A DNA stretch of 64,000 bases, taken from Mobula hypostoma. Its lineage: Eukaryota. The position numbers and the translations under genes are program-made. Shown in pieces: positions 1 to 64,000 of the stretch. Location of the stretch: contig NC_086108.1 in assembly GCF_963921235.1 (NCBI RefSeq), forward strand, positions 57,414,001 through 57,478,000, given 5' to 3'. A model generated the notes under the pieces. The model ran no database searches. It was not told the DNA's origin and was given only the letters and a program-made list of their open reading frames with translations. The stretch's first letter is position 1. The number at the start of each line of letters is the position of its first letter.

Positions 1-27
1 AATTACAATAAGGTGAGGTGGTAATTG

Positions 28-445
28 AAAGAAAGAAAGAAAACATACTTGCTTATTTTACTACACCTTTTATCACCTTGGGAAACTTCAAAGCACTTTA
101 TAGATAATTTACTACTTGTAAGGTATTGTGGCTACATGAATGTAGGAAATATGACACTTTCCACACAGCAAATGTTCATTAACAGCAATCGGATAATTAT
201 CAGGTAATCTACTTCAGCGTATTGATTGAGGGATAAATGCTGACCAAGAAACCGGGGAAAATTTCTGTACTTCCCTTTAAAATTCTCTTCTTTTTGTATT
301 CACTTGAGTAGGCAGTCAAGGTTGTCACTGTAATATTAACTCAAACATTGGAATACATTTGTGACACTAGAGGGCAGCCTAGATTTTTGTTTTCTGTATT
401 CTGAAGCGGGTCATGAACTGTCTGCTGATTTCAAAAGCTAAGGTC
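28..445 (-). mobile_element. Decayed Deu-domain SINE (SacSINE1/AmnSINE1-like)
   Basis: Recognisable reverse-strand Deu-domain motifs (cacagcaa...aacagcaat...gattgagggataaat...ccgggga; cagcctagattt). A + strand 3' fragment also occurs at about 5470-5630. Confidence 0.6.
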
Positions 446-739
446 AGCTTTAACAGTCTTCCTTGATTGATGAAGAGGAACAGAATGGGGAAAAAGGGTA
501 AAATAATAATAATAATAACTTATTTACAGTGCACTTTTCATACAGATAATATAGTTCAATGGAATAATATACAAACAAGAAAATAGAAGAAAAAAGATGT
601 TGGCTAAAAGCAAAGTTAAATAAATAGCCTTTGCTGGCATTTAAAAGTACCAACTAAGTCTGCATCACTTTCAGTTTTATGTATTAAATTCATAGTTCAG
701 GAGTGTAGTTCAGAGAAACTCACCTTCCAATTATCTTTT

Positions 740-1135
740 GAGGGAGATAGTTTAAATTTAAGAGACTGGCAGAAGACCTAGAACTTGAGCAGGATTGTAA
801 AATGAAAATGATTCTGTGATGTACTCTGGTCCCAGACCATTGAGAGCTTTAAAAACAAGTAAGAGAACTTTAAAATCAATTCTAAAAGTTACAGGAAGCC
901 ATTGTAGAGTAGGTAGGACAAGAGTGATATACTTCCTCATCCTGGTTTTAGTTAGAAGTTAACAGCGGCATTCTGACTGAGTTGAAGATCCTCAATAAAT
1001 TGTTTTCGAAGGCCTGTAAAAAGTGTATTGCATTAATCCAGTCTATTTGATATAAAGCTATAAATTAGTTTTTCAGCATCATTACATGACAGAAATGGAC
1101 AAACCTTTGCAATATTTCATACGTGTAGAAATGTA
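740..1135 (-). mobile_element. L2-clade LINE ORF2 C-terminal fragment
   Basis: ITLVLPTLQWLPVTFRIDFKVLLLVFKALNGLGPEYI is the typical L2 post-RT motif. Confidence 0.8.
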
Positions 1136-1454
1136 GTGGAGATAATATATTTGTATTTTAGTGAAACCATCATTGGGGCACTACTACATATTGTAAATTC
1201 ATGTGTCTGAAGATGTGGGGTTGACAGCATTGTCACACACTAAATCTCTGATATATTTGCTTGAGAATGGCTGACAACTGGCAGTTTTCTTCTAAACCAC
1301 CAGGCATAGACAGCATGATTCTGCTCATTATTATTTTACAATTCATTCTTTTTCCCATCCTATTATTATTCTGTTGCTTATGTTTTGAATTTAATTAGCC
1401 CTCCTCAGTCCATCATTTAAATTATACAACTGGTGATTTTTCTGTTTTTTTCAG

Positions 1455-1647
1455 GTTTAGTGGTTGCATTGATCATTTTGCAGCTACGGAGGAAGAAGCA
1501 TACAAATGTACCAGGAATATCATAGCCGGTTTAAATTTTGAACTTCCAACAAACATGCCAACTGATTTTGAAGAGCCGCTGTATGCAGCTGAAGAACTAA
1601 ATGGTCTTGCTCCAAAAGATTATGCACATACCTTAAACATTGAATTG
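1455..1647 (+). CDS. MCCC2L: MCCC2-like coding exon ([31 protein letters not shown]...[26 protein letters not shown])
   Basis: ttttttcag acceptor, gtgagt donor, 193 nt, phase 2 to 0; aligns with MCCC2 SGVSDH...EEPLFPADEL. Confidence 0.9.
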
Positions 1648-4600
1648 GTGAGTTTGTATATGCCTGAGCAGTTGGAGGTTACAAGTACTTAAGCATCCAA
1701 TGAAATAAACAGCAAAGGGAGCCTGGTTCAATTTTAGTTTGAAGTTAGTTGAACTAGGCTGAGCTAGCAATTTGAAAATCATTGCCCTGGACAGAGATTT
1801 GTTTTATTTAGTAGGAGTACCTGCTCCTGACAGGTATTTGGTAACACTTTTCTGGTATTTGCCAATATAGAAGGTGAAAATAGAATTACATAGTCAAGAT
1901 TTGAATTAATTTGGAGAGTCAAGGACTGATTATAGATACTTTGCTTAACTCAGTGTAGGGGAAACCATATCTCACAAACTTAATTGAGTTTTGGAAGATG
2001 TGACCAAGATGCTCAATGAAGGAGTGTGGTAGATGTTGTCTACATGAATTTTAGAATGACCTTGATAGGATACCAACTGGTAGGTTGGTCCAGAAGGTTA
2101 GATCACAGTGGATCTAGCCAACTGGATACAAAAATGTCTTACCAGCTCTTAAACGGTCACCTCCCATAACCTACTGATTTAGCATGTAGATCATGATCCA
2201 GCTTCTGAAGTTCAATGGGTAACTGCGCTGCTTTTTGAGGTATGGAGCAGGAACTTAAAGTACATCATTAGATGTCCTGGAGTTGAACTCAGATACATAG
2301 GTGAGGATTGAAAGCCCAAAAGGTTTCCATTCCTGAATGGTTTTTGATTTCACAAAATTTGTGAGATGTCAGGTAATGAGCTCAGAGTGGAAACACCAGA
2401 AATTTCCTGAATGGTCTGATATTTCTGTGATGTGGAATTAGTGAACTCATGTCTTTTCCATGAGCATTCAGTGCTCTTGCAGTAGCACCAATCTGCTCTG
2501 AAAAATATTCTCTATTTTTTTCTTTTAATTGTTGCTGTGAGTGTATTAGAAAACAACCTTTAAGTTTGCTTTAATTTCACCATGAAATGGGTAAGAAAAG
2601 ACAAACACATACAAAGGGAAGACATGAGTTTAAGTAGAGCATTCTACACTCTATAAAATTAGTCAATGTACAATAGAAATTTTAACCACAAATGCAGTAA
2701 CCCATTTAAATTTACTGTATGTTGTCGGCGTGATGGCTAAGAGACAAGCTGATTTCATGCTTTTAATATTCCTTTGCTTACAACCAGCAAGCAGGCAGGC
2801 AGGCAAGGAAGAATTGAAGCAAGGGCACAACAAACGGACTATATTTTAGTGTTTATTTATTTAGAGGTACAGCATGGAACAGGCCCTTTTGGCTCTTCGA
2901 GCTGCTCTGCCCAGCGACCCCTGATTTAACCCTAATCTAACCTTGGGACAATTTACGACGACTAATTAACCTGCTAACCGGTACATTTTTGGAATGTGCG
3001 AGAAAGCCAGGGCACTTGGAGAAAACACACGCATTCCATGGGGAGAACGTGCAGACTCCTTATAGAGGGTGCCGGGATTGAACTCCAGTGTCCCTAGCTG
3101 TAATACCATTGTGCTAACTGCAAGACTACCATGTTGCCCATGTTCTTTCTTTGGCATCTCTCTTCTGCTTACAGATAAAGTGTTTTCAAGCCCCTGTAAT
3201 AAGTAAGAGTTGAAGAACGGGACTTTAAGCAGCCACTGAGCCCAGTCTCACAGAAAATAGACTTTAGTTTGCTTTTAATTCACGATACAGTCATAAATGA
3301 TGCTTGCGTCCTCATCTACAAGCACACAATATCCAACAGGGGTCAGTAGTTGCTCCTTTTTACAAAGAGAAGAAGATCATATTGTCTATCCTTCACTGGT
3401 AGACAGATTTACTACTTAGCAAGAAAGTCTTGTATTCGTTTTCCTGGGAGAATCAAGAACTAGGTCACTGTTTAAATATAAAGTACTGCCCACTTTATCG
3501 GATTGTCATTTTTTTTGGAACTCTTCTTCAAAGAGTACTAGATGTAGCGGGAGACATTTTTTCAAAGCAAAGGGGGTGAAAGGCCATTGTGAGTAGCGCA
3601 TAATAGTTGAGGTTATAATCAGATCAGCTGTGATCCTATTAATGGCTGCCCTGGATTGAGATGCTGAGTGGCCTACTCCTGTTCCTAATTCATATTTTTG
3701 CTTGTAATAAGGGTTCAAATACTTGTTCTTAATTTTTTTCTTGGTAGTTATGAAGTATAATTGATGCAGGTACAAAATCACAAATATGGGGAGATTTTTT
3801 CGTGAGAATATGAATATGTTACATCTTTAGATATTAAAGGACTGGGCAGGAAAGCAAATAAAATAGAAATCAAGAGATAGACGAGAGGTAGCAAGATCGG
3901 TTTGGGAAGATAGTTACTGATTTAAAAGTTGGAGAACCTAGTGGGAAAGAAGCATTTATGATGCTATTAAGAATCTCAACTCCATGCCGCAAAAACGCAC
4001 GGAGCCAGGCCAGAAGTGATCTTTTATTTTTATTTGTACATGAGATCTGACCAGTCCCAGCAAGCTCAGCATTTTATTGCTCATTCTGAGATTTCCATGA
4101 AAAGAAGATGCTAAATTCCCAACATAAATCACAGGGGTGCGTGTGGCGAAGGTATTTCTGTGGGGTAGTATAGATAGAGAATGCCAGGATTTTCATCATG
4201 GAATGGATATGTATTAAAGTAACAATATGTGTGATATAAGAAGTAATGTGAACATAGTGGCATTCCTGCATCTATGCTATCTATATCCTAGTAGGTGTTT
4301 GAGTTAATTGATTTGAAAAATCCATCTAAGAAATCATCGCATTAGTCCATACTGAAGAAGATAAACATCACAGTCATGGTGGAGGAAGTGAGTGTTGATA
4401 ACACTGTGATTGGAATATCAAACATGTTGGTTACTTTGTGTAAGTAATTGAGGAAGGCAGTTTGCCATCATCATCTCAAGGATAATTAGGGAATGGCAGT
4501 AAATTGTGGCCTTGTCAGCACACCTTACATCCTAATAAAAGACATACGTTGAGTTTTTTGTTGGTTATTGAAGTTGAATCATAGAGGCAAGTGGAAAGTA

Positions 4601-7600
4601 TTCCATCAGTTTCCTGACTTGTGCCTTGTAAGTCATGGAAAGGCCTTGTTGAGTCAGGAGGTGTTCCTCCTAGCCTGTCAGTTTTTTTCTTACCTAACTT
4701 CTCTGGGGCTCAGTGTTGTTTTCCGTACAGTTAAGATCACCTACATTATTTATTTCCTGCATTTGCTTCATCAGTAATTCCCTGTTGAGTTACAGATTAT
4801 TTTTGTTAACTGTCTCTATAGACAGATGGAAAGTGATTGTGGATGATTCAAATCAGCTCCAGTCACATTAGAGCAGGGGTTCCCAAGCTGGGGTCCACAG
4901 ACCCCTTGGTTAATGGTAGGGCTCCATGGCATCAAAAAAAGAGTGGGATCCCCTGCTCTACAGGCATGAGCTGACAATGTTTCAGTACATGCCTATTTAT
5001 TTCTAGAGTAATGTTAGTATCCCTTTTTATTGCATTGTCACATACCATATTCCAACTGTGATTGAAACTAACTTGTTTCCTCCTCTTTGCAGTTTAAAGG
5101 TGTATTAGAAAATTACTAGTTATTCAAAATTTGTTGTCATAATTTTAAATCAAATCTTGCAGAGTAATAAACAGTAGCTGGCCAACATGATTTGGAGCAT
5201 CCTTTAAGTACCTGCTTTGGCTGTGGAAGCCAAGTCGTTGGGTATATTTAAAGCAGATGTTGATAGGTTCTTGATTAGTAAAGGTACCAGAAGTTACAGG
5301 GAGAAAGCAGGTGAATGGGGTTGAGAGTGAAAATATTTCAGCCATGATCAAATGGTAGAGCAGACTCAATGGGGTGAATGGACTAATTCTGCTCCTGTAC
5401 TTCCTGAGACATTTTCTTACATTTTCATTTGAGTTTTGGCCAATATTGAACATCTAGATCACTAAACTTGGATCATCTGGTCATTACTCCATTACTTTTT
5501 CTGCAAACACCAAACACCACACTTTCAATATTACAACGGTGACAATGCTTCAAAAAATATTGAGTTGATCATAAATATTTTGGATTGTCCTAAGATCCTG
5601 GAAAGTTTTGTGTAAATGTGGGTCTTTCTGGAATCCCTGTACTCCAAACTGATCAGCAAGAGCAGTAGGTAGAATGTTTGTACAGTCACAAAAAACACTC
5701 AGCTTCAGATATGCATATCTCCATTAACTCTTGGTCTGATATCTACTATGTTCAGAATGAGTTAATCACTGCATTACCTCACTTGCTTGTTGACTGGTCT
5801 TTCAATCTTCGAAGGATGATGAGGGAGAAATTCTTTTTGTACCGCTCGTTCAGAAAATGTATTTTGCACTTCATTAGATTATTTAGCTCAATTGTTTTCC
5901 TTTCCAGTACTCTACTTCTCAAATTAATTAACCACATGAGGTTATTTCTAACAATACATGTGTTACTTTATCTAGGAGAATGTATGCAATAAATACTAAG
6001 AGACATTGGGTAATGAGCAAGAGCATAACCCAACAATAACCAAGAGAGATCAGATAATCACAGCAAGGATTGAGTATATTTCGTCACTATAGTATAAAAA
6101 TAATAGGGCCACAAATGCTGGAATCTGGAACAAAAAAACCCCTAAAAGCTGGAAAAACTCACTGGATTGAGCAGAATCTGCATATGCAAAGCACTCAAGC
6201 AGAATGGCCATCCTGCCCATCAAAGTGAAAAGAAAATGGCATAATGTTGAACTTATGCTATTTTTCATTTGTCTTCTGCGTTTGAAGTAATGAATGAAAA
6301 AAGACATAGTTTTCGCTATTATATTAAATTAATTTATGTCCATTTCCTTGTAGCATCAATTTAGCCACATTTTGAGTAATGAAATACTGGATGTTAAAAG
6401 TTTTTAATATTCTACAGATACTAAGTCGTTTGACGGATGGAAGTAAATTCTTGGAGTTCAAAGCTTTGTATGGGACCACGCTGGTAACTGGCTTTGCTCA
6501 AATTAAAGGGTAAGGAATAATAGATTGCAGTTTTCTTCTTTTTTATTTAAAATAATACTGAATTTAACCAAGCATTATGTACTTTATGTAATACAGTGTT
6601 GGGAAGTGTATAGTCATGCACTTTGGGAGAAGAAATGAAAAGGTTGACTATTTACTAAATGGAGAAAATACAAAAAACTGAGGTGCAAAGGGACTTGAGA
6701 GTCCTTGTGCAGGATTCCCTAAAGGTTAATTTGTAGCTTGAGTATGTGGTGAGAAAGGTAAATGCGATCTTTGCATTCAAAAGGGCGAGAATATAAAAGT
6801 AAGGATGTGATGTTGAGACTTTATAAAGCACTGGTGAGGCCTCACTTGGATAATTGTGAGCAGGTTTAGGCCCCCTATCTTAGAAAGGATGTGCTGAAAC
6901 TGGAGAGGGCTCAAAGGAGGTTCATGAAAATGATTTCCAGGATTGAATGGCTTTTCATTTGAAGAGCATTTGATGGCTCCGGGCCTGTGTTCACTAGAAT
7001 TCAAAAGAATGAGGGGCGACCTCATTGAAACCTTTTGAATGGTGAGAAACCTTGAAACCTTAATAGAGTGGATGTGGAGAGTCTAAGACCAGAGGACACA
7101 GCCCTAGAGTAGAGAGGTGTCCTTTAGAATGGAGATGAAGAGGAATTTCTTTAGCCAGAGAGTGGTGTATCTGTGGAATTCATTGTCATAGGCAGCTGTG
7201 GAGGCCAAGTCTGTAGGTATATTTAAGGCAGTGGTTGACAAATTCTTGGTTGGTCAGGGCATGAAGGAATAGGGGGAGAAGGCAGGAGACTGGGGTGAGA
7301 GGAAAAATGGATCAACCATGACGGAATGGCGGAGCAGACTCGATGGGCCAAATGGCCTAATTCTGCTCCTATATCTTATCGTCTTATGACTTTTCTGTTA
7401 TATTATTTGCTGAATAATTTCATTTTACTTCTAAGGTATCTGATGTCGCTACATCTTCTTTTATTCCTTTACATTTGATGTTCTTGACTACTGGATTTCA
7501 CTTCCTATCTTATTGAAAAAAACAATAACTGTACTTAATGCTCCTCCCGTAACACAGTGCTGAGAACTACATCATCTAGCATATTTAAACAAGTGAAAAG

Positions 7601-10600
7601 AAGATTATTAATCAAAAGGTGCAGCAATCCTTTTATTTGTTCAGAAATGGGGACTGATTATTAACCTGGTTTGTCTGATAGAAATGGGGCATAGTGGAAA
7701 TAAATCATTGTGCGCCATTCTGGCTAAGTGGAAGCATTCCCTTCAGTGCTTTCACTATCTAAATCATTGTCCTATGAATTATGTAGTACCTCTAGGTGAT
7801 TTCGATGGACAATTCCACAGAATGTGAACGGTTAGTATACACAATTTCTGTAGCAACATGCACAAAATGCTGGAGAAACTCAGCAGGTCAGGCAGTGTCC
7901 ATGGAAATGAGCAAACAGTTTACGCTTTGGGTGAAGATCCTTCTTTAGGACCAATTTTATTTTGCTCAGTTGAAGCTAGAGGGGAGGTGGTATTAAGAAG
8001 AAAGTGACAATTCATGTCGTAAATGAATATTTAATTTTGTGATGATATTGGTGTTAGAAGGAACAAGAATGCCAAAAAAATAAAGGTACCTTGTTACCCA
8101 CTCCTCCTTGATCTGCTTTCTACACACCCAAAGCACTAAGCTACCATCTTTCAATCTTGTCCCCAGTGACATGTAATATTGTGCTGGTAAGTGTGCTGCT
8201 ATAGAATATCTGTTCAGGGTGTACAGTTTGATGTCTGTGTAGTAATGAGGCACAGCTCTCAAAATAAACTAGAACCTTTTACTGCCAGAAACAGATGTTT
8301 TTTTTCACACCTCTTGCAGATCTAACCAACAGCTTTCACAACTAATTTCTAATGGCTTTAGCTATTGTCTTCCTTCAGGTGTTAATGTTCTTGATATTTG
8401 GATTTTTGAAATGTTTTTGAGAAGATCTCCTATGGGAGACTGGTCGATTAAAAATAGTACAATGGTGCAGCTAGTAGAGCCATGGTCTCACAGTACAGCA
8501 AACTGGATTCCGTCCTGAAATTGAGTGCTATCTCTCTGGAGTTCACACACTGTAGAGTCATAGAGCAATACATCACAGATACAGACCCTTCAGCTAACTG
8601 CATTGTCTAGCCAGCCAGTCACAATTTGTTGCGTTTGGCCTACAGGCTTTAAGATCTATAGTGACATCCCCCTTAACAAAAAGACATCAACCCTCTCCTC
8701 ACTGACTTCTACCTCTGTCATGTCTGTATGGTCTGTATCCTGGAGCATTGAGTTGCCAATCCCTGCCTTCTCTCGGCCAAGTTTCTGTCATGGTTATGAC
8801 ATCCCAGTCCCCAGACCCAATCCTTTCTCTCAGTTCGACTGCCTCCTGTTAAGTATGTGCTTTGAAATAAATGCAGTTTAGCTGAGTATTAATTTCCCTC
8901 CCTACACTATCCCTCTGGCTATCTTAATTACTAAACTTACTCTTGTAGGCTACTGCTTTATCTCATGACTTTCTCCTTTTCAGAGTCCCAACCCTTGTCA
9001 ATCGAGTTTAAACTCTCATAGAAACATAGAAAACCTACAGCACAATACAGGCCCTTCAGCCCACAAAGCTGTGCCGAACATGTTCTTATCTGAGAAATTA
9101 CCTAGGGTTACCCATAGCCCTCTATTTTTCTAAGCTCCATGTACCTATCCAGGAGTCTCTTAAAAGACCCTATTGTATCCGCCTCCACCACCGCGCTGGC
9201 AGCCCATTCCACGCACTCACCACTCTCTGCGTTAAAAAAACTTAACCCTGACATCTCTGTACCTACTTCCAAGCACCTTGAAATTGTGCCCTCTCATTCT
9301 AGCCATTTCAGCCCTGGGAAAAAGCCTCTGACTATCCACACGATCAATGCCTCTCATCATCTTGTACACCTCTATCAGGTCACCTGTCATCCTCTGTCGC
9401 TCCAAGGAGAAAAGGCCAAGTTCACTCAACCTATTCTCATAAGGCATGCTCCCCAATCCAGGCAACATCCTTGTAAATCTCCTCTGCACCCTTTCTATGG
9501 TTTCCACATCCTTCCTGTAGTGAGGCGACCAGAACTGAGCACAGTTCTCCAAGTGGGGTCTGACTAGGGTCCTATATAGCTGCAACATTACCTCTCGGCT
9601 CTTAAACTCAATCCCACAATTGATGAAGGCCAATGCACTGTATGCCTTCTTAACCACACAGTCAACCTGCACAGCAGTTTTGAGTGTCCTATGGACTTGG
9701 ACTCTAAGATCCCTCTGATCCTCCACACTGCCAAGAGTCTTACCATTAATGCTATATTCTGACATCATATTTGACCTACCAAAATGAACCACCTTATACT
9801 TAACTGGGTTGAACTCCATTTGCCACTTCTCAGCCCAGTTTTGCATCCTATCAATATCCCGCTGTAACCTCTGACAGCCCTCCACACTATCCACAACACC
9901 TCCAACCTTTGTGTCATCAGCAAATTTACTAACCCATCTCTCCACTTCCTCATCTAGGTCATTTATAAAAATCGTGAAGATTAGGGGTCCTAGAACAGAT
10001 CCTTGAGGCACACCACTGGTCACCGACCTCCATTGACCCACCTACAACCAGTCTTTGCCTTCTGTGGGCAAGCCAGTTCTGGATCCACTAGGGAATGCCC
10101 CCTTGGATCCCATGCCTCCTTACTTTCTCAATAAGCCTTGCATGGGGTACCTTATCAAATGCCTTGCTGAAATCCATATACACTACATCTACTGCTCTAC
10201 CTTCATCAATGTGTTTAGTCACATCCTCAAAAAATTCAATCAGGATTGTAAGGCATGACCTGCCTTTGACAAAGCCATGCTGATTATTCCTAATCATCGG
10301 TATCTTCTCCATCAACTTACCAACCACTGAAGTAAGACTCACTGGTCTATAATTTCCTGGGCTATCCCTACTCCCTTTCTTGAATAAGGGAACAACATCC
10401 ACAACCTTCCAATCCTCCAGAACCTCTCCTGTCCCCATTGATGATGAAAAGATGATCGCCAGAGGCTCAGCAATCTCCTCCCTCGCCTCCCACAGTAGAC
10501 TGGGGTCATCTCATCTGGTCCCGGTGACTTATCCAACTTGATGCTTTCCAAAACTCCAGCAAATCCTCTTCCTTAATATCTACATGCTCAAGCTTTTCAG

Positions 10601-13600
10601 TCTCCTGTGACACATCAGTAAATTTACCTGCAAGGATATTGGTCCCTCTCCAGTTCAAGTGCAACCTATCCCTCTTGTAAGGTCACCTGTACTCCAGAAG
10701 AGATAATAATGGTCCAAGAACCTGAATTCCTGTCCCTGCCTCCACTCCTCAGCCATGCATTCATCTGGCCTCTTTCTGCTTCTGACCCTGTTTGCACGAG
10801 GCATCAGGGTAATCTGGAGATCACTACTCTCAACGTCCTGCTTTTTAACTGCTTGCCTAACTCCCTGTACATAGACTGCAGGACCTCATTTCTTGTTCTA
10901 CCTTTGTTGTTTGTACCAATATGTACAATGATCTCTGGTTGTTCGCCCTCCTGCTTGAGGATGTTCTGCACCAGTCAGAGATATCCTTGTACCTCACACC
11001 CAGGAGGCAACACACCATTCTGGCATCTCTTCTGTGGACACGGAATTTCCTGTCTGACTAGCTCACTATTGAGTCTCCTATCACTCTCCCCCAGTCTAAC
11101 TGCACCCTTTCCCTCTGAGCCTCAGATCTGTTCATAGTGCGAGGAACTTGACTACTACTACTGGCCCCAGAAAGAACATCCCCTCAACAATATTTAAAGA
11201 GGCATATACATGTTTCTGAGAGGAATAGACACAGGGGACCCCGCACTGTCTGCCTAATCCCCTTACTTTTCTTGGTGGGCAACCATCTATCTGAAGCCTG
11301 CACCTTAGATGTGACTACCTCAGTAAAAGTTTCGTCAGCTTGTCACTGTCCTGGTAACAGGGATTTGACCTGAAACATCAACAATTTCTTTCCTCCCACA
11401 GATGCATAATCTGCTAAATTCCTCCAGTACATTTTTGTTGTTCCAAAATCATATTTGTAAGGCTTTCAGCATCCAGATTGTCAGGAGCAGTAGCTGGATG
11501 CACTTACCACAGATGTCAGCATCAGGGAGACTAATGAGTGTCCTTGACTTCCCACATCTTGCAGAAGTAGCATTCCAGTGCTTTAACTGTCACCCTGCTT
11601 ACACTGAGTAAACTGGATGAACAGGAAAATAAAACCTTACCTGTCCTTACTTGTCAGAGCCTCAACTTCCCACCTTTACAACACACACACAATGCTGCCT
11701 GACCTGCTGAGTTCCTCCAGCATTTTGTGTTTGTTCCCTGGATTTCCAGCATCTGCAGATTTTCTCTTGTTTATGATTTGACTTTCCACCTTTATACTGG
11801 GCAATCTCACAATGGCCACTCCAAAAAGCGTGAGTTTCCTCTAGGTGCTTTGGGTTTTCTCCCAAAGGCATAAAGTTTGTTAGGTTAGCGGGCCATTGTA
11901 AATTGTGCTAGTGTGTCAGTCAGTGATACAGTCTGGTGGGAGTTGATGAGAAGTGGGGAGAGTAAAATGGGTGCTTATTGATGGGCACGATTCATGGGCT
12001 AAAGGTCTGTTTCTGTGCTGTACTGTGTAACTCTATGAGTCCAAGGTTAGAACACATAGGATTAGGAAGAAAATACTAATATGGATTGGTTATTCAAAGT
12101 TCAAAGTAAATTTATTATCAAGGTACATATACTGTATGTAACCAACTACAACCCCGAGATTAAATTTCTTGCGGGCTTTCACATAAATACAAAGAAACAA
12201 AAGAAAAACAAAATAATAATAAATAAATAAATAAATAATAAGTATTGAGAATATGAGATGAAGAGTCCTTGAAAGTGAGTCCGTAGGTTGTGGGAACAGT
12301 TTAGAGGTGGGGTGAGTGAAGTTATTCCCTCTGGTTCAAGAGCCTGATGTGTGGGTCCTGAGGCTCCTGTACCTCCTTCCTGATGGCAGCAGTGAGAAGA
12401 GAGCATAGCATAGATGGTAGGGGTCTATGATGATGCTTGCCTGCGACAGCGCTCCATGTAGATGTGCTTAATAGTAGGGAGCACTTCAGCCGTGATGGAC
12501 TGGGCTGTATCCATTAATTTTTGTAGGCTTTTCCGTTCAAGGGCATTGGTGTTTCCATACCAGGCTGTGAAGCAAACAGTCAATATGCTCTCCAGCAAAC
12601 ATCTGTAGAAATTTGTCAAAGTTTTAGATGACATTCTGGATCTTTGCAAACTTCTCAGAAAGTAGAAATTGGTTATTGGACAGAAAATAAAATGTAGGAT
12701 TAAGCTGAGATAAAAACAGAAAATGCTGGAAATACTCAGCAGGTCAGGCCGATTTTCATTTATTGTGAGAATCAATTGAGCCTTCTTTGGCAAGAAGGTT
12801 GATATTGGTGAGAGATCAGTGCTTGGTCCCAGCTCCTCACACCCTTCATTAACCATTTGGCTGAGGTGTTCAAGTGTAATATTTCTAAGCTTGTTGATGA
12901 TAGTAAATGAATTGGGGGAAAAGGAAGCTATGAAAAGGTGGGTATGGACAAGCTGAGAAAGTGGGTGAAAACATGACAGATGAAATTTAATGTGGCTCAA
13001 TGTGAGGTCATCAAAACAGTATTTTTAAACAGAAGATACTAAGTGATGTTGACATTCTTAAGAAATCTCGGTATGCTTGTACTGAGGGTGCAACAAGCAA
13101 TTAGAGTCATGGAGCCATACAGCATGGAAACAGGGCTTTCGGCCCAGTTGATCCATGCTGACCAAGACTCCTGTATAAGCTAGTCCCACTTGCTTGCATT
13201 TGGTCTGTATCCCTCTAAGCTGTTCCTATCTATGTCCAAGTACTTTTTAAATGTTGCCCCTCTCCCCTCTCATCTTAAACCTATGCCTTCTGGTTCTTGA
13301 TCCCCTAACCCTGGGAAAAGACTGTGTGTATTAAAATATGAAGGCAAAGTGTATGTTATTCTTTATTATGAAAAGATTTGAACATAGGTGTAAGGACATT
13401 TTACAGCAGTTGCATAGCCTTTGGTAAGATCACACTGTGGAGCACTGTGCAGAGTTTTGGTCTGCACATGCCATATAGGAAGTACAAACTAGACTTATCA
13501 GACTGATTCCAGAGGTGGCAGGTTTGCTGCATGCAGAACAATTGAGCAGACTGAGCCGTAGCAGAATGAGAAGTGATCCGATTTAAATTACAGGCTTGAC

Positions 13601-16600
13601 AGGCTGGATGCAGGGAAGATGAGGAGAAATTTATTCGCACAGTGGGTGGTGAATCTTTAAAATACTCAATGCTAGAGGGCTGTGGAAGCTCAGCTTATAT
13701 TAATTCAAAGATAGATTAATATAGATTTCTGGATTTTAAGATAATCAAAGGATGAGGCATAGTGCAGGAAAGTGTCACTAAGATAGAAGATCAGCAATGA
13801 AATTGATGAATGGTGGAGCCAGCTCGAGGAACTGAGTAGCTGATCCCTGCTCTTGTTTCTTGTGGTTGATCTTATGGTGCTTTTATGTTCTGAGCAGTGA
13901 GAGTGATACACAAGTTCCAAGCCCAATTTTTTATTTTAAATAAGCACATCCACAACTTGTATATTATTCCTATTTGCAGGCATACGTATAGCAAGTCTCA
14001 CATGCTCTTGGATAGAATTAAAGAAAAATAGTATTACTGGGGATATAATATTTTCCTTTCTACTCCTTCTTCTCCTCACCGAATTGAATGTTACAGAGTA
14101 CAGCTGATACTCTAGACCTCTTTGTGACAAATCATAAATTAGTACCAAATCTTTTTCCGTATTGACAATAATATTTTAGAGATTTTTTATAGATATCAAA
14201 TGCAGTGTGTTAGACTTGCTTTTGTTCCCTATTACACTTCTCTGTGCAAGGAAAGACTTATTACAGATTCTTAGTGTAACTTATTCCTTTCCCAGGATTA
14301 ATTAGAGCTGCTTACTTTCTTCCCCTATTTAATATTTCTAATCCTCAGGGGTTTATCGCACAAGCTAGGTACTTCAGTCATCTTTCACAGTTGACCTTAC
14401 CCATTCTTCGGTTTCTCAGTTTGCCTATACGCTGCCCTGTCATTCTTGACACTTCACCTTGGTAAATAAAGGCTTTTGTAATAGTTGAGGATTATCTGTT
14501 TCATAACATGAAAATCCCAGTGTAATAGATATTTGCAAATTAAGAGAGGATATGAGCACCAGAGTTGAGTGCCAAAATTCATGAACCTTATTTAATTAGT
14601 TTAAACTGCTTCCGGCTTCCAGTTGCAAGCAAGCATAGATTAGTAAATAGGATCACACAGGAAAAATGTGCTTCTCCTAATAGAAAATCAAAATACCGCA
14701 GATGCTGGAAATCTGAAATAAGTGCAAACTGAGGGGAAATTTTCAGCAGGTCATGTAGCATCAATAAGGAGAGAAACAAATATTTCTTGTTGATCTCTGA
14801 TGAGGATGTGGTTTCAAAAATGTGATGCTGCCTAATTCACGTAAGAGCTTGGCAATGGGAACCAGCTAGGGATTAGTACTGTACAGCGTGAAATATTTCA
14901 GATAAATTTTGCCCTAACACCTTTAACCAAAGTCAACGCATGCCGATCAAGAGTGAAAGCACCAGCTGATCTTTTCTTGGACAAGGGTAGGAACAGTTTA
15001 AGCACATGGATAGGAACAATTTGGAGGTATACAGATCAAATGCATGCAAGTGGGACTAGCTTAGATAGGAATGTTGGTCAGCGTGGACCAAATAGGTGGA
15101 GAGAGGCCTGTTTCCAAGGCCCAATTGCTTGTTTCTCTCAGAATATATCATATCATGCAGGATAGCTTGTATCAGTCAGGCAACAGGGAAAATTCTGCTT
15201 TAACAGTTAATTTTTGCCAATTATTTCTCTGACAAAATCTGCATACTAATAATACCAATTCGTTCACATCATCATTACAACAAACTGTAATACTTTTTGG
15301 CTCCTTAGGTGGATCTGTTGCACTTAACAATTATCACAATTATTTTGTTTGTTTTCTTAAATAGTCTCATAAAAGAGTCAGATCTCTCTGAATTGTAATC
15401 CCATAACTCTTCTTCAGTAACTAAGCACGTGCGAATTGCGATAATGAGCATTTGGAGGTCATTCAATCACGGAATATGTTACAGCAGAATGTGATTGCAT
15501 CTTCTCTTGGCAACACTATATACATAGTTTTCAGTTTGAATCGTTGAGCTGTTGTTGGAGATGTGTCTTTGCTTACTTTTGCACTTCTCTAGCTCTGAAG
15601 CAGTAATCAGAATGGCTACACTAACTAGCCCAATAATCTAACACAAAGTGATTCAACTTGGATTGTACTATTCTAGGTTGTGTAATCAGTATCTCAGTCA
15701 AAGCAAACCGAAAATATTTTAAAACAATAGAACATGAACTGCTATCTTGATCTTTCAGGTTAAATTTCTTGATCTGAGTTCAGCATAAAATAGTTGCATC
15801 ATCCTCTTATAAACATTGTACATTCAAAATGAAATAATTTGTCATAAATAAGTTGGAATATTGCAAGAACAACCTTGTGAATGGAATCTTCAAGTAGAAT
15901 ATATTTTGACGTTAAACAAAAATGTATTTTGATGTTTCCTTTTATCAAAAATATATGCACACTGGAGTGAAAGATGCCAAAATTGAACATGTTCTGTTTT
16001 GGCCATCCAGTAAAGTGAACTAGAAAGAAATATAGCAGCCAATAAAACAAGTACACTTTAATTCAGTTTGACAAAGCTGTCATATACTAACACACTGTTA
16101 TATATTTTTTTCTCATACTCATTATAGCTGGTATTAAAATTTTGTGAATGTGCGTGCCAATTTACACTTTGCATTTACAGCATAGAAATGAATCCTTAGT
16201 CATAAATATTAAATATTCAAATAATAGCAGATGTATATTGAATTGCTTCTAAGATTTGGTATTATTTATATTTGATATCCTTTTTTGGTGTAAATGTTCT
16301 GCCAAAATTTCTTATATAGCTGTAAAAGTTTTCATTTCTCTTACGTTTTTCAAAAATGAACATAAATGATTACATTTCATTGTTTCAGAAAATGTATGAA
16401 TTAATGGGAACAAATTTTTAATATGAAGCAATATATTTTTTAATTTGTGGGAGAGCTCATTATTGATGCCTATAATTTGCTTGCACAAGGATGCAAAATT
16501 TAGTAAAACAGAAAAAAAATTAGTGAAAAATGAAGTAATATACATTTATTAATTCTTTAAAAAACATCGCAATTTAAAAAATCCAAAACTGTAATGTATA

Positions 16601-19600
16601 GATTTACAAACTTAGTTACCCTACATTTTCTGCCCTCATGCACTGGCATGTGGAATGTAATGAAAAAGTAGTCAGATATGTTCATATTTGCACCTAGGTT
16701 TTCTGGTTTGGTGAATAATGTTGCATTTAAATTTGTTCTTTTTTTTAAAGTGATTTGATAAATGAGTCCTTTACCATTTAATGGGTATAATATTAATCCC
16801 TGTGCAATATATAGGAATTGATTCAATGCAAGAAATATTCAGTTAGCATCTTTAATTTAGGAAAAATTAAAAGATTTAGGAATCGTCAAGATCCCCAAAA
16901 TGTCAAAATGTGGATTGGGCTTGAAAATATATTTGTGAGTATCCAGAGCAACAGAGGCAAATTTCTTGCCATTGCTTGTAGATTCTTTGATGTTAGAAGG
17001 AAGTTGAAGATTTTCTGTGTTTGATGCATTTGGAATACCCAGCACTATAGATATCTGTTACTAGCTTCTCATTTAGGAATCTCAGTCTGAGAGAAGCATG
17101 GGAGCAGCAGTAACAACCAGAATATGGTTTGGTACTAAACCACATAGTTTTCTTTTATTTTTTCATTTTGTATGATGTGGACACTGCTGACAAGGTCCAA
17201 ATTTATTAGCAATTGAAAATGAGTGCAATCTTACTGAAATGTACAAAACCTAAGAAGGTAGATGTAATATTTTTTCTAATCTAGTGTCTCTATTGGATTC
17301 ACAGTCTCAGAATAGGGAGTTAGTCATTCAAGACGAACACACACAGATTGCTGGTGGAAGTCAGCAGGTCAGGCAGCATCTATGGAAATGAATAAACAGT
17401 CGACTTTCAGGCTGAGACCCTTCTTCAGGAGTGGAAAGGAAGGGGGAAGAAGCCAGAATAAGAAGGTGGGGTGAAGGGAAGGAGTGTAAGCTAGAAGGTG
17501 ATAGGTGAAGCCAGGTAGGTGGTGGGATTGGGGAATGATGTAAGAAGCTGGGAAGTGATAGGTGGAAAAGTTAAAGGGCTGGAGAAGAAGGAATCTGATA
17601 GGAGAGGAGAAGGGGAAGGAAGAGCAGGAAAAAGTAACAGAAGTTGGAGAAATCGATGTTCATGTCATCAGGTTCAAAGCCCCCAAATCGTATATGAGGT
17701 GTTGCTTCTCCAACTTGAAATTGGCGTTGTGGTAGCAGTAGAAGGGGCCATAGACTGATATGTCCAAATGGGAATGGGAATTGGAAGGTGCTCGCCAAAA
17801 CGGTCCCCAATCTACTTTGGGTCTGTTACGTACCCAGTAACTGGGTTGCCAAACCAGCAGAAATGGATCACTCAGTTGGAGTCTGGATTACTAGAACTAA
17901 GAAAGTTTTATTAAAGGAACAAGCAACACAGTACTCTAATCAAAAGGATAATAAATGCAACAGTTCAGCAATGATAAACACACATGTACACAGAATTAGG
18001 ATAACAGGATCAATCAAGCTCTATCGTCGTCTAGGGGTAAATGACCAGTTTCAAAGTGACGCAAAGTTCAGTTCAATTGAATTCAGTTCAGTTCGCAGTA
18101 ATCACTGCCGTGGGAGATGGACAGTGGGGGGAAGGAGAGAGAGAGCAAAACGAATGAATATTCAAACGGCTTCCACACAGACCTTCGATATTCTTCGCAG
18201 TCAGCTTTCGGGCGAGCCCTTTGTGATGTCTTCTGAGGTCACCGACCATGACCCCTCCGTTTCCAGATACAATCGTTTCTCTGCGGTGAACCCAGCACCC
18301 AGGTAAGGGTGGACACACACCAGGTTCCCGCCGATCGTACCTTTCCACCCTGTGTGTCTATGGCTTGGTCCCGCGACCAGCCCTCCAAAACTTCCCACTG
18401 ACTTATGGGAGGCGCACTGCTTCCAGTGTCTCGTTACCTCGTGGTGTCGTGTGCGTCTTGCCTTAGCGAGCCTGTCCCTCTTTATCCCCCTGCTGGGGTA
18501 TCGCCTGTCCATCACTTCACACAGTTCAGGGTTCAAAGGGGGAGCCGATCTTGACAGCTCTCCTTCCGTTAAACTCTCCCGTCCCTTCATTAACATCTCC
18601 AAATGCTGCTCCATTGTTTTCCTTATCTCTCTTTCTCCTGAAGACAGGTGGCAGACCAACTGCTGATCCCACTGGTGCCAGCACAGGACAGCTAACATCT
18701 TAATCTATGTGTATTCTCGTCACAGGTCTCACCAATGTAGGGGAGGCCGCACCATGAACACTGAACACTGAACACAGTAGACAACTCCAACAGATTTGGA
18801 GGTATAGTGTTGTCTCATTTAGCCCAGAATGGAGGTGAGGGAGGAAGTAAGTGTGCAGGTGTAGCTCTTCTACTGCTTGTAGCGATTACCAGGAGGTAGA
18901 TTAGTGGGGAGGGATGAATGGACAAGGGAATCACAGAGAGAGCAATCCCAGCAGAAACTGGAGAGTGGGTAGGGAAGGTAAGGATCTGGTAATTTTCCCC
19001 CTCCCCTTCCCTTTTCTTCCCAGGTGCCCCTCGTTCTTCCCTTTCTCTCATGGTCCACTCTCTTTTCCTATCAAATTCCTTCTTCTCCAGTCTTTTCCTT
19101 TTCCAATTATCGTCTCCCAGCTTCTTACTTCACCCCCCTCCCCCACCCACCAGGCTTCATCATTACCTTCTTGCTTCTACTTCTTCCTTTTCATCCACCT
19201 TCTTATTCTGGCTTTTTCTCCTTCCTTTCCAGTTCTGATAAAGGGTCTTGGCCCAAAATGTCAATTATTCATTTCCACAGATGTTGCCTAACCTGCTGAG
19301 TTCTTCCAGTACTTTGTATATGTTGCTCTGAACTTTTGGCATCTGCAGAATCTCTTGTGTTTATCATTAGAGACAACGTTGAGAAGATATTTCTTCACCC
19401 TGAGATAGTGAATCTTTGGAATCAAAAGAACTGTTGAGGCTTAATTGTTAAATATGTATCTCCTCAAGATTCCTTTTCTGGTTTTTGCAGTGAGGTGTTA
19501 ACTGTTATTACTTATGCTCAGTTATGTGCACATTGTGATACCTGACTGTGAATACAATGTGTTTTGTTTTCAGTCACCTTGTTGGAATTGTGGCTAACAA

Positions 19601-22600
19601 CGGAGAACTCACTCATAATGCCTCACTAAAAGGCAGCCATTTTGTACAACTTTGTGACCAGAGAGGCATTCCTATCATATTTCTTCAGAATACAAGACCA
19701 AATGTTTCAATCGCAGGGACAATACCCAAGGTACAAGAGTAATATTTGATGTATCTGGATTGCGGTTCTATTTCTTTCCTGAAAACGTGAGAGTAATCAT
19801 TTTGGTAGCTAGCAAACGTAACAGCATCAAGAGTTAATCTCTATATTTTTATTTATTAATGCTTTGGGAGATTATTCTTTAAAGTAAAGCACATTAGTGT
19901 TAAAATTAATCCAATATTTTAAAAATATTTAGTATATACCTGAAGTGCAAAGACCAATTCGAGCCTGGATTAATCCAATGATCTGCAACAATGATCTCTG
20001 GCAGAATGGAAATGAATTGATTTGGGAATAGGTATGATTTTCCATCTCAAGATGAGAAAAGATTTGGATTGCATTTTGGATTCCAGCTTGGAATAACTGA
20101 GAGTTGAAAGTGCCATGAAATTCAGTAGCCTTTTTTCATTTAAGAAGTAGTCAAATAACCTGAGAATCTTTACTGTCTTAGCTCACAGTTAAGCAGTGAT
20201 CATTAGGCAGATGTTGAAGATCTGTCATGGTGTACCAGATCTTGAGTCAATGCCCTCCAGAGAGGTTTAAGAGAAAGCTGAATGGTGAAAAGTTGAAGAA
20301 ATTATGTCTTTACTGTATGTATAGATGCTTGAAAATGTCATTTTTTTCAACCTGTCAGGTTTTTCCGGTACAAGTGATGTGCTAGTGCCTATTTCAGCTT
20401 TAGAATGGCCTAATGTAGCCTGGGTTATGGTGGAGAGTAGAGTGACAACCACTAACCAAGTCTATCCTCAGCAACAAAAAGATGTGGAAAGTGGTAGTTA
20501 AGCAGCAGTGGACATGAATGGTCAGGTTGTTGAAGGAGACAAAACCACAATAAAAGGACGGAGTTTTTACAAAACATAATTATGCTGAGACACTTAAACA
20601 TTCCAGCTACATGAGAAGCACAAAAGTATGCACCTACCCAGTCCTTGGTTCTCTTCACTGGGTATTCACCTAGTGAGAAATCTGCAGTAGAATGAAAATT
20701 ACAAGACTCCAAGATTCAGATGGGATTTTACTGGGGAGGTTTCAATAATAAAGGGTAACTGACTGTCTTTCTCTCTACATGTAGTTAGGACTGAAGTTGT
20801 TTCCTTATGAATACTCTTCCTCACTTCTTTGATCTTGGGTGTTGTATACATTACAGGTTGGTTAACCCTTCCTTCATTACAAACGCAGACTTAGGGAAAG
20901 AATTGAGTATATGGTTCGATTGCCATTATTAGACCGAAGTCTGGACCTATGAATACAGATACAGCGCACAAATCGAAGGATTTATCATCTTAATAGATTC
21001 AAATGTGTGTGTGTGGTGGAGTCATTAGGGTGCCGTCATGACAAGCTTTTGCACCGATCTTTTTGGTATGCTCATCGTACGTCGTGTCTTGGACATCTGA
21101 AACCTGGCGGAGCCCATCCCTCTCCAGGTTTTTTTTTACGAGGTCGAGTTGTTAGCTTGACACTCAACCCAGGCACGGATGGAGAGCGTGCAAGGGAGCC
21201 GGCCGGATTCGAACTAGGGACTTCTCGCCCTGAAGTCCAGCGCTGATGCCACTGGAAGATTCAAATACCTTATGATTAAGAGCTTCCGGTCAAGATGGCG
21301 CCAGCAAACAACGATTCCTCAGGCGACATCTTCCAGATAGTCAATTATTTCAGTTTTTCTACATCTTCTACTTATTCTTTTTATCTTAATTTTGTTTTTG
21401 AAACTCTTGGAGCCTGTGACTTACACTCTGTAGTTCGATCAAGTGAGCTAGCATTCTGCTGTCCATGAGAAAACTCCAGGAGAGAAATGCAAGCACAAGC
21501 TACCATGAGGGGAGGCTCAGAGACGAGATGAGGGGCTGTGATCAACTACATTTCTCACCGATTAAAGCGTCAAGGAAGATTGAAACATTAAGGCAAGTGT
21601 GGAGGAGAGCGAGCAGTTCTTGGAGAGGCCGCTGGGTTCGAGTCACAGCCGTCAGAGCGGCCACTGGTTTCAGTTGTTTCCCTCGGAGGGGCTGCTGGTT
21701 CGAGTCGATGCTCTTGGAGATGTTATTGAAATTCTGGGATTTATGGATTGGACTGTAGTTCAAACTAACTGTAGTTCACATTGGCATCTTTCAATTCTAT
21801 TTCTTTTTTGTGTTCTTGCCCATTCTTTCTTGTTGTCGATTGACAGGCGAGGAGTTTGGAGTTTGATTTTCTTGTTGTTTCTCCATGTGCGTGATCTGTT
21901 AGTTTTTGTGCGAAGGAGTGGTTGGAGTTTGGGGTTTTCGAGCTGTTGTTTCTTTTTTTCCTTTTTGTGCGAGGTGATTGGTGTCTTTCTTTCAACTACT
22001 TCTATGGCCATGAGTATTATCTGACTATCTGGAGAAGACAAATCTCAGAGTTGTATTCTACATACATATTTTGATAATAAAATGAACCTTTGAATCTTTG
22101 AAAATTAGTTAAATTTACACTCTTTGTCTGGTCTGTGAAGTTAACAGGATTATTAATATTTCATAGACTCTGGTTGAGGGCTCTATGTACAGCAGCTTAG
22201 ACACAGTATTTGGATGAGGACACTGAAATTGTAGTCAGTGTGAAGACAGCTTAGCTCTGGGGTTATCAGTAGTAGGTGGTCAAGAGTTAACACAGGAAAT
22301 GTGTATATTAAATCCTTGTTTTACAGTAACTGGAAATCAAAGACCTACTAATACTGAAAATACTGATTTTCCAAGTCTGCTTTCCCTTGAAATGAACAAT
22401 AATCTAAGTATTTTAAAAGTAATGATGCATGTATTCTTTTGCACAATGTGAAAAAATATGTTCTTTATGTCTTGTTGGAGGTCTAAAGTAAAGGATATTA
22501 AACATTGCAATGATTATATCATGCTTTATGTGCACATTAATTTTGTACAATGTGACAAATTCCTTAATGGTTGTCTTTATAGGCAGAAGATGTTACAAAC

Positions 22601-25600
22601 CAACTTAAGGCCCAAGGCTCCATGATAGCATCTGTGGCATGTGCCTCTGTTCCCAAGATAACCATTGTAATTGGAGGATGCTATGGTGGTGAAAGTTTTG
22701 CCATGGTATATTCTAGAAGTTTTACTGTATGATATTTGTATAAGTGAATTACTTTTCTATATGGAAAGATGTTTTGTTGAGGTATATGAATATATTGGCA
22801 ATTCATTTTGTTAAATATGTAATTTATATTCCTATATTTCCCTTTGAGTTGGGGTTAAATCTTCAGTAAGATTTCAGGTGAAATTTTGAACTATACAATG
22901 CAGAAAGAATCTGGGTTCAGTGCTCAATCAGTTAGCTGCTCATTATTGTGCTATGGATATTTAAATTGTTCTCAGACAACTAAGCAAGAAAGTAAACAGA
23001 GCACAAATTATTTTTCTCATTCTGCTGAACGGAGCACATACATTGGGGGTGAAATCAAGTTATTTTTCTAGCTTGGTGGTTACCATGGTCAGCATGAATG
23101 AGTTGGGCTTTTTACATGCTATATGGATTCTATTCGGTTGCTCTGCATTGCCTTCATGGCTTCAAACCCTATACGTCTCACTAGGGGTTTTCCTTCTCTG
23201 TAATGGGATTTGGTCTCACATGGTGGTTTTGCCATTATGTTAGCCCATTGTTACAGATCTTTTTCTGCCTGTAAGAATTGAGGGATAACTAATAGAAAGT
23301 TGGATTGTCCACCATCTGATACAATGTACACTCTGACTCATGAATAATATTTCAATGAAATTTTTAATTTTATGTTTCAGTGTGGTAGATCGTTTGATCC
23401 AAACTTCCTTTTTCTGTGGCCTAATGCCAGGATTGGACTGGTTAACTCCAGTTACTGCTCTAAGTTCCTGGAAAATGATGGAGAGATCCCAGATGAAGGA
23501 CAGTGGAAGATCATGAAAGAAAAGTTAGTACTAAGTCTGTTTGAGTGGAGAAAAAAATAATCTGTCATTTATATTAACAACAAAAGCAAATGATCTACTT
23601 AATATATAATCAAGTGTGCAGGTTTGTTTCTGGGCCATCAAACTTAATTTAGTTTTAGTTTCACGTAAATGTTAAAGTTATATTTGGTTTGCTTTGCGCC
23701 CTGAGACTCTTTTCCCAGAACAAAGTGCTTCACAAGGTAATTTCAAATTGCACTTTAAAAGTAAACCACATTGCTGTGGATATAACAAACAGGCCAGAAT
23801 GGTTAAGGATAGCAGATATTCTCCCTGAAGGATATTAATGAATTAAATTAGGGTTTATTGTTGTCATTATTATTAAGACAGATACTTTTTATTATATTCC
23901 AGATTTATAATTATACTTATTAACAGCTTCCTTGATGTGAATTGAATCAAATTCTTCAGCACAGGTTAATGGCACAATAATTTATCCACTATGCATCACT
24001 GTATATGAAACATCCATCGATTGAAATACAGACTTCGTATTTTTCATTTTCATAGAATTAAGATATATTAGTTTTCAATTGACTGTACCAGAATAGATAT
24101 TCATCACCATGTTCAACCAAGCTTAGAAACTTCTGATTGGATAGGTCTCTTTTCTGTAGGCTGGAGGTCGAGAGCTCCGCTTTTCACTCTTCCTCTCGGA
24201 TTTGGGATGATGGCGTCATACTTCCTGCAGACACTCGGACGGTAAGCTCGCACTTTCACCAAAGCCTCTATTTCTTTAAAGTTTCTTTTCTGCATTTTTC
24301 TTCTTCCATTGCCGAGATATTCCTGCAGCATCTGGATTCACTCTGTATCATAGCCCAGGGGTTACTTACAATATGTGTTTTTATTTTATGTTCCAAGCTG
24401 GCAAATGAGCTGCATCTCTTAGGTTTATTAACTTTTCCAGAGATCAGGACTTTTTCGAGATCATCTGAATGTTGTCCCTGAGAGTTTTTATTTTTACTTC
24501 AGATGTAATGTCATCTATATCACAGAAGAAGTATTTTGGTGAACTAGAGTAAATCTGTGCGTCTGGAAATAAGTAAGCATGAAACCTAGCAGTATAAGTT
24601 TTGATGATTTTCCCTTCTGCTGTCTTCTAAAAGCAAGGCCATGCTTAGGAAATTATTCCAAGGGCATCAGTTGTAGTTCTCCTGCAATCAAATAGTTCAT
24701 TCTTCATATGTCAGTGTATGTCGCTCCACAGAGTAACAAACTCTTCAGTTGTGCAAGACAAATACTGATCCTGCCTACTTAACCGCAGATGTAATCCTCC
24801 CTATGGGACTCACCTCAGAATGAATAAACAGGATGAATTATTCTCCCCTCTATTACTCAAAGGTACTGAGACTTCTTGAAATATCATTATTACTATAGCA
24901 GCTTACATAAACTATCCAAGCACAAACAGAATTGTAATTCTACTAGCCTGGATTAATTATTACTGCCCTGAACATTCTGATTTGTGTGAACATCTTAGTT
25001 CATTTAAGTTCCATTGAGGTAAAGCAATTTGAGACATTTGGAAAGGAGAAAGATGAACATGGTGATGCCCTCTAACAAACCAAGTTTATAGATTATTGCT
25101 TTATTGATCCATCTGCTGAATTTCTATGTAATCATATTCTCTCCATGTTGGAATCCTCCCATCCATTATTAGGCTGTAGATGAAAGGCACTCCGAAGATT
25201 TCATTTCAAAATAGAAATTACTTGCAATATTATTTCCCCTGAATGTTCCAACTAATTCAATTCAATTCTTCCACAAACATTGCTTGCCTGATATGATTCC
25301 AGCCATTTATGTTTTGTATAGTTTGCATTGTGGTTTGAGTTTCTCCTGTTTTCTGTGTTTGTAATAACATTTTCCTCCTCCTCCTCCTCCTCCTGCAGTA
25401 AAACTCCATTCAGTTTCAAAATCTTAACCATTCAGCTCACCTGTGATAGATTTAATATGGATTCACTTTCAGAATTGGTTGTAAATCAGAATCAGGTTTA
25501 ATATCATCAGCATATGTTGTGAAATTTGTTGTCTTTGCAGCAGCAGTACAATACAATACATAAAAAAAGAAAAAAACATGAAATACAGTGTGATATATAG

Positions 25601-28522
25601 TTAAATTAAATAAGCTGTGCAAAAATAGACGTAAGAAGTAGTGAGGTAGTGTTTATGGGTTTAATGCCCATTCGTAAATCTGATGGCAGAGGGGAAGAGG
25701 TTATTCCTGAATCACTGAGAGTATGCCTTTTTCCTGATGGTAGCAATGAGAAGAGAACATGTCCTGAGGGATGGGGGTCCTTAATGATGGATTCCACCTT
25801 TTTGAGGCATCGCTCCTTGAAGACATCCTGGATACTATAGAGGCTGGTGTCCATGATGGAGCTGACTAAGTTTACAAATCTCTGCAGCTTATTTTGATCT
25901 TGTGTGGTAGCCTCAGCCCCATATCAGACGGTAATGTAGCCACTTAGAAAGTGCTCTATGGAACATCTGTAGAAATTTGCAGACTTTCCAAATCTCCTCA
26001 AACTCCTAATGAAATATAGCTGTTGTTATGCCTTCTTTGTAGCTGCATTGATATGCTGGGTCCAGGATAGATCCTCAGAGATGATGACACTCAGCAGCTT
26101 GAAATTGCTCACTCTTTCCACTTCTGATCCCTCTATTACGACTGAGGTGCGTTCCCACGACTTACCCTTTCTGAAGTCCACAATCAGTTCTTGGTTCTTA
26201 TTGATGCTGAATGCAAATCAGTTATGTTCTTAGCAACTTAAAAATATCATAGTCCTTTTGTTATGCAACTGCTAAAAATCTGCAAATATCATAAATACAT
26301 GAGTCTATTAGCAGCTTGAAAAGGTGAACCTGATGTACTCTCTGTCACGTGAACTTTCTAGTTCCATTGTGTATTTCTTGGTTTTAAAGATTACCCTATT
26401 TGTTTCATTTAACTACACCCAATTCTATAGAATCAAAGTTTCTGCCAAATTGAAAGCACTTGTTTCGTGACTAAGTAAATAAGTACACCCTATCCTCGTT
26501 ATATGCAGGGGATGCTTTCCTCGCAGTCGACGCATAGAGTGGAAAACGCATAATGTGAATAATTATTTAAATAGAGAAAATAGGGATGCATTCTGGAGGG
26601 CTTCCTAAATATGTTTTATCTGTAATTTATTCACATTTTCATACCAATATTACACAAAAGCAGTACCACAAGGCAACATTCATATTATATTTCATCAATT
26701 TAAGGTAATATTCAATGTAATAAATCATAGAAAGTTAACATACTAGGGTGTACGGTATTCACCAACAGTGGCAGGTGTGTTGGCTCCGGGAGATGAGTGG
26801 ATGTGCAGTGGTGTCGGGCAGCTTTACATGGATGAGGTGGATGGTTGTGTGTCGTCAGGATCATCAAGGACAGTAAGGGGTGAAGGAAGACTCATAAAAC
26901 TCTCAGTACTGCCGACAGCAGGAGATGACACCGGTTTGAAGAAAGTGGTGAGGGTTGTTTGCTTGGCAGAATTTTGTTTTTCAGCATAAATTTGCTTGTA
27001 GGGAAGAAGGATTGACTGCAGGGAATGACTGAAATGCTGACTTCGTTCTAAACTTGGGTCCATGTCCATCACCATTTGTGCCAAGTGTTCCGCAGCCTTA
27101 AAAAATTCTGCCAGTTGCTTCACCGTAAAATCCTTCACCTGCTACTCGACACTTTCTTCTTCATCGTTATCACCTTCAGTCTGAGTTAAATGCAGAAGGT
27201 CATCCACACTTATTTCTTCATCATGAAAATCCAGTAGTTCTACCACGTCAGCAGTCTCAAGATCTGAGAATCCTTCCCCACCAACAGGAAGCATATTCTT
27301 ACTCAAACCCTTAACAGCACGGGTGTTTAGTGAATGGTAAACTAAGAGAGGCTTCATTTTACAGTCTGCTTCGGCGTTGGAACACATAAGCAGAGTCAAC
27401 TTATCCTTTGCTGCCTTGAAACCTGACGCTGTCTTTTCATCCTTACTTACGTAAGTGCGTTTCGGCATACGCTTCCAAAAAAGCCCGTTCTCGTCTGCAT
27501 TAAACACCCGCTTTGGCGTGATGCTTAACTCAGCTATCATAGCCCGCAACTGCAAAGGGTAGCGTTTAGCAGCTTTGTGGTCAGCACTAGCTTGCTCACC
27601 ACGCACAGCTAAGTTGTGAAGCCCGTGACGATTAACAAACTTAGAAAACCATCCCTTACTTGCATTAAAGCTAACAATATCACTTGACACTTCCTCACTA
27701 GCCTCTGAACAAAGGCGACCATAAATTTCTAAAGCTTTCACACGAAGATGATCAGAACTGAGTGTTGTTTTTTTCTTTGTTTCATGCTCAATGTACAAAC
27801 TCAACATCTTCTCCATTTTTGTCATAATCAGGTTATGCACTTTGGTAACAATCTTTGAAGACACTTGTGATGAATCAATCACTGCACTTTTTATTTTCTC
27901 AGCATTTTTCTTTATGTTTCTGATCTTGGACTCACCCAGACCGAAGTAGCATCCCAGAGCTGTGTTACCTTCACCTGACACTGCCCTGTTTATAATTTCC
28001 AACTTTTTTTCAAGTGTTAAAGCGGTTCTTTGCTGCTTGGCTGATGGCCCAGGACTTGACATAGGATGCTAAGGAGGCATAGTTAAATATTTCAAGCACA
28101 AAATCAGTGAACCGTAGGTAATAACAACAAAAGTTTAAGAGCACAAGATCGCACATCCACACGCCAAAACCAATGCGAGAATGGCGGGAGTGAGACTGTG
28201 AGGCATGCGCACATGACTTGTATTGTCGGGAAAGCGGTGCTTCTCATCCTAACAGCCTCGCAGAACTGAGAGTTTTGGACGCATACAAGGAGAAGTTGGT
28301 AGAAATTGGTTCGACGCATAGCAATGAATCTGCATCGTCTGTCGACGCATATAACGGGGATAGGGTACAGGGCTTTGAAGGAAATGTAATGTTATGTTTC
28401 TGATTATTAAATCTAATTGTGCTGTTTCTATATTACAGATAATTGGTCGGTGTTTAAATATCTTCAAACAGAAACCTTGGTTTCGTTCTCGTATAGAAAG
28501 GCAGGTTATATTGAGAACGTAA
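1455..28522 (+). CDS. MCCC2L: MCCC2-like (methylcrotonoyl-CoA carboxylase beta-like / carboxyltransferase) gene, 3' part; spliced CDS join(1455-1647,6418-6509,19574-19730,22583-22705,23381-23523,24160-24241,28439-28522); 5' exons lie upstream of the window
   Basis: Seven exons with canonical AG/GT sites and compatible phases give one open frame colinear with the C-terminal half of MCCC2 ([83 protein letters not shown]). Divergence indicates a paralogue rather than MCCC2 itself; the symbol is provisional. Confidence 0.88.
2850..3140 (-). mobile_element. tRNA-derived V-SINE (HE1-like) with CR1-type tail
   Basis: tRNA-like head with GAGTTCAATCC B box, V-domain (gttctcccc...ttttctcc...ccaaa...ggttaatt), tail gggcctgttccatgctgtacctctaaataaataaa. 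Confidence 0.7.
4874..4955. mobile_element. Tiny hAT-type MITE remnant
   Basis: CAGGGGTTCCCA...TGGGATCCCCTG terminal inverted repeats; imperfect 8-bp flanks (cattagag/ctctacag). Confidence 0.55.
6418..6509 (+). CDS. MCCC2L: MCCC2-like coding exon ([31 protein letters not shown])
   Basis: ctacag acceptor, gtaagg donor, 92 nt; strong match to the carboxyltransferase DGSxFxEFKAxYGxTLVTGFA motif. Confidence 0.93.
6590..7390 (+). mobile_element. CR1 LINE 3' fragment
   Basis: Decayed ORF2 end ([12 protein letters not shown]...RMRGDLIE), 3'UTR gaatggcggagcagactcgatgggcc and tcttat repeat tail. Confidence 0.85.
9017..10615 (-). mobile_element. CR1 LINE, 5'-truncated, RT region (ORFs 9232..10041, 10088..10438, 10339..10551)
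   Basis: [30 protein letters not shown] and FADD RT motifs; (tttctatg) tail at 9017-9032; frameshifts and internal deletions. Confidence 0.95.
10620..11645 (-). mobile_element. Older CR1 ORF1 remnant (zinc finger plus esterase-like region) with a Penelope-end fragment at about 11355-11450
   Basis: Minus strand reads [10 protein letters not shown]...CGKC-like zinc finger at about 11490-11590, followed by decayed CR1 ORF1-like sequence. Confidence 0.55.
12093..12668 (-). mobile_element. Rex1/Babar LINE 3' fragment
   Basis: YFLRSL...[23 protein letters not shown] motif; AATAAA plus (ctttgaa)n tail. Confidence 0.88.
12765..13870 (+). mobile_element. Highly decayed CR1 (+) interrupted by an inverted CR1 3' fragment (about 13102-13330)
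   Basis: Degenerate GSVLGP, KFADD and [15 protein letters not shown] nucleotide matches plus CR1 3'UTR. Confidence 0.65.
17335..19365 (-). mobile_element. Penelope-like element 3' part (GIY-YIG endonuclease remnant) with an inverted terminal copy at about 19000-19365, split by a solo LTR
   Basis: With 17824-18724 removed, the minus strand reads GVVYC...[14 protein letters not shown]. The same purine/pyrimidine-rich terminal repeat is present in opposite orientations at the two ends. Confidence 0.85.
17824..18724 (-). mobile_element. Solo LTR (901 bp, probably Gypsy-type)
   Basis: TGTTACG...CGTCACA termini, exact 4-bp TSD GGTC, minus-strand AATAAA at 17907-17912 near the 3' end, CpG-rich. 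Confidence 0.85.
19574..19730 (+). CDS. MCCC2L: MCCC2-like coding exon ([52 protein letters not shown])
   Basis: gttttcag acceptor, gtacaa donor, 157 nt; lies within ORF 19548..19742. Confidence 0.92.
21005..21256 (-). mobile_element. Young tRNA-derived SINE with (CA)n tail
   Basis: 10-bp TSD AGATTCAAAT (20995-21004 and 21257-21266); A-box-like AGTGGCATCAGCG and B box GTTCGAATCC; CpGs retained. Confidence 0.8.
21283..22102 (+). mobile_element. Non-coding non-autonomous retroelement with a Rex1/Babar-type 3' tail
   Basis: Begins CTTCCGGTCAAGATGGCGCC; ends AATAAAATGAACCTTTGAATCTTTGAA, like the tail at 12093-12120; no recognisable ORF. Confidence 0.6.
22583..22705 (+). CDS. MCCC2L: MCCC2-like coding exon ([41 protein letters not shown])
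   Basis: ctttatag acceptor, gtatat donor, 123 nt, phase 0-0; aligns with MCCC2 [25 protein letters not shown]. Confidence 0.92.
23381..23523 (+). CDS. MCCC2L: MCCC2-like coding exon ([48 protein letters not shown])
   Basis: gtttcag acceptor, gttagt donor, 143 nt; WPNARI motif. Confidence 0.9.
24160..24241 (+). CDS. MCCC2L: MCCC2-like coding exon ([27 protein letters not shown])
   Basis: tttctgtag acceptor, gtaagc donor, 82 nt; WDDG(V/I)IxPADTR motif. Confidence 0.92.
25485..26215 (-). mobile_element. Rex1/Babar LINE 3' fragment
   Basis: [30 protein letters not shown] motif; (ctgatt)n tail. Confidence 0.87.
26486..28367 (-). mobile_element. Tigger/pogo (Tc1-mariner superfamily) DNA transposon, internally deleted
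   Basis: About 21-bp TIRs (ACCCTATCCTCGTTATATGC / GCATATAACGGGGATAGGGT), TA on the left flank; transposase with CENP-B-type HTH domains, [23 protein letters not shown] and the start of DDE_1. Confidence 0.92.
26824..28080 (-). pseudogene. Tigger-like transposase pseudogene (ORFs 27142..28062 and 26824..27138 in one frame)
   Basis: ATG CCT CCT TAG at 28080 and TAG at 27142-27144 interrupt a single frame; most of the DDE core is missing between KNMLPV and GGEGFSD. Confidence 0.85.
28439..28522 (+). CDS. MCCC2L: MCCC2-like terminal coding exon ([27 protein letters not shown])
   Basis: tattacag acceptor in the required phase 0; length and ending (ILRT vs IFRM) fit the MCCC2 C-terminus; several AATAAA follow at about 28650-28770. 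Confidence 0.75.
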   Translation: MIGRCLNIFKQKPWFRSRIERQVILRT

Positions 28523-30765
28523 ACATGGAAATTGACCCAATGAAGAAAAAATGGAGTTGGAATTATGCTTTTGTTGATTAAGGATGGCCAGCAAGCTCAA
28601 TTTTCGAAAAGGCATACAACAATTAATATGACTTGAGGGCCTGGTTCAAAATAAACAAAATTTTGTGATTCTGCAGGATTCTTATTTGTTACCTGAGGTG
28701 CACATGTAATAAATTAGCTGGTTCAGGTTGCTGAAGGTTTCATGTCTGCAGCGTGGAATCATTTCAATAAACTACATGTGGTGTGCATCAATTACCTTAG
28801 TCCAAGATGGAGCATAATTGTATTTGACTGTAACAAATGCCTAAAGTTAATGACCTGCTTTGGCATTTCCTATCCTCAAACTAATCGTTCTTTTTTTGCA
28901 GATCTAACAAAGAGATCATGTATGTAAAGATGAAGTAAACCAGCCCAATGGTTGTTTGGTAGAATTTCTGAATACTTCTATACTGTTACTTCTGTCTTTT
29001 TAGTTCATTTTATAATGATCTTGGATACTCCGAAATGATGCTATCACAACAGTAAAATGACTTAGTTATCCTGAAATATTCACAAATTTTCTTCTGTACG
29101 GTTCAAAGCTGTGAGGATTGTAATGGGGCCGAGGAAGGAATTCTCAGTACTACAGAAATACTGGGTTATTCCACTACAAGTTATAGCACTAAAGTTTAAG
29201 CGAAACCTGTTGAAGGTACTAATTCAAAGTGGCATTCCGTGTCTATAACTGTTTTTCACAGTTGCCATTCTATCTTAATTTATTATCTGGTTATGGATGG
29301 AGCAGTCATAGTCATACTGTTAACTGAGTTTCTGAAAATATTACGAGTCAATCACCTCGTGTGGGATTGTGCTGTGATTCCCGAGGAGAGATTTTGGTGA
29401 AGTAGGTGAAGTTTGAGAGACTAGAAACTTTTATGTAATATTCCCTGGTGGAACTCCAGAAAGTGATCACATCCAGATTTATCACTTGCCACATTGGAAT
29501 TTGAATTCTGTATTGGTTCTGCAATTCCATCACACTACTTTTTCCTTTTTCACCAAGTCGTAATTCAAGGATCTGTCAACACTCACTAATCGGACTTGAA
29601 TACATAATGACAAGTTGGATGAGGTGGTGAGGGCAACCAGAGCTTCTGTCAAGACAGACACCACAGTACTGGAGATAAACTTGTTATAGATACCTTGATC
29701 AACAAAAGATTATATTTTTAAACTTTTGTGTAATGTGGAACATCTGTTATCAATAAATTTGTTATGTACTATCATGGAAGGAAAACAAAGATCTTTAATC
29801 TCATATTTTGTGTTGTGGAAAGGAGCTTTTATCCAAAGTAAAAAGACAGAAATTAAGGTCATGATGAGTGCAAATCAAAACAGAACCAAATGTGGTTCAA
29901 GTAGGAATCTGAATTGCACTTGAAATGTCTGGATGTATATTAGAAATATGGTGTAATAGGATGGGTTAAAAACAGTTTATCATTTGGTTTCAGCAATCTC
30001 ATGAGTTTTGAAATTCAATTCTGTACAAAGGGCCAAGTGTGCACATCATAATCAACATTTTTGTAAACTGGCAATTCTTATCGTAGGACAGTTCTCAACT
30101 GAATTACAGGTTCAGGACACCACATTCTCCAGCTGGTTCTGCCTGATTGTGTTGTATCTGAACTGGTGTGTATGAATACTGGTAATGAATACAAAGAACA
30201 GCTAATACATCTCCCAACTTGAGCTTGTAAAGCAGGATGAGCACAAAATTCAATTGGCAATGCTGCTCTGTGTATAAACTGATTTCAAAAATGCATCACT
30301 TACAGCGTCTGGAGCCCACCATGTAAAGTATGGTGAGTTTGAATTACTTAAAGCAACTTGTCTGAAGGCCATAGTCATGGAGGACTAGCAGCAGTGCAAC
30401 TTGCCCGACTTTCAATTTTGATTTTGTTTAAGGATGAGCCAGAAGCAGCAGGGAAAATAACAATTGGAAAACAGTTGAATTAGAAATGCGAACAAACCAA
30501 TCAAATTACTGAATGAACAGGAACTTGTTCATTATTTTAATACTGTAAATCATATTATTACTAACTGGTCATAAATAAGAGAAAATCTGCATATGCTGGA
30601 AATCCAAGCAGTGCACACAAAATGCTGGAGGAACGCAGCAGGCCAGGCAGCATCTCTGGAAAAGAGTAAACGGTCGACGTTTCAGGCCGAGATCCTTTAC
30701 CATTTATAGTATCTGCTGATTTTCTCATGTTTATAGAAATATGAATGTGAAATACCTCAACTAAT

Positions 30766-31518
30766 TTGGGCAAGGCAGACTTATCTGCGGTACTGATGGA
30801 GGCATGATCAGGTCCTGAAGACCATCGCTGAAACCGTCAGCGCAGGAGTTGAGTGGGCGAAACGGTCCCGACCCTCCAAGCAGACCATTGCCTTTGTCAG
30901 AGCTGGGGAGCAGCCAATACCTGCCAAAAGAACATCTGCAGGCATTCTGACCTCTGCAAGGGACTGGCAGCTGTTGGTGGACCTCCAAGGGCAGCTGAAG
31001 TTCCCCAACCATATCGTAGCCACCAACCTGTGACCAGACATTGTCCTTGTGTCTGAGTCTACTAAGCAAGTGGTGCTGCTGGAGCTGACAGTCCCATGGG
31101 AAGATAGGTTGGAGGAGGCCTTTGAAAGGAAGCTCTCCAAGTACGCAGGACTGGTGAGCAACTGTCAGCAGGCTGGATGGAGAGCGAGGTGTCTCCCAGT
31201 GGAGGTTGGTTGTAGGGGATCGTAGCCCGTTCTTTAGTTAGAGCCTTCAGCAATTTGGGCATCGAGGGAGAGAGGAAGAGGAGAGCCATCCGCAGTACGA
31301 CCGATGTGGCAGAGAGGACCTCAAGATGGCTGTGGCTCAAAAGAGGGGAGCCATGGAGTCATAAGTAGCTAGCCACCTGGACACAAGCTGGTGTCTGATC
31401 AGCCCCGGCTGGGTCACCTGGAGGAGGGTGTATGATGTTGAAAGACCCGAAACACCCAATGATTCCAGGAACATCACTGAAGATGTGTCCAGAAGCATCA
31501 GTAGATGTATGTACACAG
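30766..31518 (+). mobile_element. HERO-like (R2-group, restriction-like endonuclease) non-LTR retrotransposon 3' fragment
   Basis: RY*WRHDQVLKTIA...L*PDIVLVSESTKQVVLLELTVPWEDRLEEAFERKLSKY...PVEVGCRG, an RHD plus PD-(D/E)xK RLE domain; both stops look like CGA>TGA. Confidence 0.85.
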
Positions 31519-34112
31519 CGGCTTTTTAAATTTATAACTTTTAATTTGGACTATAATCACATTAACAATTATATCCTATGTTGAGATATTAAGACAGTGT
31601 TTTGTGATACTAGTAACTTGGAGAAGTAGGTCTAAAACAGAATCAAAATGGTCCAACTGGCATATCATCTCCCCTTTATCATATTAATATAGTCAGTTTC
31701 AAATCAAGATTCTTAAATTTTCATTTCAAAATTTTCAATAATAATTTCAGACTGAAAGCAGATAAACCAGCTTGTTCGTTGCTAAGAAAACTACAAATGT
31801 GCACCTTTTAAAACATTTGTCCTGAATATACTGTATAGTGTAAAGACGACACATTCACAATTAGGTGGAAAATATTTTTTTTAATTAGTTTGTGAATAAT
31901 TACAATTTCACACATCACAGCAAATTAATTTACAATTTTAATTCAAATGTAGTTTTCTCTTTTTACCTGTTTCCCCTGTTCCCCAGATGATTTCTTTTAC
32001 AAAGGGAACAAATACATGCCACTAGTGGAGAGGCATTCTTAGAAACTGAGTAGAGTGAGACTAATCAAACATGGATGTTACAACAATTGCTATCTGCTTG
32101 TATATGCTGCCACACACTAGCCAAAAATGGAGATTAGGTTTAATTCTAATCCAGTTTCACTGATATGAATTCCACCCTTTTGCCCAACAGCACATGAGAA
32201 CATGGATGGATGCTGCCTGTTAATTTTGTTTGAATTGCCACTAACAAGAACTGTTTAGTTTGTTACTTGGTTTAATAGAGTTAATGTTCACTTCCAGGGC
32301 ATGATTGTTAAAGCATTACATATTGTAAAACTTTTAATTTGTTGACTTTTTCCATTTAAATTGGTCATAGTTTCAGCAGTTTTTTAAAATAACACTAGAA
32401 TTAATAAGCCCTTAATAAGAAATACCTTCTTTGGAACAATATCAAGATTGTATGGCCTTTTGTAAGGAATGATTGTGCGAGAAATTACAAAACAAGCAAC
32501 ATTGAGACGAGTGGAAAAGTAGGTCAATGGAAACTAGCAGTACACCATCTGCATAACAAGAACCTAAGCTTGATGATCCTCAACAATTACAACTCTGCAA
32601 AGTATTAGGTTCTAAGCTGTGTTTAATGAAATTACTGTGATTTGCTTCCAAATTTCTAAAATCACATGCTTACTGAGTTTCTTTCATACATTTATCCTCC
32701 TGACTTGTTTTAGCATTCACTGTTTGCATTTATCTTCTTAGTTATATGGGGAAAAGTGCTAACTGCCTTGAACTGGTTTCTTTTTGGCGTAGAAAATCTT
32801 GAAAAGGAAGAAATATGGACGCTCAAAGTTATATTGATATGCACGGGCTTTGAGAGATTGGAAAATGTACAAAGAATTGAAATAAGGCCTGCAAGAGAGT
32901 AGTGCCAATGGTCACTGAGTTCTACCTTTATAGTTATGGCAAAGGAAAAAAAGAGAGAATAGATTGAGTGCATGAATGGTTACAGAACTAGAAATGAAGA
33001 ATAAAGCATATAATAGAAGAGATAAGTAGGAAGGAAGTTAGAAAGAGAGGGAGATACCTTGAGAAAGGGAGCACAGAATTAGAAATCAATGCATTGGAGA
33101 ATATTTAGTCAGGATAATAGGCTTAGGGCATTTGAACCAACAAGTGAATGGACTTCTGGATGAGATGAAGTTTAGAAAGGGTAGAACAGGAATATTGGGC
33201 AAAGGCATTAAGAAAGTTACAATTACTTATTTAAAGCGACTTCCATGGGTGATATACAAAGGGGCTCTCTTTCTGCTATCTTATTGCCCACAATGGTTCC
33301 TGAAAAGTCCTTCCAAAAAAATGGCACAAACATGGAAGAAAGTCGTCTAAAGTCAGCTCTTAAAAAAGAACTATCAGTTTCAAAATAAACATCTAATAGA
33401 AGAATAGAAGGCCATGGGAGGGAAGGGTCAGACTGATCTTAGAGTAGGTTAAAAAGTCACCACAACATTGTGGGTTGAAGTGCCTGCACTGTGCAGTAAT
33501 GTTCTATGTTAAAATCATATTGGATGACAAAGCATGAAAAGGAATTTGAAAATGGGAATTATTTTGGGGTTGCAGCAAGCAAAATTTTGCAAATGAAAAA
33601 TTGTTATGCTGATGCCTTGAATGCAGAAATGAGTATGTATTAGAATGGAAAGCACTATTAATTCATGGAGATCCACCAATGAACAGTTAGGAATGAAGAT
33701 GAAATCAGTAGAGTTTGATTGGAGCAAGTTTCAACTCAGCTAGATTTTAATGGGTAGAACGACTGCTGCAAGAGCACTTTGGGGATCAAGGGGTGAGGTG
33801 CTAAGGTATAACTGAATGTAAATAACAAATATTAAAGTTTATCCCATGCCAAAAGCTGTCACCATTCAGAAGAAACTGATAGTGGAACCTTGTGTATAAC
33901 ATAGATGACATAAGCTTGTGGGAGGTGTAACCACGGCTGGAGAAATGCTGGCTGTATTATACAAGAAAGGGAAGAAACAATACAGTAAACCATGAAATAA
34001 CAGAGGTGGAAGAGGATGACAAATTCCACTTGTCATGCTGTAAAAATGTGAAGCATGATGAACTGAAGTGATTCAACAATCACAGACATTTTGTTCAGTG
34101 TATCCTCACTTT

Positions 34113-34718
34113 ACCATGAGACCATAAGACAAAGGAGCAGAAGCCGGCCATTCGGCCGATCGAGTCTGCTCTGCCATTTTATCATGAGCTGATCCATTCT
34201 CCCATTTAGTCCCACTCCCCTGCCTTCTCACCATAACCTTTGATGCCCTGGCTACTCAGATACCTATCAATCTCTGCCTTAAATACACCCAATGACTTGG
34301 CCTCCACTGCCGCCAGCGGCAACAAATTCCATAGATTCACCACCCTCTGGCTAAAAAAATTTCTTCACATCTCTGTTCTGAATGAGAGCCCTTCAATCCT
34401 AAAGTCATGCCCTCTCGTACTAGACCCCCTCATCATGGGAAACAACTTTGCCACATCCACCCTGTCCATGCCTTTCAACATTCGAAATGTTTCTATGAGG
34501 TCTCCCCTCATTCTTCTAAACTCCAAGGAATACAGTCCAAGAGCGGACAAACATTGCTCATATGTTAACCCTCTCATTCCTGGAATCACTCTAGTGAATC
34601 TTCTCTGTACCCTCTCCATCGTCAGCACATCCTTTCTTAAATAAGGAGACCAAAACTGCCCACAGTACTCCAAGTGAGGTCTCACCAGTGCCTTATAGAG
34701 CCTCAACATCACATCCCT
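34113..34718 (-). mobile_element. CR1 LINE 3' fragment
   Basis: [25 protein letters not shown]...[10 protein letters not shown]; tcttatgg-type tail. Confidence 0.92.
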
Positions 34719-36306
34719 ACAGATGCAATAAAAATAGACTGGGTGAATTTTACAAGAGAAGATAAAGATGAGGTATACTTTCAAAGGGATGGAAAGAGTA
34801 GCAGCGCATTTTAAGGAACAGGGTTTGAAAAGGGAGAATCATCTGAAGGAATTGTTTATATTACTAGTGAGTACAAGAGAAAGCATCTGAGTGTTCAGGA
34901 AGCAAAGGAGGAGGTTTCAAAGAAGAAGGAAGTTGTTAATATTGATATCCAGTACTTGGAAAGTCCTGAGGAGATTATGGGAGAAAAGAAGGGGTCAAGG
35001 TGAAATGTTGGGACCAGGAGGTTGCTTGGAGCCATAACAGCTAAAGCTCAGATTCTAGAAATAAAATTGTAAATGTTTCTTGTGCTTTAGGACAAAGCTG
35101 ATGGTGAATGGAATACATGGAAATATGGAAATCCTTCCTTGCTTTTGATTATAAGGTCCTCAGCTAAAGGTTGTAGTTTAAACACAAAATTATTCAATAT
35201 CAAAAATTCCATCTGTATTTATGATACAATAATTCTAATGCGATTAGACTTGTTTATCATATTGGCAATCTCATTTAATGATAATGGTTCATTCTGCTCT
35301 TATTAATGGATTGTGCAAATTAAGGGTGTATCTCAGCTTCATGATTATTTTCTATATATACAATGTGAGCCTCAGTGACTATTGACAAGTTACAGAGTGT
35401 GGCGGGGCAGATAGAATGCAAGATAAGAACCAACTGATTCTTCCTCCTCTATCCTAATTACCAAATCCAACTATACCATTCTGTTTTGCCTTAGATTACA
35501 TTCCGTTTAGATTTGCTGACTAAGGAACTAACTCAGTCAAACAGAACTAAGCAATCTCTTGTCTTTTACTCATTAGGTTAGCATCATAAATTCACAAATG
35601 CACAACTTGAAGGGATGGATTATCGTCAGAATACTCATTTTATAACAATGATCTAGACTGGATTTTTCAATAGTTAACTTGCTGTTGCTACAGGTATTTG
35701 ACAATAAAGAAATGGCAATTAATTTTTTTCCTTTATTTTCTAAGGGTTTTTGTTTGAATTCTCGAATTATTGCAAATTCTATGGTTAAGATTATTGCTCA
35801 GGTTTCTGTAGGGGTTACAGTACTCCCAGTCTCTGCAGAAAGACAGAAGTATTTACCTTCTCTGTAAATGATAATCTTACAGGAGATGTGAAGACTCACT
35901 CATGGAATATTTGCATCTTTCTCTTGGCAGCATGTTGTGCAAGGCTTCCATTACTTAATTAAATTTAATTAATTGGATTTAATTAAGTTAATTAAAGGTC
36001 TCTGTGATATGCAAATGAACAGTCTATGTTGCACAAATGTTTGCTTCCTCCACTAGGTTTGATGTAGCTGGGAGCCATACAGAGGTTTTCACTTGGGCTG
36101 AAATCCAGAGGAATGCAAATGGCATGGCTCAAGGAGCATGGAATTCTGATGTACATTTTGCTGAACACAACATTAAGAATGAAGTAACTAACAATCTAGC
36201 CTTTTTTTGGGACATTAACTTCTTTGTTGCTCTGTTAAGCTGTGATGTCATAGAATGAATGCTTGGTTTCATGCAGAAAACCAATATTGGCTTAAACTAA
36301 TTTCAA

Positions 36307-36350
36307 TTTATTGTGCGGTTTAAAACTATTAAGTAACTAGGACATTTATT
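36307..36350 (-). terminator. Candidate RPE65 polyadenylation signals (two AATAAA at 36345-36350 and 36307-36312 on the minus strand)
   Basis: Canonical hexamers 100-145 nt past the stop codon; usage unverified in AT-rich DNA. Confidence 0.4.
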
Positions 36351-36451
36351 TTCATACCACTTGAACAAATCAGGTAGTGTGTTTACTCTGTTCGACATAT
36401 ATTGGTTTATCTCACATTGCAGCATATTGAGTTCCACCAGGTAATATGCCG

Positions 36452-36600
36452 TCAAGGTTTATACATTCCATGGAAGGTAACAGGGATATTGATCTCCACT
36501 TCTGCCCTTGCTATCTCACTGAGATTCTTAGCATCCAAAATGAGAAGGAAGGCAGGATTTTGCCCTGAACCTGGGCTAATTACTGATGTCAGCAGCACTC
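36452..36600 (-). CDS. RPE65: RPE65 exon 14 coding part ([48 protein letters not shown])
   Basis: ttcacag acceptor, TGA at 36452-36454; TFHG contains H527. Confidence 0.96.
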
Positions 36601-39600
36601 CTGTGAACAGAAAGAAAATTGTCATTGCACTTAAATGATGAAAGAATTTTCAGACAAGAACTTCTTTCTGTACCAGGGCACAGTTTAAACAATCCCTCGC
36701 ACAGCTTGCCCTCTTGCCTGCCTGTAACTGTGAACTCCAGGCTCCCACTCAAGTCCTTTTAAGACAAAGCTTCATATTAAGCAGATAGCTTATCACGTGA
36801 GATGTATGAATGTTAGGTTTTAATTTTCATTGCTCACTTTTTGGGTTGCTTTTATGAAAGAGAAAGGTTTATTTAATATTTCACAGGAATAGACTTGCTC
36901 AAGTGAGGCCAACTGTACCAACAAAGCTAGTTACAAACAAACCACCAATGCAAAGACAGACATTATACAACAATTCAATGTAAAGAAGTCTAAAATCACA
37001 TGCAAGACACTAAATCAAGTTGCTAAGAATTCTATTTGCAATCATGGAGAAAAGCACCCCCTCTCCTTTTAAAGAACATTACAGTTACTCAAGTCCACAG
37101 AATTTATGTGCAGGTTCAAGAGACCTAAAATATTTCCAAAACCTGTGTGCAAATATGCTGTGGAGCTTCATTAATTAGAACTGCACAGATGACTGAAACA
37201 CAATATTGCCAACTTTTGCCAAACTAGAGTCAATTCTGCCTGCTCAGATTCTCACCTTCCCAATCAATTGTAATTAAAAGACAAACTACTCAGGACACAG
37301 TAACAGATTACACCGGTCCTCTCATTACTTGCTACACCGCAAAACTTATCATGAATGACAGTGATGCTTCACTCCCGGATGAGCTCAATGCCATTTACGC
37401 ATGCTTCGAAAGGGAAAATAAAAAGAAGGCGGAGCTTAGGAGAGTTAATGGCGCCTAACGGCAACTCCCTTGTTTGCATCTTCGGAAACAGCTCTATTTC
37501 CATCTTTAATATCTCGATTTTTCCCTTTCAGGGTTCTTTTGAAGCTCCTGACCTGGAGTTACACGCTGACTACGGTTCTTTGCGAGAATGGGACCCGCTG
37601 TCGGGGTTTCACAACTGGCCATTATTCAGCACGCCAAGGGCTCAGCCTTAGAGCTCCACTCGCCTTCAGAGCACTGAGTTTTTGTGGCTTTGGAGACCAG
37701 AGTTGGGGGGTGGGGATTGGAGGTTAGTGTCCGAGCAGAAGATTGGTGTGTCGTGGGAGATAGAAGATCTAAGGCTGTGTGCCCAGAGACATGAGATCTT
37801 TGGGCACTGAGCTCGGAAAAAGCGAAGCAATGGACTTTTAACATTGTAAACTAGTGAGTTGTTTGTTATGTCTCCCCTCTTGCTGTGAAACAGAGGCACC
37901 TCTTTCTCCCTTATTATGTCAAATGCTGGGTGAACAAGTAGTCTTTGGAGTACTCCAGGTCTGTGTCGTTGTCTGTTGCCTTGTTCACACTTGAGTGCTC
38001 GGTGGTGGGTGCCGATGCTTTTTTTGCTGGTTGGGGGGAGGGGGGATTGTTGCTTTCTCCCGCTTACAGGAGGGAGGGGAGCTCGGGGGGGGGACTTTGG
38101 GGTTCTAACATTTAACTGTTGTTCATTCTTTGGGGGCACTCCTCTGTTTTTGTGGATGTTTGCGAAGAAAAAGCATTTCAAGATGTATATTGTATACATT
38201 TCTCTGACATTAAATGTACCTTTGAAACCTTTGAAAAACTACAGCTATCAAGATCCCTGCAGCACCCGGTGACTCTTTGATCTTTGTCTCGGAGGCTGAC
38301 TTCAGGTCATCTTTCAAGAGGGTGCAAGGCGACAATTCCTGATGGGTACCCGGTAGGGCTCTGAAAACTTGTGCCAACCAACTGGCAGGTGCGTTCAAAG
38401 ACATTTTCAATCTCTCATTGCTACAGGCAGAAGTTCCTACCTTCTTCAAAGGGCCAACAATCATCCCAGTGCCCAAGAGTAGGGTGAGTTACCTGAATGA
38501 CTATCGTCCAATAGCACTCACATCTATGGTGATGGAGTGCTTTGAGAGGTTGGTTATGGCTAAAATCAACTCCTGTCTCAGCAAGGACCTGGACCCACTG
38601 CAGTTTGCCTATCATCACAATAGGTCTACATAAGATGCAATCTCATTGGCTGTTCAGGCATTCTTGGATCACCTGGACAATACTAATACTTACGTCAGCG
38701 TGCTGCTTATTGACTACAGCTTAGCATTTAATACAATCATTCCTACAGGTCTGATCAAAAAGCTCCAAAACCTGGGCCTCTGTACCTCCCTCTGTAACTG
38801 GATCCTCAACTTCCTTACCAGAAGACCAGTCTGTGTGGATCAGAAATAACATCACCTCACTAATAATCAACACTGGCACACCTGAAGGAAGTGTGCTTAG
38901 CCCACTGCTCTACTCTTTCTACACCCATGACTGTGTGGCTAGGTGCAGCTCAAGTGACAGCTATCAATTTGGTGACAACACAACTATTGTTGCCAGAATT
39001 TCAGATGATGACGAGAAGGCATACAGGAGCAAGATTCATCAACTAGTTGAGTGGTATCACAGCAAAAACCTTACACTCAGCGTCAGTAAGATCAAAAAAC
39101 TGAAGGTGGACTTCAGAACAGTAAGTCAAGGGAACACATACTAGTACTCATAGAGGGATCAGAAGGGGAAAGGGTGAGCAGTTTCAAATTCTCAGGTATG
39201 TCAGTATCTCTGAGGATCTACCGTGGCATCAACATATCAAAGCAGTTACAAAGAAGGCATGGCAGCAGCCATATTTCATTATGAGTTTGAGGAGATTTGG
39301 TTTGTCACCAAAGACCCTCACAAAGTTGTACAGATGTACAGTTGTACAAATGTGGGAATAAACAGGACCTTTTCAGAATGGCAGGCAGTGACTAGTGGGG
39401 TACTGCAAGGCTCAATGCTGGGACCCCAGTTGTTTACAATATATCTTGATGACTTAGACGAGGGAATTAAATGCAGCATCTCCAAGATTGCGGATGACAT
39501 GAAGCTGGGCAGCAGTGTTAGCTGTGAGGAGGATGCTAAGAGGATGCAGGGTGACTTGGATAGGTTGGGTGAGTGGGCAAATTCATGGCAGATGCAATTT

Positions 39601-42600
39601 AATGTAGATAAATGTGAGGTTATCCACAACAGGAAAACAGATTATTATCTGAATGGTGGCCGATTAGGAGAAGGGGAGGTGCAACGAGACCTGGGTGTCT
39701 TTGTACACCAGTCATTGAAAATGGGCATGCAGGTACAGCAAGTGGTGAAAAAGGCGAATGGTATGCTGGCATTTATAGCGAGAGGATTCGAGTACAGGAG
39801 CAGGGAGGTTCTACTGCAGTTGTACCAGGCCTTGGTGAGACCACACCTGGAGTATTGTGTGCAGTTTTGGTCCCCTAATCTGAGGAAAGACATTCTTGCC
39901 ATAGAGGGAGTACAAAGAAGGTTCACCAGATTGATTCCTGGGATGGCAGGACTTTCGTATGATAAAAGACTGGATCGACTAGGCTTATACTCACTGGAAT
40001 TTAGAAGATTGAGGGGGGATCTTATTGAAACATATAAAATTCTAAAGGGGTTGGACAGGCTAGATGCAGGAAGATTGTTCCCGATGTTGGGGAAGTCCAG
40101 AACGAGGGGTTACTGTTTAAGGATATAGGGGAAGCCTTTTAGGACCGAGATGAGGAAAAACTTCTTCACACAGAGAGTGGTAAATCTGTGGAATTCTCTG
40201 CCACAGGAAACAGTTGAGGCCAGTTCATTGGCTATATTTAAGAGGGAGTTAGATATGGCCCGTGTAGCTAAAGGGATCGGGGTATGGAAAGAAGGCAGGT
40301 ACAGGGTTCTGAGTTGGATGATCAGCCATGATCATACTGAATGGCGGTGCAGGCTTGAAGGGCCGAATGGCCTACTCCTGCACCTATTTTCTATGTTTCT
40401 ATGTACCGTGGAGAGCATTCTAACTGGCCGCATCAACATCTCTTATGGGGGGAGGGGGACACTGGCCAGGATCAAAATAAGCTGCCGAAAGTTGTAAACT
40501 CAGTCAGCTCTATTATGGGCACTAGCCACCCCAGCATCTAGGGCGTACCCTCTTCGCATTGCTACCATCAGGGAAAAGGTACAGGAGCCTGAAAGCACAC
40601 ACTCAGCAATTCTGGAACAGCTTCTTCCCCTTTTCTCAATGGACTTTGAACCCATAAACACTACCTTGCAACTCTTCTTTTGCACTACTTATTTAATTTC
40701 TCTTTTTAATAATATTATATATACTTTACCGTAATCCACAGTTTTATTATGTATTACAATATACTCCTGCCACATAAGAACAAGTTTCACAACATATGCC
40801 AATGATATTAAACCTGATTTTGATTCTCTCAATGTAAAGGGAAGCAAAGTCGAATTGGAAACTTCTGTTTTGACGGAGACATTTAATGATAAAAAATGAA
40901 GCTTACAACCAGATCTAACAATCATTTCATACCATCATCTTCATCCAGTGCATCTGGATGGGGAACAAAGATGGGTTCTGATGGATATGTGTTTGGTTCT
41001 TGCCACATCCAGTGTTCCTTGGTTTTCACATTTAACTTGTATATCTACATGGAAGGAAAAGCATGTTTATGAAGTCCAATTTATTTTTAAGCCCGTAGCC
41101 GCAACTGCTTCTTCACCAAACCCAATTTTACCTTATCTGGAACAAAATGGTTCAGTCCCAGTCCATAAGCAAAAGTATAATCCTTTCCATTGAATTTCTT
41201 ATAGTTAATCTGAGGAAATTCAAAGGCTGTAACACAGAGCACATGTTTTATGAAAATTTCAAACATTCTTAATGAACAAGTTTAGACCCTAGAAAGTTCC
41301 TCTGCAGATCTTTTAGGAGATGTCAGGGGTAAGTTATTTTATGCAGAGAGTGGTGAATGTGTGGAATGGACTGCCGGCGACAGTGGTGGAGGTGGATACG
41401 ATAGGGTCATTTAAGGGACTTCTGGATAGGTATATGGACCTCAGAAAAGTAGAGGGCTATAGGTAACCCTAGGTAAATTCTAAGGTGTGGCACAGCTTTG
41501 TGAGCCGAAGGGTCTTCATTGTGCTGTACGCTTTCTATGTTTCTATGTTTTTTTAAAAGAGAGATCACCTTGCCGAGGTCCTGAGAAAAGTACTTCTGGT
41601 TCCAACCAGATTGTCCCATCTTGCCGAACTGTAGCGGTGGCAGTGGTTGAGTTGAGAGAGATTAAATTTTTTCCATGTTCTACCTGGATGAAGTATAAAA
41701 ACAGTTTACTGTTATTGTCTAATGTTGTCAGTGCACAGGATAAGAATGCTTCATTTAATGTCTTCTCAGAGACTTCTAGAATAGTACTTTACTGAAAAAT
41801 CAACAGAATTCTTGGAGCAGAGATACTGATTGAACGAAATGTTTCCCTAAAAATGGGTTTGTATTGCCTCCACCTGAAAGATCCAGGTTTGGTAAATAGC
41901 TTGGAAAATAAATGATGGGTCCCTGACTTTGCACAAATTGGGTCCAGTGATAGGGTCAGGTACAAATCCAAACTCCTGCTCCTGACCCAAGTATCCGTAT
42001 TTGTTAGCATGGACCAGGCAATCTCTTAGTAATCATTATTCTTTCAAAACAGGATGCTATTTATTCACAATGTGACAGTAACCTACTCGCTCTGTAGAGT
42101 AATGTAATTGGCAGAAACATACATAATTCACAAACACCAACATTTAGTTGGGGTTCACTTTAAGAGGCTGGTCTGACATGATGTGAAGTTCTGTTACCAC
42201 GTTTTTTGTGTTCAGTGTTTGGAGTACAATAAATGAGTTGTTATGGTTTTTATTAAACATAAAACACCTCCGCCATTTTTATTTGTGAGAACCTACACTG
42301 GTGACCCCGATGCTCTAGAATGATTCCAGAGTTATTGATCTTGACAGCCAAAACAGTCACTTTGAAATTGCCGGAGTTTTGGGAGCAAAATGCTGTCGCT
42401 TATTTTGTACAAGCCAAGCCCCGATTCGCACTGTGGAGTCTCCCCTAATAACACCAAATATTTCTATGTGGTAGCATCACTCAGCAACTCCACTTCACAA
42501 GAGTGGTGAGTCTACTAGAACACTCGGCTAAATGTGATAAATATGAATCACCGAAATCTCACCTTTTACAGACTTTTAGAATATTGGAGTCTAGCGCACC

Positions 42601-45600
42601 AAACAGTTGTTCACCTTGCCTGGCCTTGGCAATGCTAAGTCATCGCAGCTAACGGACCACATTCTGTCTTGCCTGGGAAATCACCATCCTTGTTCTATTT
42701 TTAAAAGAACTCCTCACACAGCAAATGCCTGATCGAGTTCGTATAGACCTTGCTAATGCGCGAGGACATAAGGAGCTTGCTAAAGTGGGCTGACAGTCTA
42801 CAGTCAGCCAGGCAGCCATGAATAATTCCTCCTCCTTTCTCTGCCTCAATACGCCCCGGTCAGCAAGGCTCCAGCATAAGGACGCCTGTGGCTGTGAAAC
42901 AGACGATACCAGACCTGTGATTTTACCATGCTCACTTTGGTAGGAATGCTAAGAACTGCTGACCACCTTGCAGCTTCAACAGTGCCAGCACATTGGGAAG
43001 TCAGAGGTTTATGCACACTTTGGGTCCCAGCTGCCAGGGATGTCTACTGTTCATTATGGACTCCCTTTCAGGGTGACGCTTCCTGTGTGACACGGGTGCT
43101 CAAGTGAGTGTGCTGCCAGCATCACCTATTGGTGAGAAGGCAAAAAGTGATGAAGCCTTGCTGGAGGCCGCCAGTGGCAGCAGGATCCAAACTCATGGGA
43201 CACGACAGGTGATGCCTGCTTCAGTGGGCGATGTGACACATGGAACTTCGTCCTGGCTAAAGGACCTCTGCTTGGATCAGATTTCCTGTGTGCCCAAGGA
43301 CTATTAGTTGATCTTAAGAATTGCCAGCTCGTGGATGTCAAGGACTTTGGGTCATTACCCGACTCTCCCAGTAAGTTCTCCACAATGACTCTGTCAAACA
43401 CCTGCACCGCCACACGAGTTTACTTGACTGCTGGGGGAGTTCCCAAAACTCACCAAGCTCACATTCTCCACTACAATCATAAACATTGAATTGAGACCAC
43501 ATTTATACAACTGGCCCAACAGTCCATGCCCTTCCACGTATTCAGGACCCAGGAAAGCTGGCAACCGCGAAGGTTGAGTTTCCCAATTTGCTAAGCCGAT
43601 CGAATAGCCTCTGGCTTTTCCCCTCCATGTGGTCCCCAAGTTTGATGGTGGTTTGTGCCCATGTGGTGATTACCGAGGCCTTAATGACCCCACCACCCTG
43701 ATTGCTACCAAGTCCCACACATCCAAGACTTTTGGGGTGTGTTCCTACTTCCCATCAGGGTGTACAGCCCTCTTGGATTCCTGTTGATCTATATTCTGAC
43801 TCATTTAAAATGGCTCGGCACGGACTAGATGGACTGAAGGGCCTGTTTCTGTACTGTACTTTTCTATGACCCTATAATGTGTCCTTTGGTCAAATCTCCG
43901 GAGGAGAAGGCCCCGAATCCTCGGCTTTGCTTGTTTCGGCGGCCAGGACGAGGTTGAAGGCGCTCGGCAGAGGATGGCGCTCGGGAGGCTGTATTGGAGG
44001 GGCTGGTTGGAGGCTCGAAGTTTTCGGATGGACAGACTCAGTGTCGGCTGTGGTCAAGTGCTACCAAGGCATCGGCAGTTGTCAGTACCTGGAGGTTTAT
44101 GACAGGGAGTTTCTCCCTTTTGCCACCTGCTATCGGGGACTCGGGAGTCAATCGACTCGGGACTTTGAGACTTTTTTTACTATGCCCATGGTCTGTTCTT
44201 TATCAAATTATGGTATTGCTTTGCACTGCTGTAACTATATGTTATAATTATGTGGTTTTGTCAGTGTTAGTCTTTGGTTTGTCCTGTTTTCTGTGATATC
44301 ACTCTGGAGGAACATTGTATCATTTCTTAATGCATGAATGCATTTCTAAATGACAATAAACGAGGACTGAGTGTCCTCATAATCTAATCTAATTTGTTTT
44401 CATCCACCATGATGCACAACAACATCCCCTTAAGCTCCTTTATGACAGCCTGTTCTGCATTTTAGAACGGAGAGAAAAACTTTTATCATAAATAAGAGTG
44501 GTAAACCTGAATATGTTTTGGTAGATCGCATTAAATCGGCCCACTGTGATCTGGCTACCATGCCCCTGCTGTTACGTCATGACCCTGAGCGTGCCATCAC
44601 ACCTCTGGATGAGCCAGGGCACCGACTGTCCTGTACCCATGGCACACAGGATCTGAGCTGGGCAGCTGGCCTGAGCTCTGGACAGGCTGACAATGCCGGT
44701 TTTAGTGAATCCTGGGGCAAGCCGGTGTAGGGTAATGTAATTGGTGGAAACGTACATAATTCACAACCACTGACATTGAGGTGGGGTTCACTTTAAGAGG
44801 CTGGTCTGACGTGATGAGGTATTACATGAAGTTCTGTTACTGTGCTTTTTGTGTTCAGTGTTTGGAGTACAATAAATGAGTTGTTATGGTTTTTCTTAGA
44901 CATAAAAGACCTCCGCCATTTTTAGTTGCAAAAACCTGCAGATTCAGTTTGTGATTCATGTGAATTAAGCTAGCCTGTTGTGGAGTGCAGTGACCAATAT
45001 GCAGACAAATAAGTACTAACTTGACCAAAGGACACATTATAGACTGATAGAAAAGTACAGCACAGAAACAGGCCCTTCAGCCCATCTAGTCCATACCGAG
45101 CCATTTAAGCTGCCTACTCCCATCAACCTGCACTGGGACCTTAGCTCTCCGTACCCCTACTATCCATGTACCTATCCAAACTTCTCCTAAAGATTGAAAT
45201 TGAGCTCACTTGCACCATTTGCCTGGCAGCTCATTCCACACTCCTACAACTCTTTGAGTGAAAAGATTTATCCTCATGTTCTGCTTAAACTTTTCACCTT
45301 TCTCCCTTAACCCATGACCTCTTGTTGTAGTCCTACCAAACCTCAGTGGAAAAAGACTGCTTGCGTTTACCCTATCTATACCCTCATAATTTTGTATAGC
45401 TCTATCAAATCGCCCCTCAATCTTCTATGTTCCAGGGAATAAAGCCCAAACCTATTCAATCTTTCCTTAATACTCAGGTCCTCTAGAACCAGCAATGTCT
45501 CTGTACTCTTTCAACCTTATTTACATGTTTCCTGTAGGTAGATGACCAGAACAGCACACAATACTCCAAATTATGGACCTGTATTCCCAGATCCCTTTCT

Positions 45601-48600
45601 TCTACTGCACTCCTCAGTGCCCCACTGTGTAAGAACTACCCTGGTTGGTCCTACCAAAGTGCAACACCTCACACTTGTCTGCATTAAATTCCATCTGCCA
45701 TTTCTCAGCCCATTTTTCCAGCTGGTTTGGATCCCATTGCAAGCCATGATAGCCTTCCTTGCTGTCAGCTACACCTCCAATCTTGATGTCATCTGCAAAT
45801 TTGCTGATCTGGTAAACCATATTATCATCCATCATTGATATAGATGACAAACAACAATAGACATAGCACCGATCCCTGCAGCACACCACTAGTCACAGGC
45901 CTCCGGTTAGAGGGGCAACCATCTACTACCACTCTCTGGCTTCTCCCACAAATCTAATGTACTACCTCATCTTGAATACCGAAAGACTTTTGTGCAAATG
46001 AATGCATTTAAAAATACTAATCCTTGTCTTTAAACTATTTTGATTGCCAGTTTGCTGGTGTCCATTCACAGTCTCAATTGTAGCTGAGATATAAACAGAA
46101 AATAGTGGAATTATACTCTAATCCTCAGCATCTAAAAAGGTAGAGAGTTTCATATGATGAGACTTTTCAACAAATTGTTGCATAATTTTTTCCATCTGAA
46201 CTCCTGATGTGCACTTTCAGAAGTTCTGTTTTGGTTTTGCCTGATATTGAATTAAACTGTATTTTTTGTAGTTTGGAAGAATGAACAGTTGATCTTGCCG
46301 AAGGATATACAATTCTAAGGGGTGGATGGGGGGGGGTGGGTGGGTGAGTGATGAACTTAATGTTGACGTTGACCTGTTTTCCCTAGTGGGAGAGTCTCAA
46401 GCAAAGGAACATAAAAGATAAGGGGCAGTTACTTACAGACTGAGAGTGCATAAGAATTTCTTCTCATAAAGTGTAGCGCATCTTGGAATTCTCCAGAAGG
46501 AGAATTATAGAGCCTACATGATTGGAGGTATTTGAAGAGCAGATAATTAAAAAAAAAGTCAGGGAATTGACTGTGGGGGACTTGCACAAAAGTGGAGAGA
46601 GACTTGGAGCAGATTAGCCCCGTGATCACAAGGAACGACGGGTCAGATGGCCTGGTACTTCTTTTTCCTGTGTTCTGGTGGTATCAATTTATCTTTGACT
46701 ATTAACCATTTTCATAGCCTGTTGTAACGGAAATCCTTGTCTTTTAGCATCACATAAATTAATACTCACATTGTTTATGTCCAGTGGTAGAACATATCTT
46801 CTAACTTCCGGCTGAGGAGCCTTTTTTGCATTCAGTTTTAGTTCTTCCCAGTTTTCACGTAAATTGGCAAGCCACAAGTAATTGTATATAAACTCAAACC
46901 TGCATTGGGAGGAAAAATTCACAAGACAGAAATTGGATAAAATATTATCAAATTAATTTGGTTAAAAATAAATGATGTACAGCGGTTTAACTATTCATTT
47001 ATCTTTAAAAATGAACAAATATTTATATCTGTAAGTCTTTCTCCACTCTGATTCCCTAATTTTACCACAGAGGAATCACAGCCCATTAAGTTTGCACTTT
47101 ATTACACAGGTCAGGAAAGGAGAGAGAAAAAGAATCAAATGGAGAGTTGACTTATTGTTATGAGCTTTCAGTTGCTGATGTATTGTCAGGAAATGTATCA
47201 GGGTAAGTAAGAAGAAACAGCTTCTTTGCCAAGGAAACTGATTTATGAACGACAAAGATAAGAGAAGGTGGTATGGAGAACCTCTTTTCCCCTCAGAGTT
47301 ATTGTAAAGGCTCTGCTTGAAAGGATGGTGAAGGCAGATTCATTATAATTTCCAAGAGGAGAACTAAATCAACACTTGACGTGTAAAAAAAAATCACAAG
47401 TCTGTGGGGAAAAAATTGAGAATGATAAGGATTATTTAAACTAGCTCCCTCAATATCCAGGCTGAATTGCTTTTAACTATTTTGCACCATTTAATAATTG
47501 GATAGCTTCTTGTCATTTACATCCTGGAAAAACGAGAAGTCAAGGTGGATCACAAGTCTCTCCATGTCAGTTTCTAATGTTATTAGACACTAGACAACTA
47601 CAGCACAGTACAGGCCCTTCGGCCCTCGATGTTGTACTGACCCGTATATTCCTAAAAAAAAGTACTAAACCCACACTACCCCTTCACCCTCTATCTTTCT
47701 TTCATCCATGTGCCTGTCAAGAGGCTCTTAAATACCCCTAATGTTTTAACCTCCACCACCATCCCTGGCAAGTCATTCCAGGCACCCACAACCCTCTGTG
47801 TAAAAAACTTACCCCTGATGTCTCCCTTAAACTTCCCTTCCTTAACTTTGTACATATGCCTTCTGGTGTTTGCTATTCATGGCCTGGGAAACAGGTACTG
47901 GCTATCCACCCTATCTATGCCTCTCAATCTTGTAGACCTCTATCAAGTCCCCTCTCATCCTTCTACACCCCAAAGAGAAAAGTCCCAGCTCTGCTAACCT
48001 TGCCTCATAAGACCTGTTTTCCAATCTAGGCAACATCCTGGTAAATCTCCTCTGCACCCTCTCCATAGCTTCCACATTCTTCCTATAATGAGGTGACCGG
48101 AACTGAACACAATACTCTAACTGTGGTCTTGCCAGAGATTTGGTGAAAGATTTGGAAAGGTATAAATCATCAATTCTTATAAAGAAGTTTTCACTTACCC
48201 CTTCCAGGAGCAAACATCGACAATAATAAAACCACTGTCTTCAAAAGTATTAATGTGATGGAAAATATTAAATGCTGAAGTCCTGTAATTGAATTTATGG
48301 TATTCACCAGTCTTCTTGTTTGCAACGTGGAACCATGTCTGGGAGTAGGAGGCAAAGAATGTTTTCTGTCAAAGTAGAAATTTTACAATATTCCCATCCA
48401 AACATAACACTTCATTGTGCACTCTGTTATTGTTTCATCTTGTATTTCCTCAATGCACCGCTATAATAAATTGATCTGTATGGATGCTTTTGAGACATGT
48501 TTTTCACTGCAGCTCTATATGCATGACAAGAAGAAATCAATTTACCATACCAGTGGTCAATGCGTCCTATATTATAAGGATTGTACATGGCCCATGGTGG

Positions 48601-51600
48601 GACTATGGACATCAATTTTATATTACCACCAAAAGATGTATTGAGACAGAAATAATGCATTTACTTAGAGAGTTACAGATAATGAAATGCATTAACTGCA
48701 GCAGAAAAATTGCAGCATTTTAAAGAGAAGTTGAAGGAAAAGATAAAGGTTGCGGGGCAGACAACAGCGCAAAAGGAGAGATAAGATTAGTTTCATTTGT
48801 CACACGAACGTCAACACATACAGTGAAATGCATCGTTCTGTGTTGAGGGTGTACTGTAGGTAGAATGCGAGTGTCACTATGCTTCAGAATCCAATGTAGC
48901 GTGTGGACTCTAAGCTGTATGGCTTTGGAAAGTGGGAGGAATTTGGAGCTCCCAGAGGAAACCCATGTGGTCACGGGGAGAACGTATGAACTCCTTACAG
49001 ACAGCAGCAGGAATTGAATCCCAATCTTACAGCTGGTGTTGTAAAGCATTGTGCTAACTGCTACACTACTGTGCCGCACCAGTACAGTAACAGGATTAAC
49101 TTTTTACCCAGTAACGCAGCTCTTGACCTTCCTTACTGGAATAAAACCATTACTTACTCCCATGGAATCATTTGATTCAAAGCAGTCCATGTAGGAAGCA
49201 CTTCGCACACTCCATGATGAGAGAAATTTCCACAGGTTAATTTTGACAGGTTGTTCCACAAACACAATGTAGTTTTCACACAAACCAAAACTGCGTGGAT
49301 GAAGCCAAAGTCTGAATTAGTGTTGAATTCAATAACAACAATTATAGATAGATAGAGATAGATATTGCAAGATGCTTTATGGACCTGTTCTTTTGACATG
49401 TTTTGGGGAAAACGGCCATGATCTAATTCATAGCCATAATTAATAGACATGCATTCTTAACAAAATGAAAAATTTGAACTAAATTAGCATTCTTTTAAAA
49501 CGACCCTGTAAATCTTCTGATCATATATTATATAACAGAGCTAAAACATTTGAGTATTTGTCCTTTAACTGTGAGTATATACCCTGAGATTATGTAAGAG
49601 CTCAGCTATAGATAGTTGTCTATTACTAGCTTATCAAGTGACTGCTTGAATTATGTAACTTGTTTAATCATGGGAATTTAGCAATAACACTGTGCCCAAT
49701 CTCATGTTTATTCAGAACCTATGCCAGGGATGGCCAACCTTTTACATTCCATGCGTCAATTTTTTCACTCACAAGTTCAGATGCGCCATACAACTCTTGT
49801 ACCCCCATTCAATTCTTGTAAAAATATGTTAATATGGAACTTGTGCGTGAAAAAATTGCCTCTGAACTCGTATGTGAAAAAATTGACGCATGGAATGTAA
49901 AAGGTTGGCCATCCCTGACCTATGCACACTTGCACAGGCCGTATATAGAGTGAGGGAAGTAAATTTGTATTGGTTGCATGAAGTTTCAGCAAGATCTGAC
50001 AAATACCATTGAACTGAAATATTAGCTGTTTTTTCTCTCTAAAGACATACTTTGATCTGCAGAATATTTCTAAAACTTTGTGTTTTTTTAAAATTCAGAC
50101 TTCCAGCATGTGTAATATTTTCATTTTGAAATCAAGTCGACTTGCCATAAAGAATAAAATGATCATCAGTAGGAAATGTTTCTTTTCCTATCTCAGTAAT
50201 GTGAAGTGTTAGATCTATTCAAAGTCAATAAAACACACAAAAATCTTTGAAGTTAGATTTTTGCTAAATTTGATTTTAAAACAAAAAGTACTACGCTGGT
50301 AGTTTTGTATTCCGAAGCGATCCAGGATTTTCAAATAAGACAAACCTTACTCCTCTGAAAATAAACAAACCTGTGTACATAGGAAGGCTTGAACCTGTCA
50401 CTGCATGGAAATTGCACAACCACCTCTGTTTTCCTCAAGGGATCTTGCTTATCTGTAATAGTAAACATTTGTATGTTGAGCCACAACTTCTTAGAAATCC
50501 CATTCAGATTTTATCCTTTTCATCAGCAATATATTCCATAGATACCAAGACGATAAATCTCATTATGATTTTCATACCTGTGGAATATGAAATTTCTTTG
50601 AATTATTCTATAAAGAGAGTAATCTTTGGGTGGCTCCTGGAAACTGATCATGAAAACACAGAGGTTCTTATGAAATGCAAGAATGCTAATACTTTCAGTT
50701 CATAATTTTTTTTGACAATGCAGGAAAGAATACTGTGTAAATAGCTGTTAAGTTGCTGTCCAAATGTAGCCAAGGGTTGACTCTTCCCCCAAAACATCAA
50801 AATGAAAATCTCCGTCAATAAAGCCACACAGAGCTGGATCTGAGTGTTTTAGTTTGGTGTTGGCAATGTCACTCCTATAAATGCATTTTGTAGGAAATTC
50901 CTGGATTTTGGTCAATTAAATTCATTGGGTGCTTCACTGAAGTACTCCCTCTAGTTGTCAAAAACTTCTGTGAAGGAACACTAGCACAAACCATTTAATA
51001 AATGTATTAAGAGACGTGTACTCGTTGTAGTATCTATTTGATTCTCCAGACGATACACAGAAGTGCCACTGGCACAGTGATGATGCAGAAGGCATCAATG
51101 TTTCTCAGCTTAAGGGACCCAGGTTCAAAACTATCTGTATGGAGTTTGCAAGTTCTCCCTGTGACCACGTGAGTTTCCCTTTGGTAGTGCAGTTTTTACC
51201 CAAGTTGCAATGACATGCTGGTAGATTAATTGGTTCTGAAAATACAACTCTGAGGAGGAAAAGAATTAAAGGGGAGTTGATGGACCTGCAAGAGAAAATA
51301 GGTTGCAGGGAAAGAAGGGGAATGCACGAGGATTGCTTGGTTGGGAGCTGACATGGACTGAAAGGAACAAAAGGGCACTGTATTTTAAGTAACAACTTCT
51401 AAAACTATCTTAAAGTAAAATAAAAAAGAAATTATGACTATAAGACATAGAAGCAAAATTAGGCCATTTGGCCCATCAAGGCTGATCCACCATTCAATCA
51501 TGGTTGATTTATTATCTTTCTCAACCCCATTCTCCTATTTTCTCCACATAACCTCTGACACCATTACTAATCAAGAAACTAGAAACCTCTGTTTTAAATA

Positions 51601-54600
51601 TACCCAATGACTTGGCCTTCACAGCCATCTGTGGCAATGCACTCCACAGATTCGTCACATGCTGGCTAGAGAAAGTCCTTATTGTCTCTGTTCTAAGGGG
51701 CCAAACTTCTATTCTGAGGCCAGGCACCCTGGTCCTAAACTATCCCCATAGGAAACATCCTCTCCATATCCACTCTATTTAGGCCTTTCAATGTTCAATA
51801 AGTTTCAATGAGATCCCCCTCATTCTTCATCAAATGCTTCTCACACATTAACCCTTTCATTCCTGGGATCATTCTCATGAACTTCCTCTGGACATTCTCC
51901 AATTCAGCTTCCCTGGACCCTCTCCAATGCCAGCATTTCTTTTCATAGATAAAGGGCTCAAAACTGCTCACAATACTCCAAGTGCAGACTTATAAATGCC
52001 TTATAAAGCCTCAGCATTACATGCTTGCTTTTATATTCTAACCTTCTCAAAATAAATGCTAACATTGCATTTGCCTTCCTTTCCATTGACTCAACCTGCA
52101 AGTTAACCTTTAGGGAATTCTACATGAGGACTCCTAGGTACCTGTGAATTTTTAATTTTCTCTCCATTTAGAAAATAATTTATGCCTTTATTCCTTCTAC
52201 CAAAGTGCATGACCATACAGTTCTCTACACTATGTTGCCACTTCTTTGTCCATTTTCCTAATCTGTCTTAAGTCCTTCCACAGATTCCCTTCTTCCTCAG
52301 CACTACTTGCCCCTCCACCTATGTTTATATTGTCTGAAAACTTAGCCACAAAACCATCAATTCTGTCATCCAAATCGAGATATAACATGAAAAGACCCCT
52401 GCAGAAAACCACTAGTCATAGGCAGCCAACAAGAGAAGGCTCCCTTTATTCCCACACTTTGTCTCCTGCCAATCAGCCAATCCTCTATCTATGCTGGTAC
52501 CTTTCCTGTAATACCCTAGGCTTTCATCTTGTTTAGCACCTTTGTGTGTGGCACCTTGACAAAGGTCTTTTGAAAATCCAAATATACAACATCCACTGAC
52601 TCTCTTTTGTCAATCCTGTCTGTTAACATAGAAACATAGAAAACCTACAGCACAATACAGGCCCTTCGGCCCACAAAGCTGTGCCAAACATGTCCTCACC
52701 TTAGAAATTACATAGGGTTACCCATAGCCCTCTATTTTTTTGAGCTCCATGTAGCTGTCCAGGAGTCTCTTAAAAGACCCTATCGTATCCACCTCCACCA
52801 CCGTTGCTGACAGCCCCTTCCACGCTCTCACCACTCTCTGTGTATAAGTAACTTACCCCTGACATCTCCTCTGTACCTGCTTCCAAGCACCTTAAAACTA
52901 TGCCCTCTCATGCTAGCCATTTCAGCCTTGGGAAAAAGCCTCTGACTATCCACACGATCAATGCCTCTCAACATCTTATATACCTCTATCAGGTCACCTC
53001 TCATCCTCCGTCGCTCCAAGGAAAAAAGGACGAGTTCACTCAACCTATTCTCATAAGGCATGCTCCCCAATCCAGGCAACATCCTTGTAAATCTCCTCTG
53101 CACCCTTTCTATGGTTTCCACATCCTTCCTGTAGTGAGGCGACCAGAACTGAGCACAGTACTCCAAGTGGGGTCTGACCAGGGTCCTATATAGCTGTAAC
53201 ATTACCTCTTGGCTCTTAAACTCAGTCCCACGTTTGATGAAGGCCAATGCACCGTATGCCTTCTTAATCACAGAGTCAACCTGTGTCGCAGCTTTGAGTG
53301 TCCTATGGACTTGGACCCCAAGATCCCTCTGATCCTCCACACTACCAGGAGTCTTACCATTAATACTATATTCTGCCATCATATTTGACCTACCAAAATG
53401 AACCCCTTCACACTTATCTGGGCTAAACTCCATCTGCCACTTCTCAGCCCAGTTTTGCATCCTATCACCGTCCCACTGTAACCTCTGACAGCCCTCCACA
53501 CTATCCACAGCACCTCCAACCTTTGTGTCAGCAAATTTACTAACCCATCCCTCATCCAGGTAATTTATAAAAATCACGAAGGGGTCCCAGAACAGATCCC
53601 TGAGGCACACCTCCATGCAGAAAATGACCCGTCTACAACCACTCTTTGCCTTCTGTGGGCAAGTCAGTTTTCGATCCACAAAGCAATGTCCCCTTGGATT
53701 CCATGCCTCCTTACTTTCTCAATAAGCCTCGCATGGGGTACCTTGTCAAATGCCTTGCTGAAATCTATATACTTTCTTTCCTCAAATTGCTGTTCTTTCT
53801 CAAGTTCCAACTGGTATGTTAAACACGATTTCCCATTAAAGAAGTCATGTTATTTCATCATGTGTCTCCTAGTACCTTGAAACCTCATTCTTCAACAATT
53901 GATAAAGTATCAATTGTCGACATTGAGGTTTCAAAGCAATCTAGAATGGTGGATAAACTTTTTTGACTGGCTGTCTTCAATGCATCTATGTGTACGCTAC
54001 AACACATATGAAAATGGTAAGCAATAACCAAGTGGAAATACTTGTAGCTTTGAACATGGATCAGTTTTGCAGAATCCAGAATTTCAGGACTTGTGTACTG
54101 GTTTTTAGTATTGCTTTTTTTCTTTAAAATAAGAGGAGAGAGCTGTCCCTGAGGAATGATGGCATGTTTCTAACAAGGTCAATTGCACTTTACAGCTTTA
54201 AAGAGGAGCTCACCTGCAACTGCTGACAGCATTTATCAGTGTTGGGTTGAACATAGAAACATAGAAAAACTATAGCACAATACAGGCCCTTCGGCCCACA
54301 ATGCTGTGCTGAACATGTACTTACCTTAGAAATTACCTAGGTTTACCCATAGCCCTCTATTTTTCTAAGCTATAACCCATGAACATATGATACATTGCTT
54401 TAGGAATTGCTATTGCAATATTCTTCAACAATGACTAACACATTTAAAATGCCGTCCACGTGGCTAAAAACAACACACCCACTCCCTCCCCCATTCAAGT
54501 TTTTGATTATATTTATTTCCATAATGGTTTTTAAAATGACTATATACCTGACTGTAGTGGAGGTATTTTAATAATGTTGTAGGCAAATGCAAACCTTTTC

Positions 54601-57600
54601 CCAAAGCAATTGCCAATGTTGTAGACCGTTCCATCACGTTCAATGTGAGGGTGGGCTGTTGCACCATTGATTGTACAATAGTTGCAAAGATCAACCTGTA
54701 CCAAGAAAAAAAGTAAATTTGATTACTTGCATCATTTTCCAGCTACATAAGTTTTGCAAATTTTTCTCCTCTGATTCGGTGGTTTACGTTTTACCGTGCA
54801 GTCACTACCACATGGTATGCACACCATGATCCTGCAAGTGCTGGAAATCTTGAACAACACACACACACAAAATGCTGGAGGAACCCAGCAAGTGCTGATG
54901 AAGAGCTTCAGCCTGAAATATATCTGTTTATCCCCCTCCACAGATGCTGCCTGACTTGTTGACTTCCTCCAGCATTTTGTGTGTCTTGACTATGCATGTG
55001 ACTGCTTGGTAGAAAATTAAGGCCATAATTATCATTATAATAACTAGAACTTTGAAAATCCTGACTCACCAACAATAATATTACAGCTTTGTTTTTTTTC
55101 TGTGATTATTTTCATGCAATGATCATAAAGCAAATGTGCACAGAAACATTTGTTTTAATAGAAAAATTAGGTGGACAGAAACTACCTGAACATCAGAAAT
55201 GGTAATATGTACACTGCTGGTGACCACTAAAATACACAACACATACACACAATGAAACCTATTAATTTCATCACTTCCAAGAGTGGTTTTAACCCTAACC
55301 CTTCCCACAACATGATAATTGAACCCGGATGCACTTTATGAGCATGGTTTCCTTTAACAACTATAGCAAAAACAGTCGACATTTCAATGCGCTCTCCCTC
55401 CAAAGCAGTCCAGCACTGGCCGCTGGAGGTTAGAATCCTTCCATCATGCGGTCCGTCCCTTTTTATCAGTAGATTAAGCTCAAGACAACACACACAAAAT
55501 GCTGGAGGAACTCAGCAGGCCAGACAGCATCTATGGAAAAGAGTAAACAAGTTGATATTTCGGGCCGAGACCTTTCATCAGGACTCCAGCATTTTGTGTG
55601 TGTTGCTTGGATTTCTGCAGATTTTCTCTTGTTTGAGATTAAGCTCATAGTTTAATTTGAATATTGCACATCAAGTCAAGTCAAGTTTATTGTCATTTAA
55701 CTATATACATGTACATAATGTATATAACCATATAATATATATAGAAATGAGACAACATTTCTCTGGACCAGGATATAAAGCACAGTAATACACAGCACAC
55801 AATGACTTATGAAGGTATAGGTATAATCTACAGATGAATCAGACATAAATAACAAAGTACATTAATTTTAAATATTGGAAGGTATGGAACAAATTAATCA
55901 GTGACACATTGAATACGATGTGGCCTGGAGCTCAGAAGTTTAATGGCCTGGTGGAAGAAACCATTTCTCACCCTGACCATTCTAGTTTTTACGCAATGCT
56001 CCTGATTAATGTCTCCAATGGATGGCAGCGAGGCCCCTATAATCCTCTCAATTGTTCTCACAGTCCTTTGTAGGGTCTTCTGATCCGATGCTCGACTGCT
56101 CCCATACCAGATGGAGATGCAACTTGTCAGGACACTCTCAATGGTGTTCATGTAAAACGCAGTTAAGATGGTGGGGGGTGGGTGGGGAGGAGTCTTGCTT
56201 GCCTCAATCTTAGGAAACAGAGGCACTGCTGTGCCATCTTGTTCAATGAGGTGATATTAAGGGACCAGGTAAGGTCATCCATGATGTGAACCCCCAGGAA
56301 CTTAGTGCACTTGGCTCTCCCTTTGGAGAAGCCATGTATTCTCAGAGGGGGATGGTTTGTCTGCACCTTCCTGAGGTCCACAATGATTTCCTTTATCTTC
56401 TCCATGTTCAGACTTAGTTTGTTCTTCTCACACCAATCCAGCAGCCGCTCCACTTCCTCTCTATACTTCGTCTCGTCATCGTTCTTGATCAGGGCAACCA
56501 CTGTTGTGCCATCTGCAAACTTAATGACACGGTTTGAGTTGGATGCTGTGAGACAGTCATGTGTCAGCAGTGGGCCAAGCACACAGCCTTGGGGAGCACC
56601 AGTGTTCAGTGTAATGGGTGTTGTTGTCCACATGGACTGACTGTGGCCTTACTATTAAAATAAGACTGTGGAAATACTTTTAAGTCAGTAAGGAGAACTT
56701 CTTATACAAATAACACGTACAAAGGACAAATGTGCATTCATATTTAGTATCGCTAAAGAGAATTACTAAAGGCCAAGTGCTCTTTGCTTTCTCGGAATGG
56801 TTCTTAATCTTGGTTGACCTAATGAATTTAGGAGACTAGGAATGAGTCACACTTGTTAAAGTCTGGGTTAAATAAAATGTAGAAGCAATTCAGTAGTGAC
56901 CTAGATGTATGCACATTAAGGTTACGGACCTGTAGGAGAATGAGAAAAAGTCTCACCTTGTCCATCCTCTGCCATCTGATAAGATCATGACCCTTAACCT
57001 TACTGCAATATTCCTTCAGTATTCCCATATCTCTTGATTAGCTTAGATATACAAAAATCTAACCATCTGTCCTCACAGCGTAGATCTCTGGTGAGTTCAG
57101 TTCCGGCACTGTTCTGTAAGGAGTGTCTGTATATCCTCCCCGGGGAATGCGTGGATTTTCCCCGGCTGCTCCAGTTTCCGCCCACAGTTCAAAAATGTTT
57201 GGGGTAGGTTCATTGGCCAATGTAAATTGTCCCGTGATTAGGTTAGGGTTAAATTGGGGTTGTTGGAGTTGCTGGGATGGTGTGGCCTACTCTGTATTAT
57301 ATCACTAATAATAAAAAACAAAAAAAACATTTTGCTCCATCTATCACAAGTAGCTTCTTGGGCAGGGAGACCATTCCTGTACACAATATTCCAAGTAAAG
57401 TCTCACCAGGGTTCTCTATGTCAGCAACAAGATGTCTTTACAAACGAACTCCAAACCTACTGTAATAAAGGTCAATTATTCTTGTGCTTCCCCAAATGCT
57501 TGAGTTAATTTTGGTGATTCATGTATTGGGACATTGAGGTTACTTTAAATACCAATGCCTTAAATGTCTCAATCATTTTGAAAAACATCTCTGCAACTTC

Positions 57601-60600
57601 TTTTTAAACTATCACTTCCCTGCTCAGTCTATTTCCCCTGATGCCACCCCTCATATTACATAGGCACCCAGCTTTCTATCAGAAACTTAGCTGTTTTGCT
57701 TTTGTTTGTTTCGACCAAACTATTGTGACCAGCTGGACTCTAGACTGATCCTTGTAGCACTTCAACACCTCCCCATCTGCCCTTCTCTGTCTGTTAAGAC
57801 TTTTTTTTCTGTTTGTTAACCAAATCTCAATTCAGTAACTTATCAGAAACTTGCATGCGCTTTTGGTCTTTAGCCACCTTTTGTAGGCTATTTTGAAGTC
57901 CAAATGCACCACATATATTGGTGCCACTTGTATTTTCTACTAGTTATATTATCAAACCAATAACACCTGTGAAACACAATTTCCTTTTTCTAAATCTAGT
58001 CTAATTCTGACAAATCCTATTGTTATTTTCTGTAAAACAAGATTCCAATATGTGTTGTCTACTAACTAGTGTGCAGCTTTCTGTTTGTCTTCCCTCCTTT
58101 CTTAACCATTTGTAGTTGCATTTGCTGTTTTCCAATCTGTGGAACCTTTCACCATCTCAGTTGCCAGTTCTTTAAAAACTTTGAAATTCAGGTAGCCAGG
58201 TTCTTGGGATTAATTAACTTCAGGTAATAAAAATATTTGGAATAACAATCATTTATGGTCATTTCTTTCATCTCCTCACTTCCACCCAGGCTGTCATTCA
58301 CAAATGTTTCCAAGGGTTTTTTAACGTTTTCTTACTGATGACTGACTCAAAATATTTGATTTAATTTTGCTGCTTTTTTTCTACTCCCAAATGTAAGCCT
58401 TCCTGTCTCACTTTGTAAGGAACTCGCACAAACTTACGTAATCTTTACCTTTTTTACAAATCCATATAAACATTTGCAGTGTATTTTTACTTGTCCATGA
58501 TATTTCTCATCTCTACCTTCTCTTTCTGTATCAATATTTTTATCCTAATTTGCCAAATTTGAAAATACTTCAATGCCTCAAACATCATTGGGCCTTTGGA
58601 CCATAAGACCATAAGATATAGGAGCAGAAGTAGGCCATTTGGCCCATCGAGTCTGCTCCACCATTAAATCATGGGCTGATGCACTTCATCCAGTCATCCC
58701 CACTCCCCTGCTTTCACCCCATACCCTTTGATGCTCTGGCTAATCAAGAACCTATCTATTTCTACCTTAAATACGCCCAGTGACTTGGCCTTCACAGCTG
58801 CTCATGGCAACGAATTCCACAGATTTACCACCCTCTGACTAAAGTAATTTCTCCACATCTCAGTTCTAAAAGGACGTCGTTCAATCCTGAAGTCCTGAAA
58901 TCCTCTTGTCCTAGAATCCCCGACCATGGGAAATAACTTTGCCATATCTAATCTGTTCAGGCCTTTCAACATTTGGAATGTTTCTATGAGATCCCCCCGC
59001 ATTCTCCTGAACTCCAGGGAATAGCTGCGAGACGTTCCTCATATGGTAATCCTTTCATTCCTGGAATCATTCTCATGAATCTTCTCTGAACTCTCTTCAA
59101 TGTCAGCATATCCTTTCTAAAATAAGGAGTCCAAAACTACACACAATACTCCAAGTATGGTCACACAAGTGCCTTATAGAGCCTCAACATCACAGCCCTG
59201 CTCTTATATTCTATACTTCTAGAAATGAATGCCAACATTGCATTTGCCTTCTTCACAACTGACTCAACCTGGAGGTTAACGTTTAGGGTATCTTGCCAAG
59301 TCTCTTTGCATCTCTGCATTTTGAATTCTCTCCACATCTAAATAATAGTCTGCCCATTTATTTCTTCAATATATTTTCAATAACATAAATCTTTTCCTTT
59401 AATACTATCTTAGAAATTTTATTATTAAAAATTTGTATTATTTTGTTGTAAACCTCAAATTCTTTAAATATTATTCCATCATTTGTTTATGGTTATGCTT
59501 AACTAGATATTACTGTGCACGTTTCAGGAAAATGTTTTCCAGGAGAAAGCTGAAAGCCAGGATGGCTCCTACAATAGCAAAGTACAAAACTGTTCATCTC
59601 TCAAAGAGAGTATAGCTATTGTTCTCATTGAGAGGGTAGTACAATATCAAAAAGAGAAATGTATCAATGTTAGCAACATGCTGTTCTTTATAACCATGCA
59701 GAAAGCTTTATACCATGAGACACTACGCATCAGAAATTGTGTTTGGCTTGGACAAGCAAACTTGCACATGACTACACAAACTAAAGCTTGTGGTGTTTGG
59801 TTTAGGATCATTTGGGTATCCATCTCGGCTGAATCTGAACCCTGCTTCCTAAAAATAAAAGGAACAAGTTCACACATCTCAAGTTGTGCTGACAAAGGTC
59901 ATTGGCATACTTCAGCTGATGGGATGATTTAAGACGCATATACAGTACTAGAGGCCATAACTTTAAGGTGAGAGTGAGCAAGTTTAAAACAGATGTATAG
60001 GGCAAGATTTTTTTTCTGCAGAGTAGTTCTGCACATTGGATATTTGTCAGTCTTTGTTGTGTGTGGTTTTCCATGGATTCAATTGTGTTTCTTTGCTTTG
60101 TGGGTGCCTGCAAGAAGATGAAACTCAAGGTTGTATGTTGTTTACATACTTTGATAGTAAATGATTTACTCAGAATTTTAGGTGCCTGGAATACACTCCC
60201 ACAGGTGGTGGTGGAAGCAGATATAATAGTAGCATTTAAGAGGCTTTTAGATAGGCACATAAATATTCAGGGAATGGAGGGATATGGATCACATGTTAAC
60301 AGAAGGGATTAGCTTAATCTGTTAGTATACTCTACGCAGACATTATGGGACAAAGGGCTTGTTCTATGTTCTATGGGTTAAAACCACACTTTGATCATCC
60401 AATTTACAGTGCTACATTTTAATAATTAAGCATAGAATTCTAACAGTATTTATCACCATTTGATGTGACAAAACTCTTTAAACAACCAATAATAAATGCA
60501 TTACATATAGCAGTTAATGACCTTTTGTATCGTTTCCAGTGTCTCTGGATTGACTTTTGTAATGTAGTTTGTTTCAGTACAGGCATAGAAGTCTTCTCCA

Positions 60601-63420
60601 ATTGGATAAACATTTACCAGCGCATTATCAGTAATTTCTACTCCTTCAAAATAGGAGAAAAACCTAAAATAAGGAGAAATAAAAAAAAGGCAGCAAAAGA
60701 ACATGATTGAAAAATTCTGTACTATATACTATTCATCTTAATTTCTATTATAAGAATAGTTCTCTGGGCGCACACATAAAAAGTAGAAAGACGACTTGGG
60801 ACAATACTTATTTTGTGAGAATTGTTAGGTATTATAATAGTTTTAAAAATATAGTTTAATACATAAATTTCAATATATCCAGTTTATTTCATAATGAAGG
60901 TAATTGATAATATGTGCTCTTGGACAATCATTTTTTCAGCTCTGTATAAAATTAGCTTTTCTGTTTCAGTAGGAGGCTCTAGTTTCTGTTTCCTTAATGA
61001 CAGACAACGGCAAAAATGAGATCATGTTTTCAAACTACAAAAATGTGAAAAAGGATCTAGCGCTTTCCGGGCGTATATGACAAATAAACTCTTCTTGGGC
61101 TTCCAGGCGGGTACAAGTTTCAATTATAACTAACTTTTCAATGACAATCTTTGCCATCTTCTTCAGGGATGATGCCTGGGCATGTCTAGTCTTTAAATAC
61201 CATTAGTTATAATTGATACCTGTACCCAGCTGGAAGCCCAAGAAGAGTTTATTTGTTATAAAAAGTAGTTTATTTTTAAATTGTGCTCTGCATTTACTTG
61301 ATAACTGTGAAATAAAGGTGTTTTGCCATTCATAGAAGGTATAAGGCCTATTAACATGCATATCCGGTGATGTCGAATGCAGTCAAGATGTGTGAATTTT
61401 AACAGTGACCTAGTACAATAGGAATCTAGGCAACTAGTAACCCTGAGGCAGAGAGAATGCTGTAATGATGGCAGTAATGCAACAATGTGGATGCCAACTG
61501 CCATAAAAACTCAAAGAAGATGAAAAGGTAGATAGAATCCTTACAGTCCACAATAACTTTCCCATTGAACACTTCAGCTAAGATCTTTTACAGATGAGCA
61601 GAAAACAAAATTAACTGTAAATTTGCTACGTGGCCCTCTTCCTCCTTCGGCTTACCAGGCTCCATATGAAAGCACCAGGCTGAGGTGAGACAGGAGATGG
61701 GTTTAAAATTAGCTGGGACTCCAGGTAGCAGTTTCACGTGGCCGGTTGGGAGCAAGTAACCATCAGTGTTCAGGATGAGAGCTCAATTTCATGGCACAAC
61801 TTTCATGTCATTCTACAGGTGTCTGTGGAGATTTGATCAAAAGCTACCAGAAACAACAACGGAAATTCCCAACTCTTTAATATTATGTGAGCATGCTGCT
61901 ACTTAAGTGGTTTTATTTACTGTATCTATAGTGCTGTTTGTAGATAAATAAATGTTTTGATTTTGTACATTATTTTGATATGTTAGTTACCATCTTTCAC
62001 TTTAGTTAGAAGGAAAATCCTAAATCCTAAAGTCCTATGGAGTTTCTGGTGTATTATATCACAAAGAGCACTGTTAACTAACCCATACGAGCTCAGTTAC
62101 TTATTGTTCAAAAAATACTAGTTTTGATTCATGGAAGATGTAGCTTCCTTGGGGAAATTGTCTTTTATAATGACTACAGATTGAACCAAGCACAATTAAG
62201 ATCAAAAGTAATGTTGGGTGATAAAAAAGAAAACCTTTGTACCTTGGTGGGTCTTATGACCTCAGTATCCAAACTGCTTTTTAGCCAGTGAATACTTACA
62301 GTGTAATTACTGCTACACAGTGGGAAAGGAAGGGCAATAAAAACGTTACTATTGATGCAACACACACAAAAAACACTGGTGAACGCAGCAGGCCAGGCAG
62401 CATCTATAGGAAGTCGATGTTTCGGGCTGGGACCCTTCGTCAGGACTAACTGAAAGAAGAGCTAGTAAGAGATTTGAAAGTGGGAGGGGGAGGGGGAGAT
62501 CCGAAATGATAGGAGAAGACAGGAGGGGAGGGATGGAGCCAAGAGCTGGAGAAGGGAGAGGATCATGGGACGGGAAGCCTGGGGAGAAAGAGAAGGGGCA
62601 GGGGAGCCTGGAGGGTGGAGAGCAGGCAAGGAGTTGTAGTGAGAGGGACAGAGGGAGAAAACAGAGAGAAAAAGAAAAGGGGGAAAAAGATAAAAAAAAT
62701 ATAAAACAAATAAATAAGGGATGGGGTGTGAAGGGGAGTTGCTTTTTGTGGAACAATTACAATCAGCATGGTTATCTATAAGCAAGACCCAGCGATGCAG
62801 AGGTAGACTACAAAAGAAAGGATAACTAAAGTAGTTGCAAAATAAGGAGACCAAACAGTGACCTTGCATTGAAATCATAAAAGGAAGGGAAAACACGGGT
62901 GCAAAGCAATGCAGGTCTCTTGGCTAATATTGGCAATGAATAAGTATTTTGAAAGGCAAAACGTTCTAATATTAAAAATTAATTACACTAATGATGTAAA
63001 TGCGTAAGTGACATTATTTTAAGTTACCATATTGATCAGTTTCAAAAAAGGCTCTACTGAAGAAACTTGATAGATCAAAATTGCTTTTCTTATTCCAGTT
63101 CGTTATGTGTTTTGGTTGCATGATGTATTTGTAGTTAACAGAGCATGAATTGATATAAAAAATAACTCTTCAACTTTTCAGCTTGTTTGGTTTTGGTAAC
63201 TTAGAAATGGAAATGCATTAAACAAAAAGATTCAATAATACAAGAAATACATAGAGCTAATTCTGTGACATACGGGCATTCTTATTTAAATTGTAACACA
63301 TATTTTTGTAACCTGGAGAAGATGTTCTTGCATGGATCAGGGTAAGCAAAAGTACCAAATTCAGTGATCACAATTCGCTTCTCAGTCATTGCCCTCACAT
63401 AGGCATCAGTTTGAATAAAT
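36452..63420 (-). CDS. RPE65: Retinoid isomerohydrolase RPE65, exons 4-14; exons 1-3 lie beyond the window end
   Basis: Eleven exons with canonical splice sites. Internal exon sizes 108,142,148,82,133,140,130,115,95,112 nt equal those of human RPE65 exons 4-13 as recalled. PDPCKNIFS motif present; H180, H241, H313, H527 and E148, E417, E469 equivalents conserved. Confidence 0.97.
37422..38236 (+). mobile_element. Non-coding non-autonomous retroelement nested in Rex1/Babar
   Basis: Begins GGCGGAGC...AATGGCGCC and ends ATTAAATGTACCTTTGAAACCTTTGAA; the host LINE sequence appears continuous across it. Confidence 0.65.
39340..40400 (+). mobile_element. CR1 LINE 3' part nested in Rex1/Babar
   Basis: [15 protein letters not shown] and [13 protein letters not shown]; (ttctatgt) tail; TSD ATGTAC at 39334-39339 and 40401-40406. 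Confidence 0.93.
40933..41044 (-). CDS. RPE65: RPE65 exon 13 ([38 protein letters not shown])
   Basis: 112 nt; PSEPIFV...EDDG motif; preceded by an 87-nt intron. Confidence 0.96.
41132..41226 (-). CDS. RPE65: RPE65 exon 12 ([32 protein letters not shown])
   Basis: 95 nt; FEFPQINY motif. Confidence 0.96.
41312..41549 (+). mobile_element. CR1 3' tip in RPE65 intron 11
   Basis: Same 3' sequence and tttctatg tail as the 9017 and 52627 copies. Confidence 0.85.
41569..41683 (-). CDS. RPE65: RPE65 exon 11 ([38 protein letters not shown])
   Basis: 115 nt; [14 protein letters not shown] matches RPE65. Confidence 0.95.
42299..42312 (+). promoter_or_regulatory. Primer binding site complementary to the tRNA-Trp 3' end
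   Basis: TGGTGACCCCGA directly after the 5' LTR matches the tRNA-Trp PBS TGGTGACCCCGACGTGAT. Confidence 0.85.
43878..44393 (+). mobile_element. Non-autonomous retroelement with (CTAAT)n tail nested in the Gypsy element, preceded by a CR1 3' tip (about 43810-43877)
   Basis: CpG-rich non-coding body ending AATAAACGAGGACTGAGTGTCCTCATAATCTAATCTAAT. Confidence 0.6.
45037..45980 (-). mobile_element. CR1 LINE 3' fragment
   Basis: [12 protein letters not shown]...[21 protein letters not shown] motif and CR1 3'UTR. Confidence 0.88.
46770..46899 (-). CDS. RPE65: RPE65 exon 10 ([43 protein letters not shown])
   Basis: 130 nt, within ORF 46689..46922, gtgagt donor. Confidence 0.96.
47582..48143 (-). 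mobile_element. CR1 LINE 3' fragment, about 55 nt from the RPE65 exon 9 donor
   Basis: [17 protein letters not shown]...[12 protein letters not shown] motif. Confidence 0.88.
48199..48338 (-). CDS. RPE65: RPE65 exon 9 ([47 protein letters not shown])
   Basis: 140 nt; FHHIN contains H313. Confidence 0.95.
48778..49080 (-). mobile_element. tRNA-derived V-SINE with a non-CR1 (Rex1/Babar-like) tail
   Basis: Head and V-domain similar to the 2850-3140 copy, but ends catttcactgtatgtgttgacgttcgtgtgacaaatgaaactaatcttatct. Confidence 0.65.
49158..49290 (-). CDS. RPE65: RPE65 exon 8 ([44 protein letters not shown])
   Basis: 133 nt, gtaagt donor. Confidence 0.95.
49725..49917. mobile_element. hAT-family MITE (193 bp)
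   Basis: About 57-bp near-perfect TIRs starting CAGGGATGGCCAACC; perfect 8-bp TSD ACCTATGC (49717-49724 and 49918-49925). Confidence 0.93.
50371..50452 (-). CDS. RPE65: RPE65 exon 7 ([28 protein letters not shown])
   Basis: 82 nt; PSYVHS contains H241. Confidence 0.95.
51070..51385 (+). mobile_element. Decayed V-SINE
   Basis: gacccaggttcaa B box followed by ggagtttgcaagttctccctgtgaccacgtg V-domain; similar fragments at about 11820-12040 and 57090-57310. Confidence 0.55.
51436..52625 (-). mobile_element. Older CR1 LINE fragment (continues at about 53770-53880)
   Basis: [12 protein letters not shown] RT remnant, CR1 3'UTR and tcttatag tail. Confidence 0.85.
52627..53770 (-). mobile_element. 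Younger CR1 LINE (ORF 52828..53679), same subfamily as 9017-10615, inserted in the older CR1
   Basis: ORF2 end and (tttctatg) tail nearly identical to the 9017 copy; a further 3' tip lies at 54251-54372. Confidence 0.93.
54548..54695 (-). CDS. RPE65: RPE65 exon 6 ([49 protein letters not shown])
   Basis: 148 nt; TAHPH contains Fe ligand H180. Confidence 0.96.
55671..56650 (-). mobile_element. Rex1/Babar LINE 3' fragment
   Basis: [32 protein letters not shown] and [15 protein letters not shown] motifs; (cttga)n tail. Confidence 0.9.
58599..59370 (-). mobile_element. CR1 LINE 3' fragment
   Basis: [14 protein letters not shown]...[13 protein letters not shown]; (tcttatgg) tail. Confidence 0.9.
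59945..60376 (+). mobile_element. CR1 3' fragment interrupted by a Rex1/Babar-type tail fragment (about 60025-60170)
   Basis: TRGHNFKV...[13 protein letters not shown]...FKRLLD; gttctat tail. Confidence 0.7.
60522..60663 (-). CDS. RPE65: RPE65 exon 5 ([47 protein letters not shown])
   Basis: 142 nt, within ORF 60501..60704, AG/GT boundaries. Confidence 0.96.
61077..61260. repeat. Long inverted repeat (about 55-bp arms) enclosing a hammerhead-like motif; Penelope-type terminal remnant
   Basis: ACAAATAAACTCTTCTTGGGCTTCCAG... and ...CTGGAAGCCCAAGAAGAGTTTATTTGT are reverse complements. Confidence 0.85.
62357..62745 (-). mobile_element. Penelope-like terminal repeat (another at 63757-64000; short remnants at about 7853-7955, 11680-11777, 30570-30735, 54830-54990, 55486-55635)
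   Basis: Same family as the ends of the GIY-YIG element at 17335-19365. Confidence 0.8.
62412..62447 (-). ncRNA. Minimal type I hammerhead ribozyme motif (Penelope-associated)
   Basis: AGUC-CUGACGA-A-GGG(UCCCAG)CCC-GAAA-CA-UC-GACU: helix I AGUC/GACU, conserved core, 3-bp helix II, vestigial helix III. Confidence 0.7.
63313..63420 (-). CDS. RPE65: RPE65 exon 4 ([36 protein letters not shown])
   Basis: 108 nt, AG/GT boundaries on the minus strand, PDPCK motif. Confidence 0.96.
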
Positions 63421-64000
63421 CTGCAAAATAAAAAAGTTTTTCCTGATAAATAATAATTTCACCAAATTTTATTTTTCAGATTAAGTTTGTGCATTCAAAG
63501 TTCTAAGTAAATTTATTATTGAAGTAGGTATATGTAATCATAGGCTGAGGATCACAGAGCTTCCCCTTGAAACTTTTTGAAGAAGCGTGAGCACGTCTCA
63601 TCCTGCTTTAGTCTGGATCTTGGAACAGAAGATGATCTTGGAAGCTCTGAGCCTGCCAACTTTTCAGCTCTCATAACTCCTTCCTCACATCCACTCCCTT
63701 GGACTGCAGAAGGAGAAGTTGCTGCAACTCTGTCTGAAGTAAACACACTTCCCTCTGCAACACACACAAAATGCAGGAGGAACTCAGCGGGTCAGGCAGC
63801 ATCAATGGAATGAATAGATAGTCAACATTTCGGGCTGAGACCCTTCTTCAGAATTGAGGAGCTGGGGGAAGGTGCCAGAAGGGGAGGGGAAGAAGGCTAG
63901 CTGGTAGGCGATATGTGAAGCCAGGTGGGTAGGAACGATCAAGGGCTGCAGAAGAAGGAATCTGATAGGAGAGGAGAATGGACCATAGGAGAAAGAGAAG

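Follow-up and report, generated by a model that had tools for sequence, protein, structure and literature searches.

What does an MCCC2-like gene do in an animal that also has an ordinary MCCC2? This question is raised by a locus in the devil ray Mobula hypostoma, where the window, a stretch of 64,000 nucleotides of contig NC_086108.1, holds seven in-phase exons encoding residues 336–625 of an MCCC2-like protein (MCCC2L). A sequence-only reading of the window had proposed seven open exons spliced in phase, and this was confirmed by their joined translation, which is exactly residues 336–625 of the M. hypostoma record P0004 (Table 1). AG acceptors are found on all seven exons and GT donors on the first six. 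All four introns between 19730 and 28439 are spliced out in contigs of runs X1, X2 and X5, and X9 shows the splicing of two; these runs are taken as RNA by guesswork, none being recorded as such, and their spliced joints were used rather than their depth. The X1 and X2 contigs have no letter differences among the exon pieces listed. The span originally assigned to the gene, 19574..23523, contains real exons but covers only three of the seven, and the N-terminal domain, held to be beyond judging, is encoded by open exons lying 9–25 kb upstream of the window part on the same contig.

Table 1. MCCC2L exons and the Glu519 codon, in window positions.
Feature	Position	Strand	Evidence
Exon, end of CT-N domain and N–C linker; first residue is 336 of P0004	1455..1647	+	translation match
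Exon, start of CT-C domain	6418..6509	+	translation match
Exon with loop in place of GFMVG (loop 19686–19718)	19574..19730	+	motif, translation, spliced contigs
Exon with 11-residue motif (22673–22705) aligned to human GGSYGAGNYGM	22583..22705	+	motif, translation, spliced contigs
Glu519 codon, equivalent of human MCCC2 Gly448 (biotin oxyanion hole)	22691..22693	+	alignment
Exon with conserved WPNAR, then replaced VMGGEQAA motif (23429–23461) and shortened lid helix	23381..23523	+	motif, translation, spliced contigs
Exon with conserved WDDG	24160..24241	+	translation, spliced contigs
Final coding exon and stop codon; contigs reach at least 28800, within the 3' UTR	28439..28522	+	translation, spliced contigs

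MCCC2L, labelled in databases as the beta subunit of methylcrotonyl-CoA carboxylase (MCC), has counterparts in chicken (MCCC2L) and zebrafish (si:ch211-198n5.11), and is kept from a choanoflagellate to birds. No mammal appears among the 120 of 563 matches listed, and to our knowledge the gene is absent in humans. It is not the sole MCCC2 orthologue of the ray, as the ordinary MCCC2 was found at a separate locus elsewhere in the genome, where one MCCC2 and one MCCC1 were detected. In the papers searched, MCCC2L and si:ch211-198n5.11 were each found once, in gene lists only, and geranyl-CoA carboxylase (GCC) was not found together with vertebrates; searches on DUF1446, AtuA with lyase, a mammal-lost MCCC2 paralogue and biotin-independent glutaconyl-CoA decarboxylase gave nothing on MCCC2L, which supplements such as gene-loss tables may nevertheless mention.

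Three hallmark motifs of the C-terminal carboxyltransferase domain (CT-C) had been described as altered, with a shortened insert, and alignment to human MCCC2 bears this out: the segments in Table 1 align to QNITGFMVG, GGSYGAGNYGM and RISVMGGEQAA, and the helical insert that follows the last of these is shorter in MCCC2L. The biotin-side motifs, namely GFxVG, the biotin oxyanion hole (A447/G448 in human MCCC2) and VMGG, are present in 0 of 101 long vertebrate MCCC2L orthologues, versus 71–73 of 73 canonical proteins. At least 11 C-half positions that are 92–100% conserved in intact proteins are replaced in MCCC2L-type proteins, with no consistent substitute for the lost C-site invariants across the decayed family, and the lid of decayed members is variable, or in some deleted. 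Across 77 full-length orthologues, conservation reaches 0.97–0.99 in the N-site motifs and 0.99 and 1.0 in the scaffold motifs WPNAR and WDDG, and is 0.58 in the C-site loop and 0.50 in the lid. The earlier picture of a site rebuilt around a catalytic Glu therefore stands as regards the motif changes, but is weakened as regards rebuilding by the low conservation of loop and lid; judged from sequence, the C-terminal site looks decayed more than rebuilt.

Of the YGG[ED]S motif, proposed as a check, the Glu/Asp-Ser pair is well conserved in vertebrates: 94 of 99 rows have an acid, Glu or Asp, as residue 519, and 93 of 99 have Ser next to it. Outside vertebrates Asp is commonest, but in only 10 of 27 rows, and the choanoflagellate and the three Wallbacteria-like proteins all have Ala there, with Val, Thr or Asn in further members. 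As Glu519 is not kept in distant family members, a catalytic role for it is weakened. This bears on an alternative that appears unlikely, in which MCCC2L would be a biotin-independent homo-oligomer, the intact oxyanion hole of its N half steadying the dienolate formed from a large enoyl-CoA, with Glu/Asp519, placed in the position of biotin, serving as acid or base; such an enzyme could be an isomerase (of trans- and cis-geranyl-CoA, for example), a decarboxylase or a hydratase. The acid retained in vertebrates, with Asp in several invertebrates, fits this proposal, while the replacements elsewhere count against it, as does the variability or deletion of the lid, by which a partner's C half closes the CoA pocket. 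In the predicted model Glu519 also opens a short helix, a structural reason for an acid, as acids are favoured where a helix begins. Since GCC accepts the cis isomer only (PMC4673880), there would be a use for an isomerase.

The most informative change lies in the half outside the view of the sequence-only reading. Gly258 of MCCC2L aligns to the gate residue Phe191 of human MCCC2, so that the Phe given for the MCC-beta gate in PMC4673880 is absent. The gate is Gly in all 101 orthologue rows with a residue there (19 of the 120 listed rows are gaps) and in 25 of the 27 decayed members from outside the vertebrates, a pattern seen in 0 of 73 canonical beta subunits. The single change F191G turned MCC into a geranyl-CoA carboxylase that is nearly inactive on methylcrotonyl-CoA, the geranyl pocket being formed mainly by the N domain (PMC4673880). 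The N half of MCCC2L is otherwise intact in its CoA-binding and oxyanion motifs, with the acyl-CoA oxyanion hole (A218/G219 equivalent) reading GSCTAGGAY at 0.97 conservation, and the three-residue insertion before the gate is present in an ungapped alignment to human residues 181–209. Some proteins combine a Gly gate with an intact C half (7 of 20 rows), so the gate alone is no sign of a heteromer.

Together, the Gly gate and the lost biotin-side motifs uphold the view that MCCC2L is something other than a normal MCC beta subunit. Two further readings, a duplicate in decay and an ordinary second MCC beta for methylcrotonyl-CoA, are largely refuted and very improbable. The database name agrees with such readings, as does an evolution faster than that of MCCC2 (64–80% versus 91–95% identity in four matched species pairs), but the gene is open, spliced and retained from choanoflagellate to birds, and 11 of 14 exon changes listed in relatives for two exons are synonymous (a rough pN/pS of 0.08 among the changes listed). 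These data, with the conserved motifs, support the view that it is no incipient pseudogene, and the near inactivity of F191G on methylcrotonyl-CoA (PMC4673880) opposes an ordinary role.

Comparison with known systems places MCCC2L closest to the MCC beta subunits, such as human MCCC2, Pseudomonas LiuB and mycobacterial AccD1, both in sequence (E 2e-155) and in the fold of its predicted model, for which the top Foldseek hits are MCC beta and the best is 8j73 (TM 0.88 by target). It shares their N/C connectivity (PCC scores only ~0.42), long N-terminal helix (104–133 in the model), pre-gate insertion and acyl-CoA oxyanion motif, and departs from them in having Gly for Phe191, in lacking GFMVG, GAGNY and VMGGEQAA, and in its shorter lid and changed alpha-docking patch. 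Compared with stingray MCCC2, its N half is 59% identical and its C half 44%. More distantly, the alpha subunit of glutaconyl-CoA decarboxylase (GcdA), a biotin-dependent part of a sodium pump, belongs to the same CT fold lineage (TM ~0.78, identity 20%), and serves as the pattern for the biotin-independent alternative. The beta subunit of GCC (Pseudomonas AtuC, PDB 5IKL; TM 0.87) shares the Gly gate, as Gly162, from which a larger pocket is predicted for MCCC2L. It is further in sequence than MCC (E 1e-106) and, unlike MCCC2L, retains the C motifs and has a dedicated alpha subunit, no AtuF-like counterpart of which was found for MCCC2L. GCC beta also lacks the three-residue insertion, and forms, with its own alpha subunit, a homohexamer that binds the biotin carrier in its own CT site (PMC4673880).

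The MCC active site is formed from one beta subunit's N half together with another's C half, and on this basis MCCC2L is read as a specificity half-subunit. Having lost the biotin motifs and carrying the wide-pocket Gly, it likely pairs with the ordinary subunit to carboxylate larger isoprenoid acids, with a biotin site borrowed from MCCC2 and a carrier from MCCC1; we give this reading about an even chance. It would unite two options raised earlier, a different acyl-CoA and a half-inactive subunit, which the data support jointly. It has against it the Glu/Asp-Ser pair so strongly kept in vertebrate sequences, which decay alone would not predict. In the predicted mixed beta ring, MCCC1 would likely supply carboxybiotin, and the site made up of the MCCC2L N half and the MCCC2 C half would add a carboxyl to the gamma-methyl group of geranyl-CoA or of some longer 3-methyl-2-enoyl (isoprenoid) CoA ester, these substrates being a guess, while the reciprocal site, MCCC2 N half with MCCC2L C half, would stay idle. 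In the Pseudomonas terpene pathway, carboxylation is followed by a hydratase, a lyase that removes acetate, and beta-oxidation. Modelled on this, a hydratase and a lyase, perhaps animal AtuA (lratb.1), may then remove acetate and allow beta-oxidation to continue. An AtuA-family gene is present in the ray. The animal AtuA protein, lratb.1, is uncharacterised.

A close analogue of such a ring is the mycobacterial AccD4(2)AccD5(4) mixed beta hexamer, in which, as proposed for MCCC2L, a pair of beta paralogues that differ in their acyl pockets sit in the same ring and use a single alpha type (PMC13012033). It differs in being of PCC lineage, in including AccE and in that both betas bind carrier domains; a true half-site subunit is thus without precedent there, and neither AccD4 nor AccD5 is described as one in the accessible part of PMC13012033.

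The alpha-docking patch (D47, G53, S54 and F56 in M. smegmatis AccD1) is altered in 17 of 17 aligned vertebrate MCCC2L rows, which would also suit a biotin-independent enzyme. Biotin-carboxylase searches of the ray genome, whose counts are lower bounds, gave at least five loci (PC, MCCC1, PCCA and two ACC-like) and no extra alpha subunit. With the biotin side dead, docking altered and the acyl-CoA site retained, MCCC2L could instead be a non-catalytic regulator or sensor that joins MCC rings or binds long isoprenoid acyl-CoA, damping leucine catabolism by silencing whichever MCCC2 sites lie opposite its dead C half. This is decidedly unlikely, given the conservation of the catalytic oxyanion motif GSCTAGGAY and a gate residue known to confer new activity (PMC4673880).

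A slim prospect is that MCCC2L forms its own beta6 ring and receives MCCC1-borne biotin through a remodelled site, as a stand-alone geranyl-type carboxylase. Since it is backbone NH groups that make up oxyanion holes, these could survive changes of side chain, and the predicted fold is intact. Against this, at least 11 conserved C-half positions are replaced, the lid is deleted in some members, and the Gly-gate proteins with an intact C half, true GCC-type included, keep the C motifs (4 of 4 in one alignment).

Bacterial relatives bear on several of these readings. In an N-domain tree, three Wallbacteria-like proteins with a Gly gate and decayed C half are sister to the intact Phe-type beta of one of their own genomes (100/96, or 99/97 without the gate loop), apart from a clade of animal and choanoflagellate proteins (99/96). 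An AU test of independent origin was borderline (p = 0.048), and the combination seems, from these sequences, to have arisen separately in some bacteria. Joining of the animal MCCC2L clade to the MCCC2 clade was not rejected (p 0.081), so the trees do not fix the origin of the animal paralogue. A whole-protein FastTree, which grouped all decayed proteins, was set aside as possible long-branch pull; N-domain trees split them. Each of the 24 tree rows with a decayed C half carries Gly at the equivalent of 191 or 184, a link between decay and widened pocket that comprises just two independent pairs on supported branches (p 0.5).

In one genome (G001) the intact Phe-type beta lies directly before AtuA, an enoyl-CoA hydratase and an alpha subunit. 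Of the four bacterial drafts that hold a Gly/decayed beta, two gave no intact MCC-type beta, both being fragmented genomes and of unstated completeness. One such draft, G067, has an MCC-type alpha and AtuA; a decayed beta with no intact partner detected there would favour a biotin-independent enzyme, or, given the alpha subunit, a stand-alone carboxylase. Among the scanned neighbours of the bacterial Gly/decayed gene in L025 there are no carboxylase genes, and it hence gives no direct operon evidence. A genome scan with P0183 returned 20 loci, three of Gly type. Relatives of 1100 aa, considered as AtuA-CT fusions, proved to be BC-BCCP-CT single chains.

GCC has been described as bacterial. It is tentatively proposed, at somewhat less than an even prospect, that in many animals, and independently in some bacteria, a half-site paralogue within the leucine carboxylase ring makes a geranyl- or long-isoprenoyl-CoA carboxylase, which with lratb.1 would constitute a hidden mitochondrial breakdown of acyclic isoprenoids in non-mammalian animals. 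If true, this would give a function to the widely misannotated animal gene MCCC2L, and possibly to lratb.1/AtuA too, and would show clearly how a complementing half-subunit can bring a biotin carboxylase a new substrate. The proposed carboxylation of larger isoprenoid acids would be a route new to animals, and an unrecognised path by which fish, amphibians, reptiles, birds and invertebrates handle isoprenoid acids with a 3-methyl branch.

The canonical motifs HFGR and GGSYGAGNYGM are present at a second locus in the ray genome, on contig C59, where one exon matches MCCC2 of stingray and skate with 100% identity. This locus is the canonical MCCC2 and the gene in the window, MCCC2L, is therefore a paralogue; it is not the sole MCCC2, and the proposal of the sequence-only reading that it is not a normal MCC beta subunit is supported. 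The 120 matches listed of the 563 found with one exon include sharks, rays, chimaera, sturgeons, teleosts (one labelled si:ch211-198n5.11), coelacanth, lungfish, amphibians, turtles, crocodilians, tuatara and birds. Distant members occur in octopus, limpet, horseshoe crab, millipede, pseudoscorpion, sea spider, a flatworm and the choanoflagellate Salpingoeca, and in the N-domain tree the included animal and choanoflagellate rows form one clade with two other rows (99/96). Databases carry MCCC2L under automatic MCC names. In the portions of published text searched, MCCC2L and ch211-198n5.11 each appear once, in gene lists only, and a search covering few subscription journals found nothing on geranyl-CoA carboxylase (GCC) in vertebrates or on an MCCC2 paralogue lost in mammals.

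The exons are open and in phase, as had been claimed, matching residues 336–625 of the full protein (P0004) with zero differences, and the three altered C-terminal motifs are present exactly as first spelled. The N-terminal domain had been considered beyond judgement; its upstream exons are in fact open on the same contig, 9–25 kb before the window. Predicted introns with GT..AG ends are spliced out in contigs of four public sequencing runs, presumably of RNA, with all four tested introns skipped in X1, X2 and X5 and two in X9; in two more runs, both introns tested in them are skipped.

Features of the window, of the ray genome and of bacterial draft loci
Location	Strand	Feature
Window 1455-28522		Seven AG/GT-bounded exons of MCCC2L
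Window 19575-19730		Query exon; 563 matches among 570 candidates, the two top ones 100% identical and labelled Mobula hypostoma 'methylcrotonoyl-CoA carboxylase 2'
Window 25366-26307		Very high-copy repeat, intron before last exon; summed contig depth in thousands in all four runs
Window 27142-28068	-	308-codon open frame, last intron; resembling a Tigger/pogo-type transposase
Window 9232-10510	-	Fragment resembling LINE reverse transcriptase
Window 34365-34838	-	As preceding
Window 39214-40497	+	As preceding
Window 52828-53718	-	As preceding
G000:C9:99179680-99251824 (L018-L021)		AtuA-family gene (PF07287), ray
L025:7159-7794		YceI-like gene directly upstream of bacterial Gly/decayed beta (Pfam-tested)
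L023:1633-2298		ORF similar to YceI-like gene
L026:4741-5376		ORF similar to YceI-like gene

The CoA and oxyanion motifs of the N half are conserved at 0.97–0.99, and the most diagnostic column is Gly258, which aligns gap-free to human Phe191. According to Jurado et al. (PMC4673880), the N domain contributes most of the pocket, Phe191 blocks geranyl-CoA, the GCC equivalent is Gly162, and the F191G variant of MCC gains geranyl-CoA activity while becoming essentially inactive on methylcrotonyl-CoA; Phe versus Gly at this gate is proposed as a classifier. Judged by alignment, MCCC2L is a natural F191G, with the gate Gly in 101/101 vertebrate rows that have the residue and in 25/27 other rows. When gate was scored against C motifs in the 49 of 150 representatives that were scorable, 19 of 23 Gly rows had a decayed C half (loss of the biotin-side motifs GFxxG, GAGNY and VMG) and 15 of 26 Phe rows had all three motifs; several motif-lacking Phe rows look truncated or frameshifted. 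In three genuine Phe/decayed proteins (P0137, P0148, P0153), the position seven residues before the gate, equivalent to human Val184, is Gly, which may be another route to a wider pocket. Gate Gly with an intact C half was also seen in MCC-lineage single-chain BC-BCCP-CT carboxylases (P0155, dinoflagellate cluster; P0149, Perkinsus; P0162).

The biotin side of the C half is lost. GFxxG, GAGNY and VMG are found in the C part of 0/101 listed orthologues of at least 450 aa, and in 71/73, 73/73 and 71/73 canonical proteins of that length, respectively. The GFxxG loop takes part in biotin binding; conservation across 77 full-length orthologues is lowest in the loop that replaces GFMVG (0.58) and in the lid (0.50), and WPNAR and WDDG stand at 0.99–1.0. 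That MCCC2L is a regulator is improbable. The expectation of a conserved acid motif under low dN/dS was borne out in part: G-x-[ED]-[SN] occurs in the C part of 93/101 listed orthologues of at least 450 aa, and 11 of the 14 exon differences listed among relatives are synonymous (rough pN/pS 0.08; 21 table rows lie beyond those listed), but among 27 non-vertebrate decayed members Asp, the commonest residue, reaches only 10. The motif change is a real, conserved feature, and a decaying copy or an ordinary MCC is very hard to credit. The acid aligns as Glu519 to human G448, is found in 94/99 vertebrate rows with a residue there, and is replaced by Ala in the choanoflagellate and three bacterial proteins. 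Glu519 starts a short helix in the predicted model, and an acid at such a position can serve a structural role. A biotin-free isomerase or decarboxylase, which would use the retained acyl-CoA site, is rather unlikely. Four metagenomic, apparently bacterial MCC-beta relatives (P0184, P0210, P0217, P0264), whose N-site and C-site motifs both look decayed, are candidate pseudo-enzymes.

The model (mean pLDDT 77) matches MCC beta best (TM 0.88) and GCC beta second (TM 0.87), and PCC poorly (about 0.42). At least five biotin-carboxylase loci are present in the ray: by best structure match four are PC, MCCC1, PCCA and an ACC, and the fifth we take to be an ACC from its motif. An MCCC1 exon used as query in the ray genome retrieved itself and PC only, a lower bound. 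The alpha-docking patch of M. smegmatis AccD1 is given as D47, G53, S54 and F56 in a preprint (bioRxiv 10.64898/2026.03.23.713199), and its Gly-Ser is lost in 17/17 vertebrate MCCC2L rows. For all its likeness in fold to MCC and GCC beta, that MCCC2L is a stand-alone carboxylase is quite improbable. Its N-terminus is Arg/Lys-rich and, in composition, mitochondrial-presequence-like. Orthologues of the ray AtuA-family gene occur in sharks, fishes, coelacanth and a frog, labelled lratb.1 or si:ch73-132f6.5 and uncharacterised; AtuA-like proteins are called lyases in a review table (PMC12016498).

A Gly-gate beta is also encoded in four draft genomes of a Wallbacteria-like group, with the C half decayed in 3/3 complete copies. 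G001 and G002 each have one intact Phe-type beta, directly before AtuA, enoyl-CoA hydratase and the alpha subunit in G001, and about 16 kb from them on the same contig in G002. The decayed copies are sister to the intact Phe-type beta (N-domain tree, 100/96), a placement that points to local duplication apart from the animal lineage, with a borderline AU p of 0.048. Counting against this parallel, G067 has alpha and AtuA with no intact MCC-type beta found, none of alpha, AtuA and intact MCC-type beta was found in G003, and G064 and G066 carry just the intact beta. The decayed state requires 5 changes on the tree, and the 2 independent pairs on supported branches are too few for a test. YceI, resembled by a gene beside a bacterial decayed beta, binds polyisoprenoids.

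A catalytic N half with a widened pocket, a lost biotin side and lid, a kept scaffold and no alpha subunit of its own are most simply explained if MCCC2L is one half of a mixed active site with MCCC2, a reading that we judge equally likely to prove right or wrong and for which we infer co-assembly, activity and substrate alike. Mixed beta rings are known from the mycobacterial AccD4(2)AccD5(4), in which the carrier is bound by both beta types (PMC13012033), unlike in the proposed half-site. In such a site, the N half of MCCC2L would hold a large 3-methyl-2-enoyl-CoA, and the C half of MCCC2 would take the carboxybiotin delivered by MCCC1.
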